Of a stretch of DNA of 64,000 bases, positions 1-64,000 are shown in pieces (position 1 is the first letter of the stretch; each line of letters starts with the position of its first letter). The stretch is taken from IMG/VR virus record IMGVR_UViG_3300031951_000034, positions 1 to 64,000 of that record; one strand, 5' to 3'. The notes below the pieces were generated by a model. It was not told where the DNA came from. It saw nothing but the letters and a program-made list of their open reading frames with translations, and made no database searches. This stretch comes from a virus. The position numbers were made by a program, and so were the translations under genes.

Positions 1-100
1 AAAATCCGAATGTAACTCCCAATCAAATATATGCAGATAAGAGATATATTCAGGACTATCAAAATTTCTTAAATAGAAATAAAAGAAGAAGGTAATAAAA

Positions 101-919
101 TTGATAAATAAAAAATCAGATTTTTTAGCCAGCGCGGCGTCTTTCATTCCAGTATTGGGGGGATCAATAGAGAAGAGTGGCAACGATCAATCAATTACAG
201 GAAGTCAAAGCACTCCTGGATTTTTAGGTCAATTAACAAAGGAAATAGTATTAGATCCACCTGTAGACGCTGTAAAAGATTTATCGTCATCAGCAAACCT
301 AGCATATTCTGGTGATCATGCTGGCGCTGGAGGTAAGTTTCTTTCTGGAGTTGGCAACGCTTTATTGACGGGATCTTCATTTGTCCCTGCTCTTGGGGTG
401 GCAGGAAAGGGAATTAGGCTATTAAGTAAAATTACCGGAGCTGGTGCAAAAGCCTTAAAATTGACTAATGCCGCAAGTAAGATTAATAGAGCTGGAGCTG
501 TTTCTTCAAAGTTTTTAAGGGCACCAAAAGCAATTCTGGGAAAGACCCCAGTATTGGGAGTATTAACGGGAAACAAAAATATATTTAAATATACAAAGCC
601 CCAAGCTGGTCAAAAATTTTTACAACCATCTAACTTATTAAGGTTAAGTGGAAACACAATGAAGGGTGTGGTCAATAGTGCACCCACCTTAGGAGCGGGT
701 CTAGGATTATCTGGAGCAGGCTCATTAATGTACTCATATAGCCCAAGTGGCCAAATGGATTCAATGCTGAATAGTAGTGTTTTTAGTGATATAATAGGAA
801 AAGACTTAACAGAAGAAATATCTGGACTATCCTCAAAGGATAAATTAAGAGTATTCCAGCACCTCAAAAACAAAACAGACATTCCAGAAAGAGTTCTAGG
901 CGACTGGACAAATTCATGA
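101..919 (+). CDS. Gly/Ala-rich putative virion (head-internal/ejection) protein
   Basis: 272-aa ORF with TTG start. Hydrophobic Gly-rich stretches (LGAGLGLSGAGSL, VPALGVAGKG). Overlaps the next gene by 4 nt. Function inferred from context only. Confidence 0.45.
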   Translation: MINKKSDFLASAASFIPVLGGSIEKSGNDQSITGSQSTPGFLGQLTKEIVLDPPVDAVKDLSSSANLAYSGDHAGAGGKFLSGVGNALLTGSSFVPALGVAGKGIRLLSKITGAGAKALKLTNAASKINRAGAVSSKFLRAPKAILGKTPVLGVLTGNKNIFKYTKPQAGQKFLQPSNLLRLSGNTMKGVVNSAPTLGAGLGLSGAGSLMYSYSPSGQMDSMLNSSVFSDIIGKDLTEEISGLSSKDKLRVFQHLKNKTDIPERVLGDWTNS

Positions 920-1812
920 GTAATATAAAAAGATTTTCAAGAGATTTTAGTGACGATCCAGATTACTCTCCTTCTTGGAGGGCTAACCAAGCATTCGAAT
1001 ATAGAAGGGTCCACAGGGAATTGCTTACTAGAGGGGAAGAAGATTTTGTTGTGATCCCAGAGGACGAGGACGATCAATACATAATAGATTATTTTTCATA
1101 TTTAGTTCATGGGGCCTGCAGATTCCCAGAAGTCAAATACGCACATTCTTGTTTTGTAAGTAATCACACAAGAGGATTTGGCACACAAATACAATCCATG
1201 CTTCTTGGCAAAAAGACACTTAAGGAAATCTCTTCAGAATTTAAAACAAAAGAGCAAAATATTGAGTGTTACTTAAAATTATTTTTCGATGTGTCTAGGT
1301 ATCTGGATAGTGAAAATTTTGTTTATTCAATTATTTCACCATATGATAGGTGGAAAGAGACTCCACAAGACGTAGTGGCAAGCTCAATATGGATGGGCAT
1401 TTCCTATGCGTTTGGCTGGGAGACAGCAAAATATATACTACAAAGAAGAATTAATGTGAACGATAGTATTGCTTCTAAGCTAGTAAATTCTATGAAGAAT
1501 TGCTTGGAGCTTCAGGCAAGTGAATATATACTTGGGGTTAGATTGATAAATCACGCTAGACCAAGTGACTTCGATAGACATATATCTTACACGAATGCAT
1601 TAAGTCTATCTGAGCAGACAAAACAAGGAGACGAAAATTTAAATTCAGATTTATTTAGAAAAGCACTTTGGGAAAGCATAACAGAGGTGTCATCGACGCT
1701 TAGCTACGATGATCCAGTTAGAAAAATAATCGGTGACAAAGAAAGAGAATCAAGAGGAGTAGACAAAAAAGAAATTAAAGAATTGACATATTTTTCTCCA
1801 CAACCATTATAA
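916..1812 (+). CDS. hypothetical protein (head module)
   Basis: 298-aa ORF coupled to the upstream gene (ATGA overlap). No recognised catalytic motif. Confidence 0.55.
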   Translation: MSNIKRFSRDFSDDPDYSPSWRANQAFEYRRVHRELLTRGEEDFVVIPEDEDDQYIIDYFSYLVHGACRFPEVKYAHSCFVSNHTRGFGTQIQSMLLGKKTLKEISSEFKTKEQNIECYLKLFFDVSRYLDSENFVYSIISPYDRWKETPQDVVASSIWMGISYAFGWETAKYILQRRINVNDSIASKLVNSMKNCLELQASEYILGVRLINHARPSDFDRHISYTNALSLSEQTKQGDENLNSDLFRKALWESITEVSSTLSYDDPVRKIIGDKERESRGVDKKEIKELTYFSPQPL

Positions 1813-1836
1813 TTTATCTTAATATAATAAACACTT

Positions 1837-3252
1837 ATGATTTACGAGCGTATTGAAAAAGCACTTAATTCTGCTATCAAACTCCATAACTCTGGAACAA
1901 ATGCAAATGATAGTATTATAAAAGTAGCTAGAGAACATGAACTTAACCCAGAGACTATTAATAGAGTCATCGAAGCTTTCAATACTGCTAAGACAAAAGC
2001 TTATGTTAAAGTAGCAAAAGATAAATCAGCTGATTTTGACATAGCGGATAAAAAAACAGTAATAAATAGTGTATTCAACGAAGCTCAAATTCCTGCTAAT
2101 TCTGTTGTTTCAGAAATGAAAGAGGACTTGAATGATTTTCTTGCTACTGAAGAAGTATCTAAGACTGCTTCGGAAGAAGAGTTTAATATTGCAAGCACCT
2201 CGTCTATCCCCCTAGAATCAAGGATCAAAACAGCATTCTTCGCTATAAATGAACAGAACAGAGAATTAAGCGAAAAGAGAGATTACCTAATAGACAGCAG
2301 AGAGGCTTTCTATAAGGGGATGAAAGAAGCTTCAGAAATATTAGAGTTTACTGAAGAAAGAGAGAAAATAGCCGATTACGCTGCTCAAATTTTTTACGAG
2401 TATCAAGACAATAAACCAGCTGGAAGAATACTTGGGTTGATAGCTAAAGTCGCAAAGATAACAATAGATGATTTGTCTGAAAACTTATCTGGCGACATAA
2501 ATTATAGCGACAATAAATTTTTGAGATGCTTCTCCGGCCTAGTTGATTCTGAGTCTGCATATACTGACAGCGTAAAAGGATTTAATTCATTGGTTAGAGA
2601 TTGCTCAACCAAAGAAGCTGAATTAAGAAATTTAATCTGTGAGGCAAGTGGTATAAATAAAGAAGCTACTGCATCGAATTACTTGTGGAGCCCAGGAAGA
2701 GGAAATTTAGTTTCTACTCAAAAATTTGCAGAATTTCCATTCGACTTAATATCTGACTTTGATCAAATTGTTTTTGGTGACTCAAAAAAAAACACAATTA
2801 AGTCAATAAAAGTAGCTGACATGCTTAATCCAACAGCGGCTGTAATGAACCAGCTTGCAGATAATTTTAAGTCTAAGATAACTTCTTCAGATTCTGGCAT
2901 GGCTGGTGACGCCGCAAAAGGATATTCATTAAAGGTAAGAGGAATTGAAAGCCCTAAAAAACAACAGATAGATAAGCAAGAGATAGAAAACATCAAAAGA
3001 GAGGCTATCTTGAGAGAATTGATGAACGACGACATCATATCTCAGCAAGACCCATCGGAAATAGAAAATTCATACAATGCACTTATTCAATTGGCTCCAA
3101 ACGCTAGTATGATTAAGGATATAGCTAGGTCTGTACTCAGACAGGGTACAGCACAGGTGATAGACCCACATTTTGCTAATTCATTAGTTGAACTAGAAAA
3201 CAATTTATTAAAAACTAAAAACTTTGGTCAAGTTCAGCCACAACAAAGATGA
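1837..3252 (+). CDS. putative head structural/internal protein, K-x-A rich
   Basis: 471 aa, helical, about 13 K-x-A motifs (KVA, KSA, KTA, KEA, KIA, KFA). Lies upstream of the protease. Confidence 0.5.
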   Translation: MIYERIEKALNSAIKLHNSGTNANDSIIKVAREHELNPETINRVIEAFNTAKTKAYVKVAKDKSADFDIADKKTVINSVFNEAQIPANSVVSEMKEDLNDFLATEEVSKTASEEEFNIASTSSIPLESRIKTAFFAINEQNRELSEKRDYLIDSREAFYKGMKEASEILEFTEEREKIADYAAQIFYEYQDNKPAGRILGLIAKVAKITIDDLSENLSGDINYSDNKFLRCFSGLVDSESAYTDSVKGFNSLVRDCSTKEAELRNLICEASGINKEATASNYLWSPGRGNLVSTQKFAEFPFDLISDFDQIVFGDSKKNTIKSIKVADMLNPTAAVMNQLADNFKSKITSSDSGMAGDAAKGYSLKVRGIESPKKQQIDKQEIENIKREAILRELMNDDIISQQDPSEIENSYNALIQLAPNASMIKDIARSVLRQGTAQVIDPHFANSLVELENNLLKTKNFGQVQPQQR

Positions 3253-3629
3253 AAACAAGAACCCTAAAATATATTTCAGATCAAAAATATTTCGTAGAGA
3301 TAAAAAATGAAGATTTCTCTGATGAAGACAATAAATTGATACAAAAATTTGGAGAGCCGGAAATAAATGTTGGTGGATTGTATGGAGAAGAGACTGTGCC
3401 TGGGGAAGCCCCAAGCCCAACAGCTGATTGGATACTCCCAAATAAATTTATTAAAGTCAAAAGAGGTTTTCAGCCATTTGTATGTTTTTTTGATAAAAGG
3501 TCCTTTACTGATGCGCAAACTAGAGCCAATTATCTAGCCGAGACGATTGTTACTAGAATACAATCTGCTATGTCTGTTCTCAGGTCCCAACAAGATTCAT
3601 ACACTAGTGAATCTGTAACAAATATTTAG
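3249..3629 (+). CDS. hypothetical virion protein
   Basis: 126-aa ORF overlapping the upstream stop (ATGA). Confidence 0.5.
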   Translation: MKTRTLKYISDQKYFVEIKNEDFSDEDNKLIQKFGEPEINVGGLYGEETVPGEAPSPTADWILPNKFIKVKRGFQPFVCFFDKRSFTDAQTRANYLAETIVTRIQSAMSVLRSQQDSYTSESVTNI

Positions 3630-3645
3630 TAAGTAATTTTACAAG

Positions 3646-4509
3646 ATGTATATGATTTTAGAAAATGTTTTGACAAAAGTGCATGAAAAACTAGCTAATG
3701 ACGAAATCGGGTTAGCAATGCAAAAGTGTGACTCTGAGATGGGTGAACTTGCTCTAACTTGCTTGAGAGCAAAAAGAGTTAAACAAGCGCAATCACCAGA
3801 CTTAAATTCAATAAAAGATTTTATTTTGAGTGGGTTAAATTCCGCTGGTGATAAAATTAATAGCATCCCAGGAGGAAAAAATATCGCTGGTGGCATAGGT
3901 GGGGCAGCGCTAGGTGGTCTATTTGGAAATCTTTCTTCATCTAAGGGCGAGTTCGAAACAGATGATGACTTCAAAAGAAGAAAAAGAAACTCAACACTGA
4001 GTGGGTTGGTTGCTGGCGGTGCTGTTGGTGCTTCTGTACCATCTATATTAAATGGCTTGGGCAACACAGCTAAATCTATTGTTGCTGGTGATGGTGACCA
4101 AAAAGATACAATTAAGGATAAAGCTAAGAGCGTACTTAATCCCAATACTATATTGGGCACAGTGGGACTTGGTGGTGGCGGATTTTTGAATAATTATTTA
4201 ACTAAAAATAATTTAGCAACACTAACGAATAAAGCTAGGGAAGAAGGTGGAGAAGCTTTTCAAAAGGCTATAGGAGACCACACATATGGATCTGATACAG
4301 CTTTATTTAAAAAGTTAGAGAAATTTATGTCAAAAAGGGTCGGCGGTGGACTTGGTTCTCCTATAGTTAGAAAAGACCCAATGATTATGAGGGCATTAAA
4401 GAGTGCTTTAAAGAGAAAAATTTTATTACCGGTTGCTGGAGCTGCTGCGCTACCAGCATTAAATGAATTGTATCTTGGGGACAAATTCTTCGATAAACCA
4501 GCATTTTAA
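3646..4509 (+). CDS. glycine-zipper putative head-internal/ejection protein
   Basis: GxxxG-rich segments IAGGIGGAALGGLFG, GLVAGGAVGA, LGTVGLGGGG. N-terminal KLA and KQA motifs. Confidence 0.5.
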   Translation: MYMILENVLTKVHEKLANDEIGLAMQKCDSEMGELALTCLRAKRVKQAQSPDLNSIKDFILSGLNSAGDKINSIPGGKNIAGGIGGAALGGLFGNLSSSKGEFETDDDFKRRKRNSTLSGLVAGGAVGASVPSILNGLGNTAKSIVAGDGDQKDTIKDKAKSVLNPNTILGTVGLGGGGFLNNYLTKNNLATLTNKAREEGGEAFQKAIGDHTYGSDTALFKKLEKFMSKRVGGGLGSPIVRKDPMIMRALKSALKRKILLPVAGAAALPALNELYLGDKFFDKPAF

Positions 4510-4512
4510 TAA

Positions 4513-5841
4513 ATGAGAAAATTAATTTTCAACGACTCGTTTGAGTATCCAGATGCGGAGTATCTGGTCAAAATAATTGATGACCCACAGAGAAGGGATA
4601 AAATAGCTTCGTCTGTTAGACATAGCTGGGGGGACATAGAGCCAATAAAAAATCACGCAATAATTCACTTAATTGCGCTTGGATCATTCGAAAAGACCGG
4701 AAGCAATTTAAACTTTGATGCTTTTGAGGAGGAGGTTTGTAAAAAATCTCATCCAACTTTCGTGAAGAAAGCTAAATTATACAGGCATCATAATAGTAAA
4801 GTCCCACATGAGCAGAGAGATGGAGACGTAATTAAATCTGCATACAATGAAAAAATGGGAAGAGTTGAGTTAGCTATTGCCGCTAATATAGACAAATGTG
4901 CTGACTGGCTTGGCAGAGTTGAAAGAGGTGGAGATGTTAAATTTTCTATGGGCTGGCATTGCGATAATGATGTTTGCTCTATATGCGGAAATGTAAGTAA
5001 AGCCCCGTCTGAATATTGCATTCACGTCAAGAAGGCCGCTCCACATCCATTTGGTAGAAATAAGATATTGTCAGATGGTAGAAAGTGTTTTGTATATAAC
5101 AGAGAGGGGTACTGGAACGACATATCATTTGTTGATCGTGGGGCAGACATGATAGCAATGGATTTAGCTAAAATCGCTGGGTTAGACCCAAGTGAGCCAA
5201 TGGGGGGAGCTGAACTAGCAGAGCTAATAGAAAATAGGATTTTATCTACACCCAAACTAGCTATAGCTGAAAAACTTTCTAAAATTCAAAAATACATAGA
5301 TGCAGTTGGCGTTAATGCTCCAAAAAATGTTTTAGACAAAACAGATCTATCTGAATCGGCAATAAGAGAATTACAGAAAAAAAATCCAAAAGATATGTTT
5401 GGTTGCTTATCAAAGAATGCATCAATTCTTCCTTTTAGGGTTTTTTATAAACTTGCTTCTGGATCTAGGTATAATGACTTTAAAAATTTAATAGACGAAA
5501 CAGAAGATGTAATAAGTGAGTGCATAAGACTTGAACTTAAAGAGGCTTCCAGTTTAGAGCAAATTGCATCTATCCATGACTTTGATTCATCTTGTAGTGG
5601 AAATATATCCATTACACAAAACACAAAAAACGAAATAAATAAATTTATCTTATCTTCAGAAGTTCAGGACGAAAAAATAAAAAAAGCAGTTCTTTACAAT
5701 GAGGAATTAAATGATAAAAAAACTTCTATAAAGCCAGAGTCTCGTGCTATGGTAAGACAATACCTAGCTTACAAGGTTGCTGCTTTAAATGATATATCCG
5801 CTAATGATGATGTAATATTCAATGCTTTTATGTTGAATTGA
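4513..5841 (+). CDS. prohead (maturation) protease
   Basis: Directly precedes scaffold and MCP. His in LYRHHN and Ser in KFSMGW, followed by a CSICGN...YCIH Zn-finger and ISFV. This layout fits HK97/herpes-fold phage prohead proteases. Confidence 0.7.
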   Translation: MRKLIFNDSFEYPDAEYLVKIIDDPQRRDKIASSVRHSWGDIEPIKNHAIIHLIALGSFEKTGSNLNFDAFEEEVCKKSHPTFVKKAKLYRHHNSKVPHEQRDGDVIKSAYNEKMGRVELAIAANIDKCADWLGRVERGGDVKFSMGWHCDNDVCSICGNVSKAPSEYCIHVKKAAPHPFGRNKILSDGRKCFVYNREGYWNDISFVDRGADMIAMDLAKIAGLDPSEPMGGAELAELIENRILSTPKLAIAEKLSKIQKYIDAVGVNAPKNVLDKTDLSESAIRELQKKNPKDMFGCLSKNASILPFRVFYKLASGSRYNDFKNLIDETEDVISECIRLELKEASSLEQIASIHDFDSSCSGNISITQNTKNEINKFILSSEVQDEKIKKAVLYNEELNDKKTSIKPESRAMVRQYLAYKVAALNDISANDDVIFNAFMLN

Positions 5842-5902
5842 CATTCAAAAAAAGAGTGGACACAAAACTAAATACAAAATAAAATCAAAAAATATAAATA
5901 TT

Positions 5903-7597
5903 ATGAGTAAAAGAAAAGCTCCCAAATTTAACACAGTCCTTGAAGACTTTCGCAGATTCATCGGTGAATCTAAAACAGCTGAAGAGTCCCAAGGAAATAA
6001 CGAAACATCCATCTCAAAGGGCACTAGTGACTCTGAAGTAAATCAAGCTCTTCCTGGTTCTGGAAAAGCAACCGGTTCTAATTCAGACAAGGGGTTGTCC
6101 ATGGGTGTCGAAGCCACAGAAAAAGCTCCAGGAACAAAAGAGCCAACTCAAGAAGAGCGTTCCAGAAAAGAGTGTTCGCCATCTAGCAAGATTGCTGAGG
6201 ATGGTTCTGCTGCTGACCTTGTTAACAAACTTTTGAGTAATATCAAGCTTGCCACAGAAGAGCTCGAAAAACAGGCTGAAATGCCAGAGCAATTAAAGAA
6301 GGTTGTGGAAGAAAAAAAAGAGGATTCTGCTGAAGAAAAAGAAGAGTCGTCTGATGAAAAGGAAGAAGACAAGGAAGACAAGGAAGACAAAGAAGCTGCC
6401 GAAAAAAAATTAACAGAGGCTCAAAAAAAAATTGATTTAAACTCCAATGGCAAAATAGAGTCGAAAGATCTAGAAGCCCTCAGAAAAGAAGACAAACCCA
6501 AGGTTGCAGAAGATACAGTTAACACAGAAGAGGGTAAAGAAGAGGGTAAAGAAGAGGTTAAAGAAGCAAGCTCCAATGAAATAGACGAAGATGCGTTAGC
6601 GGAAAAAATTGCAATGCACTACAGAAATGTCTCTGTAGGATATGAATTAGGCAAGTTCCTGTTTAAGACCCTTGAGGATAAAATGGCTGAAGAAGCTGTA
6701 GCCCCCCAAGAAGCTCCAGAAGCTGGTTCGGCTGAAGGATCTGAGATTGAACTTATATTGCAAGCATTACAAGAATTAGTTCAAGAAGGACAAATATCAG
6801 AGGAGCAAGCACAACAGGTTTTAATGCAACTTCAATCTGCTACTGAGGGTGGCGCTGCTCCAGAAGGTGCTGCACCTGAACAGGAAGAAGCTCCAGAGGA
6901 AGCAACAGAAGAAGCTCCAGAAGAAGAAGAGCCCAAAACAGCATCTCTTTTTTCTGAAAAAGAAATAAAAGAAATTGAGACTAATATTAATAGTAAAGTA
7001 GCTGAATGGGTTTCTGAAGGCAAAACAGACAAAGAAATAACTGAACTCGTTAAGCAAGCTGCTGAAAACGATGCGAAAATTATTAACGAAAAAAAATCAG
7101 AAAAATTAGCCGCTGATGCTAATAACAGAAAGCTTGCAGCACTTGTTGAGCTTGGTTATTCGACTGAGCAAATCGAGGAATATTTCAAGACAGCACAGCA
7201 GCAAGATGAATTAAACAAAGCCATTGATAAAATGGTTTGCGATAAAGTTGCTGAGTTGAAAGAAGCTGGCAAAAATGACGCTGAAATAACTGAATACCTT
7301 AATCAAGCTGCCGTTGAGGACGCTAAATTAATTAAGTCCGCAATGGAACAAGAAAGTATCCAGGCCGCTATCTTAAATAAAGTCGCTGAAGAGAGAAAGC
7401 AAAAGATGGCCAATGTGTCTCCAGAAGTTCAACAAATCCTTCAAGCGCTTGAAGCCCTTCTTCAGTCTGGTCAGATCAGCGAAGAAGAAGCTATGCAAGT
7501 ATTACAAGAATTAGGCTTATCTGGCGGAGGAGAAGAAGCCGCTGCTGCACCAGCTGCACCCGAGGCTCAAGCTCCAGTTCCACCGCAAGCTGCTTAA
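5903..7597 (+). CDS. capsid scaffolding protein
   Basis: 564 aa, very acidic Glu/Ala/Lys-rich coiled-coil with internal repeats. Lies between protease and MCP. Confidence 0.7.
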   Translation: MSKRKAPKFNTVLEDFRRFIGESKTAEESQGNNETSISKGTSDSEVNQALPGSGKATGSNSDKGLSMGVEATEKAPGTKEPTQEERSRKECSPSSKIAEDGSAADLVNKLLSNIKLATEELEKQAEMPEQLKKVVEEKKEDSAEEKEESSDEKEEDKEDKEDKEAAEKKLTEAQKKIDLNSNGKIESKDLEALRKEDKPKVAEDTVNTEEGKEEGKEEVKEASSNEIDEDALAEKIAMHYRNVSVGYELGKFLFKTLEDKMAEEAVAPQEAPEAGSAEGSEIELILQALQELVQEGQISEEQAQQVLMQLQSATEGGAAPEGAAPEQEEAPEEATEEAPEEEEPKTASLFSEKEIKEIETNINSKVAEWVSEGKTDKEITELVKQAAENDAKIINEKKSEKLAADANNRKLAALVELGYSTEQIEEYFKTAQQQDELNKAIDKMVCDKVAELKEAGKNDAEITEYLNQAAVEDAKLIKSAMEQESIQAAILNKVAEERKQKMANVSPEVQQILQALEALLQSGQISEEEAMQVLQELGLSGGGEEAAAAPAAPEAQAPVPPQAA

Positions 7598-7621
7598 TAA
7601 AAAAAGGAGTAAAATATAAAT

Positions 7622-8014
7622 ATGAACAATTTTAAAGAATTAATCGAAAACGCTGCAAAGCTTGCAGAACAAGCCATACCAGCGTTTAAGGATCAAGAAA
7701 AACTCAAGGAAATAGAGCCACTTTATGAAAGTGCCGTTAAAAAAGCTGAACAACTTGAAAAAGTTGCTTCTTCCGAAAAAGAAAGCTTTAGATCTGGATT
7801 AAATAAAATAGCCGACACTTTAGTTACTAGAGGTATCTTAGAAGAGTCGAATAAAGTAGCATTTGTTTCTTCAATTGCTGATAACCCAACTGAAATCTTC
7901 AACGTGTTAGATAAAGTTGCTTCTGAACTAAAAGCAGAGAGCTTTGGTCAGCCAAGCAACTTGCAATCTCTCTCGGAATTAGATCCATTTGAGAAATTAG
8001 TAATGGAAGGATAA
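7622..8014 (+). CDS. small head assembly/scaffold-like protein
   Basis: 130 aa, helical, six K-x-A motifs. An AAGGAG Shine-Dalgarno-like site lies upstream. Confidence 0.5.
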   Translation: MNNFKELIENAAKLAEQAIPAFKDQEKLKEIEPLYESAVKKAEQLEKVASSEKESFRSGLNKIADTLVTRGILEESNKVAFVSSIADNPTEIFNVLDKVASELKAESFGQPSNLQSLSELDPFEKLVMEG

Positions 8015-8160
8015 TAAAAGTATTGATTATTTTTAATTAATATAACAAAATATTAAAAATCAGTTTATTCAAGAGTTTAAATTGATATCGTCAGGCTCAC
8101 GAGACGATGCTACTAGAAGTAGTATGAAGTAGGAGCAAAACTAAAAAAAAGGAAACAAAC

Positions 8161-8667
8161 ATGTCTCTCGAAGTTAACGTAAATATCGTGAAGGGTTGGC
8201 CAAATCCTTCTGTCGTTGAGAAAAGCCTTGCTGCGGCCACTGGCGTGTCACTCTTTCAGGGTGATATTGCTGTTGTCGACTCCACTGGTAAGTGGACTAA
8301 AGCAGCTCATGGCACTACAATGACTCTTAGCGCTCTTCCATTTATCATAATGGTTGACAGCACAGACCCATCCACAAATCGTGGATCTCACATTCCATCC
8401 AGTTATCGTCAATTAGCGTATGGCGCTATTCACGGTATTGGATTCACCAATGCCCTCGAAATCGAAACAACTAATTACAAAACCACTGATTCTTATTCTG
8501 TTGGCTCTGAATTGGCTGTCGGTTCGGGATCGGGCGGAACGGTTGCTGGACAATTGAAACTCGCCGCTACAGGTGAAATCGTGATTGGAACAGTTACTCG
8601 TGCTCCATATACACTTGGAAACAAAACATATCTTACTTTTGTTCCAAGAGAAAATAGAACTAAATAA
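8161..8667 (+). CDS. capsid cement/decoration protein
   Basis: 168-aa beta-rich protein immediately before the MCP. Has the typical cement-like pattern (GDIAVVDSTG...YSVGSELAVG...GQLKLAATGEIVIGTVT). Confidence 0.65.
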   Translation: MSLEVNVNIVKGWPNPSVVEKSLAAATGVSLFQGDIAVVDSTGKWTKAAHGTTMTLSALPFIIMVDSTDPSTNRGSHIPSSYRQLAYGAIHGIGFTNALEIETTNYKTTDSYSVGSELAVGSGSGGTVAGQLKLAATGEIVIGTVTRAPYTLGNKTYLTFVPRENRTK

Positions 8668-8684
8668 TTGGAGAATAATTTAAA

Positions 8685-9677
8685 ATGAATACTAACATTC
8701 CAGCTAAACTTATTAATGATAAATTCATGGAGAAGATCGCCTCGAACGATCTTAATAAAGCTGCTGAGGTCGCCACAGACTTCACACGTTTAACTCTCCG
8801 TGAAGAGGGTCTTCTTCGTAAAATCCTCCCACCTCAGACAATCACTGCCGCTGAGCTCGACAAACAGCTCGATACAGATGAGCCAGTCAAGATCGTTGAC
8901 AAAGAAGTTTCGCAACCACTCTCGATGAGCGTTGGTTTTGCTACTCTTCCTAAGAATCGTATCATGAAGGGTGACAGATATCGTGTTGACTTTGCTCGCA
9001 TCCTTAGCCCAAGCTACTTCCAAGACGTTCGTAGACTTGAGCAATACGATTACGATATCCGTAACGTGTTCAAAGAAAATGCGATTAAAGATCACATGAC
9101 AGCTGAAGACGTTCCATTCTTCCAGACAGTTGACGCTATCGTCGGCAACAATGGTAATAATGTGAGCGCCGTCACAGGTAAGGTTCAATACTATGACTTC
9201 ACAAATACAGCCAAGAACCCACTTGGTATTTCGACTGGCTGGACGCGTGAAGCCCTTGTAGAATCTACAAAAATCCTTTCGAAGGGTTTTACTCCTGCTG
9301 GTGCTGCACTTGGTGCTGAGCAAACTCCTATCCGTCTTAACACTGACCTCATCGTCATGAACGTTAATACTGGACGCGAGTACCTCAAGTTCCAACACGT
9401 CAATATCGGTGATCTCTCGACTGAGTTGTTCAAGGGCGGTCTTTCGGCCACTACACTTCTCGGCCACAAGCATCTCTTCACAATGAAGGACGACATCGTC
9501 AAGGACGGCGAGGTTTATTACTTTGCTGCCCCACAATTCCTTGGCAAGTTCTACGAACTCGAACAACCAACTATGTTTGTTGATCGTCGTGCGTTCATGG
9601 TTGAGTTCTTTATCTACTCCTCGATTGGTGCCTCTATCGGTAACCCATTTGGCGTGGCTAAAGCGAAATTCTTCTAA
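8685..9677 (+). CDS. major capsid protein (HK97 fold)
   Basis: 330 aa, follows protease/scaffold/cement. Strongly biased highly-expressed codon usage and followed by a strong terminator. N-arm motif (FTRLTLREEGLLRKILPP) is MCP-like. Confidence 0.8.
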   Translation: MNTNIPAKLINDKFMEKIASNDLNKAAEVATDFTRLTLREEGLLRKILPPQTITAAELDKQLDTDEPVKIVDKEVSQPLSMSVGFATLPKNRIMKGDRYRVDFARILSPSYFQDVRRLEQYDYDIRNVFKENAIKDHMTAEDVPFFQTVDAIVGNNGNNVSAVTGKVQYYDFTNTAKNPLGISTGWTREALVESTKILSKGFTPAGAALGAEQTPIRLNTDLIVMNVNTGREYLKFQHVNIGDLSTELFKGGLSATTLLGHKHLFTMKDDIVKDGEVYYFAAPQFLGKFYELEQPTMFVDRRAFMVEFFIYSSIGASIGNPFGVAKAKFF

Positions 9678-9704
9678 GAGTTTCCCTCCTGGTAAATAAA
9701 AACT

Positions 9705-9735
9705 GAGGCGGCAGAAATGCCGCCTCTTTTTTTTT
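9705..9735 (+). terminator. rho-independent terminator after MCP
   Basis: GAGGCGGCA-GAAA-TGCCGCCTC: 9-bp stem, GNRA loop, then a T run. Confidence 0.9.
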
Positions 9736-9761
9736 GACAACTTAAGGTTATTTGTTATTAT
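9734..9761 (+). promoter_or_regulatory. possible sigma70-type promoter
   Basis: TTGACA-N16-TATTAT just downstream of the MCP terminator, 8 nt before the ATG at 9770. Confidence 0.3.
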
Positions 9762-9769
9762 TTTTTAAT

Positions 9770-10300
9770 ATGAGTAAATATTCAAGCCTGTATTTAAACA
9801 AAATTGCTGAATCTATAAATGGCGAGGAAAAAAAATCTAAATCATTTAAGGAAAAAATTAAAACTTTTTTAAGAAACGTCGTGACAGGAACAGCTGCTGG
9901 AGCAGCTATCGGTGGAGGCGCTGGTTACGGATTAGCTGGACCCATTAGAGATATGACTAGCGGAATACCAGATATTCCAGGAGCTGCAATAGCTAGGGAA
10001 ATTCAAAATCCGTTATCAAATTTGAGGGGTGTAAGTATTCCAATGGGCATAGGTAGTGGAGCTATACTTGGAGCGTTAGGTGGCGCTACTCTTCCATACC
10101 TATATTCCAAGAGCGCACGCCAAAAGTTCTCAGATGAAAAACCATCTGGATTCATGACTAATATGCTTAAAGATATGACTCCTGACATAAAGAAAGATTT
10201 GGCCCCACAGGCCACTCAGGCAGACAAAAAATTCCAGGACGCCGTAAATAAATTAAAAGACAGTCACAAAAGCTTTAAAAATACATTTGGTTTAAAATAA
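9770..10300 (+). CDS. glycine-zipper small head-internal-type protein (MSKY leader)
   Basis: Start moved to the ATG at 9770 (MSKYSSLYLNKIAES). Contains GTAAGAAIGGGAGYGLAG and GIGSGAILGALGGA. Confidence 0.55.
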   Translation: MSKYSSLYLNKIAESINGEEKKSKSFKEKIKTFLRNVVTGTAAGAAIGGGAGYGLAGPIRDMTSGIPDIPGAAIAREIQNPLSNLRGVSIPMGIGSGAILGALGGATLPYLYSKSARQKFSDEKPSGFMTNMLKDMTPDIKKDLAPQATQADKKFQDAVNKLKDSHKSFKNTFGLK

Positions 10301-10306
10301 ATATAC

Positions 10307-10381
10307 TGCGGGATACAATTCTGGGAATTGGGGGGTCTCATAAGCCTCTTTAGGTGGGTTCGATTCCCACTCCCGCTACCA
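10307..10381 (+). tRNA. trnM: tRNA-Met(CAU), initiator-like
   Basis: Cloverleaf with CT-CAT-AA loop, GGTTCGATTCC T-arm and encoded CCA. The 1:72 mismatch (U:U), GCGGG/CCCGC acceptor and A11:U24 are initiator hallmarks. Confidence 0.8.
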
Positions 10382-10385
10382 TTAC

Positions 10386-10460
10386 GCCGACATAGCTCAG
10401 AGGTAGAGCTGCTGTTTTGTAAACAGCAGGTCGTTGGTTCGATTCCAACTGTCGGCTCCA
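10386..10460 (+). tRNA. trnT: tRNA-Thr(UGU)
   Basis: GCCGACA/TGTCGGC acceptor, GCTGT-TTTGTAA-ACAGC anticodon arm, encoded CCA. Confidence 0.93.
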
Positions 10461-10465
10461 TTCTC

Positions 10466-10540
10466 GTCTCCATAGTGTAATGGTCAGCACCTTTCCCTTT
10501 CACGGAAATAGTAGGGGTTCAAATCCCCTTGGAGATGCCA
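10466..10540 (+). tRNA. trnE: tRNA-Glu(UUC)
   Basis: GTCTCCA/TGGAGAT acceptor, TTTCC-CTTTCAC-GGAAA anticodon arm, encoded CCA. Confidence 0.93.
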
Positions 10541-10553
10541 ACTAACATAAAAA

Positions 10554-10973
10554 ATGAATAGAATAAACTGGGAAGAGTACGCACTACAAATAGCAGGAGT
10601 AGCTAGAACAAGAAGCGAGGATCCATGGAAAAGGGTTGGTGTATGTATTCTAGACAAAAATAATAGAGTTATTTCAACTGGCTACAATGGATTAGCTCCA
10701 GGGAAAGTAGCTCCAGATGCTTTCTGGGAAGATAGAGAAAAAAGATTGCCGCTGGTAATACATGCAGAGACAAATGCATTATCGCTTGTAAATAACGGAG
10801 AAGGTTTTTTATTGGCTTCCACTTTAATGCCATGTCCAGCTTGTGCTTTGAACATAGCTGCACACGGCATAAAAAAGGTTATATACAAAGAAGTATACCA
10901 AAGGAGCGAAGAAGCTTTAAAAATTTTTGACTTTTACAATATTGAATACAAGCATATAATAAACACTATTTAA
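10554..10973 (+). CDS. dCMP deaminase
   Basis: HAE (VIHAETNA) and PCxxC (PCPAC) zinc-deaminase motifs. N-terminal ARTRSEDPWKRVGVCI and STGYNG are typical of the family. Confidence 0.9.
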   Translation: MNRINWEEYALQIAGVARTRSEDPWKRVGVCILDKNNRVISTGYNGLAPGKVAPDAFWEDREKRLPLVIHAETNALSLVNNGEGFLLASTLMPCPACALNIAAHGIKKVIYKEVYQRSEEALKIFDFYNIEYKHIINTI

Positions 10974-11512
10974 TGAATAAGTATTCAGAAAATTATTTAA
11001 ATAAATTGATTCAATCTGGATTAAACATGGATCACTCAAGGTCTTTTGTATCTGCAGGCAATCCAGCAAATCATGGACAAATATCTCCACTACAAGCCAA
11101 GTTGCAAGAACTTGGGTTAATGAGAAGACCTAATATATCTGATTATGCTTATGAATCAATGAAAGCTAGGGGTCGTATAACTAGTAAAAATATTCCGTCT
11201 ATATTAGCTTCAAACCCAAATTTAAAAATATTTGGTGAACTAGGAAAGAATACAATTTTTCAAGCATTATTTGATGCAATAACTCCAGGTGGAAGTAGGG
11301 TTGATGCATATAAATCAAGCCTAGGAAATTCATTGGGCGGATACGGTATTAAAAATATGGAAATAAATTCTGAATTATCTAAGAATTTTTTAAATAATCT
11401 AGATTCAACTATGGCTAATTCAGACGGTCAATGGGATTACTCAAAATCTCATGGATTTAATAGATCCGAGACAGTAAATAATTTAGCTGCATTTAAAAAG
11501 AAATTTGGATAG
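10973..11512 (+). CDS. free-standing paralog of the tape-measure N-terminal domain with MNKY leader
   Basis: Residues ~47-179 align by eye to TMP residues ~81-216 (RRPNISDY/KRPTVSDY, TPGGS, DGQWDYxKSHGFNRxET, AAFxKKFG). Confidence 0.75.
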   Translation: MNKYSENYLNKLIQSGLNMDHSRSFVSAGNPANHGQISPLQAKLQELGLMRRPNISDYAYESMKARGRITSKNIPSILASNPNLKIFGELGKNTIFQALFDAITPGGSRVDAYKSSLGNSLGGYGIKNMEINSELSKNFLNNLDSTMANSDGQWDYSKSHGFNRSETVNNLAAFKKKFG

Positions 11513-11526
11513 TATAAATAAAAATT

Positions 11527-12018
11527 ATGAATAAATATGCAAATACATATATGGACTCATTATCAAAATCCATTAATGAGTATAAACCATTTAATCAAGT
11601 AGAATCAGTCGTTAAAGGACTCCCCGCTGCAGCAGCGGGTGGAGCTGGTATTGGTGCAATCCTCGGCGGATTAAGCCAAGCAGGTGATCCAGGGTACGAC
11701 AAAGATGGCAATAAAAAAAGTAGAGTCAAACAGATCCTAAAGGGCATGGCGCTTGGCGGTGCAACTGGCGGTGTTGTTGGCGGACTAGGCGCTGCAGCAA
11801 TCCCGTCCTTGTTTCAGGCAACACTTGAAGGTGGGAAAAATTTGGCAATGAAGAGTGTAGACAAAAATATTCCGAAGGACTCGATAAAAGGCAAAATTGA
11901 AAATTTCCTTAATAAGGGTAAGTTGCAAACACAAAGCGCAGTACTTTCAACTGGTATGCCGCAAATGAATGTTCAGCAACTCGGAGAAATGCTGAAATAT
12001 TATCAAGAGAATCAATAA
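11527..12018 (+). CDS. glycine-zipper small head-internal-type protein (MNKY leader)
   Basis: Starts MNKYANTYMDSLSKS. Contains AAAAGGAGIGAILGGL and GMALGGATGGVVGGLGAAA. Confidence 0.55.
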   Translation: MNKYANTYMDSLSKSINEYKPFNQVESVVKGLPAAAAGGAGIGAILGGLSQAGDPGYDKDGNKKSRVKQILKGMALGGATGGVVGGLGAAAIPSLFQATLEGGKNLAMKSVDKNIPKDSIKGKIENFLNKGKLQTQSAVLSTGMPQMNVQQLGEMLKYYQENQ

Positions 12019-12026
12019 AAAAGATA

Positions 12027-12482
12027 ATGATTCCAGAAGTCCAGATAGTAACTCCACAGGATGTGCGATTCTTTATGATGGATCGCACTGCTTCTGAAAA
12101 TTTTTTACTGGATTCAGTTGAATTTTCTGATGAGGAAATACACTCTGGTATGCAGCTGACAGTAGATAAATACAATTCAACACTGCCAATGGTTGACGTG
12201 TATACAGTTGAAAATTTTCCGTATAGGTATGAAATGATGCTCGGAACAGCTGCATCGCTGCTTAGGTCAAAGTCAATAAACTACACTAGAAATAGGTTGG
12301 ATTTTTCAACTAAGGATGGAACAACTATCCAAGATAAACAGAAGACTGGAGAATACCTATCTATTGCGAATGTAATGATGCAAGAATTTGATCAACGTGT
12401 TACACAAATAAAGAAGACCAAAAATGCTGAGCAGGCTTTTGGATTTATTTCTGGGCCATACAGCTATTTAAGACCATTCTAA
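12027..12482 (+). CDS. head-tail adaptor (connector) protein
   Basis: 151 aa, helical. DVRFFMMDR...FSDEEI pattern is typical of gp15/gp6-like adaptors. First gene of the neck cluster. Confidence 0.6.
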   Translation: MIPEVQIVTPQDVRFFMMDRTASENFLLDSVEFSDEEIHSGMQLTVDKYNSTLPMVDVYTVENFPYRYEMMLGTAASLLRSKSINYTRNRLDFSTKDGTTIQDKQKTGEYLSIANVMMQEFDQRVTQIKKTKNAEQAFGFISGPYSYLRPF

Positions 12483-12483
12483 A

Positions 12484-13257
12484 ATGGCGTTCAAATTTAC
12501 TAAATTTTGCGTATCTGCATCTACTATTCAGGGTAGCTATGATATATCATGGTTTGGAATAGGGAACGGATTATTCAGTTTTGACATAGAGTGGGGACCA
12601 AATGAAAGTGGTCCATGGAAAACATTAAAGACTGTAATTAATGTATCAGACGTTACCCTCAAGTTTACTGATAGATTATTGTCTAATACAGACCCAATAT
12701 GGTTTAGGGCTGTTGCAAAAGAAAACGGTAAAATACAGGACATAAGCGTACCAAGTTTTTATAACAATAGTTTAAATAAACAAGATTTTCTAAGGTACAG
12801 AGAAATGCTCAGAAGATGGAATATGGAACTTAAAAAGTTTTCTGGGTTACCTGGTCTATTGTTGAGGTTAAAAACATTTGGTGAGGTTGCAGACAATGTG
12901 CATCCAATATTGGGTTCACCCATTGGAACAGAGGATGAATCTGGATTGGGTAAAAAATTCAAGGGTGGCTATTGGCCTGCTATAGAAATGTACGTAGCTT
13001 ACTCAGATGCTCCACCGACTACAACGAAACAATTGTCTGTTGAGGAGACAGGAATAACAGAACAAGATAATGTTTTATTTTTTGCGATGCCGTTCCCTAT
13101 AATAAAGCCACAAGATATTTGGATTGCACCATATACTAATTCTAGATATGAAGTGAGAAAGGTTGAGGAAATAGAATTTAGGACAATGACAATAAAACAA
13201 CAAGTCTTAGCATCAAGACTCCCAATGACTGATCCTGCTCACAAAATAAAAATTTAA
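12484..13257 (+). CDS. neck / head-closure protein
   Basis: Lies between adaptor and tail terminator. N-terminal Ig/FN3-like beta pattern and C-terminal PIIKPQDIWI...RYEV stopper-like motif. Confidence 0.5.
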   Translation: MAFKFTKFCVSASTIQGSYDISWFGIGNGLFSFDIEWGPNESGPWKTLKTVINVSDVTLKFTDRLLSNTDPIWFRAVAKENGKIQDISVPSFYNNSLNKQDFLRYREMLRRWNMELKKFSGLPGLLLRLKTFGEVADNVHPILGSPIGTEDESGLGKKFKGGYWPAIEMYVAYSDAPPTTTKQLSVEETGITEQDNVLFFAMPFPIIKPQDIWIAPYTNSRYEVRKVEEIEFRTMTIKQQVLASRLPMTDPAHKIKI

Positions 13258-13259
13258 AA

Positions 13260-13940
13260 ATGGATGCAAACGACACTTTAATCTCCCCAGATGGAGTTAG
13301 GCTTTATCCAATAAAGCCGCACACAGGACACAGAATAAAAAGTCCTATATATGCAATATCTGTTTTTGTGGCCACCCTTAAGCAGTTTTTTGGTACAGAA
13401 AATAGAATATCAACTGATTTCTCTAAGTATTTATGGAAAGAAGACCAAGCAGAATCAAATGTATGGATAAGCGAAGAGCATAACGCAAATAGATCTGTTA
13501 TAGGAAAAAGACCTGCAATACTTGTTGGCATCAAGCAAATAGCATATCCACAGCAATCACTAGGTGATTATTCTTTACATGATCTACAAAATTCCACAAC
13601 TTATATGTTGAATATAGTTGAATCTGTAATAAGATTTAGATGTATATCAGAGAATATGCTATCCAGTTTAGAACTGGCTACAGAAGTAAAATATTTTGTA
13701 TCGGCGTTTGGACATCAAATATCTGAAGCTTTTTGCTTTGAGAAATTCAGAGCGTCACAGATGACCGAAACACAAAAAATAGAAGAATATAAAGAGTTTT
13801 TCGTGACAGATTTTTTATGTGAGTTAAAATATCAAGAGATATTAGGAGTAAAAACAGAAAACCTTAGGATTAAATCTGTGTTTACAAACCTAATTTACTC
13901 TGACTCTGCCAAAAAAATCTTGTCAGAACAGAAAATCTAA
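13260..13940 (+). CDS. tail terminator / completion protein
   Basis: Immediately before the sheath. Contains a KRPAILV motif and a mixed alpha/beta pattern like gpU/gp17-type proteins. Confidence 0.55.
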   Translation: MDANDTLISPDGVRLYPIKPHTGHRIKSPIYAISVFVATLKQFFGTENRISTDFSKYLWKEDQAESNVWISEEHNANRSVIGKRPAILVGIKQIAYPQQSLGDYSLHDLQNSTTYMLNIVESVIRFRCISENMLSSLELATEVKYFVSAFGHQISEAFCFEKFRASQMTETQKIEEYKEFFVTDFLCELKYQEILGVKTENLRIKSVFTNLIYSDSAKKILSEQKI

Positions 13941-13962
13941 TAAATAATATAAAAATAAAATT

Positions 13963-16716
13963 ATGGCTAAAAGAACATACTTACTCCCACAGGTGATCGT
14001 TCAGCAAGATTTTGTGGCGCTCCCAGCAGCCGCTACCCAAGATCTTATTGCAGTGATCGTAGGACCCCAAAAATTGGTCAGAGACGTTAATGATCCAGAA
14101 GACGAATCTTTCGTTGATTATGGCGCATACAACAGCGTTACCGATCAAACATATAAAATTAAAGGATACACAGATTCGGATCTTCTCGAAAGAGATTCCG
14201 TTTTGCTTAACCTTAAAAACGTTACCGCTAAGTACGCTCAACTTTCTTCTCCAACAATTTCGGTTGGAAGCGTTCAAAACTTGCTTAAAATTTCCGATTC
14301 GGCTGATGGATTCGTCGCATACCCAGAAATTTCCGCAAGCAGAAATGCTGCTTTCAAGAACAGAGACGTTAAGGTTGGTGACTCTGTAGTAGTTTCTTCG
14401 GGTGGTGTCACACAACTTAAAACAAGAGTGTTTGACATTATCCGTGACAGAGTTGACGCTCAAATAGGAACAATTTCTGCTGATATCAGCAATAAATTCT
14501 ACTCCAGCAATGCTTTTTCGGTTGCAATTAATGAAGCATCTCCTGGGAGTAGATCTATCGCAGAAAGTGTTTCAAGTGATTATTCTGGAGATCTTAGGGC
14601 TGGTAGATTGGACGACACCTATACAGTTACAGTTACTGCTGGTGGAAGTGGATCTGCTGCTAAGTTTTCTGTTACAAGCTTGAATGGCGACAATGTTTCC
14701 GTTTCTTCCATCTCTGGCATTTCGCTTGCTGTCGGAACAAATGGACTTTCCATAGACTTTAGTTCTACTAATAATTTCGTTATTGGAGACTCATATGTTA
14801 TCTCGGTAGCGAAACAATTTCAGCAAAGTCTCCCATCCATTGATAACGCCGACCCAGGCAAAGATTATGCAGGGTTGTATGACACTGTATATGAGGTTGA
14901 GGTTATCAGAGGTGGAACATGGAGTCAAAGCATCGAACTTGTTGTTACGACCAATAATGCAGTTGACGCACTTCCTCCGCAAAAGCTTAACACTACCGAT
15001 GGGACATTCTTCCTTGGCTCGCTTGGTCTTGTCGGCAAGATAAACCTGATGGCAAATGCAGGCTTAAGAACTGGTGATATATTTTATATCCCTGTTGTGG
15101 CCTCCACAGCTGGCGAAGCTAGAACTATCAAGTTGCTTGATAAAATTCCATCTTCTGTAAACCCCTTATCGTCTGTTACGGTTGAGTTTTGCCACAATGT
15201 TGATTCAATAGTCATTCCACGTGCTGGTTATCCTAGACCTGGTGACAACGCTTGGTCTCTTGATGTTGATGATGAAACTGGTGAAGCTAACTTAACACTC
15301 CAGAGCGATATATATATCAACGATTCTCAGTTTACTGAGTTGAGCGGTGCATTATCGAATCTTGAGATCAAGAGCGCTAGAGTGTTTATTGGATACAAAG
15401 CCCTTCAACTTCAAAATGCACTTAGAATCAATTCTATCTCCGAACCATCGCTTATCCCAGCTCAATGCGGTAAGTTGGTCCCAGAGAACCCAATTGCTTA
15501 CGGTGTGTTAAAGGCTCTTCAAAACTCTGGTGGAACCAGAGTTTACTTTGTTCCTGTTGATGAAGACAATCTTGACGGGTATACAAGAGCTTTTGATTCT
15601 ACGCTTAATGAGGTTACTGCTTACTACATTGTTCCAATGTCGAACGATGAAAGAGTGATCCAAGCTGCTAAGGCTCACGTTGTAAGTGCGAGTGATGAAA
15701 TGGTTGCACGCGAAAGAATTGCAATCGTTAATCAATCTTTCTCGCCAACTACAATGATTTACGACAAATTAGCCGACGGTCAGACTGCATGGACTGGCTA
15801 TGTTGAAATGGCTCCTGGCACTGAACCAGCAGTCTACAACAGAGTCACGATCCCTGGTGCATCGTTACTCACAGACAGAGTTAGAGCTGGGGATACCTTC
15901 AGATCTAACTTCACTATTGATGCGTTAGGTAATGACGTCTATCAATCGTTTAAGGTTGTTGAAGTTATCGATGAGCAAACACTTAGACTTGAGTCTCCTG
16001 CATTTGCTTCTCCAGTTGGATCTGAATCCTCTCCTCGTAGAATTCAAATCGTGAGAAACTTAACCAAACGTGAACAGGCTGAAAAAATAGCTGCGTCTTC
16101 TGAAAGATTGGGCAATAGACGTGTTGTTAATGTCTGGCCAGATGTATTGAGAGACGGAGATTTATCTGTTGCTGGTTATTTTGCTGGGGCTGCTATTGCT
16201 GGATTAAAATCTGGTGTTGCTCCTCATCAACCAGTCACAAACGTTGTTATTAATGGTTTCACTAGAGCAGACAGATCGACTCCTTACTTCACAATGACCG
16301 ACCTCAACATAGTTGCTGGCGGTGGAACATGGATTATCGACCAAGACAGAAATGGTGGAGAGATATTCAATAGACACCAATTGACGACAGATTACACTGA
16401 TGACAATATGGCTGAAGTATCGATCACGACCAATCTTGACTCGATTTCCAAGTTGATCAGAGAAGATTTGAGACAATTTATTGGACAATGGAATAACCAT
16501 CCGTTCTTCCAGCAGCTCTTAAAGACAAGACTTGTTGATAGACTTACCTTCTTACAAGGCAGAGCTGTTACAGTTAAAGCTGGTCCTCAGTTGTTGAACT
16601 TCGAGATAACAAACATTGGAACTGATCCATTGATCAGAACTAGGGTCCTTGTTGACATTAATCTTACGTTGCCTTACCCAGTCAACGTGATCCAAGTTAA
16701 ACTTACTGTTATCTAA
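13963..16716 (+). CDS. contractile tail sheath protein
   Basis: 917 aa. N-terminal YLLPQVIVQQ and C-terminal sheath core (AHVVSAS...RERIAIV, AAIAGLKSG...PVTN, LTLPYPVNVIQVKL). Precedes the tube genes. Confidence 0.85.
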   Translation: MAKRTYLLPQVIVQQDFVALPAAATQDLIAVIVGPQKLVRDVNDPEDESFVDYGAYNSVTDQTYKIKGYTDSDLLERDSVLLNLKNVTAKYAQLSSPTISVGSVQNLLKISDSADGFVAYPEISASRNAAFKNRDVKVGDSVVVSSGGVTQLKTRVFDIIRDRVDAQIGTISADISNKFYSSNAFSVAINEASPGSRSIAESVSSDYSGDLRAGRLDDTYTVTVTAGGSGSAAKFSVTSLNGDNVSVSSISGISLAVGTNGLSIDFSSTNNFVIGDSYVISVAKQFQQSLPSIDNADPGKDYAGLYDTVYEVEVIRGGTWSQSIELVVTTNNAVDALPPQKLNTTDGTFFLGSLGLVGKINLMANAGLRTGDIFYIPVVASTAGEARTIKLLDKIPSSVNPLSSVTVEFCHNVDSIVIPRAGYPRPGDNAWSLDVDDETGEANLTLQSDIYINDSQFTELSGALSNLEIKSARVFIGYKALQLQNALRINSISEPSLIPAQCGKLVPENPIAYGVLKALQNSGGTRVYFVPVDEDNLDGYTRAFDSTLNEVTAYYIVPMSNDERVIQAAKAHVVSASDEMVARERIAIVNQSFSPTTMIYDKLADGQTAWTGYVEMAPGTEPAVYNRVTIPGASLLTDRVRAGDTFRSNFTIDALGNDVYQSFKVVEVIDEQTLRLESPAFASPVGSESSPRRIQIVRNLTKREQAEKIAASSERLGNRRVVNVWPDVLRDGDLSVAGYFAGAAIAGLKSGVAPHQPVTNVVINGFTRADRSTPYFTMTDLNIVAGGGTWIIDQDRNGGEIFNRHQLTTDYTDDNMAEVSITTNLDSISKLIREDLRQFIGQWNNHPFFQQLLKTRLVDRLTFLQGRAVTVKAGPQLLNFEITNIGTDPLIRTRVLVDINLTLPYPVNVIQVKLTVI

Positions 16717-16740
16717 TTTAGTAAATCTAAATAAAACACC

Positions 16741-17190
16741 ATGGCTGACATCTTTGGAAGAACAGTAGTACCAGTTGGTGGAGTTTACTCCTCGGATACG
16801 GCAGTAATGACCGTATCCGGGGCAGCTGGCTCAGGAGCTGGTGCCTTGGTCCAAAATGTTGAAGCTACATATACACAACAAGTAAACCAAATATTTGAGC
16901 TAGGATCTAATCAGGTCTACATGCAACTTGGACGTGCACAAGGTAATTTGACGATAGGAAAAATTCTTAGCAATCAAAACTTTGATAAAGCATTGTTCAA
17001 CTCTTGCGCTGGTGGGGCAACCTGTATAATACAGGCCTCCTCTGGCTGTCAGGGGCAAGGCAGCTCAAAACTAAAAGGTAAAACACTTACGGGTGTATTT
17101 GTAACTCAGTATGGAGTTTCGATGACAACTCAAGACCTTCTCATAAGAGAAAACCTCGTGGCTATGTTCACGGGGATGCAAGAATCATAA
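16741..17190 (+). CDS. tail tube protein 1
   Basis: 149-aa beta-rich protein after the sheath (LVQNVEATYTQQVNQIFELGS). Confidence 0.75.
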   Translation: MADIFGRTVVPVGGVYSSDTAVMTVSGAAGSGAGALVQNVEATYTQQVNQIFELGSNQVYMQLGRAQGNLTIGKILSNQNFDKALFNSCAGGATCIIQASSGCQGQGSSKLKGKTLTGVFVTQYGVSMTTQDLLIRENLVAMFTGMQES

Positions 17191-17223
17191 AAACAAAAAT
17201 AAAATAAAGAAAGAAATAATAAT

Positions 17224-17763
17224 ATGGCTAATGACCTTTTTGGAAGATCAGTGGTACCAGTTGGTGGAGTTTACTCCTCGGATACGGCAGTAATGACTGT
17301 GTCTGGGACAACATCCTCTGGCGTTGGAGCTTTAGTTCAAAACGTCGAGTGCAGTTATCAACAACAAGTTACTCAATTGTTTGAACTTGGTTCAAATTCG
17401 GCTTACATGCAACTTGGACGTGCACAGGGTCAATTAACTGTGGGCAAAATCCTCAGTAACATTGACTTTGATAGAGCATTGTTCAACTCTTGTGCCGGTG
17501 GTGGAACAGTTATTATCCAGGCTTCCTCTGGTTGCTATGGACAAGGAACTTCTACACTTAGAGGTAAGACACTTACTGGCGTTTTTATAACGCAATATGG
17601 TGTATCTATGACAACTCAAGACCTCTTGATTAGAGAAAACTTGGTTGCTACGTTTGTCGCTATGCAGGAGTCTACTCCAAGCAAAAACCCTAACGAAGTG
17701 GTAAATCCTGCTTCGAGAGCTCAAACTGTTGCAAACGCCGCCGCTGCTGCTGCTGCTGCTTAA
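17224..17763 (+). CDS. tail tube protein 2 (paralog with C-terminal Ala-rich extension)
   Basis: Near-collinear paralog of 16741..17190 plus a ~30-aa tail ending NAAAAAAAA. Confidence 0.75.
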   Translation: MANDLFGRSVVPVGGVYSSDTAVMTVSGTTSSGVGALVQNVECSYQQQVTQLFELGSNSAYMQLGRAQGQLTVGKILSNIDFDRALFNSCAGGGTVIIQASSGCYGQGTSTLRGKTLTGVFITQYGVSMTTQDLLIRENLVATFVAMQESTPSKNPNEVVNPASRAQTVANAAAAAAAA

Positions 17764-17805
17764 AACTAGTTAAAAAATTCTTTACACATTAAAAGAATTC
17801 AATAT

Positions 17806-17840
17806 AAATAGGCAACGTGATTTTTGCACGTTGCCTATTT
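17806..17840 (+). terminator. hairpin/terminator after tube genes
   Basis: 14-bp perfect inverted repeat AAATAGGCAACGTG / CACGTTGCCTATTT with A/T flanks, so possibly bidirectional. Confidence 0.75.
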
Positions 17841-17858
17841 TAATTTAGTATAATCTAC

Positions 17859-20249
17859 ATGGCACAAAGAAATTCAACATCTCCTAGTTACAGATCGATG
17901 TCTGCTGGTATGCCATCGCCATCTGATCCCATCAATGCAACTAATAGCGATTATGTAGACAGAGAACCTAATCAATATGCACAGTTTTCTGTGATGATAG
18001 GAAGAGTAGTTGATAGCTGGCCAGAACATAATACTGCATTGGTGTCCGTTGGGTTTAATGCATACATTAGATGCGTTTATAATGCATCAATATTTGGCAG
18101 TGTAAGTGCTGTAACAGAGATTTATTCTCCGCAAATAGGTGATCATGTTATTGTTTCTAAGGCTCAAGATACGACATATGGTATAATTATTGCATCTGTT
18201 CTTATGCCTGGAGAGGCTATTAAAGGCTCTAAAATCACTCCATCAATATTTAAAGAATACAAGCAAACATTTTTTTCTATAGGCAAGCCATCTACATTTG
18301 ATTGTGATGAATTAAAATTAAATGCAGACCAAACATCTATCCCTAGCGATGTTATTCCTGGAGAGGTTTCTTCTATATCTGAAACTCATGTAGGTAGAGT
18401 ACAGGGTAAGTATTATTATAGAACTCAAGCTGGAAATCTTGTTTCTATAACTTTAAATTCAATAGATGATCTATTAGACGTAGTTGCCCATAATACTCAA
18501 ATATATAATTCATCATTTAGGTTAAGAGGGTTTTGCGACTATGGAAGAAGCAATCTTGAGATATTGTTTTCTCCTGACCTGAAATCGTTCGTTAAAGATC
18601 AAAGAAGCAATCACACAAACAAGATGACTTCTGGATGGCTTTCATCTGGTATCGGTCTAGAAACAAATAAAAGCGTCAAGCAGGGGACCTCTCATTCAGA
18701 TACATGGGTTGACGAACTAGGCATACAATCTGTCTGTACCACTTCTTCAGCGTGGATGCAAAAATTAAATGGTCTATATTTTCCTATACAGCAAAAACAA
18801 GAAGACGATTTAAATAACGAAGGGGATAAAGAAATATTTGACGCTGCACAAAGGAAGGGATTCAAAATATCTCCAGAGGATCAACATCCAGCTGCTTTTG
18901 GGTGTATGGCAAGAGACTATACGGCATGGCAAATGTCTGGGGGATATAGATTTAAGAGATACGAGAAATACGAAAAAGACTGGAAAGATCCAGAGCCAAA
19001 AGAGGGCAAAAAAAATGAAATGGGTGGGGGGCAATACTGCTCTTTTGGGAAGATTAACGTTATTAAGCAAGAAGTAGAGGGACTATCCGATTACCAGCAA
19101 TCAAGAGAGGGTGAAGCTTTTTGTGGTGTATTGCCGGATGGTTCAGTTTTACTGAGAGACGCATGGGGATCTAGCGTAGAGCTAAGAGGAGGAAAGCTTG
19201 TTTTAACCTCAGTAAAAGACATAGAAATAATATCAGGTAAAAATGTAATTGCACTAGCTGGAAATGACTTAGTATTAAAGGGCAAAAAATCAGCAGAAAT
19301 ACACACAACTGAACAAAACATTAGAATTAGATCCGGTAAACACACGTTAATAGATTCTAAAAAGGGCAGTATACAATTAACTGCATTAGATAGCGGTGGA
19401 GTAGATGTAATAGGAAAAACTGGAGATGAATACATTCCGTCAGGTATAGTGCTAAAAACTAATACAAATGTTTTGTCCAGAGCGCCTATAATCAATTCTG
19501 TTGCAGACGTAGCTGTCGCTATAATGGGACCAGAAAACAGTACTGGTCCATTTGTTTTAGTAAGATCTAGTGCATCTCTTCACTGGGCGGATACAGTTCA
19601 TTTTATGTATACTGAAACAGGCACGCCTCCAAAGAGAAAGGGTATGGTAATGGTTGGTGCTGGAAGTGTTCAATGCGGTCAATTTGGGGTTTTTGAGGAA
19701 ACTGCATATACCAAAGGATATTGCATGGCTGAAAAAAGCTTGATTGCTATAGACCATATTTTTACAAATGGAATACATGGCTCAAAAAGAAATTATCCAT
19801 TTGTTGTTCCGCTTAAGGATCCAATTAAGATACCTCCAGAAGAATATGAAAGATACGCAAAGTTTGGCGAAATATCTGAGGAGGTTCCACAAGTAAAGGT
19901 CATAGAAGATTGTAGAGCACCATGGGTAACTGAGGATTATCCAGAAATAGCATGGAGGTATAGAAAAATAAAAGAATATAACACTCTAGAGCATTTATGG
20001 TTTGAATCTTTTTGGCAAAGACAGTATAAAGATAATCTTAAAACTTGGGACCATTCATCAGATAAGGACATGTACAAAGAAATGGCATGGCCAGGAAAAG
20101 AATATCTAGATGGATCTAAACAGTGCTGGATAACATACAAAGAAAAGAATGTATCAGAAGACGGAACGCCAAAAATGTATAAGGAACAAACAGATGAGGG
20201 CGGAAGTTTTGAAAAATTAACATACCAAGATATAAAATATCACGCATAA
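17859..20249 (+). CDS. baseplate spike (gp5/VgrG-like)
   Basis: N-terminal OB-fold signature (IGRVVDSWPEHNTALV...PQIGDHVIV). Beta-helix-like repeats follow (VLLRDAWGSSVELRGGKLVLTSVKDIEIISGKN). Confidence 0.65.
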   Translation: MAQRNSTSPSYRSMSAGMPSPSDPINATNSDYVDREPNQYAQFSVMIGRVVDSWPEHNTALVSVGFNAYIRCVYNASIFGSVSAVTEIYSPQIGDHVIVSKAQDTTYGIIIASVLMPGEAIKGSKITPSIFKEYKQTFFSIGKPSTFDCDELKLNADQTSIPSDVIPGEVSSISETHVGRVQGKYYYRTQAGNLVSITLNSIDDLLDVVAHNTQIYNSSFRLRGFCDYGRSNLEILFSPDLKSFVKDQRSNHTNKMTSGWLSSGIGLETNKSVKQGTSHSDTWVDELGIQSVCTTSSAWMQKLNGLYFPIQQKQEDDLNNEGDKEIFDAAQRKGFKISPEDQHPAAFGCMARDYTAWQMSGGYRFKRYEKYEKDWKDPEPKEGKKNEMGGGQYCSFGKINVIKQEVEGLSDYQQSREGEAFCGVLPDGSVLLRDAWGSSVELRGGKLVLTSVKDIEIISGKNVIALAGNDLVLKGKKSAEIHTTEQNIRIRSGKHTLIDSKKGSIQLTALDSGGVDVIGKTGDEYIPSGIVLKTNTNVLSRAPIINSVADVAVAIMGPENSTGPFVLVRSSASLHWADTVHFMYTETGTPPKRKGMVMVGAGSVQCGQFGVFEETAYTKGYCMAEKSLIAIDHIFTNGIHGSKRNYPFVVPLKDPIKIPPEEYERYAKFGEISEEVPQVKVIEDCRAPWVTEDYPEIAWRYRKIKEYNTLEHLWFESFWQRQYKDNLKTWDHSSDKDMYKEMAWPGKEYLDGSKQCWITYKEKNVSEDGTPKMYKEQTDEGGSFEKLTYQDIKYHA

Positions 20250-20253
20250 AAAT

Positions 20254-20811
20254 ATGGAACAAAAAGAAACACTACAATCGATAAAAGAGTCAGCTATTCC
20301 TACTATAGAGGGTAATGAAACAACTAGCTCTTCTCTAAAGCTACCAAGACTAGAAATAACAGATAAAGATAGAGATCTTTACGCTGAGTGTTTAGCTACT
20401 GGAAACGTATTTAGACAGAAGTTTGAAAACACTAAGTTAAAAATTAATATAGAACTAAAAGATAAAACAAAAAAAGAGACAGACATCATCTCAAGACAGG
20501 TAGATAAAATATATAACGATGGACTACTATATTCAGTCCAAGAATATATAAATTTATTTAACTTAGGCTGTTTGTATTATCAATTGGCGTCAATTAACGG
20601 CGTAGAACAAATCAAAGAATATCCAGCCAGCGTATGGGAAATGAAAGACTTTAATTTATTGACCGCAATAGATAAAAGTCCGGTAGGGTCTCTTCCCTCT
20701 TCAAGTTTGTATATATTAATGGGGATGATGACACAATTTAACCAAAAACTTTACGATTTGGCAAAAGAAGCATTTGATGTAAATTTTTCGAAACCCGCAA
20801 AAGGTTCCTAA
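20254..20811 (+). CDS. tail assembly chaperone (G-like)
   Basis: 185 aa, upstream of the TMP. Ends just after an in-frame slippery heptamer. Confidence 0.7.
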   Translation: MEQKETLQSIKESAIPTIEGNETTSSSLKLPRLEITDKDRDLYAECLATGNVFRQKFENTKLKINIELKDKTKKETDIISRQVDKIYNDGLLYSVQEYINLFNLGCLYYQLASINGVEQIKEYPASVWEMKDFNLLTAIDKSPVGSLPSSSLYILMGMMTQFNQKLYDLAKEAFDVNFSKPAKGS

Positions 20812-20836
20812 CCAGACAGGCCTTTTTGCGGGGTTT
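20781..20836 (+). promoter_or_regulatory. programmed -1 ribosomal frameshift signal
   Basis: A-AAT-TTT heptamer (20781-20787) in correct phase, followed after 3 nt by the hairpin AAACCCGCAAAAGG...CCTTTTTGCGGGGTTT. The -1 frame is open to 21149. Confidence 0.8.
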
Positions 20837-21149
20837 GACTGGTAGTAGTAAGTCTGTTGAAGATATGCCGTTGCTGTATGAAAAGATACGGCTTGAGATG
20901 GCTCGTGGAGGTTTTGAGCACGAAAATTACATGGAGATACTCAAGACAAAGATAAATGTTTTAGGTGGAATGAATTTTATATCACCAGAAAACATAAATA
21001 AGGCAAATTCAAATAGAACTGAAAACTTCAATAAATTCATAGAGTCTTGCTACCCATACATAAAATTAGCGAAGCCAGAGGCCAAAAAAATGAAAACAAA
21101 TGAAGAGTTAATAGAAGAATATAAAAAGATGTTCCCCGACATGAAGTAA
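20784..21149 (+). CDS. -1 frame extension of the chaperone (GT-like, ~298 aa fusion from 20254)
   Basis: The track ORF 20826..21149 has only a TTG start. Its frame is reached exactly by -1 slippage (FFETRKRFLTRQAFLRGLTG...). Confidence 0.75.
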   Translation, partial: FFETRKRFLTRQAFLRGLTGSSKSVEDMPLLYEKIRLEMARGGFEHENYMEILKTKINVLGGMNFISPENINKANSNRTENFNKFIESCYPYIKLAKPEAKKMKTNEELIEEYKKMFPDMK

Positions 21150-21206
21150 TAAACTGTTTATTAATTTTGTCTTTCTGGTTAAATAAATAAAAGATATAGT
21201 AATATA

Positions 21207-24200
21207 GTGAATCCATATAGCATATTAGATAACCAAAGGGTCCCAGGTTTTGGTGGTGGAGTGAACCCAGAAATTCCACCTGGAGTTAATTTGCCATACG
21301 GTTATCCATCGTTCTCAGCTATAGACAGAGCAAGAAATGCCGCAAACTCTGGGTTTGCACCAGCTTCGTCAATAGCTACAGGAAATCCGATGTTCGATAC
21401 GATGATAAATTTAATGATGTCATCGTTTAATGGTGGAAGGCCAATGCTAGGTACATTTAAGAGGCCAACAGTATCGGATTATCAGCAAACCTCAATGCAG
21501 GAAAGATACAGGGTTTTTGACTTAGCTAAACCATCACTACTTGCAGCAAATCCAATGTTAGCTGAATTAGGCGACATAGGACAAAATAGATTGTTCCAGG
21601 AGTTCATGGACCAATATACACCAGGCGGAAGTATGACTGATGCATTCGGCGTAGTGATGGGGAATTTTACTGAAAATATGGCTGGTCCTGGTATTAGGAA
21701 TGCAGAAGCAAATGCCATACACGCAGCAAACATAGTTAGGAATGTTAGCAATGGAATGTCAGACAAAGATGGACAGTGGGATTATTTTAAATCTCACGGT
21801 TTCAATAGAGCAGAAACATTCCAGAATATGGCTGCATTTAATAAAAAGTTTGGTGGTTATGTTGGTGAAATAACTGATCGATCACAGCAAGCAAAAGATA
21901 ATAATTTATCTAAATTAGCTGGAGAGGTATTAAAAAGGCCATCTCTTCCTTATGGTCCAACCCCACAGAGAGTACAGGAAATAGATCAGGCAAGAAAAGA
22001 TCATGCAAGGGCACAAAACATTTTATCTAACCAGACGTTAGATATACCAACTCCAAAGGTAAACGTAACAGAACCAGTTAAACTAGCTAGAGATGTTATA
22101 GAGAGAGCAGACAGAGAAGGAAAACTAACAGTAGAGGATAAAGAGGAAATATCTAAATATTCTGAAGCTCTTAATGCAATAAATACATTAAACCAGCAAA
22201 ATACTGAGAACGTTAAGAATACTGAAAATCAAGAAAATATTACTAATACTGAGAACGTTACCAATACTACAAATACCACAAACGCTACAAATAAAACAGA
22301 TAAAGTAGAAGAAATAATAAAAAAAATAGATGAAAGAGTTGGGGTAAACACCCCAGAAATGCCCGAAACGCCAGTTGAAATAGATGATACCCCAAAGTTA
22401 GATACAACTATTAATCAGGTACAAAAAATAATTGAAAAGCATGGGACTAAACAAGAGATAGAGACTTTTAATAACCAAAAGGAGACCATACTTAAGCAGT
22501 CTAAAAGATCTGTAGATATAACAGAACCATCCAAATTAGTTAGAGATGTACTGTCAAGAGCGGACCAAGAGGGAAGAATAACCGAGCAAGACGCAAATAA
22601 AATACAAGAAGAGTCACCCAAAATTATCAATGCTATTAGTAAGGTTCCGGGAACTCAACCAAGGGTAAGCACAGAATCAAGAAATAAAGCAACTAGCACT
22701 TTAGACCAACTATCTAATATTGTAGAAAAATTTGGCACAGACGACGAGAAAACTAAATTTAAGCAGGAACTACAAAAAATAAGTAAAACAGATAAAATCC
22801 TTGTAAACGATAGTATAGCTGAAAAAGAAAAAATACAAAAAAACGAAAGTGATAGATTATCTGAAATAAATTCAAATTTCTCTTCCGAGATAGAACAATT
22901 ATCTACAGAGGAAAAAAAACAAGATTTTAGGCAAAAAGTACAAGAACTTACTGGTTCAAACTTAAAGGCTATAGACAAAAAAATAGATTCCGATTTTTCG
23001 GGTATCATAGACGAGATAGAGCAACCAGAAAAGAAAGAAGAATTTAGACAAAAATTACGAAAAGTTGCTTTTTCTGATAAGGGAAAATTAAAAGAAGAAA
23101 AATCTAGTACGGAAACTCCTAGAATAGAAAATGAATTTTCTGACATCATCGGTAAAATACAGGAGCCAGAAAAGAAAAAGCAGTTCATAGAGAGTGTTAA
23201 AAAAATAAGTGAATCCAAAACAAATGAGATGGATTCAAATATAAACAAAACAATTTCAGAAACCCCTCAAATACTGGAAACACCAAAAGAGGAGCAGCAA
23301 CAAATCAAAGATAGATTTAAAAAATTCGCTGAATCATCTGCGTCAGAAAAAAGCAGCAATTCAGAAGATATATATAATCAATCCAAGTATCATGAGAAAG
23401 AATTTGCTGATATTATCAATAATCTTCCAGAGGAACAAAAACAGCAATTTAGTCAAAAAATACAAGGCTTAACTGAGTTTGGATCAAATAATATACAGGA
23501 ACAAGAACGCAAAATAAAAGAAAGTTTCCCTGAAATAATTGAAAAATTAGACACACAAGAGAAAAAACAAAATTTTGTATCTAGGGTCCAAGATATTCAA
23601 AACTATGAACAAAATAAAACATCACAACAAAAATATTCTGATACAGGTGGCTTGGATTTAATTGGAGAACTGGATTCACCAAAAGAAAAGCAAGAATTTA
23701 GTCAAAAAATGCAGGAGATAGATAGACAGTCTCCAGCGCAGAAAAGCGAAGGATTTTCATCGAAGCTTAATCCTTTTAGAGAAAAAGAGGTAAAGCAGAT
23801 AGATATAACCGCACCTACTGCTCTAGCAAAAAATGCTGTAGATAGGGCCAGAAAAAATAATATTATATCTGAGAGAGACGAGAAAGATCTTTCATATTAC
23901 TCTGACGCAAATGAGGCTATTAACACTCTTTCTTCAATGGAGGAAAGTCAAAAGGAGAAAGATAGGAACTCTAGGGTGAACGTAGCGCCTGGACAGGATC
24001 TTGATAGCCACTTATCTGAATATGAAGTTGCTATTAAAAAATACGGGACACCAGAAGAACAAAAAACTTTTGAGGAGCAAAAAAATAAGATAATTGAATC
24101 AACAACAGTTGATTTAACCGATACGGCAAAATTAGTTAAACAGGTGATGCAGAGAAAATCTGAATTACCTAAAGACGATAAAGCTAAACAAGAAAAGGCA

Positions 24201-26630
24201 AAAGAAGCTGAAAAATTAGTCAAGCAATTAGATGAAACTGGAACAGTCACAAGAAGAAATGATGAATCATTAGTTAAAACGATTGATGACGTTTCAGAGG
24301 TTGTTAATTCTATTGGGACAGAACAAGAAAAGAAAGAATTCGCCAAACAATCAAGTAGCGTAAAGAAAAAACTAGGAATACAAGAAAGCAACTCAACAAT
24401 TAGTTCTGAAAAAGAAATAGACATAAGTGATCCAACTAAGCTAGTTAGGGGAATAGTTGAAAGAGCAGATAAAGAAGGCAGAATAGGAAATAAAGAAAGA
24501 GAAGAAATATCCTCTTATACTGAGGCCGTTGACGCTTTGACAAAAGCCAAGAAACAAGAAGAAACTAAAACGAAGACAGATACAGACAAAAAATCAAGCA
24601 ATGTATCTGTGACAGGCGAAGAAAAACTTAGAGCGACATTAGATCAATTCTCAAAAATAGCTTTAAAGCTTGGCACTGAAAACGAAGTGAGACAGCTTAG
24701 ACAGCAATCAGACACTATAGTACGAGAAAATAATGACAAGGTAGAGCAGGCAAGAAATACCGAAAAAAATATAATAGAGAAATTCGGTTCAGAGAAAGAC
24801 ATAAAAGAAGCTAAAAAAATAACCGAAAATATACCAAGCTCTGGGCTACAATCTCTATCCGAGACAAGAACTCCACAGAATGCAAAAGAGCAAGACAAAC
24901 AGGTAGAAGATATAAGCGAGCTTAATAGCATGGTTAGGGAAGCTCAAAACGTTTTCGGTTCAGATACTGGTCTAGGTGAACTAATGGATAGGGTAGGAGA
25001 TCTTGTCGAGGGGGCATCAGGAATGTCTACAGGAAAGGTAAGAGACTTACTGCAAAAAATACAAGCTACCGCTGTTGTTGTTGATATGAGTAACGAAGCA
25101 ATTGCTAGGTATTTCGAAGTGACAAATGAGATGTACAAAGGAATGGGTGTGAAGGGGGGCAATCACACAAATATGGCTCAAAACGCATTAATCGCTGCAA
25201 AAGGCGTTACAGATGCAAGAAAGAAAGAAGCTCAGGCCAAGGGTGAAATGTATACAGGTGAATCTACCGAAGAAATGGCCGTTAAAATAGCTGAATACCA
25301 AGGAAGAGTGGCTAGATCATCAGAAAACCAGGATTTAGCTGCTGCACTTGCTACTCTTGGGACAGAGGGGGAAGAAGGTAGAGTAGGCCAAGAAATGAAG
25401 CAAGCAATGGACGCAGGAGACTTCAAAAAAGCCAGAGAAATAAAAGAACAAGCTATTTCATCCGGTAGAATATCCAAAAATACTGAATTGATGATGTCTA
25501 TAAGGTCAGCTGAATATGAAAAAAATGGTGGTGTATCAGAAAATGACTATAAACTTATACAGTCAAAATATGGAATGGATGGCGACTATTTCAAGAACTT
25601 GACGGGGGAAAATTATGAATTTGTCCGTAAACAAGTATACGGGAACATAGCCGACACGATACTTGGATCAAGAAATGATTCAATTTACGCCAGTACGATA
25701 GAGGAAACTGGGGTCGGGAAAGAGGGCACCGCAAAATTAAGGGAAGCTATATCAGATGGCAAAATAACACAGGAAGACATTACAGATGATAAAAAGTTAA
25801 AACAAAAAATATCTGAAATATTGCCAACAGCAAACCAAGAACAAATTCAACAAATTGCAGGGACAATTGGTACCGCATCTAACCAGGGTAATGTTGTAGA
25901 TCAATTTAAGGTAGCTGGAAGTGAAGAGGCAATGAAAGAGATAGCAAATATAAACAGGGAAAGAGCGGAAGTGGACGCGGAAGTTAAGCATGTAAATGAG
26001 ACAAGAGGTCCCTTACTCAGGGATTTTAATATAGGAGAAAAGGCAATGGGTGTGATGTCTAAGGTCTATAAGGACTTAAAAAAAGAGGGCAATGAGGACG
26101 GGCAAATTAGTTTCGAAAGCGTTGTGAGGTCGGCTAAGGGCCAACTTGGCGATTACGACAAAATGACAGCCAAAGAAAAGGAAATAGGAGAAGCTCAATT
26201 AGATTTAGTAACAGGAAAGGGTGGAAAACTTGTCGAGATGCACTCCACGGCAAAACAAGAAGCACATGAAGAAGCAGTAAAGGAAGTAGCTAAAATAGAA
26301 AAAAGCGGTACAAAATTAAGTGAAGAAACGAAAAAGAAATACACTGAAGAATACGAAAATAAAATATTCGAAGAAAAGAAAAGTAAAATAGCCGAAGAAC
26401 TTGAAAACGGAAAAGTAAAATTACAAGGAGAGGAAGCGGAAAAAGAAAAGAAAAATGATTTCGACCCCAAAAATGCATTAGATAGAATATTAACAGCATT
26501 AGAGGGAATAGCTGGTAAGCTTGGGGTTGAGACGAATAAAGCTTCTTCAAAGAGTTCTACTGGTGGGGCGGAAAGCAAAACAGAAAACAATGGATCATGG
26601 TGGAACCCATTTGATCCAAGACCAAAATAA
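21207..26630 (+). CDS. tape measure protein
   Basis: 1807 aa, helical and repeat-rich, GTG start, directly after the G/GT chaperone pair. Confidence 0.8.
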   Translation: MNPYSILDNQRVPGFGGGVNPEIPPGVNLPYGYPSFSAIDRARNAANSGFAPASSIATGNPMFDTMINLMMSSFNGGRPMLGTFKRPTVSDYQQTSMQERYRVFDLAKPSLLAANPMLAELGDIGQNRLFQEFMDQYTPGGSMTDAFGVVMGNFTENMAGPGIRNAEANAIHAANIVRNVSNGMSDKDGQWDYFKSHGFNRAETFQNMAAFNKKFGGYVGEITDRSQQAKDNNLSKLAGEVLKRPSLPYGPTPQRVQEIDQARKDHARAQNILSNQTLDIPTPKVNVTEPVKLARDVIERADREGKLTVEDKEEISKYSEALNAINTLNQQNTENVKNTENQENITNTENVTNTTNTTNATNKTDKVEEIIKKIDERVGVNTPEMPETPVEIDDTPKLDTTINQVQKIIEKHGTKQEIETFNNQKETILKQSKRSVDITEPSKLVRDVLSRADQEGRITEQDANKIQEESPKIINAISKVPGTQPRVSTESRNKATSTLDQLSNIVEKFGTDDEKTKFKQELQKISKTDKILVNDSIAEKEKIQKNESDRLSEINSNFSSEIEQLSTEEKKQDFRQKVQELTGSNLKAIDKKIDSDFSGIIDEIEQPEKKEEFRQKLRKVAFSDKGKLKEEKSSTETPRIENEFSDIIGKIQEPEKKKQFIESVKKISESKTNEMDSNINKTISETPQILETPKEEQQQIKDRFKKFAESSASEKSSNSEDIYNQSKYHEKEFADIINNLPEEQKQQFSQKIQGLTEFGSNNIQEQERKIKESFPEIIEKLDTQEKKQNFVSRVQDIQNYEQNKTSQQKYSDTGGLDLIGELDSPKEKQEFSQKMQEIDRQSPAQKSEGFSSKLNPFREKEVKQIDITAPTALAKNAVDRARKNNIISERDEKDLSYYSDANEAINTLSSMEESQKEKDRNSRVNVAPGQDLDSHLSEYEVAIKKYGTPEEQKTFEEQKNKIIESTTVDLTDTAKLVKQVMQRKSELPKDDKAKQEKAKEAEKLVKQLDETGTVTRRNDESLVKTIDDVSEVVNSIGTEQEKKEFAKQSSSVKKKLGIQESNSTISSEKEIDISDPTKLVRGIVERADKEGRIGNKEREEISSYTEAVDALTKAKKQEETKTKTDTDKKSSNVSVTGEEKLRATLDQFSKIALKLGTENEVRQLRQQSDTIVRENNDKVEQARNTEKNIIEKFGSEKDIKEAKKITENIPSSGLQSLSETRTPQNAKEQDKQVEDISELNSMVREAQNVFGSDTGLGELMDRVGDLVEGASGMSTGKVRDLLQKIQATAVVVDMSNEAIARYFEVTNEMYKGMGVKGGNHTNMAQNALIAAKGVTDARKKEAQAKGEMYTGESTEEMAVKIAEYQGRVARSSENQDLAAALATLGTEGEEGRVGQEMKQAMDAGDFKKAREIKEQAISSGRISKNTELMMSIRSAEYEKNGGVSENDYKLIQSKYGMDGDYFKNLTGENYEFVRKQVYGNIADTILGSRNDSIYASTIEETGVGKEGTAKLREAISDGKITQEDITDDKKLKQKISEILPTANQEQIQQIAGTIGTASNQGNVVDQFKVAGSEEAMKEIANINRERAEVDAEVKHVNETRGPLLRDFNIGEKAMGVMSKVYKDLKKEGNEDGQISFESVVRSAKGQLGDYDKMTAKEKEIGEAQLDLVTGKGGKLVEMHSTAKQEAHEEAVKEVAKIEKSGTKLSEETKKKYTEEYENKIFEEKKSKIAEELENGKVKLQGEEAEKEKKNDFDPKNALDRILTALEGIAGKLGVETNKASSKSSTGGAESKTENNGSWWNPFDPRPK

Positions 26631-26644
26631 TAAAATCATAAAAT

Positions 26645-27097
26645 ATGGGCGATATATTAGTTGCGCAAAGAGGACATATAATAAAAAGCAAAGACAAAAG
26701 GATTGTGATTGCTAGTCTTAACCCATCTATATCTGGAGAGGGTGAGATTCTTGTTGTATCTAACGTATCAATAGCCAGAAACCAGGTTACACAGTACGTA
26801 AAAACTCTTGACGACAAAACTTTCGGATATGCCTGGGGCGAAGGAGTTGGAGCAATACGTGTTAGTGGCTACATATTTTTGATGGAGTGTGCATCTCCTA
26901 AGGGAGATGGGGTAGCTAACGTAGATCAGTATTATGACAAAAATAATGTGTATACAAAGGGTGGTCCATGTACTTTGTCTATTGGTGGAGCATCATGGAT
27001 TGGGTATCTAGAAAGAGAGACACTAGATTTGCAGATGACTCAATTTAATTTTGGTCAATTTAGTTTAGATTTCTCAATAATTAAAACAACCTCCTAA
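26645..27097 (+). CDS. tail tube initiator / tube-fold baseplate protein
   Basis: 150 aa after the TMP. Tube-like beta pattern (VSNVSIARNQVTQYVKTL...YAWGEGVGAIRVSG). Confidence 0.55.
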   Translation: MGDILVAQRGHIIKSKDKRIVIASLNPSISGEGEILVVSNVSIARNQVTQYVKTLDDKTFGYAWGEGVGAIRVSGYIFLMECASPKGDGVANVDQYYDKNNVYTKGGPCTLSIGGASWIGYLERETLDLQMTQFNFGQFSLDFSIIKTTS

Positions 27098-27098
27098 A

Positions 27099-27860
27099 AT
27101 GGTAGAAGAAATTAGAACATACTTACTAAACGATAATAGTTTTTCTGATATAACTTATATCGATAAAAATTATTCTCCCGTTAAGCTTAGCAAACTGTTT
27201 TCAGAGTTTAGAAATTGCTTGCTTATCGGCAATAACCAGACTGAGCCGGAAATTCAAGTCTGGAGAGCTGACACGATAATTGATGCTATATATAGAGACA
27301 GAGATCTCTCAAAAATAGCTTTCAAGAATTTTGACAACAGACGAATACCATCAAAAAACTTAAACGAAACAAATTTTTTACCTACAATTAAGCAAAGCTT
27401 TTACGACGATAGAGTATTGATAAAATTGGACTCAGAAACTTCACCTCAAGACGGAATTTATAATAAGACAGTATCGCTTAAAAAAATATCTAACAATATA
27501 TTGAAGGTATCATTTAAGTCTAAATATAGTAACTTAAATACAGACAAACAATTAGTATTTACATTTAAGGGTAATATATCTAATTTTTCATATATACCGG
27601 AAACAAGAATAAGAATTGGTTTATCAAATTGTTCACAAATACCATTTGATTTACTACAGATAAAAATAAAATATCCTTATTTTTTTAACTTAAACAACTT
27701 AATTGACAATATTAATCAGATTGGTGGAGTAGAAGAGCTAATATGGATAAACAAAAAAGCGTATGAAGAAGTATTTAATATATATTCAAGAACAGATAGA
27801 CCATACAAAAAAATGTTGTGTTTACTGCTTGCTTACGCTATCTCATTAAAATGGCAATAA
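27099..27860 (+). CDS. hypothetical baseplate-region protein
   Basis: 253-aa ORF tightly packed in the baseplate operon. Confidence 0.5.
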   Translation: MVEEIRTYLLNDNSFSDITYIDKNYSPVKLSKLFSEFRNCLLIGNNQTEPEIQVWRADTIIDAIYRDRDLSKIAFKNFDNRRIPSKNLNETNFLPTIKQSFYDDRVLIKLDSETSPQDGIYNKTVSLKKISNNILKVSFKSKYSNLNTDKQLVFTFKGNISNFSYIPETRIRIGLSNCSQIPFDLLQIKIKYPYFFNLNNLIDNINQIGGVEELIWINKKAYEEVFNIYSRTDRPYKKMLCLLLAYAISLKWQ

Positions 27861-29191
27861 AATACTGCGCTTTTCTAGACAACATAGTAAAACCTGAAGT
27901 AACTCTAAATGGAGACAGAGTGGTTCAGGCTCGTGTTGTAAATCAAGTGGGCGAAATACCCACTGCAACTGTATTGATAAAACCAGAAGATGCGATTAAA
28001 TATACATCTCCAGACCAAGAACTTCAATTAAAAATATCAAACACACCAGGGGCTGGCCTTTTATTCAAGGGGTATTTAAGTGGAGTAAATTTCTCTAATA
28101 TGAGCGGTAATATTAGTGCTGGCGTCGACATAATACATAAAGCAAGAGATCTACAGGAAACTTCAAGCGTCGTTCCTGGTGTATCCAAATCGGGGAACGC
28201 CGAGATGGAAACAATTTTATACAGAGACAAGAAAAAGATAATGGAGGGGCAAAGTGGTGCATATCAAAAATTCGATATAAATAAGCCATTTCCAGAAGCT
28301 ATATGCACAGGGATAATAGATTGGCTAAATTCAGTTAAAACCACTCAAATACCCAAAAGTAGAGCTGGAGAGAAAGATAAAGCTATATCAATGCTTTCAT
28401 GGATAGCAAGTAATTCAACTGATATGGGAAAATTTTTTGCTCCTGATCTGATTGATAGGGTTTGCAAATTTTGCTCAAATATTCTTGAAAGATCACATAT
28501 ATCTAGTGATATATGGGATGTATTATCCATTATAATAGGGTCATTTGACGCAACACTTGTTTGTATGCCTGACGGAAGAATAATAATGACACCTAATTTT
28601 TGTGGAGTCTCAGCTTCTGGAAATGATGTCCAATCTGAAATAATACAAAAAATGGACAGAAGTTGTCAAATAAAGAGATCCCCAAAGGAATGCGTTATAA
28701 TGTCAAACGTTTGTTTGTATTCCGTAAAAAATGAACCGACTAGATGTGCTGTAGCACAATCAGTGGACGAAAATCCTGGATCTAGGGGGTCATTATTAGT
28801 TTCTGCTCCAGGCTGGTGTTCTGATATAGACAGTAAAAAGGGAGCTGATTTAGCTCAAAGAGGTATGGACAGTCTATCTAAAGCTATTTTATATAGAGAA
28901 GCACATAAAACCAGAACATTCAATATAGTAACACCAATTTGCAGGTCAGCCGTCCCAGGCACATGCGCTACGTTTATTCCTGCTTCAGGTGTTAAAAATT
29001 TCAATGGACAACCAATAGATATATTTGAGGAAAAATTTGATGGATATTGTTATAAGGTTGAACACATATTGGATGTAGAATCATGGACAACTATTTTTCA
29101 TTTTCAGGCATGTGTAGAAGAATCATCTGGTATTAAAAAGTTAAGTAATCATCCTTTGTTTCCAGACGCTAAAATGATAAAATGGGATTAA
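27851..29191 (+). CDS. baseplate hub (gp27/gpD-like)
   Basis: Start likely at 27851 (MAIKY). LLFKGYLSG motif, C-terminal GYCYKVEHIL...WTTIF and its position all fit hub proteins. Confidence 0.55.
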   Translation: MAIKYCAFLDNIVKPEVTLNGDRVVQARVVNQVGEIPTATVLIKPEDAIKYTSPDQELQLKISNTPGAGLLFKGYLSGVNFSNMSGNISAGVDIIHKARDLQETSSVVPGVSKSGNAEMETILYRDKKKIMEGQSGAYQKFDINKPFPEAICTGIIDWLNSVKTTQIPKSRAGEKDKAISMLSWIASNSTDMGKFFAPDLIDRVCKFCSNILERSHISSDIWDVLSIIIGSFDATLVCMPDGRIIMTPNFCGVSASGNDVQSEIIQKMDRSCQIKRSPKECVIMSNVCLYSVKNEPTRCAVAQSVDENPGSRGSLLVSAPGWCSDIDSKKGADLAQRGMDSLSKAILYREAHKTRTFNIVTPICRSAVPGTCATFIPASGVKNFNGQPIDIFEEKFDGYCYKVEHILDVESWTTIFHFQACVEESSGIKKLSNHPLFPDAKMIKWD

Positions 29192-29195
29192 TTTT

Positions 29196-29909
29196 ATGGA
29201 TCAAGACCCTGAAAAATATTGGCAAGAATGGAAAAAGAAGCCAACCCCGGAGAATCTTTTAAATACTGTAAAGGCTTTTGACGGATTAATAAATACAAGC
29301 ATCGGACAACAAAAATCAATAAATCCTACGTTATTAAGAAGTAGAGCAAAGATTTTAGTTTCACAAGCAGTAAAAACATACTCTCCATCTGAGGGGACAA
29401 GATTATCTACACATGTATATAATTATCTCAGGCCATTGAACAGAGACGCTAAAAACATGACAGAAATATCCCCATTGTCTCGTCACTTTAGCGAGGAAAC
29501 AGGTAAATATATAAATTTTATAAATGAATTCTCTCAGGAAAACGGAAGAGAACCAGACGATTCGGAAATAATGGATAATCTTGGTATAAGTAAGGGTAAA
29601 TTAAATAAATTAAACCAATCAGTAAAATATGAGATTCCAGAGAGTCAATTAGTTGGTGGGGTAGAATTAGATGAAGACGAGGAGTCTAATAGATTAAATT
29701 TATGGACAGATTATGTCTACAACGATTTAGATAGTTTTGGCAAAAAAATATTAGACTACAAATTAGGTAGGAACGGTAATCCAGTGATGTCAAATGATGA
29801 CATTGCCATAAAACTTAAGATTTCCCCGTCAGAGGTTTCAATTAGGTCGGCAAAAATAGCTGAAAAGATATTGAATGGAGTAAACTCCAGAGAAAAAATA
29901 ATACAATGA
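29196..29909 (+). CDS. sigma-70 family RNA polymerase sigma factor
   Basis: Region 2-like AVKTYSPSEGTRLSTHVYNYL, region 3-like QENGREPDDSEIMDNLGIS, region 4 HTH KLGRNGNPVMSNDDIAIKLKISPSEV. Confidence 0.75.
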   Translation: MDQDPEKYWQEWKKKPTPENLLNTVKAFDGLINTSIGQQKSINPTLLRSRAKILVSQAVKTYSPSEGTRLSTHVYNYLRPLNRDAKNMTEISPLSRHFSEETGKYINFINEFSQENGREPDDSEIMDNLGISKGKLNKLNQSVKYEIPESQLVGGVELDEDEESNRLNLWTDYVYNDLDSFGKKILDYKLGRNGNPVMSNDDIAIKLKISPSEVSIRSAKIAEKILNGVNSREKIIQ

Positions 29910-30304
29910 AGGCTTTAAACTCATACTCTAGTAAATTTTCTTCATGGGAGGATTCTAGGAAAACTGCGTGGGCGGGGGCAATGATGCCTAGATTTAAAAT
30001 AGAATCCTTCTGGGATAATATAGATGATTACTTTGAAAAGGTTGATAGAGATGACGTAATAGATAAACTAGTTTCCAAGAAAAAGGGGGAAGTAACAATC
30101 AAGGATTGGTCCCCATATAAGCTTGAGGGTTTCCATAGTTTACACCTAGAAAAGGCAATGAGATATAGGTATGCAAATTATGGCGAAGATGGTTTTGCAA
30201 ATATAAAAAACGCATACGCCACAGAGTCTACGCAGGCAGCTGATAGAAAGAAAATATCTTCAGAAATGCATTCGGCTATACATACATGGGAATATAAAGA
30301 GTAA
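29906..30304 (+). CDS. hypothetical protein
   Basis: 132-aa ORF overlapping the sigma gene stop. Confidence 0.5.
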   Translation: MKALNSYSSKFSSWEDSRKTAWAGAMMPRFKIESFWDNIDDYFEKVDRDDVIDKLVSKKKGEVTIKDWSPYKLEGFHSLHLEKAMRYRYANYGEDGFANIKNAYATESTQAADRKKISSEMHSAIHTWEYKE

Positions 30305-30315
30305 AATATTTGAAT

Positions 30316-30777
30316 ATGCCAACAACAACTAATTATAGTAACAGATTAATAGACTTGTCTTTATTTCCAGAAAAGACAAGTGAATCTCCAGTTAATCTTG
30401 GCATTAGGCCTATTCCATTAGTCATAACAGGAAAATTAAAGGCTTCGCAAAATTATATAAGAATTTTATTAAGTGACGTGGGGGAAAGAAAAGAAAACAA
30501 ATTATTTGGTTCAACTTTATATTCTAGCTTTAAGACAACTAATATAAGTTTTCCTGTTCAGATTTATCAAATATTCTCATCTCAAAATCTTTTGGTTTTA
30601 AAATGGATAAAAGAAAGATACAATGATCAAACCCCCCTAGATGAAAGAATAGAAAAAGTAGAACTAATTAATTATGGCGTACAACCAGGTGGACAGATAA
30701 TTTTAGATATAAAATTGTATACACAAGCAGGAGAAACAGCAGAAATTCACTTACCAGTTAAATGGCAAAAAACTTAA
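30316..30777 (+). CDS. baseplate wedge / sheath initiator (gp25-like)
   Basis: ITGKLKASQNYIRILLSDVGER...FGSTL pattern. Lies directly before the baseplate-J-like gene. ATG at 30316 preferred to TTG at 30310. Confidence 0.65.
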   Translation: MPTTTNYSNRLIDLSLFPEKTSESPVNLGIRPIPLVITGKLKASQNYIRILLSDVGERKENKLFGSTLYSSFKTTNISFPVQIYQIFSSQNLLVLKWIKERYNDQTPLDERIEKVELINYGVQPGGQIILDIKLYTQAGETAEIHLPVKWQKT

Positions 30778-30778
30778 T

Positions 30779-32464
30779 ATGGCTGATCCAATAGAAAATT
30801 TCAATTTAGTAGAAGGTATAAACTTAAATGACTCTTCTTTTTCTGAGGATGAGATACTATCTGCTCAAAGTATTTTAAGGCAATACATTTCAGATAATTA
30901 TCAAGATATAGATTTTTCTGAGCTATCATCTTTAAATGATTTGTTAATAAGACCTTTTGCTCAGATATTTTTGATTTTAAAAAAATTAATAGAAGAATTC
31001 TCTAAAACAAATACTATTTATAGTGCGTTATCGCTGCCTGAATCATCTAGTGATAAGATAGTTGATGCATTATTGTCTAATTTTAATATCAAAAGAAGGC
31101 AGGGATACATATCAACTGGTTTTGTAAAAATAAATCTTACTAACTTTTCTGAGTCCTTTTCGATAGATGAGTCAATTAAGTTTAAAACAAATAATGGTTT
31201 AATATTTTCATCTTCGGGAGCGTTTTCAGGGTCAGTATCTCCAACTGCCTCTAATCAACTTAAAATATATTCGGACTCTACAGGTACCCAAAAATTCGTA
31301 ATAGTTCCATTCGTTGCGGAAAAAGAAGGTTCGGAATATAATATAGAGCAGTATACAACTTTAAATATATTAAATTCAAGGACGGGCATAATATCTGCAA
31401 ACGCTTTTTCTAAGTTTTCTGGAGGGCAGAATAAAGAGTCCAATCAAGAAGTTATAGATAGAATCATTCCAGCTCTTTCTACTAGAAACCTTGCCTCTCC
31501 TCTTGCGATTGAACAAACACTCAGAGATAACTTTCCAGAAATACAGCAAATATCAATTCATGGAGTAAACAGTGAATTGATGTCAAGGAATTCACATAAT
31601 ATTTTTGGGATAAAATCTGGTAGTTTTTGTGATATTTATGTAAAAACATCTTCTTTCGTAGAAGAGTTTTTTGAACAAAATTTAGTGGCACAGAAAATAA
31701 CGCAATCTATAATTAACTTAGATAACTCACTTGCTCCATACCTTGGGAAATATTTACTAAAATTATCTAGAAATGAATTACCTGGTAATTATAGAATAAC
31801 TAGGGTTTTCTCTAAAGAGTTAGAACTCACTACATTAAGTAGCTTTAATATACTTAGCGTAAGAAGAAAATTTGATAAATACAGCGTATCTAATACCGTA
31901 GATAATTATATATTTAATACTCAGGAGTCAACTTATTCTAGTTATTCATACCAAGACATAATATTTGACGGAGTCGGTAACAATTCAGATACTATGTCTG
32001 TAACTGTTTTCGCGGAAATGATCCCCTCTATACAAAGAATACAACAATTTGTTAATCAGCCTGGAGCTCAGTCAGCTTTAATTGATACGCTTGTCAGAGC
32101 GTGTATACCATGTTTTATAAGTACATCAGAAATAACTGTAAGAACTAAGCTTAATTCGACTACACCAGAAAAAATACAGAACAATATAATAGACTATATA
32201 AACTCAGTAAACCCCAGAAAAGAAGAGATCAGAATAGATAAAATTATTTCATCTATAATGCAAGACAGTAATGTTTTATCCGTTAATACACCGATAATGA
32301 TAAATGCTGAAATACTTGCACCAGACATAAATTTCACTACGATAAAGTTGTACTCTGAGTCTACGTTGGTTATACCAAAAAACATTCAATTAGGGTACTC
32401 AAGGGACAATATAGGATTCTTTGCTCGTAAATCTGGAATTCCTGTAACATTAATAGAAATATAA
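30779..32464 (+). CDS. baseplate wedge protein (baseplate J / gp6-like)
   Basis: DALLSNFNIKRRQG, AEKEGSEYNI, FSGGQNKESNQEVIDRI are characteristic baseplate-J motifs. Confidence 0.8.
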   Translation: MADPIENFNLVEGINLNDSSFSEDEILSAQSILRQYISDNYQDIDFSELSSLNDLLIRPFAQIFLILKKLIEEFSKTNTIYSALSLPESSSDKIVDALLSNFNIKRRQGYISTGFVKINLTNFSESFSIDESIKFKTNNGLIFSSSGAFSGSVSPTASNQLKIYSDSTGTQKFVIVPFVAEKEGSEYNIEQYTTLNILNSRTGIISANAFSKFSGGQNKESNQEVIDRIIPALSTRNLASPLAIEQTLRDNFPEIQQISIHGVNSELMSRNSHNIFGIKSGSFCDIYVKTSSFVEEFFEQNLVAQKITQSIINLDNSLAPYLGKYLLKLSRNELPGNYRITRVFSKELELTTLSSFNILSVRRKFDKYSVSNTVDNYIFNTQESTYSSYSYQDIIFDGVGNNSDTMSVTVFAEMIPSIQRIQQFVNQPGAQSALIDTLVRACIPCFISTSEITVRTKLNSTTPEKIQNNIIDYINSVNPRKEEIRIDKIISSIMQDSNVLSVNTPIMINAEILAPDINFTTIKLYSESTLVIPKNIQLGYSRDNIGFFARKSGIPVTLIEI

Positions 32465-32467
32465 AAC

Positions 32468-34252
32468 TTGAAAGACGATTTAACATATAACAAGAATTTT
32501 TCAGACTTTCTTGGGTCTTTTTGGTCATCTATATTTGATGCTGGTGACTTTTCTCAGGCACTTGGTGGTGCATATTCTGAGACGTTAATACAAAATTATT
32601 TAGATTTAGTAGATGTAATAAATTCGTGTTCAGTTGGTACCGTTCCTATATTCTCTAGGCAAAATGTATTTCCTGTAGTCATATCTAAAAATAATTTTTA
32701 CAAAAACATAGACAATCCAGAATATGGAGATGGCTCTTATTATGGTGTTCAACCAAATGAATCAAAGTATTCATCTGGTGATATTATCAGGTATGGTACT
32801 GCATCATCATTAAATAAAAAATTTTACATAGAGCTAAAAAACAAGGATATTGTAAGCTTAGGAGCTGTTGCAATTAATAGATTGTTTGAGCCATCAGTTA
32901 CATACCTAAATGGGGTTGATTTTTCTCTTTATCGCGGAGGTATACTATTCAAAGAAGACCCATTTCTAAACCCATTAATTCCAAAAAGAAAAATAATAGA
33001 TAAAGACCTAGTAGAGATAGACGAAGAGCTAATACTATGGATATGTGACGTAGATATTGACAAATTTTTAATATACAAACAATTTGGGTATACGTTCACT
33101 AATTTAAGGACATCGTCTGAACAATACAAAGACATAACCATAAAATTGTTTGAACTAGTATCTAAAGGACCAAGTGTATTTGCGCTTAGGTCGTATTTAT
33201 CTGTTATATCCGGAAGCCCATTGATTAGAGAGCCACTAGAAACAATACAAGATATACACAAAAATCCAGACGATGATACAACACTTGTTATAACCGACTT
33301 TAATGTATACAAACTGCAGGATAAACAGATAATATCAAATGACATAAAGATTGGAATTAGCGTAAAATCTGGGACACCGCTAGTTGATGTAGTTAATATA
33401 GTTAACACTAAAGACAAAAATTGGTGGGCAAATTTTGCGTCACTTCCGCTGCCTAAAAAATCATCAACTAATGTTGATACATATATATCATTTCCTAATA
33501 AATATATAAAAATCAAATACGGTAAAAAAATATCCCCCAATAACACATTATCCACTTCAGTTTTTTTTGACCTAATTGGTGAAACTAAAACTATAGAAAA
33601 TTTTTGGAAACGCGTATTTGAAAAGGCTAAGCAAAGTCAAATTTATTATGGGTACGAAATATTTAAAAAATATGCAAATTATCAAGATGCACAATTAGAT
33701 TTTGAAAATAATTTAGAGTTTTCTGTTAATCCTGCTCAAATTTTTTCTGAAGATTTTTTTTACGGAAATGTCTTACCGATAAAAATTGATTTAAGTAAAA
33801 TAAATGACATAGAAGTGTTCTTTTCTACTATAAACCCGATAAAAGATAACACGCCGGTTAATGTTATATTGATGTTCTTTTTAGAGTTAAGTGGAATAGA
33901 AAAATACGAAATGCTTTTAGATAATAGGCAAAGTTATGCTACTTCTGTCAATTTAAGTGATTTATTAAATTTAAACACTAGTTCATTTCCAGATAAAACT
34001 AATCAGGGGTATAATACCCCAGAACTAGATAAATGGAATAATTTTGTTGATACTCCAGAAGTTATAGAGGCAATATCTATTGAAGTAAATGTCAGTAAAA
34101 ACAAAAAATCTGGAAGATTTTACAAAAACAATTTTGATGACAATAACTTATCTAGTAATGGTTTTTTACTTGAAAAATTCGATCTTTCATCTACAACTAA
34201 TTTAGTGCAAAATATAGAGCTTAAACAAATACCAAAATGCGCAATACTATAA
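32468..34252 (+). CDS. baseplate wedge protein (gp7/gpI-like)
   Basis: 594 aa following baseplate J. Contains LFELVSKGPSVFALRSYLSVISG. Confidence 0.55.
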   Translation: MKDDLTYNKNFSDFLGSFWSSIFDAGDFSQALGGAYSETLIQNYLDLVDVINSCSVGTVPIFSRQNVFPVVISKNNFYKNIDNPEYGDGSYYGVQPNESKYSSGDIIRYGTASSLNKKFYIELKNKDIVSLGAVAINRLFEPSVTYLNGVDFSLYRGGILFKEDPFLNPLIPKRKIIDKDLVEIDEELILWICDVDIDKFLIYKQFGYTFTNLRTSSEQYKDITIKLFELVSKGPSVFALRSYLSVISGSPLIREPLETIQDIHKNPDDDTTLVITDFNVYKLQDKQIISNDIKIGISVKSGTPLVDVVNIVNTKDKNWWANFASLPLPKKSSTNVDTYISFPNKYIKIKYGKKISPNNTLSTSVFFDLIGETKTIENFWKRVFEKAKQSQIYYGYEIFKKYANYQDAQLDFENNLEFSVNPAQIFSEDFFYGNVLPIKIDLSKINDIEVFFSTINPIKDNTPVNVILMFFLELSGIEKYEMLLDNRQSYATSVNLSDLLNLNTSSFPDKTNQGYNTPELDKWNNFVDTPEVIEAISIEVNVSKNKKSGRFYKNNFDDNNLSSNGFLLEKFDLSSTTNLVQNIELKQIPKCAIL

Positions 34253-34872
34253 AAGAAACTTACGAACCATCATGTATTGGTACGGTAACTATGGGTTATA
34301 GGAATTTAAAGACAAATTCATTTACCCCAATCTTCCATAAAAAAAATCTAATAATGTATGGCGCTGCAGATATAATGTCTAGGTTAGTATCTGGCGATAA
34401 CAGATACTCTATATCCCATATGTATTATCATTATATCAATACTTCAGTGGTTCCATCTTTATATGAGGTTAATAGTAGAGCTGATGGTATAAATTTTTTC
34501 TCAACTCTCGGCAACACAACAGAGGATTGGATAAGGATACCTATTTTAACGTCAGCAAAAATAGATACTTACTATGACTTTGCTCCAGGCGAAGAGCAAA
34601 ACAATGTATATAGTGGAAATATGGCTACGTTTGTTGCAACAAGCGCCTCGCATCCAACTCAACAAGGGGAATCTAATGCATCCCCATCAAATTATTTCGC
34701 TTATGCGGGGGACAATGGTCCATCAAAAATAATAGGAGTAGCATTAGCTAGTTCACCAGATCCATTAAACAAATATAAAGATATTGTGTTTAGTCGACTC
34801 GCTTTATCTTCCCCAATAACTGTTCAAGAGAATAGCTACATAGACTGTTTTTGGTCTATTGCATTTAAATAA
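34237..34872 (+). CDS. baseplate/tail-fibre attachment protein
   Basis: KKNLIMYGAADIMSRLVSG N-terminal pattern resembles tail-collar/fibre N-domains. Position after the wedge genes. Confidence 0.45.
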   Translation: MRNTIKETYEPSCIGTVTMGYRNLKTNSFTPIFHKKNLIMYGAADIMSRLVSGDNRYSISHMYYHYINTSVVPSLYEVNSRADGINFFSTLGNTTEDWIRIPILTSAKIDTYYDFAPGEEQNNVYSGNMATFVATSASHPTQQGESNASPSNYFAYAGDNGPSKIIGVALASSPDPLNKYKDIVFSRLALSSPITVQENSYIDCFWSIAFK

Positions 34873-34889
34873 AAACATAAACCAAAAAT

Positions 34890-37193
34890 ATGGCTAATAC
34901 ATGGGTTCCACTAATTAAGCCTCCAATAGATGGAGAGCCTATAAATCAAGAGACCGAAGCTAGACCAATAAGAGCTCTTCAACAGAGAACCGATTTCTTG
35001 TTCGAGAGACTGAATGATTTTAGTTCCCAGAACGGGAAACTAGTTATACAGAATGTAAGAGTTTCAAACGATGTAGAAGTCGGGGACTGGGTTTTCTTTA
35101 ATAACGAGAGCCAAAAATATGAAAAGGCTATAGCAGAGGGTGTTTTCGATAACGAAACAAAACAATACAAAGCCTCTGATAGAACGTTTGTAGTTGGATT
35201 ATGTGTACATAAAAATCAGACACTCGGTTCAATATTAATGAGTGGCTGGATTAATGACATTAAAGACTTTCAAATTGCTAATGTGCGTCAAATGCTTGAA
35301 GACACTACAGAGCAATTTAATCCAGGAAGATTTTATTTATCTAGGAAAAAACCAGGTAAAATGACTTCAGTGGGTGGAGCTCCATTAGTACAATTAGGAT
35401 TTTTTACGGAGAAAGATGCTTTTGTTCAGCCACTACAAAAAGATATATTTGAATCACATATACACTATAAATTTACGCTAGAAGCAAAACCATCTGCAAG
35501 CCAAAACATATCCAGAAAGGGTTACGTAGAAAAAAATGGTATAAAGTATGTTGATTATTTTTACTCTTCATCCAGGCCAGAAGGAGATGTTCCTCCATTT
35601 ATAATGTGTTTAAAGGGCAATGGATCATATACATCTATTGCTGAACAATTTAGAATTGATATTGTAAAAACTACTGACAATAAAATTGGATTTAGATTTG
35701 GAAGAGGTTCATTACTTGATTTTGATGATCCATCTAGCGGGTCAATTGAAGTCGTCTCTCAGGTTAGCATACCTGACTACGGAAAATGGATCACAATACC
35801 AAATACTGGTATAGATATTTCTTTCGTCAGGCATGATGGCGTGTATTCGGGTAACACCCTTCAACAAGATTTTACTACTGCAATGTCTACGGACGGTGCT
35901 GATAAATTTTGCATTTATTATCCGTTCGACACAAATGGATGGACAAACGTTAACTCATTTGATGGGAGATATACAGTAGGCACAAAATATAGATACTTAA
36001 GAGAGTTCAATAAAAGGGTAAACGCAGTTTGGCCTCCTACTCCGACAGAATCTGTAACAATAAGCAATAATGGTATAGATTTAATAGAGTCGAAAGATTT
36101 TAAATGTTTTCCACAAGACTTATTCTGGGTCCCTGGAACCTTCAGCAACAACGAACAAAAAACAGATTCTCCATGGCCTCATGACTATATTGCTAGAAGA
36201 ATTGATACCGACCCAGATCCAAATCAATCACTAAGCAAGTACCTACAATTGTTTTTCTCAAAGGCAAACGTAAGTACGGCAAGACCACTAGTGCTTTCAC
36301 TTCAAAGTTTTACTCCAGCAATACAAGTACTTGATTGCTTTACGAAAGAAGAGTCAACTACAGGTAATCTTGCAATTGATCTAAGACTCGACTTAAATAC
36401 TACAGACGGCCCAGATGCGGACAAGTGCTTCTCTAGAATTGATTCAGATACTCAAAAGTTTGTAACATCCCCCCTCGTAAGCAGAGTTATTGCGGGTCAG
36501 GGGATAGAGATCAAGAATTTACAGGGTAACTCAGCTGAAACAGGTAAGGTTATTATATCGAGCACAACAATACAATCATCTGGTGAGGTATCTATAGTTT
36601 CGCTAAAAAACGCAAAAGAATATTTACATAATGGAGTTATGCCCTGTGTAACATTCTTGCCTCCTGGATCCGCTAAATGCCAGATGGTAGCAAAAATAAA
36701 AATACCATATCAGGCCGTGCCAGAGAGCAGTGGAGTAAAATTATTTTTATCTTCAAATGTATTTGGATCCTCCTCTGTATCGCAAACAAATACATATAAT
36801 GCACTATTTAAGGCAAATTACTATGTATTTCCGTCAGGACTTGGTAATGCCCCTAGAGCCTCTTGGAATAACTTTAACCTTAATTACATTGATGACTCAA
36901 GTGATGAAGTATCTTTTGATATAAAATACTGGAAAACTCAACTAACCAATTACTTAGCTTATACGGTAGACAAAAATCAATTCCCTAAACAGGGTTCAAT
37001 AATATCAAACAACGGAAACACTGATTTATTTGTTTTATACGGAAAGATAAACAATATAAATCAACAAAAAATAAGACCAGGTGATGTTGTTTATGTTATG
37101 ATAGAAAGAGTTTCTACGTTTGGAGAAGACGGAGATACTTACCCTGGAGATATAAGCTTTTTAGATATAAACTGGAGAACGGAGGTTATCTAG
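34890..37193 (+). CDS. putative tail fibre/baseplate peripheral protein
   Basis: 767 aa. N-terminal ARPIRALQQRTDFLFERL anchor motif seen in phage fibre proteins. Beta-rich. Confidence 0.5.
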   Translation: MANTWVPLIKPPIDGEPINQETEARPIRALQQRTDFLFERLNDFSSQNGKLVIQNVRVSNDVEVGDWVFFNNESQKYEKAIAEGVFDNETKQYKASDRTFVVGLCVHKNQTLGSILMSGWINDIKDFQIANVRQMLEDTTEQFNPGRFYLSRKKPGKMTSVGGAPLVQLGFFTEKDAFVQPLQKDIFESHIHYKFTLEAKPSASQNISRKGYVEKNGIKYVDYFYSSSRPEGDVPPFIMCLKGNGSYTSIAEQFRIDIVKTTDNKIGFRFGRGSLLDFDDPSSGSIEVVSQVSIPDYGKWITIPNTGIDISFVRHDGVYSGNTLQQDFTTAMSTDGADKFCIYYPFDTNGWTNVNSFDGRYTVGTKYRYLREFNKRVNAVWPPTPTESVTISNNGIDLIESKDFKCFPQDLFWVPGTFSNNEQKTDSPWPHDYIARRIDTDPDPNQSLSKYLQLFFSKANVSTARPLVLSLQSFTPAIQVLDCFTKEESTTGNLAIDLRLDLNTTDGPDADKCFSRIDSDTQKFVTSPLVSRVIAGQGIEIKNLQGNSAETGKVIISSTTIQSSGEVSIVSLKNAKEYLHNGVMPCVTFLPPGSAKCQMVAKIKIPYQAVPESSGVKLFLSSNVFGSSSVSQTNTYNALFKANYYVFPSGLGNAPRASWNNFNLNYIDDSSDEVSFDIKYWKTQLTNYLAYTVDKNQFPKQGSIISNNGNTDLFVLYGKINNINQQKIRPGDVVYVMIERVSTFGEDGDTYPGDISFLDINWRTEVI

Positions 37194-38155
37194 TGGCACA
37201 AAGTATAATTTTCCCTGAGTGGCTAAACTCCAACTCTGTTAGAAATTACCCAATAGCAGAAAACTGCTCTAGAATTGACAAGAGCGGGTCGTATACAATA
37301 TCGAACGATCTAATTGTCTCTGCACAGGTCAATCATTCAAGAGCGTACGCAGATGGAGTATTTTTTATATCTGGTCTATTTGTATCTGTCCCAGTTATTA
37401 AGATATCTATATCGTATCAACCTGAAGATACTTTAATTTCTCCGACATATATATCAACAATAGAAATAGATACTAAAAATTTTTCTAAATTTAGTTACCA
37501 TTCTTTTATTGGTCAGAATGAAAACTCATCAGTGCTTGGAGCAATTGCGGTAGGTGATATAGCAGAGACGATAAACAGGGGTCTAGGTAATTTCGATTTT
37601 GATAGCTCCTCAACTAAGCTAGAAATAAATTGTAGATTTGTTTCTATGCCGTCTATGCAATACATAGATATATATGATTCAAATAATGTATTAATTCATA
37701 GAGCCACTGATGTTTTAAAGATAAAAGCTGGACAAAACGTAAGAATAACGTACGACCCATTAATAAATATAGATACTGGCGAGACCGACCAATATGGTTG
37801 CGTAAAGATAGATGCAATAGTAGATGAGAACGTCATAAAAGAACCAGACGGGTGTGAAACAGCTAAAGCCTTTTACAGTCCATGTATAAAAACTATTAAT
37901 GGTGTTAGGCCAGACTCAAATGGAAACTTTTGGATAGAGGAGTCGGAATGCATAGGGATTGATGAGTACAAAGATGCCAACTCTATAAAAGTTAACGATT
38001 TATGTTCAAGTTCTTGCTGTGGCTGTGTTGATCTAGAATTTTTGACTGCAGGATTAGAACAGTTAAAACAACAGGAAGAAAGACTTAGGGAACTTGTTTT
38101 AACAACTCAAGGAACTCAAAGTGAGTTACTTGCAAACTTAATTGCAAATCTGTGA
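37193..38155 (+). CDS. fibre-adaptor-like paralog 1
   Basis: EWLNSNSVRNYPI N-motif, IKTINGVRPDSNGNF motif, CSSSCCGC, C-terminal coiled coil. Confidence 0.5.
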   Translation: MAQSIIFPEWLNSNSVRNYPIAENCSRIDKSGSYTISNDLIVSAQVNHSRAYADGVFFISGLFVSVPVIKISISYQPEDTLISPTYISTIEIDTKNFSKFSYHSFIGQNENSSVLGAIAVGDIAETINRGLGNFDFDSSSTKLEINCRFVSMPSMQYIDIYDSNNVLIHRATDVLKIKAGQNVRITYDPLINIDTGETDQYGCVKIDAIVDENVIKEPDGCETAKAFYSPCIKTINGVRPDSNGNFWIEESECIGIDEYKDANSIKVNDLCSSSCCGCVDLEFLTAGLEQLKQQEERLRELVLTTQGTQSELLANLIANL

Positions 38156-39783
38156 AAAATATACAAGAATGGCAGCAAGAAAATTCAATAAGGGCGTTTC
38201 CATTCAGTGAAAAAACAATTTCAGCTAATGGAATTCCAAAGGATTTTATCGTAGATCTTAAATTTTTTCCAGACTACTATTCAAACAATTCTATATATTT
38301 ATCTAGCGTTATATATAGCTCGCAAAATGATTCATACGTTCTTGAATTTAAATATTCACAAACAGAAGAAATAGCAATTATTTCTGGATCAATTTCTCGA
38401 AGAAGAAGCGTACAGAAAAATGGAATAACTACTAGCGTAAACAGAAAAGGAGATCAAATAACATTAAAATATAGTAATCCTGTATTTTCTCAGATAACTG
38501 GATATGCTACAAAATATGCGGTATGCATGTTTACTATTGGTTCTTCCTGGGATAACGCTTTGCAGAATTTATCCAACCTTGATAAAGAATCATCGTTGCT
38601 TGATTCATCGGTAATAAATCCAGGAAGCAAGGGTTTTAGGAGAGTTTTCATACAAAAACTTCCAGACTATATAACAAGCAGTAATCCTAATTTTTATGTA
38701 GCCCCCTCTATTCCAGAAGAAAATGAATGGGGCAGGGAGATTATACAAAAAATAAAAGCTGGGCCTAACGTAGTTTTCTCCAAAGATTTAGTAGACCCCA
38801 ATCTAATAATTGTTTCTGCTACTCCAGTAGCAACCACTAGTAATGATTCTACGCTAAACACGGACATTAAGTTTATTAATAATGTTGGCCCAGATGATAC
38901 AGGTAGATTTAGGTTGAATACTGTAGGATGCTTAACAAAAATAGAGAGACCAGAAACACGATTTTCTGATGACTCACCAGACGAACAACAAGATATAAAG
39001 TTATTGAATTCTGTACAGCTTCTCAGTGATTGTTTACCGTGTTGCGGGTGCGAAAAATACAGAGCATATACAGCAGCAATAGAGAGAAGGTCTAGAAAAT
39101 TAAAAGAAGTGTGCGATCTACTTGTGCAAATGGTTACATCAAACACCGAGCTGTACAATGACGCTGTAAATAAAATAAATAAAGAAAGACGGCCAATTTG
39201 TAGGGTGAGAAACCTGAGAGTATTTGAAGATCAATTTAGAATTAGTGTGCAGAACACCTGCTCAGTTCCAATTTATGTGGACTTTAGGTTGAGTGTTGTT
39301 GGAGGATTTGGCATAGAACCACAAAGTTTTTCTATACTAGAATTTGACCCTAGCCTGGAGTCAGACAAGCCACCCTTGATATATTCTTCAATCGAGGAGC
39401 TTCCTGCTTTGACTACTACGCCAAAAGACTATTACAATAATTCACCTGATTTACCTAGCGGATTTTTCGGAGGTTTTGTTATTGGATCAAACTCTGAATA
39501 TGGAGATATCAAACCAATAATGCCAGGTAGCTATACAGATATAACTTTTGTTGCTAATTTTCCTGTATTTGATTTAAAAGACAATAACCTTACAATAAAA
39601 TGTGAATCTAACGGCATATATGGTGGGACAGTTAACGACGATCAAGTATGGACAGGAACTTATGGATGCAAGAAAGATGTCTGGATAGCTAGATATGAAT
39701 ATGGTCCAGTTTTGCAGTCAAAAAGTTGCGGCGGAGAATTGATAAGTAGACAAACCTATAGAGTTATACAATTAGATCAATAA
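38152..39783 (+). CDS. fibre-adaptor-like paralog 2
   Basis: EWQQENSIRAFPF N-motif, IKFINNVGPDDTGRF motif, CLPCCGC plus coiled coil. Confidence 0.5.
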   Translation: MKNIQEWQQENSIRAFPFSEKTISANGIPKDFIVDLKFFPDYYSNNSIYLSSVIYSSQNDSYVLEFKYSQTEEIAIISGSISRRRSVQKNGITTSVNRKGDQITLKYSNPVFSQITGYATKYAVCMFTIGSSWDNALQNLSNLDKESSLLDSSVINPGSKGFRRVFIQKLPDYITSSNPNFYVAPSIPEENEWGREIIQKIKAGPNVVFSKDLVDPNLIIVSATPVATTSNDSTLNTDIKFINNVGPDDTGRFRLNTVGCLTKIERPETRFSDDSPDEQQDIKLLNSVQLLSDCLPCCGCEKYRAYTAAIERRSRKLKEVCDLLVQMVTSNTELYNDAVNKINKERRPICRVRNLRVFEDQFRISVQNTCSVPIYVDFRLSVVGGFGIEPQSFSILEFDPSLESDKPPLIYSSIEELPALTTTPKDYYNNSPDLPSGFFGGFVIGSNSEYGDIKPIMPGSYTDITFVANFPVFDLKDNNLTIKCESNGIYGGTVNDDQVWTGTYGCKKDVWIARYEYGPVLQSKSCGGELISRQTYRVIQLDQ

Positions 39784-39787
39784 TTAT

Positions 39788-40711
39788 ATGATAGGAGATA
39801 TTGAAGATTGGTATAATTTAAACTCATTAAGGTCTTATCCATTTGAGTATAAAAAATATGAATTATCAGACAAGAATTTTACATTCTCTGATTTATTGAT
39901 TGTTGATTGTATGGCAATTGTTCATGTGAATGATGCTAAAATATCTTTGTCTTCAATACATTTTTCTGGAAATATTTTTACAGCAACTTTTTATGACTCA
40001 ATCCTTGATCAAGATATTTTTATGGCTCAAGGAAGTCTTTTAAATAAATTTGTGTCATCTCCAATTATTCCGTTGTCTGATGTGGGGGTATCTGGGAATG
40101 TGGCTTTTGGTGATTTAACAAAATTCTATCACATGAGATTAAGCGGATTGCATAAATTTACAAATACAAATATACCTTTAATAAACTACTGTTATATATG
40201 TGCTGGAGAGCCCGCAATAAAATCAATTGAGTACAACATGGGAAAAGTAGTTGGAGACATAGACTTGTCTACGATTGGTTTACTTAACACCATGGTAGAT
40301 TCCAATAATAATACAATTAGGCAAATAAATCAAAACGGAGTTACCCAAAAAGTAGTAATAGATCAATCAAATGTTTTATTTTATTTATCCGACCCATCAG
40401 TCATAGAGGATATATGTCAACCTCCAAGGACTGTATGTGATTGTCCACATACACCAATTAAAAAAATTAATAATGTATCACCTAATCCTCAAAACGGTAA
40501 TATAAATATTGAGGTTGGTGATTTTAAATTAAATGAACAAAACGGAAAATTTGAATTAGAGGTTGGAAGCAGTTCCAGTGGATTAGAGATAGAAAATACT
40601 GCTGATGGTATAATTTTATCTTTGCAGAAAAATAGCGAAGAAATATGTGAAGACACTAAAATTATACCATTTCCAGATGGAAGACTACCTAGCGAAGAGT
40701 TTATAATATAA
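39788..40711 (+). CDS. fibre-adaptor-like paralog 3
   Basis: DWYNLNSLRSYPF N-motif, CDCPHTPIKKINNVSPNPQNGNI. Confidence 0.5.
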   Translation: MIGDIEDWYNLNSLRSYPFEYKKYELSDKNFTFSDLLIVDCMAIVHVNDAKISLSSIHFSGNIFTATFYDSILDQDIFMAQGSLLNKFVSSPIIPLSDVGVSGNVAFGDLTKFYHMRLSGLHKFTNTNIPLINYCYICAGEPAIKSIEYNMGKVVGDIDLSTIGLLNTMVDSNNNTIRQINQNGVTQKVVIDQSNVLFYLSDPSVIEDICQPPRTVCDCPHTPIKKINNVSPNPQNGNINIEVGDFKLNEQNGKFELEVGSSSSGLEIENTADGIILSLQKNSEEICEDTKIIPFPDGRLPSEEFII

Positions 40712-40713
40712 AA

Positions 40714-41433
40714 ATGGAAGCATTAACATACAAAGAGTGGAGAAATCAAAACTCCGAATCTACTTTTCCGTTTACTTACAATAATTCGGAAATAGATAAT
40801 ACTATTTTTATTGATGCTTCCTTAGTAGTCTATGAAGACACTGATATATGGTTATCTAGTCTGTCTTTGAAGGTTGATTCATTCTATGGAGAATTAAAGT
40901 CCGGTAGCTCTAGAAAATACACTTTTTCATCAAACGATCAAATTACCCCATACAAATTAATACCAATAATGGATAGTAGGGGTATTTCGGTAGGTAGTAT
41001 AATTACTGGTACATATTTTTTGAATTTATCTAACAATAGAAAATCTTTTTCTAAGAATTTTGACAGCAGACAAATTCTATTAAATCCTACTTGTTTATTT
41101 ACGTACCCATCAAAGCAGGTTTCTTCAATAAAAATTGGGCCTCAAAGAATAAATGGTTTTATAAACTTTCATGAAGGACCAGGGGTCGAGATGAATGGAA
41201 ATAGCAATATAATTGTTTTTGACTCTATAGGCAAAAATAGTTCTAATGCAATTGATGAATGCTGTGATCCAAATCAAATTATATTAAAAAAAATAAATGG
41301 TATATCTCCAGAGGAGCTAGATTTATATATAAAGCCAAGAGACGTTGGGCAGCCGTCTAACACACTAGACGAAAGACAGGTTATAAGAATAAATCAGTCA
41401 GAGGGTGGGATAAAAATAGAATTAACCAAATGA
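40714..41433 (+). CDS. fibre-adaptor-like paralog 4
   Basis: EWRNQNSESTFPF N-motif, ECCDPNQIILKKINGISPE. Confidence 0.5.
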   Translation: MEALTYKEWRNQNSESTFPFTYNNSEIDNTIFIDASLVVYEDTDIWLSSLSLKVDSFYGELKSGSSRKYTFSSNDQITPYKLIPIMDSRGISVGSIITGTYFLNLSNNRKSFSKNFDSRQILLNPTCLFTYPSKQVSSIKIGPQRINGFINFHEGPGVEMNGNSNIIVFDSIGKNSSNAIDECCDPNQIILKKINGISPEELDLYIKPRDVGQPSNTLDERQVIRINQSEGGIKIELTK

Positions 41434-42275
41434 ATAGCTCTTATCCATCTTTTTTCTCTGAAAACTCTAATAGATCTTTTCCTTTCGTAGAGAACACGGT
41501 TTCTAGTAAGGTTAAAAACTCGTGTTTCATAGATTTTAAATGCTGGACAAGGTTTAAGACACATGAGTCCCCCAGCCTATACTTGGTCGCAAACTATTCA
41601 GCAGATTTACCAAATGAGTATAAGCAATTTTTGTTAGATGGATTTTGCACATTATTTTTTTTAGTACACAAGGTACCAGAAAATGAGCATGTATTTAATG
41701 GGATGATATGTGTATATATTCCATTAGACAATTCTCAATGGCCGTATTTAGGTGTATCCAGTGTGTGGAATTCTAGTGGAATTAAAATGTTTGAATTAAG
41801 GACTTTGGTAAATTCTTCTGTATTGGATATTGCATCAAATCCTGATAATTATTTATTTCCATCAAATTTATTTAGCAACCAAGGTGATATAGGGTTAAAA
41901 ATAGAACCAACTCAAGTAATCTACTCAGGTAATATAGTTATCGATGAATTAAATATTGTAGACCAGGATGGATATCACAAAAAAAATATAAATGGTGATG
42001 TGAAGGTTTCTCCTGGATATAATTCCTATATTTATCAAGCTGATAAAAAGTTTACAATTAATTCATCCGCAAATATAGGATCAGGCAAAAGATATAATGA
42101 CGAAAAAAACGATATCTGTAATGGAGTATTTTCAATAAATGGAGTGACACCAGATGAATCTGGAAACTTTAAGATAGAGGGTGACAATGGCGTATTGATA
42201 TTCAATCTTCCGGAAGAATATAAAATAGTGGTAGCTATTGATCCAAAAACAAAAATAGCGAAATGCCAGACGTAA
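41430..42275 (+). CDS. fibre-adaptor-like paralog 5
   Basis: [13 protein letters not shown]-motif, [18 protein letters not shown]. Confidence 0.5.
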
Positions 42276-44422
42276 AAAATACAATAACAGATTGTGAGTT
42301 TACTCCTCCATATATCTTGGAGTGTGAAGTAAAAATACCTAACTTTGTTTTTTTGTGTCCATCTCCAAAACAGGTTACACCAACCATATTTAGCGTAGAA
42401 TACGCTATACCTGGGTGTGTTGGGGCCACTGGCATACAAGGTACTCCAGGTGGTTTCGGTATACCTGGAGCAGTTGGAGCAATTGGGGCTACTGGGCAAA
42501 CTGGCCAACAAGGACTCCCTGGTTCTACTGGTATAACTGGTGATATAGGTTTAAGTGGCCCTCCTGGCCCTCCTGGTGGTTTTGGAGCAACTGGAGTAGA
42601 TGGACCCCCTGGAATCGCTGGACCAGTAGGTCCAGCTGGTCCAACAGGGCCTACTGGCCCACCAGGAGTTATTGGACCCAAAGGGGATACTGGAAAAAAC
42701 GGCAGCACTGGTCCCGCTGGACCAGATGGGCAACCAGGAAAAACAGGCAAGGTGGGATTACCTGGTTTACCTGGAAGCACTGGGACTGTTGGGCCTCCTG
42801 GAGTAGATGGACCTCAAGGAAGAGTTGGCCCAACTGGATCCAGGGGATTGCCTGGAGTATCTGGTCCTGTGGGGCCCCCTGGGCCTGTAGGGCCACCAGG
42901 TGGCGCTGGAGGACCTGGCGTTCCTGGAGCTTCTGGTTCTATTGGTCAACCTGGTGCTTCTGGCAGTCCAGGAAATCCTGGTACACCTGGTCCTGCTGGG
43001 CCTCCTGGTCCAATAGGAAATCCTGGACCAACTGGTCCACCTGGTACAAGCCCTTCTGGGCCACCTGGACCACCAGGAGGGCCAGGCCCAACTGGACCAC
43101 AAGGTCCTGCTGGCTCAAATGGAAACCCTGGGCCACCTGGAGTTACTGGACCACCTGGGGCGTCTGGTGCGCAAGGAGCATCTGGATCTGCTGGACCCCA
43201 AGGTCCTGCTGGACCTGCAGGTCAACCTAACTTAAATTTTGGTCCTCCTGGACCTCCTGGACCTAGTGGAACTCCTGGTTCTCCTGGTCCAACTGGACCT
43301 CCTGGCACTTCTTTACCGGGTCCTACTGGTCCTCCTGGACCTCCTGGACCTAGTGGAACTCCTGGTTCTGCTGGTACTCCTGGCGGAGTTGGGCCTGTTG
43401 GGCCACCTGGTCCTGCTGGGCCACCTGGTCCTTCAAACTTAAACTTTGGACTACCAGGTCCTCCTGGGGCAAGTGGCACTATGGGGCCACCTGGGCCAAC
43501 TGGACCTCCTGGAGCAACAGGTACAAACGGAAATCCGTCCCCAGGGCCAACTGGACCACCTGGTCCCCCTGGACCTGGGGCTTCTGGTAGTTACGGAAAC
43601 CCAGGGCCAACTGGGCCACCAGGAGCACCTGGTGCACCAAATTCTAATTTTGGACCTCCTGGTCCTGCTGGAACAAGTGTGCCTGGACTTCCTGGTCCTC
43701 CTGGACCCCCCGGAACAAATATACCTGGATTAACTGGACCGCCTGGGCCTCCTGGCCCAACTGGTCCACCTGGACCTCCTGGGCCAAGTGGAGCACCAAA
43801 TTCTAATTTTGGACCTCCTGGACCTCCAGGACTTCCATCTACTGTACCTGGACCGCCTGGGCCTCCAGGTCCTCCTGGGCCTAGTGGAACTCCAGGTACA
43901 TCAGGAAATCCTGGACCACCTGGCATAACTGGGCCTGATGGTCAACCTGGTCCTCCTGGAGCGAGCGGAACACCAAATAATAATCCTGGTCCTACTGGTG
44001 CATCTGGGGCAAGCGGGACCCCAAATACTACTCCTGGGCCTCCAGGTCCTCCTGGAGCCTCAGGATCAAATGGGCCTGCTGGAGCTCCAGGTCCTATTGG
44101 TCCACCTGGACCTGCTGGATCAAATGGTGTTGATGGGCTTATTGGCCCTATGGGACCTGTTGGTCCTCCTGGGCCAAGTGGTGCTGTAGGTGCACCTGGT
44201 GTATCTGGGCCCCCTGGCCCAACTGGACCTCCTGGTCTTTCTGGACCTCCTGGTCTTTCTGGACCTCCTGGTCTTTCTGGACCTGCTGGAGTAACTGGAC
44301 CCACTGGGGTAACTGGACCCCCTGGAAGTATACCACAACCTGGAACAGCTGGCGGAAATGGACAATCGAATTGTAGTGGTAGCTGTCAGATATGTTTTTA
44401 CATGAGAAGTCCAAGTTGCTAG
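42263..44422 (+). CDS. collagen-like fibre protein A (719 aa)
   Basis: About 640 aa of Gly-X-Y (GPP/GPT/GAS) between Cys-rich N- and C-terminal caps. Confidence 0.9.
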
Positions 44423-44449
44423 TATTATTACTAAATTTTTTTTATATCA

Positions 44450-46552
44450 ATGGATAAAGATTGTAAATTTATTCCCCCAGTTTTGTCTGATTGTGAGATA
44501 CAGGTTAAGCTACCAGATTTAATATGTAAAACTCCTGTTTTTGTATATAGTGTACTAAACACACAAGACTTAACCATTGGAATTCCAGGATGTAGTGGTG
44601 TTCCTGGAATTCCTGGTATAATTGGTCTTGACGGAAGCCCAGGCGCACCAGGCGCTCCCGGATTGATGGGTTCAACCGGTATTACGGGGGCCGTAGGAGT
44701 TAAAGGAGCAACAGGAGCAACTGGGTTAGCTGGTCCAACTGGTAACATTGGATTGCCTGGGCCCGCAGGACCGCCTGGGGATCCTATCCCTGGCCCAACT
44801 GGACCAATAGGAAATCAAGGCAAGAAAGGTGAAGATGGTCCCAAAGGAAACCCAGGTAAAGATGGTATACCAGGTCCTCCAGGATTGCCTGGGGTTCCTG
44901 GGTTAGATGGATCAGATGGTGTACGAGGTCTTCCTGGGATTAATGGAGCTACTGGATTACCTGGGGCTCCTGGGGTAATTGGTTTGACTGGGGGTCCGGG
45001 AGCGACGGGATTAACAGGAAATCCAGGCAATCAAGGACCTCCTGGGGTAGTTGGGGCTTCAGGCAACCCTGGACCCATGGGGCCACCAGGAGCGATTGGT
45101 TCTACTGGATCTGTTGGCTTACCTGGCCAAACGGGTAGTGATGGACCAGTTGGTCCTCCTGGTCCTGCTGGTCCTGCTGGTGGTGTAGGTCCTCCCGGTC
45201 CCCCTGGAGCATCAGGCACAGCTGGTCCTGCTGGTCCTGCTGGTGGTATTGGTAATCCTGGTCCAGTTGGTCCTCCTGGTGCCTCAGGATCTATTGGTGT
45301 GGCTGGACCTCCTGGTCCAACAGGACCACCTGGACCTACTGGTGTTGCGGGGACTAACGGTATTTCTGGCCCTCCTGGGCCATCTGGACCCGATGGAGTT
45401 ACTGGACCACCTGGCCCTACCGGTCCCCCAGGGGGCAATGGACCAAATGGCAACCAAGGTCCACCTGGAGCTACTGGAGTTGGTAACCCTGGACCTACTG
45501 GGCCTACAGGTCCTCCTGGGCCTAGTGGTACTTCCGGTAATCCAGGTGTATCTGGGCCGCCTGGATCAAGTGGACCTGCTGGACCTGCTGGAAACCCTGG
45601 AGTAACTGGACCACCTGGCCCAACTGGACCTCCTGGAGGTGTAGGACCTGCTGGATCTCAAGGTCCTGTTGGGCCTGCTGGAAATCCAGGAACTAATGCA
45701 ACCCCTGGACCTCCTGGACCTCCTGGACCTCCTGGACCCTCAGGCAGTGGCGGAGGCACTGGACCTCCTGGGCCTCCTGGACCTAGCGGAACTCCTGGTA
45801 ATAATGGACCAACTGGACCACCTGGCCCACCTGGGTACGGTATAACTGGTCCACCTGGACCACCTGGACCTAATAATGATGGCACCCCCGGAATACAAGG
45901 AGTAACTGGGCCTCCTGGTCCAACAGGACCACCTGGGCTACCTGGGAATGACGGTTTAACTGGACCACCTGGGCCTACAGGTCCTCCTGGATATAGTGTT
46001 ACTGGTCCTCCTGGTCCTGCTGGCCCTCCTGGAACTCCTGGAATATCGAATACTACTCCTGGACCACAAGGTCCTGCTGGATCACCTGGTCCTCCTGGAC
46101 CACCTGGACCATCTGGCTCGAATGGATACAATGGACCAACTGGGCCTCCTGGACCACCTGGACCAGATGGAGTAACTGGACCAGCAGGGCCGCCAGGACC
46201 TAACGGAAATCCAAATAGTAACTTTGGACCTCCTGGTCCTCCAGGTCCTACTGGCCCTGCTGGTTCTTCTAGCACTGTTAACGGGGTTCCAGGTCCGCCA
46301 GGTCCTACTGGCCCTGCTGGTCCTCCTGGGCCAAGTGGTGCTGTAGGTGCACCTGGTGTAACTGGACCTCCGGGGGTATCTGGTCCTGCTGGAGTTTCTG
46401 GACCTCCTGGTCTTTCTGGACCTGCTGGAGTAACTGGACCCCCTGGAGTAACTGGACCGCCTGGAGTAACTGGACCACCAGGAACTCCTGGGCCTCCTGG
46501 GCCTCCTGGTGGAAATACCTGTACTTCTTGCGTTACATGTAGTTGGTATTAA
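44450..46552 (+). CDS. collagen-like fibre protein B (700 aa)
   Basis: Same architecture. Starts DCKFIPP...C, ends [10 protein letters not shown]. Confidence 0.9.
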
Positions 46553-46573
46553 TATATAATACACTTACACTGA

Positions 46574-48685
46574 ATGAATGACTGTGATTTTACGCCACCG
46601 CTAATTGAGCCTTGTGACATTAAATTAATAGATCCTATTAATTTATGTAAAACCCCAGAGATATTAGACAATTTAGAAATCAATACTCAAATTGATCCGA
46701 TAGACGGGTGTCTCGGGGCAACAGGTCCATCTGGTCAACAGGGAATACCAGGAGTTAATGGATCTCCTGGTGCTTTTGGAATTACTGGAGCAACAGGATT
46801 AATTGGAGCAACAGGATCTACTGGGGTAACTGGCCCCATGGGTGATCCAGGCAGAAATGCAGGAGCTACTGGTTCTTTTGGGGCAATAGGAAAAAAAGGG
46901 GTAAATACAATGGGTCCAGTAGGACCCAGAGGCCCCACTGGACCAGATGGTTTACAAGGAGATACTGGACCAGATGGAGATGATGGACTGCCAGGTGTGC
47001 AGGGGCCACCAGGTAAAGATGGACCGCCAGGATTAAATGGAGCGACTGGATTACCTGGGGCTATTGGGGTTCCTGGGCTTAGAGGAGCTACAGGTATGCA
47101 GGGCGCAACAGGAAACGTAGGTCCGCCTGGACAAAAAGGATATGACGGACCAGTTGGACCGATGGGAGCAACTGGACAACAAGGTCCACAAGGAACCATA
47201 GTAGGTCCTCCTGGTGCGTCTGGCTCACCTGGTCTTGCTGGTCCATCTGGAACCCCTGGAACACCGAATACTACTCCTGGTCCTGCTGGTCCCCCAGGAA
47301 CAACACCTGGTCCGCAGGGTCCACCTGGACCCCAAGGGCCAGCCGGAGGGGTTGGCAATCCTGGACCACCTGGAGTTAGTGTCACTGGACCACCTGGGCC
47401 TCCTGGCGCTACTGGCGCGGCTGGACCGCAAGGAGCCCCTGGCAATCCAGGAGCTACTGGGCCTGCAGGATTGGCTGGGCAATCTGGACCGCCTGGAATT
47501 GCTGGACCATCTGGACCGCCTGGATCAAATGGGCCTGCTGGAGCTCCTGGCGCTCCAGGAATATCTGTGTCTGGACCACCTGGACCACCTGGACCGGCTG
47601 GTTACGGAGCTCCAGGTCCTACTGGTCCACCTGGACCAACAGGCCCTCCTGGACAAAATAACGCAGTAGATGGTGCATCCGGTCTTGCTGGTCCTCCTGG
47701 TCCAACTGGACCTCCTGGAACATCAGGATCAAATGGACCTGCTGGAGCTCCAGGTCCAGCTGGGTCTATTATTCCTGGAATCAGTGGACCTCCTGGTCCT
47801 CCTGGACCCAGTGGAACTCCAGGCTCAAGTCTTCCTGGACCTCCTGGGCCTACAGGTCCTCCTGGGGGTGGAACTCCTGGTCCTCCTGGTCCAACTGGAC
47901 CTCCTGGAGCATCAGGATCAAATGGGCCTGCTGGAGCTCCAGGTCCAACTGGATCTATTATTCCTGGACCTACTGGGAATACTGGGCCGACTACTTCACC
48001 GCCTGGTTCACCTGGCTCTCAGGGAGCTACTGGTCCTGCTGGTCCACCTGGACCAACTGGATCAGGAGGGCCGCCTGGATCAAATGGGCCTGCTGGAGCT
48101 CCAGGTCCAACTGGATCTACTACTCCTGGACCTACTGGCCCACCTGGACCTACCGGATCGCATGGCGTAGATGGACAAACTGGGCCATATGGTCCCCCTG
48201 GAGCATCTGGGGCACAAGGAGCAACTGGGGCATCTGGTACACCTGGTTCAGACGGTTCACCTGGCCCAGCGGGCCCATCTGGCTCGCCTGGATCAAATGG
48301 GCCTGCCGGACCTAGCGGATCTGCCGGTACGGACGGTTTAACTGGACCACCTGGGCCTACAGGTCCTCCTGGACCACCTGGACCATCTGGCTCGGCTGGA
48401 TACGATGGACCAACTGGGCCTCCTGGACCACCTGGACCTACTGGTCCCCCAGGAGTTGCCGGACCATCTGGGCCACCTGGCCCAACTGGACCTCCTGGTC
48501 TTTCTGGACCTCCTGGTCTTTCTGGACCTCCTGGTCTTTCTGGACCTGCTGGAGTAACTGGTCCTGCTGGAGTAACTGGTCCTGCTGGACACCCAGGTAC
48601 AACCGCTGACGGGAGTACTGTAGGTGCAAGAGGTCCCGGTGGATGCGCAAATGCTAATTCTTGCTGTCAGGCGAAATTCAGTTAA
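46574..48685 (+). CDS. collagen-like fibre protein C (703 aa)
   Basis: Same architecture. Starts DCDFTPP...C, ends [14 protein letters not shown]. Confidence 0.9.
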
Positions 48686-48695
48686 TAATATATTT

Positions 48696-49418
48696 ATGCA
48701 AAAAACAGTTTTGATTATAAAGAGAGAAACAAGCAACAGTAATAGAATAGACAGCGGTAAGCTATTGCAGCTTGCAGGTTTTTTACTTAAAGTAAGTGTA
48801 GATGTTGCACACAATATAGATAGAAATATATTTGTAATGCAACGAGATGTTTCATCTTCTTATTCACAAAATGAATTAGACACATTTTATTCCGTAGCTT
48901 CAGTTGGAGAACTTGAATGGATACCAGCGAATCATCCGGATCCCAGTGGTACAAGTTTTTTTAGAACTGATACAATTGAATTAATGTTCGAAAGCAAAAA
49001 AGAATTAGAGGATTCTTGGAGGAAAATATCATCAGAGGTATTTAGCTTAGCTGAATCGAATGATTTATCTATAAATATTGAACCAGATTTAATCGCGTCT
49101 TATCCGTCAGATGCTATAAGTTTATATTATGGAGTTACAAATAGCACGCCATCGGCCACGGAAATATCTGGTTTAACTAACTTACCAACTCCAATACAGG
49201 ACCTTAAACATATAGACACATTTGATGGAGATAGTTATTTCACGGTAGCCATCCCAATATATACTAAAGACAGAAATTTTTATATAGACAATACACTTGC
49301 TTTGTCTGTAAAAAGTGATATGACAATAACAAATAAATACGATGTACCAATTCCATACAAAGTATATACAACTACTGATGAAGTTCCACCTGGACTTCAC
49401 ACAATAACATTTAAATAA
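48696..49418 (+). CDS. putative virion structural protein
   Basis: Start moved to the ATG at 48696 (MQKTVL), after the collagen C stop. Two-domain, beta-rich C-terminus. Confidence 0.5.
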   Translation: MQKTVLIIKRETSNSNRIDSGKLLQLAGFLLKVSVDVAHNIDRNIFVMQRDVSSSYSQNELDTFYSVASVGELEWIPANHPDPSGTSFFRTDTIELMFESKKELEDSWRKISSEVFSLAESNDLSINIEPDLIASYPSDAISLYYGVTNSTPSATEISGLTNLPTPIQDLKHIDTFDGDSYFTVAIPIYTKDRNFYIDNTLALSVKSDMTITNKYDVPIPYKVYTTTDEVPPGLHTITFK

Positions 49419-49419
49419 T

Positions 49420-49725
49420 ATGGTAATAACAAAAAAAAGAGCTTTATCTTTGGCTTCTTCATTGTCTATCGCTAAAGACATACCGGAGTTCATTCCAGTG
49501 TACGAGCAATTTAAAGTTAAAAATTCAGAGCTACAAAAAAAGAAAGGCTGCAGCTCTTGCGAAGTTAATTCATTATTTGCGGATGTATCTGATCAAGCAT
49601 TAGCAGTAATGACAACGCTATCTGAGAGCAGTAAGAAAAAATTAAAAGAGATACTAGCTACTGACGGGCCAATATATGTTTATAGCTCTAGCAAGGCCGG
49701 GGTCAATATGAAGAGGATAGATTAA
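49420..49725 (+). CDS. small CxxC protein
   Basis: 101 aa, KKGCSSC. Confidence 0.5.
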   Translation: MVITKKRALSLASSLSIAKDIPEFIPVYEQFKVKNSELQKKKGCSSCEVNSLFADVSDQALAVMTTLSESSKKKLKEILATDGPIYVYSSSKAGVNMKRID

Positions 49726-49727
49726 AT

Positions 49728-51470
49728 ATGAACATATTTTGTTTTATTTTTGTTTACGTAGTTCTATCTGTTTCTGTTTTTGCACAGTCAAAGCCATTGG
49801 ACCTATCTAACGCTATTCTACAGTTAAGCGACTATCAGCAAAAAATTGCAAAGGGGCAAGCAAATGGATACGCTCCACTTGATTCTAGTATATTGGTTCC
49901 ACCTCAATATATTTTCCCAAATTTTAACTCAAGTCCATCTGGTACAATTTGGACTAAGTCTTCGAATGGGACACTTCAATCTATCTCAAATTCTCTTAAT
50001 TTTTATGATGGTGGGCTTTTGATAAATAGAGTGAAAATAGGTTCGCTAGGAGATGATAAATATGGAATATCTATTGATCCTAATCAATCTAACCCATTAT
50101 TTATAAGCGCTGGTTCATCTAGCGGAAGAATATATTTCCAAAACGGTAATGAGGTTGGGGCAGCAAACACAAATAATACAGATTATTTATGGTCAATAAA
50201 AAGCTCTGGTCAGTTTAAACTAGGTACAGGAAATTTTTCTGGTGACATAAATTTAGGTTCAAAAAATATAGTTGAGGTTAGTGAGATAAAACCTTCATCA
50301 CCTCTACCAGGTCAGTCATTAACTGGCATCAAGGTTAAACTATCTAGTTCGTCTCCAGAAATTTCTAGTCTAGGAGCAGACCAAACACTTAAATTTACTG
50401 GTTCGAATTTTAATCTAGGAATTAATGACATATCAGCAATTGATTCAAACTATCAAATTAAAAAGTCATTTGCATTAAACATATCAACTGCTGATGCTAG
50501 ATATGCGAAGCTTGGTACAGTAAATTCCTGGCCCCAAACTCAAAACTTTAATCAAGTAGCCCTAGGAACACCTCTTTCAACTCAATATGGCGGATTAGGG
50601 GTAGACCTAAGCACTGAATCTGGCAAGGCCATAGCAAGGACTAATCTTGGTATAGATCAAACCCAGCCATTCAATATTAGACTTCAGCAAATATCTAATA
50701 TGTCCCCCTCGATTAATTCATTTATTGTCGGTACTACCGGAAATGGTTTTGCGCAAAAGACAAAAGATGAAACAGTTCAAATACTGGGATTAGTTCCAGG
50801 ACAGAACATTCAACCATTCAGTACACTTTTGTCTTCTATCTCTAGCTCATCCAACAATACAGATAGCGGAGTTAAATATTTTTATGTACTTTCTGGCGGT
50901 GTAACTCCAACTGTAAATAGACGGTCATCTATAGATGCTAGGTCAGACTTAGGATTATCAATATTGGGCTCAAGCCTAGTCACAGCTACTTCAGCAACAA
51001 GTATGCAAGCACTTTTACAGCTTTTACCTGGAACACATGTTCAGCAATTCAATACCATACTATCTCAAATATCTTCAAATAATTGGACTGGTTCTACCTC
51101 AATAACTACTGTTGGTAATGTTGCGCAAGGGAGGTGGGAGTCTACAGCGATAACACCAAATAGAGGTGGAACTGGGTTAACTCAAGTACCCGCTCAAGGA
51201 CAAATTATTGCTGGAACATCTACTGGATCGTATGAACTAACTAGATCATTAACCCTTCAATCATTAGCGCTAACCTCTAACAGCACGTCAGTATCTCCAC
51301 TTACCACAAATTCAACTGCAAAAGTTAATAACTTAAATGCAGACCTCGTAGATGGAATAGATCTTAGCACTCAGTTAAATAAAACAGTAACTTTTATTGA
51401 CGGACAAACAAAAACTCATACAATTGTTATTGAAAACGGATTAATAAAAAGCTGGGAAAAGACACCTTAG
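49728..51470 (+). CDS. tail-fibre-like protein with an apparent N-terminal signal peptide
   Basis: Fibre motifs KGQANGYAPLD, ARTNLGI/ARSDLGL and ITTVG...W...AITPNRGGTG. N-terminus MNIFCFIFVYVVLSVSVFA-QS. Confidence 0.55.
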   Translation: MNIFCFIFVYVVLSVSVFAQSKPLDLSNAILQLSDYQQKIAKGQANGYAPLDSSILVPPQYIFPNFNSSPSGTIWTKSSNGTLQSISNSLNFYDGGLLINRVKIGSLGDDKYGISIDPNQSNPLFISAGSSSGRIYFQNGNEVGAANTNNTDYLWSIKSSGQFKLGTGNFSGDINLGSKNIVEVSEIKPSSPLPGQSLTGIKVKLSSSSPEISSLGADQTLKFTGSNFNLGINDISAIDSNYQIKKSFALNISTADARYAKLGTVNSWPQTQNFNQVALGTPLSTQYGGLGVDLSTESGKAIARTNLGIDQTQPFNIRLQQISNMSPSINSFIVGTTGNGFAQKTKDETVQILGLVPGQNIQPFSTLLSSISSSSNNTDSGVKYFYVLSGGVTPTVNRRSSIDARSDLGLSILGSSLVTATSATSMQALLQLLPGTHVQQFNTILSQISSNNWTGSTSITTVGNVAQGRWESTAITPNRGGTGLTQVPAQGQIIAGTSTGSYELTRSLTLQSLALTSNSTSVSPLTTNSTAKVNNLNADLVDGIDLSTQLNKTVTFIDGQTKTHTIVIENGLIKSWEKTP

Positions 51471-51473
51471 AAT

Positions 51474-51998
51474 ATGAAAGACATAGTTGAAGGAAATATA
51501 TTTGCGCCTGACTACATGACAATTCCCACTATTCAGGCTCCGTTACCAGGAAATGACCCAGTTGTGTATACAAGAGGGCAGACATTATCTTTTATGGTTA
51601 AGTATCCAGCTGGTACTAAAAGACTTTTATTTACTGTTAGTGGAAGAATTTATGCGTCTGGGGGTGAACTATTCAAACAAATAGTTTATCCAGACCCAAA
51701 CTCAGGTGGAGTAGCAGAGTTTACTGTTACTGGTGCAGATACTTTAGCTCTGCCGACTGGAATGTTTTATTGGGATATTTTTCAGTTGAGAGATGATGGA
51801 TCTAGAGATATATGGAACTCATACAATAAGGGAACATTTAATCTAGTTGATAGTCCATCTGTACATTTCCTAGAAAACGATATGCCACCTGAAGAATGCT
51901 GGACTAGCGACGAAATTCACGTCCCTGGGTGTCACGAACACTGCGACACTAAGGAATGTTTAACCGAGACGTCAGTAATTGATGCTGGTGAATATTAA
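51474..51998 (+). CDS. BppU-like Ig-fold virion protein with Cys/His-rich tail
   Basis: YTRGQTLSFMV...VTGADTLALPTGMFYWDI pattern. C-terminal ECW...HVPGCHEHCDTKEC. Confidence 0.45.
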   Translation: MKDIVEGNIFAPDYMTIPTIQAPLPGNDPVVYTRGQTLSFMVKYPAGTKRLLFTVSGRIYASGGELFKQIVYPDPNSGGVAEFTVTGADTLALPTGMFYWDIFQLRDDGSRDIWNSYNKGTFNLVDSPSVHFLENDMPPEECWTSDEIHVPGCHEHCDTKECLTETSVIDAGEY

Positions 51999-52047
51999 AA
52001 AAAATAATTATTGATTTTATGTCGGTGTCGTATAGAAATACTCATTT

Positions 52048-53199
52048 ATGAGATTTCACATTCTTGGATTGCCTCACACGGTTACAAATAAAGAATTTGT
52101 TGCCTGTGCGTACACACAAAAAGTATTAAAGTTTGGGAAGATGATGAAAGCTAGGGGCCATGAAATAATACATTATGGCCATGAAGATTCTGAGCTTGTT
52201 TGCGATGAACATGTGAGTGTCCTTACAAATAAAGACTTCAGTGATGTATATGGATCTCACGACTGGAGAAAAAAATTCTTCAAGTTTGACGTAAACGATA
52301 ATGCATATCAGACGTTCCATAAGAACGCAATAACAGAGATACAAAAGAGAAAACAAAAAAATGATTTTCTTTTACCTTTTTGGGGCTATGGGGTAAAGGC
52401 AATATGTGATGCACACGAAGACATGATTGTTGTGGAACCAGGAATAGGATACGCTGGTGGACATTGGGCTAAGTGGAAAGTATTTGAGTCTTATGCTATT
52501 TATCACGCTTATTGCGGATTACAGAATGTCGGTCAATGCAATCAATCATGGTATGATGTAGTTATTCCCAACTATTTTGATTTAAATGATTTCGAGTACT
52601 CAGATAAAAAAGAAGATTATTTTTTGTACCTAGGGAGAGTATATGACGGTAAAGGAGTTCATGTAGCAATACAAGCAGCTGAAAAAGCTGGAGTCAAGCT
52701 AGTTATAGCTGGCCAAAAAGATGAAAACTTCAAGATACCTAGCTCAGTTGAATATATTGGATATGCAGATATAGATACACGCAAAAAATTAATGAAATAT
52801 GCAAAAGCTAGTTTTATCCCAAGCATGTATGTAGAGCCTTTTGGTGGAGTTCAAATAGAGAATTTATTGTCTGGCACACCAACAATAACTACAGATTGGG
52901 GTTGCTTTGCAGAAAATAATATACATGGCATAACTGGATATAGATGCAGAACAATGGGGGACTTTATATCTGCAATAAAAAATATAGATAAAATAAAACC
53001 ATCGGATTGTAGAAAATGGGGAGAGAATTTTTCTTTAGAATCTGTTGGAGCGATGTATGAAAAATATTTTCAAGACGTATTAAATGTATATACTGGCAAT
53101 GGTTGGTATTCCGGTGAATCTGAGCTTTTTCTAAAGTATTTGGATAGAAACTATACATCTCTTGAGGGTAGTACAAAAGTTAACGAACTTATTCCATAA
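52048..53199 (+). CDS. glycosyltransferase, GT-B fold family 4
   Basis: EX7E motif (EPFGGVQIE), YLGRVYDGKG, SGTPTITTDWG. Confidence 0.88.
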   Translation: MRFHILGLPHTVTNKEFVACAYTQKVLKFGKMMKARGHEIIHYGHEDSELVCDEHVSVLTNKDFSDVYGSHDWRKKFFKFDVNDNAYQTFHKNAITEIQKRKQKNDFLLPFWGYGVKAICDAHEDMIVVEPGIGYAGGHWAKWKVFESYAIYHAYCGLQNVGQCNQSWYDVVIPNYFDLNDFEYSDKKEDYFLYLGRVYDGKGVHVAIQAAEKAGVKLVIAGQKDENFKIPSSVEYIGYADIDTRKKLMKYAKASFIPSMYVEPFGGVQIENLLSGTPTITTDWGCFAENNIHGITGYRCRTMGDFISAIKNIDKIKPSDCRKWGENFSLESVGAMYEKYFQDVLNVYTGNGWYSGESELFLKYLDRNYTSLEGSTKVNELIP

Positions 53200-53224
53200 T
53201 AAATTAGATATACAATTTTAGTAT

Positions 53225-53395
53225 ATGGGCAAAACGATTAGACGCTTAGGTGAACAAGCAGATGGTAAATCAAAAAGAAAAAATGATTACCACTCTTTTA
53301 TTAAAAAGAAAAAAAATAAAAGCGAAAGACGTAGAGCAAAACTAGATCCAGAGACTCCCCCAGCATACGGTAAGTACAAAGGATGGGAGACTTGA
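53225..53395 (+). CDS. small basic protein (56 aa), not in the ORF track
   Basis: Own translation: MGKTIRRLGEQADGKSKRKNDYHSFIKKKKNKSERRRAKLDPETPPAYGKYKGWET*. Confidence 0.6.
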   Translation: MGKTIRRLGEQADGKSKRKNDYHSFIKKKKNKSERRRAKLDPETPPAYGKYKGWET

Positions 53396-53398
53396 ATT

Positions 53399-53552
53399 AG
53401 AAGCAGCGGCGTGGAGAGTCAAACGGTTCGATGCATGGCTACATGCCGTGGGCAAAACCGAAGAGATAACGTGGACACGCAACAAGAGGAAGACGAACAC
53501 CTCATAAAAAACGGCTATCAAAATTAGATGGAGTAACGACCATCCTGCTTCT
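53399..53552 (+). ncRNA. tRNA-like structured RNA with expanded D-arm
   Basis: 8-bp terminal stem AGAAGCAG/CTGCTTCT, GCGTG/CACGC D-like stem enclosing a nested hairpin, T-like arm GATGG-AGTAACGA-CCATC abutting the terminal stem. Confidence 0.55.
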
Positions 53553-53647
53553 TTTTGTTTAACCAGAAAATGAAAAAATTAAAACAACTTTACTTATGCC
53601 TAGAAAGTCTCAGTATGGGATTTTCCGGTACCAGAAAATTACTAAAA

Positions 53648-53908
53648 ATGAATAAATATAAAATAGAGATGTCTCGTGGATGTACTGCAGACGCTTTCAT
53701 TGTTAATAATGAAGATTATTATGATCTTCCAGAAGATAAACAAAAAGAGTTCGTAGATTACGTCATAGAACAGATACGGGAAGCTATGAATAGATCAGAG
53801 ATTCACGCCCATACTCTTGTTGAGCTTTTTCAGCCAGATAATTGGGAAACGTCTGAGAGATGTGAGCAGTGCGGAGACTCGGTTCATACCGAATACTGGA
53901 ATTTATAA
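53648..53908 (+). CDS. hypothetical protein with C-terminal CxxC
   Basis: Start likely at 53648. Contains ERCEQCGD. Confidence 0.5.
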   Translation: MNKYKIEMSRGCTADAFIVNNEDYYDLPEDKQKEFVDYVIEQIREAMNRSEIHAHTLVELFQPDNWETSERCEQCGDSVHTEYWNL

Positions 53909-53909
53909 T

Positions 53910-54188
53910 ATGTATTTTCAGCTATCATTAAAAAACCTTTTTCAAACTAAAACTACTTACAAAAATATTTGCTCTATATTTAAGCAGGTCTCAAAAAATA
54001 AAAATATTGAGTTTGAGCTATTCTTCTTTAATGATTACACCTTTAAGGTAGAGCTAGACGCTAGTTTCATTACTGGAAGAGACCACGCTGGAGTATCTTT
54101 TGAATTAAATATTCTAGGAGCTTCTATTAATATTAATTTTTATGACTCAAGGCATTGGGACTACGAAAATAAAATCTGGGAAGAGTAA
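53910..54188 (+). CDS. hypothetical protein
   Basis: Start likely at 53910, 1 nt after the previous stop. Confidence 0.5.
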   Translation: MYFQLSLKNLFQTKTTYKNICSIFKQVSKNKNIEFELFFFNDYTFKVELDASFITGRDHAGVSFELNILGASININFYDSRHWDYENKIWEE

Positions 54189-54192
54189 AAAT

Positions 54193-54465
54193 ATGAATGA
54201 AACTGTAATACAAAAAATTACCGACTTAACCGACAAACTATACGAGTTAATTGGTCGGGACCACCACAAGGACCGAGACTGTCATTATTTTATAGAGACA
54301 AAGTGGAGCTACGGAAGACCACCGGTATATGTGATTGTACATAATGGATATATTTTTGATGACATCAGTGAAGAATGGGCTAGTTATGAATTGGCCTGTA
54401 TAAGGTTAAAAGAATTGCTGGAAAGACATGTAAAGTATTTAATGGAATTAGATACGGAACAATAG
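54193..54465 (+). CDS. hypothetical protein
   Basis: Start likely at 54193. Contains DHHKDRDCHY. Confidence 0.5.
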   Translation: MNETVIQKITDLTDKLYELIGRDHHKDRDCHYFIETKWSYGRPPVYVIVHNGYIFDDISEEWASYELACIRLKELLERHVKYLMELDTEQ

Positions 54466-54606
54466 GGGGGGTACCTCAAAAATATACATTTTTTGCCATA
54501 ATATAATGTAGATATCCTTTATCTATCTAATATATTGTGTAAGCCTTTGGTTTATTGGGTATATTTGTATTTATCATATTGTAGTTTAGTATTGATCATA
54601 AGTTGA

Positions 54607-54655
54607 TGGTTAAATCACGCCAATCCTCTTTGGATGGGGGATTGGCGTGAAACCA
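54607..54655. other. strong hairpin upstream of tRNA
   Basis: 12-bp perfect arms TCACGCCAATCC/GGATTGGCGTGA plus an outer TGGTT/AACCA pair. Confidence 0.7.
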
Positions 54656-54675
54656 ATTTTACAATAATTATTATT

Positions 54676-54748
<73 letters not shown>

Positions 54749-54810
54749 CTTTTTTGTGGTGCATACTTTTAGTGTAATAGTTAAAGCCTGATTTAATCTA
54801 TTAACACTAA

Positions 54811-54881
54811 ACTCGACTTGGCGAGTATAAACAGGTATCTAAGCCAAGTGCGGCAAACCATATGAGTATGGTTGCAATATC
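54811..54881 (+). ncRNA. pistol-class self-cleaving ribozyme (atypical cleavage junction)
   Basis: P1 ACTCG/CGAGT, loop ACTTGG pairing with CCAAGT (pseudoknot), ATAAACAG linker, CTAAG, GCG core, P3 GCAAACCATA/TATGGTTGC, P2 GGTAT/ATATC. Confidence 0.75.
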
Positions 54882-55018
54882 CCGATAGCAGCGTTTTGCT
54901 ATCGGCTAGTTGCCTCATTGAACGATAATGAGGTGAAACTGCATGGGAACGATCATCGTTCGATTAGAGCAGTGCAGTGGCTAGAAAAACCGGTGTTCCT
55001 ATACAGAGCTCTACCGGC
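54882..55018 (+). ncRNA. unknown structured RNA: hairpin + three-way junction with complementary loops + hairpin
   Basis: CCGATAGCA/TGCTATCGG, CTAGTT/GGCTAG closing stem, CCTCATT/AATGAGG with loop GAACGAT, ACTGCA/TGCAGT with inner loop ATCGTTC, CCGGT/ACCGG. Confidence 0.55.
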
Positions 55019-55043
55019 AATTTTCGTCGCCGACAGGCAAAAA

Positions 55044-55113
55044 AACCTCTAACCGAGGTCATAACTTTAACCCGTAAAATAGGGTTAAAGACATTGACTC
55101 TCGGTTAGAGGTT
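55044..55113. terminator. 70-nt long inverted repeat at a convergent junction (bidirectional terminator / processing hairpin)
   Basis: AACCTCTAACCGAG/CTCGGTTAGAGGTT (14 bp) + GTCA/TGAC + CTTTAACCC/GGGTTAAAG. Overlaps the stop codon of the minus-strand gene. Confidence 0.6.
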
Positions 55114-55818
55114 ATTTCCATATAGCGGATCGTTACGCTTTTTGTTAGCTACTGAGTTAATTTCGGACGACAGGTTGTTTACTATGTCCTCCAATTGATC
55201 TTCAGAGATCCATGGCAACATTTTGATTTGCTTAAACAGAAGAACGGACTGGTCTCTTATGTATTCATTTAAGAGTCCGGTAGCATAATCTGATTTTGAA
55301 TCCATTTGATTCATCTCTGCTCCGTATGTGCTGCCAAGATATTTCTCTGGCATTTTTGCAAAATGCAATTGAGGAGGAGGAGCAGTAAAGCCTTCCTGAT
55401 CTAGTACAACACCAACTAAAGAGGATATATCAGTTGAAAATAATTCAGAATCGTCATCGTCATTTAGAGAAACCTCTATTACGCCCCATGTAAATTCTGC
55501 AACGGTCATTTCTGCTAATTCGTCTGGATCATTTTCATTATTTAACACAGAGCATACTGCTGTGAACGCTACCCAGTCTTTATAGAAACTATTACTAGTA
55601 ATTGACGATATTATAGAGTGTAATCTATCAAGATTCTCTTCATCTATTTTTACGTCCAGTGTATCAGTAAGCTCCATCGCAAGAGTCTCTGGTTCCCATT
55701 CGTAAATGTCAGTACCAAAAAAATGAAGAGCTATTGCATGAGACACAGTAGCCATTGTACCAGGGGTAGCCATTATTCTTCCAGCTACTTCCTGGTCTTT
55801 TGTTTTGTATGGTAACAT
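55105..55818 (-). CDS. hypothetical head/packaging-module protein
   Basis: 237 aa, coupled (3 nt gap) to the upstream minus-strand gene. Confidence 0.55.
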   Translation of the reverse strand: MLPYKTKDQEVAGRIMATPGTMATVSHAIALHFFGTDIYEWEPETLAMELTDTLDVKIDEENLDRLHSIISSITSNSFYKDWVAFTAVCSVLNNENDPDELAEMTVAEFTWGVIEVSLNDDDDSELFSTDISSLVGVVLDQEGFTAPPPQLHFAKMPEKYLGSTYGAEMNQMDSKSDYATGLLNEYIRDQSVLLFKQIKMLPWISEDQLEDIVNNLSSEINSVANKKRNDPLYGNNL

Positions 55819-55821
55819 TAC

Positions 55822-56838
55822 TTATAGGTATGAAGCTAAAACTTTTCTCTGTTCTTCGCTTAGTCCAGCGATCTTGCTCAAATCCTCAGAATCAGTTCCA
55901 ATACCTATTTCCTCAAAAGCTTCTTTTGTTAATGCAGACTTAAAAACTTCTTGATCAATTGACTGGAGGTCTAATAAAGAATATTTCTCTTCACCCAGTT
56001 CAATTAGGCTTGCCATTTTCTGTGCTTCAACCATGGAAGTATTAAATACACTTTGAAACGGATCTTGAATAGATTTGCCGTAAAATCTTTGAAGCTTGTT
56101 TTGTTGATCAATGGTTTCTAGCATCTCTGCTATCTTTTTCATTCCATCCATCGTCTTCTCTTCAGAGCTTTCAAGAGCGTCTGCTATCTTGCAGAGAGCC
56201 ACTTTATCCGAATCGTCAGAAAGTCTAACGGCTCTTGCCTTGACTTGTTCAGCTAACTTTTGTGTGTTTGTGATATTTCTCCCAGAAACTTGAAGTATTC
56301 TATCTGGAATATTCTTATTGAATTTAGAAAGCTCGTTCGCGATTTTTTCCGCGCACGCAACTTTTTCATTAAAAGTGCATTTATCAATCAAATTAGATAT
56401 AAACTCGTTCGAGAACTTCTCTATGTTTGTTTGATCACCGGCATATTTAATTGTTTTGCCGTTTTTATTTGTTAGCGTTATTTCCCATGTGTCTTCATGG
56501 CTTGCTATCTTGTTGCTTAAAGCTGTTTCACTTTTAATTTGTTCCTTAAGCTTTTCAACGTCCTCGGAAATATTAAAAAAGCTTGCTGCTTTGATTATCT
56601 TTTGTTCGACCTCGTTATTTGGATTGTTAGCTCCATAATAATACGCAGCACTAACAAATACATTCGCTGGATCCGTTATTGGTAGGCTTCTCGTGCTTTC
56701 AGAGGCAAAAGCAGAGTCTGGCAAAGAGCTTAATTCATCTTGCTCTAAAGAGCTTGCTTCTTTTATAAAGTTTGGTACTTCTTTATCTTTAAAAATTTTG
56801 ATAAAGTTATAACCGTAGTCGTAGTAAAAGTCTTTCAT
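55822..56838 (-). CDS. K-x-A-rich putative head protein
   Basis: 338 aa with about 14 K-x-A motifs. LPDSAFA motif is seen in phage head-internal proteins. Confidence 0.55.
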   Translation of the reverse strand: MKDFYYDYGYNFIKIFKDKEVPNFIKEASSLEQDELSSLPDSAFASESTRSLPITDPANVFVSAAYYYGANNPNNEVEQKIIKAASFFNISEDVEKLKEQIKSETALSNKIASHEDTWEITLTNKNGKTIKYAGDQTNIEKFSNEFISNLIDKCTFNEKVACAEKIANELSKFNKNIPDRILQVSGRNITNTQKLAEQVKARAVRLSDDSDKVALCKIADALESSEEKTMDGMKKIAEMLETIDQQNKLQRFYGKSIQDPFQSVFNTSMVEAQKMASLIELGEEKYSLLDLQSIDQEVFKSALTKEAFEEIGIGTDSEDLSKIAGLSEEQRKVLASYL

Positions 56839-56840
56839 AT

Positions 56841-59267
56841 ATGTCCTCTATTAATTTAGTCAAATTATTGTCAACTTGCAAGGTTCTTCAATCAGGTACA
56901 ATTGTACCAATTGCAGCCTGTAGATGCCACAATAAAATAGATAATCAAGAAAGTCTAGAAATATTAACAAATGGCCCAGAGCCTATATTTAGGTGTTTTA
57001 AGTGTGGAGAATCTTACTGTGCTACATCATATATGCTGAAAAGGCTTGGGATGACCGATACTCAAGTAATAAATAAATTAATAGAATGTGGGTTTTCGAT
57101 TAATGAGTCAAATTACTTAGTTAGAAGAGGAGTCAAGTATTTAGAGTTTTTAACTAAATTTGAGACGGGCAGGCATGACTACAGGGAAAAGGTTCAATTA
57201 GATGAAAGAAGAATTAAGAGTTATGGAGATTGGTCACAGATCTCTGGCGCTGCATTAAATACCTTATTCTTTAGTAGATCTACAAGTAAATTAAATCAAT
57301 CAGTGGACTATAGTGTACTGATGACTAGGGATGAGAATGGCATACCAAATAAATGCTTAATTTACACTCTTTTGGGTTCTTATATAAGTGAAGTGAAAGT
57401 TCCAGTCCCTAGTGGTAAAATATCTATCTTAGCTGAGAGATGGACTGACTTTGTGCAGTGGACCAGCAAAATAATATTAACTGATTCATCTTTCCTTGCT
57501 TCCAATATATCAAAATCACTGGTTGATACCCAGGGCTTAATATCCTGCCCAGTGGGCGTTATGCTTGGATCGGAAAGCTCAGCAACATTCTTCAATAAGA
57601 TTTCACCAAAGACAGATGTAGTTCTTGGACTTGAAGAAAAGAGCTATAAATTTGCCTGCTTAAGTAATGCATCAACAGATGTATACATATACCGACTCAC
57701 TCAAACTGAGTCTGGTCTTTTTTCTATTACAAAAAGCTTTGATGACGAGATAAACAGAATAACTCCAGTTGATATTGTTCGAGATATAGTATACGAGCTA
57801 AAGCTATCTAATAAAAACGAAATTAAAAGTTTTTGTAATGAAATACTTAAAATGCATAATTGCTCGGATCATTTTAGGAATAGATTAATTGATTTTTATT
57901 GTCTTGAGACAGATACAGACAAAAAAAAGATAAATGAAGCAATAGCAATTTTTGGAACTAGTGTAAACAGTTTTTCAGCAGCTAATAAACAATTTAAGGT
58001 ACACAATAATTGTTATAATGAAGTTCTTCAAGACTGGACAATGAAACCTGTTAGTAACTTCTGGGTAAACATAAACAAAGCTCTTTGCGATGATGAGGGG
58101 AAAATAGAATATGATTGCACGCTGTTTATAGGAGACAACGAAGTTCAGTTTTTTATTCCTCACTGTGACTTCTTCCAGCACAAAAAACTATTTAAAGTAA
58201 TTAATTCTATTTGCGTAAAAAATTCATTAGAACAAGCTTACATGAACGCAAATAAATTAGTTATACAGGCAACTCCATATATTATAAGGGGACTAAATTC
58301 TTCAAAAGTAAACACAGTAAAGAAAGAAACTTATGGAATAAGTAATGAAACTCTTGTAGCTGAAACATTTAAGTGTGATAGAACTGGTATAATTATTTGC
58401 GACAATATAATAGGAGAGAATAATTTAAAAATAAGGACGCCAATAAATTTAAATAATATCAAGGAATACAATAAATTATGTAAAAATCAAATTAATGAAC
58501 TATGTTCGTCTGCCTTTGGCGCTGAAGTATTTGCGGCGTCTTTACAGTTTATACATTCTTTGATTAAAAATGATGTATCACATATTGTATCAAATAAAAA
58601 TATAGTAAGAGCAATATCTGAGGTTCTTGGCATAAGTACAGTAAATAATTTAGTTAAAAGCAAGATGCCACAAGCAATAGAAAAAACACTAAGCACAAAA
58701 AATTTAAATAAAAATTGCTGCACTATTTCGGTGATTGATAGTGACCAAAAATATACAAAAAATTTTATAACCCTGAAAACAGACACTAAACCTCAAATTT
58801 TAAATACAACAGAACCTATGCTGTTATTTATATTTAAGTTTTGCCTGGATAACTTAAATTCAAATTACTCAAAAAACGCAGAAAAACTTTTAAGTAGGGC
58901 TGACCAAGTCTATAACCTAAGAAACGCTATAGCAAAAATGTACAACGCTCAACAGTGTTTAGAGTCTTTTGCTTGGTATATAACAGAAGACATTAATTTA
59001 TCTAAATTTATTGAGACAGACGATAGTGGCACAAATATATATATAAAAGTGTTCACTGAATTAAAGGAAATGGGTTATGACTTCAAAAAGTCAGAGATAA
59101 TAAAATTACTTAAACTTAACCGCAAAAAGGTAACTTATCCTATGATTGACCCCAAAGATAGAAGAGTATTTATCAGGATAGGATTGCCAAATCCAATACA
59201 AGATCAAATAAACAACAAAAACAACACATGGACAACGATAAAGACGAGACATATTTTGATGAATTAA
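56841..59267 (+). CDS. large protein with N-terminal primase-type Zn finger (possibly degenerate primase/origin-binding protein)
   Basis: CRCH-X15-FRCFKCG resembles the CHC2 Zn finger. I see no clear TOPRIM DxD or Walker A motif. Confidence 0.4.
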   Translation: MSSINLVKLLSTCKVLQSGTIVPIAACRCHNKIDNQESLEILTNGPEPIFRCFKCGESYCATSYMLKRLGMTDTQVINKLIECGFSINESNYLVRRGVKYLEFLTKFETGRHDYREKVQLDERRIKSYGDWSQISGAALNTLFFSRSTSKLNQSVDYSVLMTRDENGIPNKCLIYTLLGSYISEVKVPVPSGKISILAERWTDFVQWTSKIILTDSSFLASNISKSLVDTQGLISCPVGVMLGSESSATFFNKISPKTDVVLGLEEKSYKFACLSNASTDVYIYRLTQTESGLFSITKSFDDEINRITPVDIVRDIVYELKLSNKNEIKSFCNEILKMHNCSDHFRNRLIDFYCLETDTDKKKINEAIAIFGTSVNSFSAANKQFKVHNNCYNEVLQDWTMKPVSNFWVNINKALCDDEGKIEYDCTLFIGDNEVQFFIPHCDFFQHKKLFKVINSICVKNSLEQAYMNANKLVIQATPYIIRGLNSSKVNTVKKETYGISNETLVAETFKCDRTGIIICDNIIGENNLKIRTPINLNNIKEYNKLCKNQINELCSSAFGAEVFAASLQFIHSLIKNDVSHIVSNKNIVRAISEVLGISTVNNLVKSKMPQAIEKTLSTKNLNKNCCTISVIDSDQKYTKNFITLKTDTKPQILNTTEPMLLFIFKFCLDNLNSNYSKNAEKLLSRADQVYNLRNAIAKMYNAQQCLESFAWYITEDINLSKFIETDDSGTNIYIKVFTELKEMGYDFKKSEIIKLLKLNRKKVTYPMIDPKDRRVFIRIGLPNPIQDQINNKNNTWTTIKTRHILMN

Positions 59268-60424
59268 TTAATGAAATAAAACCCCCAAAATGCCCCAAAT
59301 GTGGAAGCGACGACGTAATGACGAACCAATTCCACGCTATATGCCTAACCAATTGCGGATGGGTTGGTGACCTATCTGATGTTGCATCTAACTGTTCTAT
59401 ACTTAAAAGTATTTTTGTATGTGAGAGTTTTTTCAATTTAATAAATACTGGACCAAATAGCATAAAGCAGACAGCATTTGAAATCGCTAAACAAAAGGGG
59501 CTACCTGGATCAGATAACGAAAAAACTATATCAGTTGCTCGCGCATTTCTAAGTGAATTTGATGACTTTGGAGAAGAGATTAATTCAACAAGTTATTATT
59601 CAGATAGATTTATAAAATTACTTAAGCTAAATTCTTTAACTACTTTAAATAGGCTTTGCCATTTATTTGTAAAAATGGATGAAGAGAACCTAAACGTAAA
59701 TAGAACAATACAAGCGTATACAGGATTGATAGATCCTCAAGATAGCAAGGAAATATTAGGTAGTCAGAACAGTGATGAAGCTTTTTTGAGGAAGACCAAC
59801 TTAAATATAGAAAAGAAAAAAACTGATTTTGATGACTACCTGGTGTCTATAAGACACTCAGTTTATGGACGGCCAGACCTCTTTTTTCAAAGAGAGTTTA
59901 CAAAAACTGGAGCATACACAGATAAAAGTAAGCCAAGTATTAATATTTTAAATACGTCAAACATTTGGCAGCCTTTTTATTGGCCATCTATTGATTTTTC
60001 CGCTTCTAATCTTCTTAGGCTTGCAGCAGTTATACAGATCGGCCAAGACAATTTAACTTATGTAGTAAATGAATGCATGGATACTGGCAATTTTTTAGCT
60101 GGTGTTTACAAGCGAAACATTTACTCAAAAGATGTTAAATTTGTTAAGTCTAAAGCTGAAACATCTGAAGAAGCTATAAGGAGAATTAGAACGTCTTTTG
60201 AAAAAACTTTATTAGACGCAGAAAAAAATAATGTTTTCGTTGACCTTAGTTGGATAAAGGACTGGGGCTATGAATACACTCTAGATAAGAGTGTCCACGA
60301 AGTGGTTTCAGCCGCTTTCTGGAGGCAGTCATTATCAATAGAAATGCTTAATTTAATTGGATACAGTAAAGATACGTTGCTGGATGAGATGTATCAAGAG
60401 ATGACACAAAACCATATAAAATAA
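59228..60424 (+). CDS. Zn-ribbon protein of unknown function
   Basis: CPKCGS...CLTNCGW near the N-terminus. Confidence 0.5.
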   Translation: MDNDKDETYFDELINEIKPPKCPKCGSDDVMTNQFHAICLTNCGWVGDLSDVASNCSILKSIFVCESFFNLINTGPNSIKQTAFEIAKQKGLPGSDNEKTISVARAFLSEFDDFGEEINSTSYYSDRFIKLLKLNSLTTLNRLCHLFVKMDEENLNVNRTIQAYTGLIDPQDSKEILGSQNSDEAFLRKTNLNIEKKKTDFDDYLVSIRHSVYGRPDLFFQREFTKTGAYTDKSKPSINILNTSNIWQPFYWPSIDFSASNLLRLAAVIQIGQDNLTYVVNECMDTGNFLAGVYKRNIYSKDVKFVKSKAETSEEAIRRIRTSFEKTLLDAEKNNVFVDLSWIKDWGYEYTLDKSVHEVVSAAFWRQSLSIEMLNLIGYSKDTLLDEMYQEMTQNHIK

Positions 60425-60475
60425 ATTATTGTCCCATAAAACCTAGAAAAGTAGTTTGCTTATAGAAAGTAATTA

Positions 60476-61447
60476 ATGAAACCAAAAATATTAATATATG
60501 GAATGGGAGTTTGGTCACACGCCAGAGTTTACTGGGATCTAATAAATAACCTGTCGGATGAGTTTAACTTTAACTTTATTTCATGGACTTTTGATGGCAA
60601 TTTTGATTTTAATCAATTGTCTAAAAGTTTTGATGCAATATTGATAGACATGAATTCAGCGCAGGAGTGCATTGATGTAGTATTCAATCAAGAAACAATA
60701 AATAAGGTGCTGCCTATTTGCCATGGACCACAGCAAGTTGCTGACTACACCTTTAGGTCAAAAAAAAGTAGACTAAATTCATACACAAATAGAGATATTT
60801 TATATAAAGATACTGATATATTTAGAAATATTTTATGTGTATCTCCTAACACAATTCACGCAATTAAAAAAGAGATACCAGAAATATCTTCAAAGCTTTT
60901 ATTGACCCCACTAGGTGTTGATCAAAATAATTTTAAGATATCAAAATACACCAGGGAAGAAGTTAAGACACTAGGATATTTTACTCACTACAATTCATTG
61001 CATTGTCAGGGGATGGACACAAAAAGAGGGCATCTCGCAAAGCGTGTTTCTGAATTGACAGGAATACCTTTGTATATGAGGTCAGATTCTCCCTATCAAG
61101 TAATGGACCAAATGTATAAAAATATTGACGTATACTTAATGACATCAATCTATGAATCTGGCCCACTTGGATTATTTGAGGCTGGTATATGTGGAATACC
61201 AATTATATCATCACCAGCTGGTTACGCTCCACAATTCCTAAGTAATGGAGGGGGAGTAATGACCGAAACATTTGATGAAGAAGAATACATCAAAATGGCT
61301 GTAAATGTTTTGAATTACTGGAAGAAAAACCCAAAAGACTTTCAAAGAGAGTCCTTAAAAGTAATGCAAAACACTATTGAAAATCATTCATGGGAAGCAG
61401 TAAAAGACAAGTGGGTTAAATCAATAAAAAAATTCATAGATCCTTAA
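60476..61447 (+). CDS. glycosyltransferase, GT-B fold family 4
   Basis: DVYLMTSIYESGPLGLFEAGICGIPIISSPAG (EX7E motif). Confidence 0.85.
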   Translation: MKPKILIYGMGVWSHARVYWDLINNLSDEFNFNFISWTFDGNFDFNQLSKSFDAILIDMNSAQECIDVVFNQETINKVLPICHGPQQVADYTFRSKKSRLNSYTNRDILYKDTDIFRNILCVSPNTIHAIKKEIPEISSKLLLTPLGVDQNNFKISKYTREEVKTLGYFTHYNSLHCQGMDTKRGHLAKRVSELTGIPLYMRSDSPYQVMDQMYKNIDVYLMTSIYESGPLGLFEAGICGIPIISSPAGYAPQFLSNGGGVMTETFDEEEYIKMAVNVLNYWKKNPKDFQRESLKVMQNTIENHSWEAVKDKWVKSIKKFIDP

Positions 61448-61474
61448 AAACACAAAAACAACAACCAAAACAAC

Positions 61475-61936
61475 ATGAACGAATTAGAACAACTCCAAGA
61501 CGGTATAACTAAAAACAAGAAAGCTATTTTTTCTGCGTTGTCGGTATTAAACGTGGGGGAAGTAAGTGCTTCTTATAGTGGATCCGGAGATAGTGGATCT
61601 ATCAATGACATAACTTTTTGGATAAAAAATAAAAAAACTAAAAAATTTGAACAAGTATTTGACTGGAAAAAAATATGCGGTAAAACTCCTAAAATCACAA
61701 TAACTGAAATAAATCATTCTTGGGGGTCGACACAATTCCAGTTAGAGTCAAAAGAAAAAGAACTCGATATATACGAAGCAGTTGAAACTTATTTGTATCA
61801 AGTATTAGAGTCACGTCATCCAGGATGGGAAATCAACGCAGGATCTAACGGTGACTTTCAATTTTTTGTTGAAGACAACAAAATAGACTGGAGTCATTGC
61901 ACAATGATAGAAGACTACGAAACAAGCACGCTTTAA
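61475..61936 (+). CDS. conserved hypothetical protein (DUF6878-like)
   Basis: YSGSGDSG and GWEINAGSNG motifs. Family assignment from memory, unverified. Confidence 0.5.
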   Translation: MNELEQLQDGITKNKKAIFSALSVLNVGEVSASYSGSGDSGSINDITFWIKNKKTKKFEQVFDWKKICGKTPKITITEINHSWGSTQFQLESKEKELDIYEAVETYLYQVLESRHPGWEINAGSNGDFQFFVEDNKIDWSHCTMIEDYETSTL

Positions 61937-62277
61937 TGAGTCACCCATACCATCACAGCATGTCTTCTGTGAAAAAGTGGGGTGGATGCGTAGACGATTA
62001 TATAGAAATACATAACTGGTTTGACCAAAGCAAAGAAATGTTTGCTGATTTCAGGCACAGAGCTTTAAGGCATCACTCCGAAGGCATATATCAATGTGAA
62101 AGACAATTTGGCACAACAATAACACTATCTACCGGAAAGATCATACCGACTAGGTGGGTTGCCGAACAACATGTAGCAGAAGACTTGGGACGTATACCAA
62201 GTATTCAGGACTGGTTTGAAAATATACAACCAAAGACCTGGATGAGAAGACCGCAAAAATTAACAGAAGAACTATAA
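61936..62277 (+). CDS. His-rich conserved hypothetical protein (DUF6915-like)
   Basis: Start at 61936 (TAATG coupling). MSHPYHH...KKWGG...IHNWFD...HRALRHH...EQHVAED. Family assignment from memory, unverified. Confidence 0.55.
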   Translation: MSHPYHHSMSSVKKWGGCVDDYIEIHNWFDQSKEMFADFRHRALRHHSEGIYQCERQFGTTITLSTGKIIPTRWVAEQHVAEDLGRIPSIQDWFENIQPKTWMRRPQKLTEEL

Positions 62278-62279
62278 AA

Positions 62280-62588
62280 ATGGAAAATAAACAAACACAA
62301 AAAAACAATAAATTCATGTTTAAGTGGAAGAAAAGATTTGGCGATGACAGATCTTTTAGTTGGTTAGAGTGTCACATAAAAGAACTAGGATGGACTTATG
62401 GAATAGAAGAAGGGTTTAAAAAAAATGGATATACTGCATGGGTTGAGCTAGTTAGGTTCGCTGAGCCAGTTACTATAATTAAAAAACCAGCAAAAACTAT
62501 AGAGGAAGCAGAAAAAGAGTGTAAAAAACATTTTGTATCTACTTCCGATAAGATTCAGGAATATATAAAGAAAAACAAAGTAAAATAA
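62280..62588 (+). CDS. hypothetical protein
   Basis: 102-aa ORF, tightly packed. Confidence 0.5.
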   Translation: MENKQTQKNNKFMFKWKKRFGDDRSFSWLECHIKELGWTYGIEEGFKKNGYTAWVELVRFAEPVTIIKKPAKTIEEAEKECKKHFVSTSDKIQEYIKKNKVK

Positions 62589-62590
62589 AG

Positions 62591-63016
62591 ATGAGTACTC
62601 ATCCAAGGACAGATAAAGTTTCAACTCCACATATAGGTTTTTACTCATGCGCCACAGTACCATCTAGTTTTGCCGCTGAGCTGGAAACAGAAAATGAGTC
62701 ACTAAAAAAAGAAATTGAAACACTTAAAACTAAAATAGTTAATCAATGTGATCGTATACGGTATTTAGAGGGTGCCACAAGTCATGACTGCGGAACACCG
62801 CTTTCAATAGCATTACGCGAGCGTGATGATGCCAGAAATGCTTTTACAATCGCAACAGACGAAATGGTTAAGGCACAATCAAAGACGCGAGAAATATCCA
62901 TGAAACTACAGACAGAATTGTCAGAATTAAAGCTGCATAATAGTAATTTGCAAATGTCCAACATACGATTAAATAATTTATTATGCGAACACGGAATACT
63001 TGAATATGGGAACTAA
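62591..63016 (+). CDS. coiled-coil hypothetical protein
   Basis: 141 aa with heptad-like repeats. Confidence 0.5.
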   Translation: MSTHPRTDKVSTPHIGFYSCATVPSSFAAELETENESLKKEIETLKTKIVNQCDRIRYLEGATSHDCGTPLSIALRERDDARNAFTIATDEMVKAQSKTREISMKLQTELSELKLHNSNLQMSNIRLNNLLCEHGILEYGN

Positions 63017-63278
63017 AAAAAGATGTATAGATATGGTGCGGACAACTGACGGAAGGCACCCAGAAGACGCTATATATGAGGTGGTGTCGTTTTTTATAAA
63101 ATTAAATGAATTAATGAATTTAGAGTTTTCAAGATTATATAAAAGTTTAAATATGAATCACCAAGGAATTAAAATACTTCAAGAATACATAAATTCTTGC
63201 CGGAATCATGATTTTGAAGATTTTTCACATTATCTAGAAACAATTAATAAAGATTACAATAAATTAATAAAAAAATAA
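63000..63278 (+). CDS. hypothetical protein
   Basis: 92-aa ORF. Exact start uncertain. Confidence 0.4.
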   Translation: MNMGTKKRCIDMVRTTDGRHPEDAIYEVVSFFIKLNELMNLEFSRLYKSLNMNHQGIKILQEYINSCRNHDFEDFSHYLETINKDYNKLIKK

Positions 63279-63279
63279 A

Positions 63280-63621
63280 ATGAGCAATAATGAGTATACC
63301 CCCCATAAATGGGTTATAGTTAAAATATATGGAGAAAACATAAAAACCACTTATAAGGTTTTTGGCTGCTGGTACGGGGGGTACACAGGCAGCGATTCTT
63401 GGCAAATGAACAGCGGAATACAGAGCGCTGAAAAAGTGGGAGAAAATTGGATATTTAAAGGGTTTTCTGGGTCTGTGTACATATGTAATCCAGGAAATTA
63501 TGGATTAAGTCTATACTGCAGTGGCGAACTTGAACAAATTATAGAAAGGTCAAAAAAAGAGGGGGTTACTGTTTGGCCTATGCATGGTGGCCTCGACTGG
63601 ACTAAATTTGATTATGAGTGA
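63280..63621 (+). CDS. conserved phage hypothetical protein
   Basis: YTPHKWVIVK...YKVFGCWYGGYTGSDSWQMNSGI, a motif I recall from many large phages. Confidence 0.6.
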   Translation: MSNNEYTPHKWVIVKIYGENIKTTYKVFGCWYGGYTGSDSWQMNSGIQSAEKVGENWIFKGFSGSVYICNPGNYGLSLYCSGELEQIIERSKKEGVTVWPMHGGLDWTKFDYE

Positions 63622-63808
63622 CGAACATAAAGTCGTAAGATTAATTCAAGACTCCCAAAGAATGGGATTCAAGATAAGAAAATGTAAAAATGGACTACAG
63701 TTAATACACAAGAATAAAAATGTCCATATACACACTATTCATAAGGGGAAGAGAGCATTACATCCATTGATCAGATTTCTTGATAAAACATCTGCAATTC
63801 TTCAATAA
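63614..63808 (+). CDS. small basic protein, possibly HicA-like fold
   Basis: Start likely at 63614. Contains GFKIRKCKNGLQLIH...HTIH. The fold guess is weak. Confidence 0.35.
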   Translation: MSDEHKVVRLIQDSQRMGFKIRKCKNGLQLIHKNKNVHIHTIHKGKRALHPLIRFLDKTSAILQ

Positions 63809-64000
63809 AATGGTGCAACCTCTTCTCCTATGTCTCTGATGTATGGTGCATTGACGGACATATTTGATGGCATACCAGCCATAGCAGGTAAATCAGTTAT
63901 TCCAAGTGCAGCAGTAAATATTGCATATCCCAGTGCATGTACAAAGTCGTCTGGTCTATCTTTATATCTGCTGTACCTTCTGACAGTTATTCCATGTGTA
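63802..64000 (-). CDS. terL: terminase large subunit, C-terminal end (partial; runs off window)
   Basis: Own translation of 63999->63802: THGITVRRYSRYKDRPDDFVHALGYAIFTAALG...FY*. The DD-x-x-HAL-x-YA motif matches the last acidic helix of the terminase nuclease domain. Confidence 0.6.
   Translation of the reverse strand, partial: THGITVRRYSRYKDRPDDFVHALGYAIFTAALGITDLPAMAGMPSNMSVNAPYIRDIGEEVAPFY

Follow-up and report, generated by a model that had tools for sequence, protein, structure and literature searches.

A free-standing paralogue of a putative tape measure N-terminal domain, joined to a leader common to neighbouring genes, in uncultured freshwater phages

Sequence comparisons support the view that the gene at positions 10973-11512 of an uncultured phage genome encodes a conserved and selected free-standing paralogue (P0001) of the N-terminal domain of the phage's own putative tape measure protein, fused to a leader that is common to neighbouring genes. 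By analogy with the internal proteins of phage T4, P0001 may be a tag-directed protein which is packaged in the virion and ejected, a tentative reading to which we give slightly less than even credence. The window analyzed is a stretch of 64,000 nucleotides (positions 1 to 64,000 of IMG/VR record IMGVR_UViG_3300031951_000034) and belongs to a genome piece which is 73% complete, from a lineage of uncultured freshwater phages with genomes of about 170 kb. The elements that define the relationship are the following.

10973..11512, + strand: free-standing gene P0001, 179 aa (ORF and translation)
10973..11008, + strand: leader MNKYSENYLNKL, with which P0001 starts (relaxed pattern, synonymous codon variation, AF2)
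21207..26630, + strand: putative tape measure protein, 1807 aa, GTG start
21336..21854, + strand: tape measure N-terminal domain, paralogous to P0001

P0001 consists of the MNKY leader (aa 1-12), a variable linker (aa 13-29) and a helical domain resembling the tape measure N-domain (aa 30-179); the large ORF carries this N-domain at aa ~44-216 and a conserved C-region at aa ~1170-1800. BLASTP paired residues 47-179 of P0001 with residues 81-216 of the large ORF, with 65/136 identities (48%) and a significant E value of 3e-41. In the MAFFT alignment the homology reaches further upstream, to an NPANHG motif in P0001 and NAANSG in the large ORF, and the module common to both corresponds to residues ~30-179 and ~44-216, respectively. 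NPANHG and PGGS motifs are present in both the P0001-type and the tape measure forms, which also resemble each other closely in WDY (replaced by FDF in some tape measures) and in the C-terminal F-x-K-x-FG, and a Met-rich insertion of ~20 aa in the N-domain of the large ORF is absent from P0001. P0001 terminates as KKFG-stop where the large ORF reads on as KKFG-GY, and the N-domain of the ~800-aa relatives of the large ORF likewise ends at about residue 205. Judged from these alignments, the end of the P0001 ORF is a domain boundary, and the paralogy between P0001 and the tape measure N-domain is certain. An earlier note, made from the letters of the window alone, had described a stand-alone copy of the tape measure N-terminal domain which stops exactly where the homology ends; both statements are borne out, and the four motif pairs that it quoted are all found in the two translations.

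That note had also pointed to the MNKY leader of P0001, which proved to be common to four ORF starts only. A relaxed pattern built on MNKY-x3-Y-[LIMF] was searched in all six reading frames of the 131-kb genome and matched only four times, each time at the start of an ORF (9770, 10973, 11527 and 109938). The family consensus is M-N-K-Y-A-[EN]-x-Y-[LIFM]-[ND]-x-[LI]. Besides P0001, two of these ORFs belong to the window.

9770..10300, + strand: leader-bearing small basic protein, 176 aa, pI 9.8, two glycine-zipper segments
11527..12018, + strand: leader-bearing small basic protein, 163 aa, pI 9.5, two glycine-zipper segments

The fourth, at 109938, lies ~100 kb off and has a basic, glycine-zipper body. 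The three leader proteins other than P0001 possess two glycine-zipper hairpins each and are related beyond the leader, and the pI ranges from 9.5 to 10.1 over the four proteins. All 15 free-standing copies of the domain are basic (pI 8.6-9.8), whereas the tape measure N-domains have a mean pI of 7.0. Orthologues of the 11527 gene adjoin the free-standing gene in the relatives L003-L010, and relatives differ in the number and order of their leader genes.

Over 27 distinct leaders the codons differ synonymously while the amino acids are retained at Tyr4, Tyr8 and the hydrophobic positions 9, 12 and 16, which reflects selection that acts on the peptide and not on the mRNA. The linker between the 12-residue leader and the NPANHG motif varies from 5 to 18 residues, and the leader is modular. 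No cleavage motif common to all leaders was found after the conserved 12 residues; a K-x-A site follows the 9770, 109938 and P0020 leaders (P0020 representing a subclade of the P0001 family, see below) but not that of P0001, and was rejected. That the different leader families have no cleavage motif in common may speak against packaging. A protease-like gene is present in the window at 4513-5841. The start of the tape measure, MNPYS, bears some likeness to the leader, which was judged a coincidence since the tape measures of relatives begin differently.

The leader could also be no targeting signal, being either a relic of descent or recombination among small genes or a favoured translation start, with a cytoplasmic role for P0001. 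The genes have no visible Shine-Dalgarno sequences upstream, the codons of the leader are rich in A/T, and the glycine-zipper hairpins make three of the four leader proteins clearly related beyond the leader, all of which would suit such an origin. This explanation appears improbable, as it does not sit well with the retention of the tyrosines and hydrophobic positions under changing codons, with the modular joining to the tape-measure-like domain by linkers of variable length, or with the fact that the starts of most other ORFs of the window differ.

In one relative (L009), the free-standing protein (P0018) has received a 542-aa SNF2 helicase with intact motifs, inserted in frame at a distance of 15 residues from the C-terminus. 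Around the insert, P0018 keeps its leader, its domain and its C-terminal helix, and the retention of this helix indicates that the whole fold matters. The closest cultured homologue of the insert is gp217 of phage Arash (39% identity), which has been found in purified virions by mass spectrometry (PMC10585845). The 116 proteins detected in this virion preparation included RNA polymerase subunits together with the SNF2 helicase gp217, and the authors allow for a carry-along of abundant enzymes (PMC10585845). Arash is the closest cultured relative of the window phage, with capsid, protease-like, neck and sheath genes in common, the kinship of the window phage to any cultured phage being remote. 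A search of the window's genome piece (73% complete) for the L009 helicase insert turned up no homologue, nor were homologues of the Arash RNA polymerase found in the window phage.

The identification of the large ORF as a tape measure is positional: searches of the tape measure families of Pfam and PHROG returned no match for this ORF or for ten relatives. A DUF447_C match on the large ORF, which falls among the repeats and has no stretch that is significant by itself, was treated as spurious. The tail genes on which the identification relies are listed below.

13963-16716, + strand: tail sheath (phrog_279), similar to the Arash and phage G sheaths
16741-17190 and 17224-17763, + strand: two paralogous tube proteins with near-identical N-termini
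20254..21149, + strand: tail assembly chaperone pair, ORFs 20254-20811 and 20826-21149 (the second in the -1 frame)

The sheath and the two tube genes are followed by a 796-aa ORF, the chaperone pair, the 1807-aa ORF, six ORFs which include a sigma-factor-like gene, and a baseplate J-like gene (30779), ~4 kb downstream. A slippery heptamer, A_AAT_TTT, lies in the zero frame at 20781-20787 with the -1 frame open downstream, defining a putative frameshift, and the heptamer with its -1 frame arrangement is conserved in three relatives (L005, L007 and L010). On these grounds, ORF 21207-26630 is very probably the tape measure. Like the tape measures of contractile-tailed phages (T4 gp29, Pakpunavirus P7-1 gp82), it is a long protein, for the most part helical or charged, which is preceded by tube genes and a chaperone pair with a putative frameshift and which varies in length among relatives. 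It departs from them by falling outside the Pfam and PHROG tape measure families, by its compact globular N-terminal domain and by the lack of a strongly hydrophobic segment (highest 19-residue Kyte-Doolittle mean 0.88) or glycine-zipper; in addition, the literature searched yielded no case of a tape measure domain with a free-standing paralogue.

The N and C regions of the large ORF have counterparts that are adjacent, or nearly so, in matching proteins of about 780-1000 aa. Its additional length corresponds to an E/K-rich repeat insertion of ~850-950 aa, which spans aa ~290-1140 when compared with a 994-aa form and ~220-1200 when compared with forms of ~780-800 aa. A profile of the N-domain gave 44 matches, which are 50%-identity protein clusters, and the domain is N-terminal in almost all of the longer ones. 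Tape measure length varies from 766 to 1807 aa among relatives, owing to insertions directly after the N-domain. This wide variation would suit P0001 as a non-virion assembly regulator, which would prime the tape measure N-domain, or compete with it, for a partner such as the chaperone pair or the tail terminator, and would tune tail initiation or length control; the conserved chaperone pair directly upstream of the tape measure and the conservation of P0001 under selection (see below) are also in line with such a role. We nevertheless hold it to be a poor prospect, as it leads to no account of the leader on the glycine-zipper proteins, of the basic charge shift or of the helicase insertion, and a precedent was not found in the literature searched.

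At least 14 full-length homologues of P0001 (179-183 aa) were identified, and a third subclade, that of P0020, comprises 25 cluster members of 171 aa. The dN/dS ratio was 0.07 between the window and L005 (dS 0.85) and 0.08-0.14 inside the second clade of the family, dS being unsaturated in these comparisons. The gene was found in all relatives spanning the region (L003-L010), and the window, L007 and L010 each hold both the free-standing copy and the tape measure N-domain. The 15 free-standing copies form a single clade among the tape measure N-domains (support 94/94; 96% of bootstrap trees), which points to one old duplication. Taken together, these comparisons indicate that the P0001 gene is functional and under purifying selection. 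The proposal that it is a selected gene and not a recent fragment thus stands: the dN/dS values are low, relatives have full-length copies, and divergent relatives keep both forms. Contigs from freshwater RNA libraries of two studies match exactly over 11160-11357 and 11296-11491, at a low depth for which DNA carry-over is possible, and are weak evidence in favour of the reading given at the outset; parts of the gene, including the first ~190 nt, are uncovered, a gap which has no bearing either way. Neither P0001 nor two ~800-aa relatives gave a match in cultured phage records by tblastn, P0001 had none in Pfam and PHROGs, and scans of IMG/VR with the protein and the alignment recovered only the window's own record. 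The earlier note knew of no described case, and none was found in a limited literature search or in the phage, Pfam and PHROG libraries.

The same note had considered that P0001 might be a decoy or superinfection-exclusion factor mimicking the tape measure. As a mimic of the tape measure end, it would hinder related phages that arrive later, or draw off a host defence which recognises tape measure proteins. The mimicked domain is one that enters the cell during infection, the gene may have its own promoter (see below), and P0001 diverges much faster than the capsid protein (46-50% versus 87% identity between clades), as could be the case in an arms race. However, the tape measure N-domain diverges equally fast (48% between clades), which indicates that the rate belongs to the domain and not to a decoy role. 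Unlike superinfection-exclusion proteins, P0001 is devoid of a hydrophobic segment (highest 19-residue hydropathy 0.68), and neither a membrane anchor nor a signal peptide is present. Nothing points to early or lysogenic expression, lysogeny genes were not noticed in the window, though not systematically searched for, and a decoy would leave both the shared leader and the helicase insertion unexplained. We consider this role very improbable.

The gene had been placed by the earlier note in the head cluster, a location which holds in so far as it has the major capsid gene on one side and the neck genes on the other. This interval is a variable island, which also contains three tRNAs and a dCMP deaminase, so that position alone does not make P0001 a head gene.

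8685..9677, + strand: major capsid protein, 330 aa, weak phrog_2522 match, 29% identity to that of Arash
9705..9726, + strand: terminator-like hairpin and T-run, after the major capsid gene
10307-10540, + strand: tRNA-Met, tRNA-Thr and tRNA-Glu
10554-10973, + strand: dCMP deaminase, the stop of which overlaps the P0001 gene start
10933..10960, + strand: candidate promoter TTTACA-16-TATAAT (consensus scan only, 11/12 matches)

The depth of contigs from RNA libraries falls at the hairpin. The candidate promoter is located 13 nt upstream of the P0001 ATG, within the 3' end of the dCMP deaminase gene, and its TATAAT is conserved in the 90% relative. Lying in a variable island after the capsid-gene terminator, with a possible sigma-70-like promoter of its own, the gene is not tied by its position to head assembly or late expression. 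The T4-type late promoter TATAAATA occurs 18 times on the + strand, three times just upstream of ORFs (5903, which encodes 564 aa, 11527 and 109938); these copies are unusable as late promoters, being too few and too close to the ATG.

The P0001 gene is found just upstream of neck-type genes (12027-13940), which match the Arash structural proteins gp233 and gp235. P0001 could then be a structural or assembly subunit of the neck or tail lumen which docks with the tape measure N-domains, for instance a plug or a portal-channel adaptor, the leader binding neck proteins instead of targeting the capsid. In solved myophage tails the C-terminus of the tape measure forms a cork at the tail tip (P7-1 preprint), which places its N-terminus at the head end, as such docking would need. 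The invariant residues are the same in both paralogues, as expected with a common partner or joint packing, and the C-terminal helix preserved in spite of the helicase would agree with a structural role. Yet this arrangement is unlikely. It does not account for the leader on the three glycine-zipper proteins, one of them ~100 kb away, and a 542-aa helicase is hard to fit into a channel plug. Moreover, many relatives with ~800-aa tape measures and an N-domain have no free-standing form among the profile matches, which argues that tail assembly does not need P0001.

The AF2 model obtained with 47 sequences predicts a compact, all-helical fold for residues 30-179, with pLDDT values of 75-92 (about 88), and a leader of pLDDT <50 with a low-confidence helix at 5-17; a first model based on 18 sequences (pLDDT 47.5) was discarded. 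Foldseek searches with the good model gave a best E of 1.6 in the PDB and 0.93 in BFVD, and VIA-align over 48,161 chains a best Z of 5.2, which is below the noise level for helical proteins. The best hit of a sequence profile search of the PDB (E 0.036) was not credible, and the best ESM Atlas score (0.81), to unnamed viral clusters, was below a meaningful level. The domain thus matched no solved fold, and the fold searches gave no functional clue. A fold of 150 residues, and more so a helicase fusion of 720 residues, would probably need unfolding for the tail tube, a point which speaks against the packaged and ejected reading.

The reading that we prefer, in which P0001 is tagged, packaged and ejected, would proceed as follows. 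The globular, all-helical N-terminal domain of the lineage's tape measure was duplicated once, long ago, and the duplicate was fused to an amphipathic leader of ~12 residues, MNKYxxxY[LI]xx[LI]. The N-terminal end of the tape measure would be head-proximal, by analogy with the solved myophage tails. [quoted passage not shown] The tagged proteins may exit with the DNA or just before it, after which the tape-measure-like domain would work next to the ejected tape measure, either in the recipient cell or in the envelope. This domain would double as an enzyme carrier in at least one relative, with the SNF2 helicase as its load. We infer packaging, ejection and contact with the tape measure or DNA, and the head-packaged reading, which the earlier note had also put forward, is plausible by this analogy, by the basic charge of all leader proteins and by the indirect hint that the nearest cultured homologue of the inserted helicase is associated with virions.

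The T4 internal proteins, which are described as highly basic, have only the capsid-targeting sequence MKTYQEFIAE in common. The resemblance lies in a short conserved peptide at the N-terminus, aromatic at position 4 and aromatic or hydrophobic at positions 7-9 (MKTYQEFIAE versus MNKYAExYLN), which is common to small, basic, otherwise unrelated proteins of one phage, in a gene set that varies among related phages, and in the tolerance of fused cargo, engineered in T4 and natural here in the form of the SNF2 insertion. On the other hand, no sequence homology to T4 proteins was detected, and the MNKY leader is followed neither by [LI]-x-E nor by another common cleavage site. The cargo here duplicates a domain of a tail protein, for which T4 offers no described example. 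The likeness of the leaders being in form only, the system would be an analogue and not a member of that of T4. Among the P1 Dar (defence against restriction) proteins and the ejection proteins of giant phages such as SPN3US are enzymes and accessory proteins, some with helicase domains, that are loaded into the head via N-terminal determinants and ejected with the DNA. No sequence relationship between these and the leader proteins was seen, and the L009 helicase differs from them in that it lies within the tape-measure-like domain and is not attached to a targeting peptide.

The absence of a strongly hydrophobic segment from the tape measure and the presence of glycine-zipper hairpins in the other leader proteins fit ejection functions that are spread over separate tagged proteins. 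It is conceivable, though rather doubtful, that the jobs of the tape measure are split between a tail-lumen protein and leader-tagged modules stored in the capsid, which would comprise the glycine-zipper hairpins and the copy of the tape measure's head-end domain, and that the latter domain is a natural carrier which takes a nested SNF2 helicase through the tail into the host. If so, a myophage would possess an ejection apparatus that is distributed over several components and uses a modular tag for its cargo.

The N-terminal domain newly defined here is predicted with confidence to be folded, has not been described and occurs on the tape measures of 44 protein clusters. Should the leader be a loading tag, it would provide a second, independently recognisable system of the T4 style, in which one tag serves many cargoes, in an uncultured freshwater lineage. 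If the proposed role is true, a tail protein domain can become an injected cargo and an enzyme carrier, which would bear on how long-tailed phages pass proteins and DNA across the envelope and on the engineering of particles to carry proteins.

BLASTP paired P0001, a free-standing 179-aa protein, with the N-terminal region of P0003, the 1807-aa putative tape measure protein (ORF 21207-26630).

10973-11512, + strand, ORF of P0001, 179 aa, starting MNKYSENYLNKL and ending KKFG

Residues 47-179 of P0001 align with residues 81-216 of P0003 (136 positions, 48% identical, E 3e-41), confirming the collinearity proposed in the earlier note. In the multiple alignment, the similarity extends upstream to an NPANHG/NAANSG motif, and P0003 alone has an insertion, about 20 residues long and rich in Met. 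The shared module ends exactly at the stop of the P0001 ORF, as had also been claimed, and likewise ends around residue 205 in the shorter relatives of P0003.

The window makes up the first 64 kb of an IMG/VR virus record of 131 kb, whose completeness is estimated at 73%. Its G+C content is 37.7%, and no Shine-Dalgarno sites are visible in it. The genes are arranged in the following order.

Protease-like gene, then a 564-aa ORF (5903-7597)
Major capsid gene (8685-9677), then a variable island, then neck-type genes
Sheath gene (13963-16716), then two tube paralogues, then a 796-aa ORF
20254-21149, candidate tail assembly chaperone pair, two overlapping small ORFs, the second in the -1 frame
1807-aa ORF of P0003
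Six more ORFs including a sigma-factor-like gene, then a baseplate J-like gene

A slippery heptamer of the X_XXY_YYZ type (A_AAT_TTT, 20781-20787) lies inside the overlap of the two small ORFs, and both heptamer and -1 frame arrangement are kept in three loci of relatives (L005, L007 and L010). This arrangement is the signature of a tail assembly chaperone pair; frameshifted pairs of this kind precede the tape measure genes of lambda (G/GT) and P2 (E/E+E'). Since neither P0003 nor ten relatives matched curated tape measure families in Pfam and PHROGs, the identification of P0003 as the tape measure, although well supported, is positional. Among 41 library proteins compared, residues ~1-220 and ~1170-1800 of P0003 match adjacent parts of proteins of ~780-840 aa, so the window version has an E/K-rich repetitive insertion of ~850-950 residues (aa ~220-1170). 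This segment, which the ~780-840-aa relatives lack, is built of repeated units of ~40 residues, such as ...D(I/L)T(E/D)P(S/T)KLVR...ADKEGR... and EKK-x-F-x-QK blocks. Lengths among the tape measure relatives run from 766 to 1807 aa, and large differences in tail length are predicted if the whole protein measures length. The tube paralogues (16741-17190 and 17224-17763) stand in tandem and are almost identical at the N-terminus. L005 likewise has a pair, and L007, L009, L010 and L011 have a single gene each. The sigma-factor-like gene (Sigma70_r3, phrog_351; 29196-29909) lies between the tape measure and baseplate genes.

Public metagenomes yielded 14 homologues of P0001 (179-183 aa, 47-98% identity) and an additional subclade of 171-aa proteins with 25 cluster members, some on contigs of up to 168 kb. 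Among nine metagenome loci, every one that covers the region has the free-standing gene, and in L007 and L010 the tape measure copy is also there, ~9.4 kb downstream. Maximum-likelihood analysis of 43 N-domains placed all 15 free-standing copies in a single group (support 94/94, 96% of bootstrap trees), which points to one duplication, older than the divergence of clades that still share 87% capsid protein identity. A domain profile matched 44 proteins, each standing for a 50%-identity cluster, and nearly all are long with the domain at their extreme N-terminus; the tape measure location is thus ancestral and the free-standing form derived. The dN/dS ratio was 0.07 between the window and L005 (dS 0.85) and 0.08-0.14 inside the second clade, in agreement with the selection suspected earlier. 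Together these results show a genuine gene of long standing. The proposal that it acts as a decoy or superinfection-exclusion factor did not hold up as well: no feature supports it, the fast divergence of P0001 is equalled by that of the tape measure N-domain itself, and we regard it as very improbable.

AlphaFold gave a pLDDT of 47.5 for P0001 with 18 sequences, and a mean pLDDT of 79.3 (pTM 0.74) once distant tape measures had been added (47 sequences). In the latter model, residues 30-179 form a compact bundle of eight helices (pLDDT 75-92), and residues 1-29, where a helix at 5-17 is tentative, do not reach 50. Searches with Foldseek against PDB and BFVD and with VIA-align against 48,161 chains returned nothing above noise. 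The domain is folded in the model, and these searches detected no solved structure that resembles it.

A relaxed pattern based on MNKY-x3-Y-[LIMF] matched four times in the six frames of the genome (9770, 10973, 11527 and 109938), each time at an ORF start. The consensus of 27 distinct leaders across relatives is M-N-K-Y-A-[EN]-x-Y-[LIFM]-[ND]-x-[LI], and the codons TAT/TAC, AAT/AAC and AAA/AAG interchange freely, so the selection is on the peptide. All four leader proteins are basic (pI 9.5-10.1), as are the 15 free-standing copies (15/15, pI 8.6-9.8), against a mean pI of 7.0 for tape measure N-domains. Each of the three leader proteins other than P0001 carries two glycine-zipper segments. 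The fourth (genome 109938-111227, outside the window; 429 aa, pI 10.1) combines its two segments with a long low-complexity tail rich in Pro, Thr and Ser. Close relatives differ in how many leader genes they have and in what order these stand. T4 internal proteins are strongly basic and vary from one related phage to the next, sharing only the ~10-residue capsid-targeting sequence MKTYQEFIAE, in which residues 4 and 7 matter for targeting and which can carry foreign proteins into the head. The likeness of the leaders to this sequence is clear in form; homology was not detected. No common cleavage motif was found after the leaders.

Two candidate regulatory features were located.

9705-9726, terminator-like hairpin after the capsid gene
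Promoter-like site TTTACA-16-TATAAT, its end 13 nt upstream of the P0001 start codon

In four freshwater RNA libraries the capsid gene has contig coverage, with depth dropping at the hairpin. Low-depth exact-match contigs from RNA libraries of two studies (11160-11357 and 11296-11491) are compatible with transcription of the P0001 gene but do not prove it, contig depth being an unreliable measure of expression. The island that follows the capsid gene holds three tRNA genes in a row (Met(CAT), Thr(TGT), Glu(TTC); 10307-10540), between a leader gene and a dCMP deaminase gene, and RNA-library contigs show tRNA-like loose ends there. The deaminase and free-standing genes are separated in the second clade by an ORF of 201-208 aa, ferritin-like or DUF5856-like, that the window lacks (L007:9373-9999, L009:9391-9996). 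The octamer TATAAATA, the T4 late-promoter consensus, occurs at window 5893 and 11513 and genome 109920, 3-11 nt ahead of two leader genes and of the ORF that starts at 5903 (564 aa), cases too few to judge.

The L009 orthologue, P0018 (723 aa, L009:9989-12172), recovered on two contigs from three sources, consists of family residues 1-166, an in-frame 542-aa SNF2 helicase with motifs I, II, III and VI intact, and the last 15 residues of the family. Because the helicase sits within the fold and the C-terminal helix is kept, the intact domain matters, and not the leader alone. The best cultured match of the insert is gp217 of Salmonella phage Arash (39% identity, 85% of the insert aligned). Judged by sheath, capsid, protease-like and neck genes (24-35% identity), Arash is also the closest relative in culture. 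Gp217 was detected in purified Arash virions alongside RNA polymerase subunits, although carry-over of abundant enzymes into the preparation was considered possible by the authors (PMC10585845). Its gene adjoins an RNA polymerase subunit gene.

In solved myophage tails the cork at the tip is the tape measure C-terminus, so by analogy the N-terminus may be at the head end. P0001 could partner the tape measure N-domains in the neck or tail lumen, a reading to which we give modest weight. That it is an intracellular assembly regulator, or that its leader is no targeting signal, we hold improbable. Our best-supported reading, held tentatively, is that P0001, derived from the head-end domain of the tape measure, would be directed into the virion by its leader and ejected. 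A limited search of the literature and of cultured phage records turned up no published account of a free-standing paralogue of a tape measure domain, in line with the earlier remark that no case was known, or of the MNKY leader family.

Follow-up and report, generated by a model that had tools for sequence, protein, structure and literature searches.

A pistol ribozyme with a predicted AA cleavage site ahead of a structured RNA in a freshwater phage

The locus

The window, by which we mean the whole 64,000-nt stretch of DNA analysed here, belongs to a 131-kb IMG/VR virus contig that is ~73% complete. The locus described below is flanked on one side by ORFs of the + strand, which end at 54465, and on the other by ORFs of the - strand, which end at 55105; no ORF of at least 50 aa is found between these two positions. 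The cassette in this gap runs, in order, hairpin, tRNA(CAU), spacer hairpin, pistol ribozyme, ~160-nt structured RNA and terminator hairpin:

54142-54465, + strand: 107-aa ORF immediately before the cassette
54607-54650: 12-bp hairpin before the tRNA
54676-54749, + strand: tRNA with a CAU anticodon (Met or Ile2), CCA not encoded (ARAGORN; Rfam tRNA model, 71.6 bits)
54770-54809, + strand: AT-rich spacer hairpin in the interval between tRNA and ribozyme (sequence)
54811-54881, + strand: pistol ribozyme
54882-55040, + strand: structured non-coding RNA of ~160 nt, with a hairpin at 54882-54907 followed by a multi-branch domain (fold)
55041-55115, no strand assigned: long inverted repeat between the convergent units, with a terminator-like site on the - strand (fold)

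The tRNA ends at 54749 and the pistol begins 62 nt later, the spacing originally described. Judged by its modelled fold, the inverted repeat at 55041-55115 is probably a bidirectional terminator. The 107-aa ORF is of a widespread phage protein family: viral contigs contain 173 relatives, and one of these shares its contig with another pistol (L075, see below). The ORF has no PHROG match, and no pistol lies near the relatives at the 80 loci (of 173) that were fetched. The region 54877-55125 is strongly folded (z = -9.3). The downstream RNA at 54882-55040 matches no Rfam family, viral contigs gave no match to a pattern made for it, and nhmmer against all fetched loci gave a single match, on the 174-kb metagenome contig L120. 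Another contig, L002, carries a protein with 72% aa identity to the downstream 237-aa gene, and has neither a tRNA nor a pistol at the corresponding position. L002 also has a weak match to the IMES-1 RNA motif at 5020-5201 on the - strand (34.3 bits against a gathering score of 81).

The DNA of this phage is found in many freshwater metagenomes. In addition, two metatranscriptomes from lakes supply contigs that tile 54555-54898, although these are assemblies and may contain DNA; there is no contig coverage of 54899-55112 in the same two sets. Contigs from the RNA libraries start at 54555 and 54606. At two further contig ends (54702 and 54833), a strain difference is found at a distance of exactly 30 nt, which marks them as ends of the assembly graph and not ends of RNA. 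No contig in the two metatranscriptomes bridges the predicted cut by at least 31 nt on both sides.

Identity of the ribozyme

Pistols are a class of self-cleaving ribozymes, with Weinberg 2015 reportedly among its sources; their cleavage depends on Mg2+ and gives 2',3'-cyclic phosphate and 5'-OH ends. The class is described in Harris 2015 (PMC4604425), and structures are available for env25 (5K7C) and for the A. putredinis pistol (6R47) (PMC6795133, PMC11300833). In the window, the Rfam Pistol model (RF02679) matches 54811-54876 with 44.5 bits in Infernal, clearly over the gathering score of 34.5, and the alignment spans model positions 1-68, the full length of the model. The E-value is 7e-5 when the 64-kb window is searched with all 4227 Rfam families, and 3.4e-8 when this family alone is searched against the 131-kb record, in which the locus is the sole pistol. 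The elements, all on the + strand, are:

54811-54826: P1 hairpin, ACUCG (54811-54815) with CGAGU (54822-54826), 5/5 bp (Rfam alignment, sequence)
54816-54821: P1 loop ACUUGG, complementary at 6/6 positions to CCAAGU at 54844-54849 (sequence)
54827-54833: A-rich linker AUAAACA (A-minor strand), fitting the Rfam consensus AUAAAuA
54834-54838: 5' strand of P2, GGUAU, complementary to 54877-54881
54838: U29 equivalent (Rfam model position 28 = U29), pairing with A54877
54839-54843: active-site loop, with C54839 (extra; a 1-nt insertion in the Rfam alignment), U54840, A54841, A54842 (purine 32) and G54843 (G33)
54844-54849: 3' strand of the pseudoknot, CCAAGU (duplex of -6.0 kcal/mol)
54850-54852: equivalents of G40-C41-G42, with G40 the general base, aligned to the invariant GCG of Rfam
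54853-54875: P3 hairpin of 9 bp, with A54857 bulged, loop UGAG and closing pair G54853-C54875 (-8.5 kcal/mol)
54876-54877: predicted cleavage dinucleotide AA, N-1 being A54876 and N+1 A54877 (energy, L075, natural variants, closing-pair association)
54877-54881: 3' strand of P2, AUAUC, complementary to 54834-54838; predicted 5' end of the released RNA

P2 (GGTAT/ATATC in DNA letters) thus has 5 bp including one G-U, and the conserved core nucleotides A54829-31, A54842, G54843 and G54850-C54851-G54852 stand at invariant positions of the Rfam alignment. The original prediction had proposed a pistol fold from the letters of the window, and had listed P1 with its loop, the linker, G33, G40-C41-G42, P3 and P2. 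Each of these is found where it had been placed, and the covariance model, the core nucleotides and the pseudoknot, complete at 6/6 pairs, all bear the fold out.

With the rest of the class the window has in common P1, the 6-bp pseudoknot, the A-rich linker, P2, P3, G33, purine 32 and G40-C41-G42. It differs in four respects: AA replaces GU as the predicted cleavage dinucleotide, N+1 would be Watson-Crick paired with the U29 equivalent where the class has a U-U pair, C54839 is one additional nucleotide in the active-site loop, and the closing pair of P3 is G-C where the class has U-G. On its sequence, the element at 54811-54881 on the + strand truly belongs to the known pistol class and is carried by a large freshwater phage. 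It is a modest cut-site variant, not a novel kind of ribozyme, and it leaves knowledge of the class unchanged.

Related loci

Two other loci inform the reading of this element. L120 carries the same cassette as the window. Here, the 79 nt at 54804-54882 show 0 differences, as compared with 5 differences in the 61-nt spacer before the ribozyme, ~22 in 210 nt upstream of the tRNA and ~10 in 159 nt downstream of the ribozyme. Differences resume at 54883-54885, and the 3' strand of P2 (54877-54881) is unchanged. By our own estimate, the probability of zero changes in the 71-nt ribozyme is ~0.003 at a background of ~8%. The downstream structured RNA is conserved in L120. Within the cassette, tRNA(CAU) differs by one substitution, the spacer hairpin at 54770-54809 has two changes in the loop and one in the stem from A-U to G-U, and the first downstream hairpin has indels on both strands, with pairing kept by our reading. 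L120 also has a 20-nt insertion at 54606, just upstream of the 12-bp hairpin.

The second locus, L075, also passes the Rfam Pistol cut-off (40.9 bits). P1, its loop and the linker are identical in L075 and the window, and P2 and the inner part of P3 have different letters with the pairing kept. In L075, P3 is formed by GCAGGCUAU/AUAGCUUGC, then comes A, and then AUUC paired with GGAU, which is the same layout as in the window; at the DNA level this reads P3 GCAGGCTAT/ATAGCTTGC, A, and ATTC pairing with GGAT, with one unpaired nucleotide before TAGG. The junction is again without GU. The larger arrangement also repeats the order seen in the window, in that after the pistol come a structured RNA of ~190 nt (z = -3.9) and then an intrinsic terminator. 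It should be kept in mind that L075 and the window, with P1, its loop and the linker in common, may be one lineage and so non-independent examples.

The cleavage junction

In pistols the junction between P3 and P2 has a strictly conserved length of 2 nt, and the GU cleavage dinucleotide is merely "modestly conserved" (PMC4604425). In the crystal structures U54, the nucleotide 3' of the cut, pairs with U29 (PMC6795133, PMC11300833), and the guanine at N-1 touches O6 of G42 through its N2 amine (PMC6795133). The junction of the window had been described as non-canonical, being a single A. As drawn, A54876 is indeed the sole unpaired nucleotide between P3 and P2, and the junction is 2 nt when A54877 is counted as N+1. 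The non-canonical letters hold up, since both folding energy and comparison give AA and not GU in the favoured register, but the single-nucleotide length is probably only apparent, as the A54877-U54838 pair would stand in for the known U54-U29 contact.

Folding energies differ strongly between two of the possible registers. With P1, P2 and P3 formed and A54876 as the sole unpaired junction nucleotide, ViennaRNA gives -12.0 kcal/mol, while the register that places GU at 54871/54872, as in the Rfam alignment, reaches -2.3 to -2.6 kcal/mol, a cost of ~9.5 kcal/mol. The RNA is therefore expected to form the long P3 and the 5-bp P2. The scissile phosphate would then most likely lie between A54876 and A54877. 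In this arrangement A54876 would be unpaired directly after the closing pair G54853-C54875, A54877 would be held by a Watson-Crick pair to U54838 in place of the U-U pair of canonical pistols, and C54839 would be a one-nucleotide insertion in the loop, as the Rfam alignment also has it. With C54839 as an extra nucleotide and A54877 paired as N+1, the conserved 2-nt length would be kept, with the letters AA instead of GU. For the remainder of the active site, P1 would be stacked on the 6-bp pseudoknot with the A-rich linker in the minor groove of P1, G54850 (G40) would act as general base, and A54842 and G54843 (purine 32 and G33) would place the catalytic metal-bound water. Both catalytic activity of 54811-54881 and the exact cut site are what we infer from the sequence and its relatives.

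Junctions of other phage pistols

A pattern scan of IMG/VR gave 117 stretches and a narrower scan gave 27; after requiring complementarity of P1 and of the pseudoknot, 83 distinct phage pistols were kept. The pattern fixes GUAUAAA, UARGCC and GCG, parsing was by a simple script, and the frequencies that follow are approximate. The census was confined to phage sequences: in bacterial genomes the broad pattern gave 5 real pistols in 120 stretches, nearly all the rest being chance matches. Canonical geometry parses for 70/83 pistols, and the following combinations recur among these 70:

N-1 G, N+1 U, position 29 U: 50
N-1 A, N+1 U, position 29 U: 6
N-1 G, N+1 C, position 29 C: 4
N-1 G, N+1 A, position 29 U: 2

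GU is missing in ~16/83 pistols, about one in five, which have AU, GC, GA or AA. This bears on the claim that the window holds a new cleavage-site variant: the junction without GU is real in its letters, but with this many others among phage pistols it is not exceptional. Non-GU variation is frequent in these phage sequences and has already been acknowledged in the literature (PMC4604425).

Among the loci of the census (L003-L130), N+1 covaries with position 29, with U-U in ~50 cases and C-C in 4 (L045, L078, L087 and L109), which agrees with the U29-U(+1) pair of the crystal structures (PMC6795133, PMC11300833). The closing pair of P3 alternates between U-G and C-A (L011, L073, L044 and L106), and a few pistols beyond the combinations listed above have GU with a P3 closed by C-A and not U-G. 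A is found at N-1 in at least six other phage pistols (L005, L038, L059, L078, L127 and L129), mostly after a G-C closing pair; for A at N-1 and closure of P3 by G-C, the association is 5/14 against 1/44 (Fisher p = 0.002, with no phylogenetic correction). The window carries exactly this signature, G54853-C54875 and then A. Additional nucleotides in the active-site loop, like C54839, are also present in L101, L021 and L015 of the phage pistol sample.

Two near-isogenic pairs display such changes. L096 and L121 have one difference in ~270 nt, a change of N+1 from U to A opposite U29, and both are well over the Rfam cut-off (66.3 bits for L096 and 63.0 bits for L121). In a similar case, L097 and L127, also both over the cut-off, are identical through G42, after which P3 is wholly re-paired and N-1 changes from G to A, L097 being the one with GU. 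That pistols with A at N-1 are active is suggested by this natural recurrence, and it should be added that A is without the amine that touches O6 of G42.

Competing explanations

Taken as a whole, the locus is best explained by a functional-looking pistol that cuts between A54876 and A54877 and frees the structured RNA downstream, and we consider this explanation somewhat probable. Among the alternatives, the one that survives best is that the element is an inactive relic or a purely structural module, in which the fold has been retained and cleavage was lost together with the GU site; the suggestion of a repurposed structural module had been made at the outset. Both letters of the cleavage site do depart from the consensus, and one RNA-library contig (54804-54898) crosses the site, though by just 22 nt. 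However, the catalytic and scaffold nucleotides are all intact, and decay is not expected to spare G40-C41-G42, G33 and the letters of the linker. Each of the junction substitutions recurs in pistols that otherwise follow the consensus, including the near-isogenic pairs described above. Furthermore, the ribozyme is unchanged in L120 amid flanks that have diverged by ~8%, which speaks against a decaying relic. The repurposed module is thus unsupported, and we regard loss of activity in general as unlikely.

A slightly less likely possibility is a shifted register, in which the cut falls between C54875 and A54876, G54853 is unpaired after G42, and C54839 becomes position 29, facing A54876. In its favour, the junction would again measure 2 nt (CA), and G33 would be preceded by the usual 4-nt loop, C-U-A-A, so that the 5' side needs no inserted nucleotide. 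It would, however, require N-1 either to sit in a sound G-C closing pair or to be pulled from it, and the signature of G...C followed by A is the one found in five other pistols where A is clearly N-1. The combination of position 29 and N+1 would also become C-A in the window and G-A in L075, which fits no pattern found in the other pistols.

The register of the Rfam alignment itself, with a cut between G54871 and U54872, is a little less probable again and in our view improbable. This calls for a short or mismatched P3, for a P2 reduced to 3 bp (GUA/UGC) and for pairing of U54838 with U54872. In its support, cmscan aligns GU with model positions 63-64 and U54838 with that of U29, and both consensus letters would be retained. 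On the other hand, 5/9 pairs of P3 would have to melt, leaving up to 6 unpaired nt between G42 and P3, at the energetic cost given above; the aligned P3 has two mismatches, with posterior probabilities of 0.4-0.5. L075 shares this architecture but carries no GU where this register would place it, and its inner P3 and its P2 have changed letters and still pair; this speaks against the register.

Hammerhead ribozymes have the core letters GAAA after the pseudoknot. The pseudoknot-containing hammerhead is identical to the pistol in topology, and reads CUGAUGA in the loop that joins the helix equivalent to P2 with the pseudoknot (PMC11300833). That the window is such a hammerhead is very improbable: it shares the helices, the pseudoknot and the connectivity (PMC11300833), but has the short loop of pistols (CUAAG) in place of CUGAUGA and GCG in place of GAAA, and no hammerhead model matched at E <= 10.

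Proposed role and significance

For the preferred cut between A54876 and A54877, the position of the site within the ribozyme suggests a role. Pistols cut near their own 3' edge, so this one would trim what follows and not what precedes it. Cleavage would leave the tRNA, its trailer and the body of the ribozyme with a 2',3'-cyclic phosphate, and would free the downstream structured RNA (~160-165 nt), which would begin with a 5'-OH and have AUAUC as its 5-nt leader. Position 54877 is our best estimate from the sequence for the start of the 5'-OH product. The usual enzymes would form the ends of the tRNA. Freeing the structured RNA downstream is thus the most likely function suggested by this arrangement; co-transcription with the tRNA, and a part in maturing the downstream RNA, are also what we infer for the ribozyme.

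Theta ribozymes abut the 3' end of a tRNA and have their cleavage site at the ribozyme's 5' edge, so that the cut gives the tRNA its 3' end. Like the pistol of the window, these HDV-like ribozymes (PMC10879173) are small, on the same strand as a phage tRNA gene and close to it, but they differ in fold. The window pistol starts 62 nt past the tRNA, is predicted to cut near its own 3' edge and would not form the tRNA 3' end. No HDV-family match was found in 54400-55200 at E <= 10.

More tentatively, pistols cut between A and A (and also those cut between A and U or between G and A) could be a natural active sub-type, in which A at N-1 is linked to closure of P3 by a G-C pair, and N+1 is a nucleotide that can be held by a Watson-Crick pair; in the window this sub-type would make the 5'-OH end of an undescribed RNA of ~160 nt. 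We hold this wider proposal to be possible, at somewhat less than even chances. If true, such a sub-type would loosen the supposed requirement for GU and give more target sites for engineered pistols. The census bears on the same need for GU in engineered pistols, by way of the covariation of N+1 with position 29, the occurrence of A at N-1 with a G-C pair, and the one in five pistols without GU. For the question of what pistols do in nature, the locus adds a further clean and testable case, with a pistol directly before a short, strongly folded and terminator-ended ncRNA in an RNA cassette of a phage.

Surroundings of phage pistols

A pistol beside a tRNA had been thought unusual for a phage. 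It is uncommon but not unique, as 7/78 phage pistols, the one in the window counted, have a tRNA on the same strand within ~800 nt. Among these 78, about half lie tightly between two same-strand ORFs, and ~45% precede more than 150 nt without an ORF. The pistol of L059 (11548-11599, + strand) lies inside an array of more than 25 tRNAs plus a tmRNA, and that of L072 (11178-11245, - strand) is ~30 nt upstream of tRNA-Arg, tRNA-Gly and tRNA-Asp. On the - strand of both L097 and L127, a T-arm-like sequence, GGTTCGAATCC / GGTTCAAGTCC, stands ~130 nt downstream of the pistols in a conserved region; ARAGORN calls no tRNA there, and the sequence may be a tRNA-like element. L038 has two type II hammerhead ribozymes on the + strand (1903-1976 and 2207-2281), with a pistol that has an AU junction at 3269-3328, 1-1.3 kb downstream of them.

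It is also worth describing L040, which was considered as an independent case of a one-nucleotide junction and set aside as suggestive only, since its relative L085 loses homology at the junction and is without the 3' strand of P2. L040 (- strand, ~1212-1273) and L085 (+ strand, ~1691-1752) are near-identical through P3, and their homology ends exactly at the border between P3 and the junction. The alignment of the two suggests that a mosaic breakpoint falls at the ribozyme's cut site.

Follow-up and report, generated by a model that had tools for sequence, protein, structure and literature searches.

A real, conserved and uncatalogued phage non-coding RNA lies directly downstream of a pistol ribozyme in the window, the 64,000-nucleotide stretch of viral DNA analyzed here. 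It is a three-way junction with a covarying loop-loop helix between its two arms. The module of pistol ribozyme, hairpin H1 and junction was found in seven contigs, the window and six others, which represent four sequence types (the window with L010; L011-L013; L017; L018). Between these types the sequence of the junction RNA is almost unshared. A preliminary description, made from the letters of the window, had proposed such a junction, and every element and coordinate that it listed was recovered from the sequence, from H1 through the junction stems, hairpin A and arm B to the 3′ hairpin (Table 1). The two loops, GAACGAT and ATCGTTC, are exact reverse complements, as had been claimed. That the RNA is uncatalogued was also borne out: positions 54450-55150 were searched against Rfam 15, and no match for the element was found at E values up to 10.

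The window derives from a 131-kb IMG/VR contig that is about 73% complete. Its glycosyltransferase is 69-71% identical to those of the Synechococcus phages S-CAM7 and ACG-2014f, and by its sequence the host phage is judged to be a freshwater relative of the T4-like cyanomyoviruses. The sequencing runs that contain the stretch are mostly labeled as freshwater or lake water, several as 'fungus metagenome'. The RNA is located in a gene-free island, bounded by the last plus-strand ORF (ending at 54465) and a convergent gene for a 237-aa protein. From 5′ to 3′, the island consists of a strong hairpin, tRNA-Met, a spacer hairpin, the pistol ribozyme, H1 with the junction element and a long hairpin. 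The first of these hairpins (about 14 bp, 54607-54655, CACGCCAATCC...GGATTGGCGTG) is placed directly 5′ of the tRNA and is kept in L010 with a changed loop. The long hairpin at the opposite end could possibly serve as a back-stop for the plus strand as well. Three small ORFs run across the element (54918-55052, 54977-55108 and 54793-54918). They were rejected as genes because a 1-nt deletion and a 3-nt insertion relative to L010 fall inside them and the other types are unalignable as protein. The genes neighboring the RNA encode glycosyltransferases, collagen-like tail-fibre proteins and unknowns, and no head or packaging gene was found among the adjoining genes of the window. The preliminary description had placed head-type genes next to the element and had suggested a link to packaging. 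As no head genes adjoin the element in this T4-like phage, that link is unsupported.

Table 1. Features of the RNA island in the window and of the GOLLD-associated modules in L017 and L018. Positions refer to the window unless a contig is named.
Feature	Position	Strand	Remarks
tRNA-Met(CAU)	54676-54749	+	At the head of the ncRNA island; Rfam tRNA 71.6 bits; ARAGORN anticodon CAT
Pistol self-cleaving ribozyme	54811-54876	+	RF02679, 44.5 bits (gathering score 34.5)
H1, perfect 9-bp hairpin	54882-54890 with 54897-54905	+	In the minimum-energy fold; between ribozyme and junction
Three-way junction	54906-54984	+	Sequence and minimum-energy fold; same topology in relatives
Closing stem P1, CTAGTT/GGCTAG	54906-54911 with 54979-54984	+	Four Watson-Crick and two G-U pairs
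Hairpin PA, CCTCATT/AATGAGG	54913-54933	+	Sequence; fold
Loop A, GAACGAT	54920-54926	+	Apical loop of PA
Arm PB, outer ACTGCA/TGCAGT, weak inner GATC/GATT	54938-54978	+	Sequence; fold
Second GAACGAT copy	54947-54953	+	Could hide loop B in a local hairpin of 6 bp
Loop B, ATCGTTC	54955-54961	+	Exact reverse complement of loop A
A-rich linker, terminator-like hairpin (54990-55017) and TTTT (55021-55024)	54985-55024	+	Sequence; fold
Long hairpin	55040-55118		Terminator for the convergent 237-aa gene; kept in L010-L014
237-aa gene	55105-55818	-	Convergent; 3′ of the RNA island
GOLLD RNA (RF02032)	L017:5701-6106		150 bits, E 1.5e-41
Pistol ribozyme	L017:6118-6185		Starts 9-11 nt after the GOLLD match
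GOLLD RNA (RF02032)	L018:2546-2950		141 bits
Pistol ribozyme	L018:2960-3027		Starts 9-11 nt after the GOLLD match

For the plus strand of the window the fold has z scores of -3.75 (144 nt) and -3.99 (119 nt), compared to -2.57 for the minus strand. The helices of the plus strand hold five G-U pairs, which are A-C mismatches on the opposite strand and therefore mark the plus strand as the folded one. In the unconstrained minimum-energy fold H1, P1, PA and the outer stem of PB are kept, an A-rich joiner separates PA from PB, and loop B is buried in a GAACGA/TCGTTC hairpin. Freeing both loops costs 3.6 kcal/mol in the window; the loop-loop duplex amounts to -6.8 kcal/mol. The A-rich linker, terminator-like hairpin and T tract that follow the junction form the probable 3′ end of a small RNA. 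Metatranscriptome contigs from four freshwater runs cover the tRNA and the pistol up to 54898, plus the flanking genes. None of them reaches into 54899-55126, although absence is not something that such contigs can show. They also contain the L010-type variant. In run X16, two variants of the tRNA-pistol spacer were observed (window 54702-54833), the window's own and the L010 type, the latter set apart by a 1-nt deletion and five substitutions, so this lake sample contains both phage lineages.

The ribozyme that the preliminary description had noted upstream is a bona fide pistol located directly 5′ of the junction RNA. The matches in L010-L013, L017 and L018 score 40.9-55.8 bits, every member of the family exceeds the Rfam cut-off, and the sequence of pistol P1 and pseudoknot is identical in all seven. 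Alignment to the Rfam consensus places the GU cleavage dinucleotide at 54871/54872; the downstream RNA released by the predicted cleavage would begin at 54872 with a 5′-OH. The junction RNA is probably released at its 5′ end in this manner, and the ribozyme would thus set the 5′ end as had been supposed. Pistol ribozymes were discovered in 2015 and their biological role has been open since; the function of self-cleaving ribozymes in bacteria and phages is likewise described as open (PMC6765202). In the literature, no paper was found that ties pistol ribozymes to GOLLD or to a downstream RNA of this kind.

When positions 54560-55130 were compared by blastn to 50,697 phage records, the tRNA was the sole match. 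Relatives were obtained by two other routes: homologs of the flanking 237-aa protein were used to scan JGI metagenomes, and IMG/VR was scanned for the pistol P1 plus linker sequence, which yielded L017 and L018. L010 encodes a 237-aa protein that is 94% identical and contains a near-identical RNA island, with an identical pistol, a junction one deletion apart and five changes in the spacer of about 60 nt between tRNA and pistol. In L011, L012 and L013 the proteins are 73% identical, and tRNA-Met and pistol are followed by a divergent downstream element. The tRNA-Met is kept in L010-L014, in L014 without pistol or element. L001, the nearest IMG/VR relative by the 237-aa gene, was found to contain no tRNA, pistol or element. 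The module thus occurs in two settings, namely after tRNA-Met and facing the 237-aa gene (window, L010-L013) and after GOLLD RNA (L017, L018).

The slot 3′ of the 237-aa gene is variable in its content: it holds nothing in L001, the tRNA alone in L014 and a tmRNA in L008, L009 and L016. Full-length phage tmRNAs (RF00023, 73-103 bits) were identified at 4678-5111 on the minus strand of the latter three contigs, where the window has tRNA, pistol and junction RNA, and at 3773-4201 on the plus strand of L017.

The members were folded singly with both loop segments held unpaired. The same topology was obtained in every type, and freeing the loops costs 1.2-3.6 kcal/mol, or 7.8 kcal/mol for L010. 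The shared architecture consists of H1, a closing stem P1 of 4-6 bp, a hairpin PA (stem 6-9 bp, loop 6-12 nt), a joiner of 4-5 nt rich in A and the arm PB. In all types PB comprises an outer stem of 5-8 bp, an internal loop, an inner stem of 3-7 bp and a loop of 6-7 nt. The internal loop ranges from 4x4 to 7x6 and carries a purine-G-G triplet (GGG/AGG) on its 5′ strand in every type. At the position of H1 all four types have a hairpin of differing sequence, with 8 of the 12 model pairs changed on both sides. A hairpin also follows the junction in all four types, preceded by an A-rich linker in three of them; in L011-L013 this hairpin is succeeded by a T run, and in L018 it stands behind an A-rich linker. 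Short, A-rich strands join the helices of the junction, and their sequence is not kept from one type to another.

When a covariance model (R1) was derived from L011-L013 only, it found the window (19.3 bits, E 0.0065), L017 (17.2 bits) and L010 (14.6 bits), each at the position expected. These rank as the best hits once L011-L013 and the reverse-strand hairpins of those three sequences are set aside; L018 was not recovered in this search. In the model-fitted alignment A7, 96.9% of the cells are standard pairs, compared to 75% in shuffles and 36-47% with slid partners, and 27 of the 36 pairs are changed on both sides; being fitted to the structure, this alignment leans towards it, and it misplaces the junction P1 of the window. 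A model of the junction only (R2) was too weak to lift the window above noise. Model R3, built from the three types alignable by R1 and thus excluding L018, found no further member at about 200 other pistol loci (1.8 Mb in total). Behind 193 pistols, a strict descriptor of the kissing-loop junction returned the known members only, and a loose one did not separate real sequences from shuffles. A minimum-energy-fold screen of pistol flanks gave five hits without shared architecture, some of which look coding. The exact pattern GAACGAT...GAACGATCATCGTTC had 0 matches in viral contigs, and a contig scan with a pistol-derived 17-mer gave chance matches only, most of them apparently within coding sequence as read from their flanks. 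CTAG was considered as a recurrent motif of these RNAs and dropped, its enrichment being only 1.6-fold.

The complementarity of the two loops is kept with changed letters. In the window and L010, loop A GAACGAT faces loop B ATCGTTC over 7 nt; in L011-L013, GTCGAAT faces ATTCGAC, again over 7 nt. The pair in L017 is TGTGGA and TCCACA (6 nt), and in L018 TCACT and AGTGA (5 nt, or 6 with a G-U pair). For L011-L013 and L017 the complement of loop A coincides exactly with the apical loop of PB. Because the loops are out of register in the MAFFT alignment of the four types (A3), the loop-loop pairs were analyzed by hand and by permuting both loop A and the entire inside of PB. This gave permutation p values of 8e-4 for the window and 6e-3, 1.8e-2 and 6e-2 for the other three types. 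Over these three, which did not generate the hypothesis, Fisher's combined p is 5.5e-4. The statistics are modest because there are only four independent types. The sequences indicate that selection keeps the two arm loops complementary over 5-7 bases, and the retention of this complementarity in homologs, on which the preliminary description had staked its proposal, is upheld. Conservation is limited to the shape and the loop-loop helix, which speaks for a structural RNA rather than for a riboswitch aptamer, a second ribozyme or an antisense RNA with a fixed target.

In L017 and L018, a non-coding region of more than 650 nt lies 5′ of the module. It is 89% identical between the two contigs, with compensatory changes, and its 3′ part matches GOLLD. 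Because the GOLLD match ends so shortly before the pistol, the ribozyme probably makes the 3′ end of GOLLD in these two phages. On the L022/L274 contig, a pistol (L022:3870-3900) is situated about 300 nt 5′ of the conserved 3′ domain of GOLLD (L274:1501-1883, 192.7 bits). There the pistol may release the 5′ end of GOLLD, in a mirror arrangement of L017 and L018. No GOLLD was found in the 131-kb contig of the window (73% complete) or within 2.5 kb in L010-L013, so the link to GOLLD is not obligatory. Among about 90 unique IMG/VR flanks that follow the conserved GOLLD 3′-end motif, a pistol is present in L017 and L018 only. Since model R3 also finds no such junction behind the other pistols, pistol and RNA are regarded as one narrow module.

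Within the first 100 nt or so, the 3′ flanks of GOLLD in L317, L333, L362-L364, L387 and L389 contain a long imperfect stem, e.g. CTTATTAGATGA...TCTTCTAATAAG, which encloses two small hairpins and is often followed by a tRNA. This stem may be a conserved 3′ appendage of GOLLD or a terminator.

Other structured RNAs were observed behind pistol ribozymes. A different recurrent RNA is located 20-130 nt after the pistol in L040, L076, L086, L127, L196, L226, L232, L246 and L272. Its hairpin has TGAAAC within the loop and is followed by GTTTCA within about 5-15 nt, an H-type pseudoknot, and its enclosing stem shows a compensatory change between L040 and L086 (AGGGC/GCCCT vs AGAGC/GCTCT). In L057 and L124, a larger multi-branched RNA extends from about 10 to 160 nt past the pistol. 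It is conserved between both contigs, with GGGCGC/GCGCCC as its closing stem, and two of its hairpin loops are complementary (CTGCAA/TTGCAG). Across 170 non-redundant pistol 3′ flanks (L019-L273), 41 loops with a complement of at least 6 nt within 60 nt downstream were counted; loop permutation gives an expectation of 19.2, so the excess is about twofold. Pseudoknotted or kissing RNAs may thus follow many of the pistols in phages.

The reading preferred here, which we infer from the sequences and offer as possible rather than probable, is that this region encodes a small non-coding RNA of about 150 nt (approximately 54872-55024), which is transcribed behind tRNA-Met. Pistol cleavage would free the 5′ end and leave a 5′-OH, and the terminator-like hairpin is predicted to end the RNA near 55024. 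Loops A and B would then pair within one molecule, with the internal loop of PB acting as hinge. Such pairing would clamp both arms into a compact, closed and nuclease-resistant body, which would serve in trans as a stable RNA that binds protein or has a structural role. The junction arms of the purine and lysine riboswitches are clamped by intramolecular loop-loop pairing in the same way. For pairing in cis speak the adjacency of the arms and the hinge-like internal loop, which would sit at about the height of the PA loop. The outer stem of PB (5-8 bp) is near PA (6-9 bp) in height, so that the hinge could bring loop B to loop A. Against it, the geometry does not appear clearly favorable, as PB is about twice as long as PA, and a coaxial stack of PA, kissing helix and PB looks strained in L011-L013 and L017 because the types with 4-nt linkers have the longest inner stems. 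Furthermore, loops of 6-7 nt that pair over their full length typically belong to intermolecular kissing complexes, for example ColE1 RNA I/II and TAR/TAR*.

Pairing of the same loops could instead be intermolecular, with loop A of each copy bound to loop B of its neighbor. The products would be dimers, rings or larger assemblies made of RNA only, comparable to phi29 pRNA or the GOLLD and ROOL cages, and such an RNA might assemble with or beside GOLLD. The covariation of the loops fits pairing in trans and in cis equally, the loops are fully complementary over 6-7 nt, and the greater length of PB, together with a distance from outer stem to loop B of 10-11 nt per strand in all four types, would suit a rod rather than a hinge. 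GOLLD is a 14-mer cage joined by intermolecular kissing loops, and a covarying loop-loop pairing in ROOL that was first taken as tertiary turned out to be quaternary (PMC12286853), a precedent that by analogy also weighs against pairing in cis. Large assemblies are also formed by RNAs of less than 200 nt, manA among them (bioRxiv 10.64898/2026.07.01.735769). Because the module adjoins GOLLD in two types, 9-11 nt downstream of it, multimerisation is a live possibility. However, GOLLD was found neither in the contig of the window nor within 2.5 kb in L010-L013, the high local concentration of the loops favors pairing in cis if this is sterically possible, and loop B is partly buried in the local hairpin in the window lineage. 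Pairing in trans is on balance somewhat unlikely. Its extension, in which copies of a self-assembling unit of about 150 nt would link into rings or cages and, in GOLLD-carrying phages, the unit would be an equimolar co-transcript of GOLLD and its co-assembling or cage-associated partner, is judged unlikely. The hairpin and junction might also be a cis-acting 3′ trailer that aids folding of the pistol, insulates it or promotes both termination and decay of the 3′ piece, the real product being the upstream tRNA or GOLLD with a 2′,3′-cyclic phosphate end. This would agree with the constant position of the module 3′ of a stable RNA (tRNA-Met in the window and L010-L013, GOLLD in L017 and L018), with the terminator-like hairpin that is always next and with the co-inheritance of pistol and module, model R3 finding no such junction behind about 200 other pistols. 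A trailer, however, has no need for a three-way junction whose loop complementarity is held through near-complete sequence turnover. Moreover, many other pistols in phage contigs lead directly into an apparent ribosome-binding site and start codon, as read from their flanks, with no such trailer, and the trailer reading is decidedly unlikely.

A conformational switch, with loop B alternating between the second GAACGAT and loop A, corresponds to the built-in alternative fold of the preliminary description. The local hairpin is real in the window and L010, where GAACGA/TCGTTC pairing is part of the minimum-energy fold and competes at 3.6 and 7.8 kcal/mol, respectively. The second copy and its sequestering hairpin are, however, confined to this type and absent in L011-L013, L017 and L018, where arm B presents the loop on an inner stem; this stem is 3-7 bp long in the family. 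A switch is thus not a property of the family. The window offers the element neither an expression platform nor a downstream gene on the same strand, and there are no conserved junction bases for a ligand, which makes the switch very improbable. Hardly any weight is given to the view that the RNA has no function, either as a chance fold of AT-rich intergenic sequence or because the 15-nt palindrome GAACGATCATCGTTC would serve a dimeric protein as its binding site on DNA. The palindrome is indeed perfect, but it has no second occurrence in the 131-kb contig and is therefore not a repeated operator, and neither it nor its half-sites recur there as operator-like sites. It is the RNA helices and the loop complement that are conserved, not the palindrome, and the G-U pairs mark the plus strand as folded. 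What is preferred, tentatively, remains the pistol-released RNA with loops paired in cis.

The locking of a pistol ribozyme to a conserved downstream RNA, together with pistols placed 9-11 nt after GOLLD or about 300 nt before its conserved domain in relatives, suggests a testable role for these ribozymes, namely that of 'end-maker for phage non-coding RNA operons'. If the RNA were a self-assembling unit, the job of the pistol would be to cut such operons into assembly-competent pieces. The element represents a compact new RNA family whose conserved information consists only of a shape and a covarying loop-loop helix, and the same signature in pRNA, ROOL and GOLLD proved to encode RNA-RNA assembly. 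With a core of about 110 nt it is short enough for quick experiments, and it may illuminate what GOLLD does.

When compared to known systems, the element resembles the pRNA of phi29 (RF00044) in being a small phage three-way-junction RNA with two mutually complementary, covarying arm loops. It differs in that the host is a T4-like myovirus instead of a phi29-like podovirus, no packaging genes adjoin it, the complement covers 5-7 nt instead of 4, and release is predicted to occur by a ribozyme. The pRNA model was not among the matches at E values up to 10 in positions 54450-55150. With GOLLD and ROOL (RF02032, RF03087; PMC12286853) it shares a phage origin, adjacency to tRNA and covarying kissing loops, whereas its core measures about 110 nt instead of 600-800 nt, neither model matches it and the linkage to GOLLD is not constant. 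That the element is GOLLD itself was rejected, as the GOLLD match in L017 ends at 6106, before pistol and element, and the contig of the window contains none.

The stable RNAs of the T4 tRNA cluster (species 1/RNA C and species 2/RNA D) are small, structured, co-transcribed with tRNAs and released by processing. The element resembles them by context only, in lying at the tRNA locus of a T4-type phage. Its predicted release relies on a self-cleaving ribozyme, whereas the T4 RNAs use host RNases, and to our knowledge no kissing-loop junction has been described for the T4 stable RNAs. A closing stem and two arms with pairing loops are also found in the purine (RF00167) and lysine riboswitches and in pseudoknotted hammerheads; the lysine riboswitch has a 6-bp loop-loop helix with a bent arm. 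Unlike ligand-binding junctions, the element keeps no nucleotides constant in its junction or core, gives no Rfam hit and has no gene downstream that it could regulate. A ligand-binding junction of the purine-riboswitch type was rejected because no Rfam hit was obtained and the junction strands are not conserved among the four types. A hammerhead was rejected as well, since there is no CUGANGA and no Rfam hammerhead hit, and only GAAA stands between the arms in the window. Finally, theta ribozymes cut the 3′ end of the tRNA itself. The pistol of the window is predicted to cut near its own 3′ end, 62 nt after the tRNA, and would therefore define the 5′ end of the next RNA. What the element shares with the theta (HDV-like) ribozymes, which adjoin viral tRNAs (PMC10879173), is a self-cleaving ribozyme at a phage tRNA locus that would make an RNA end.
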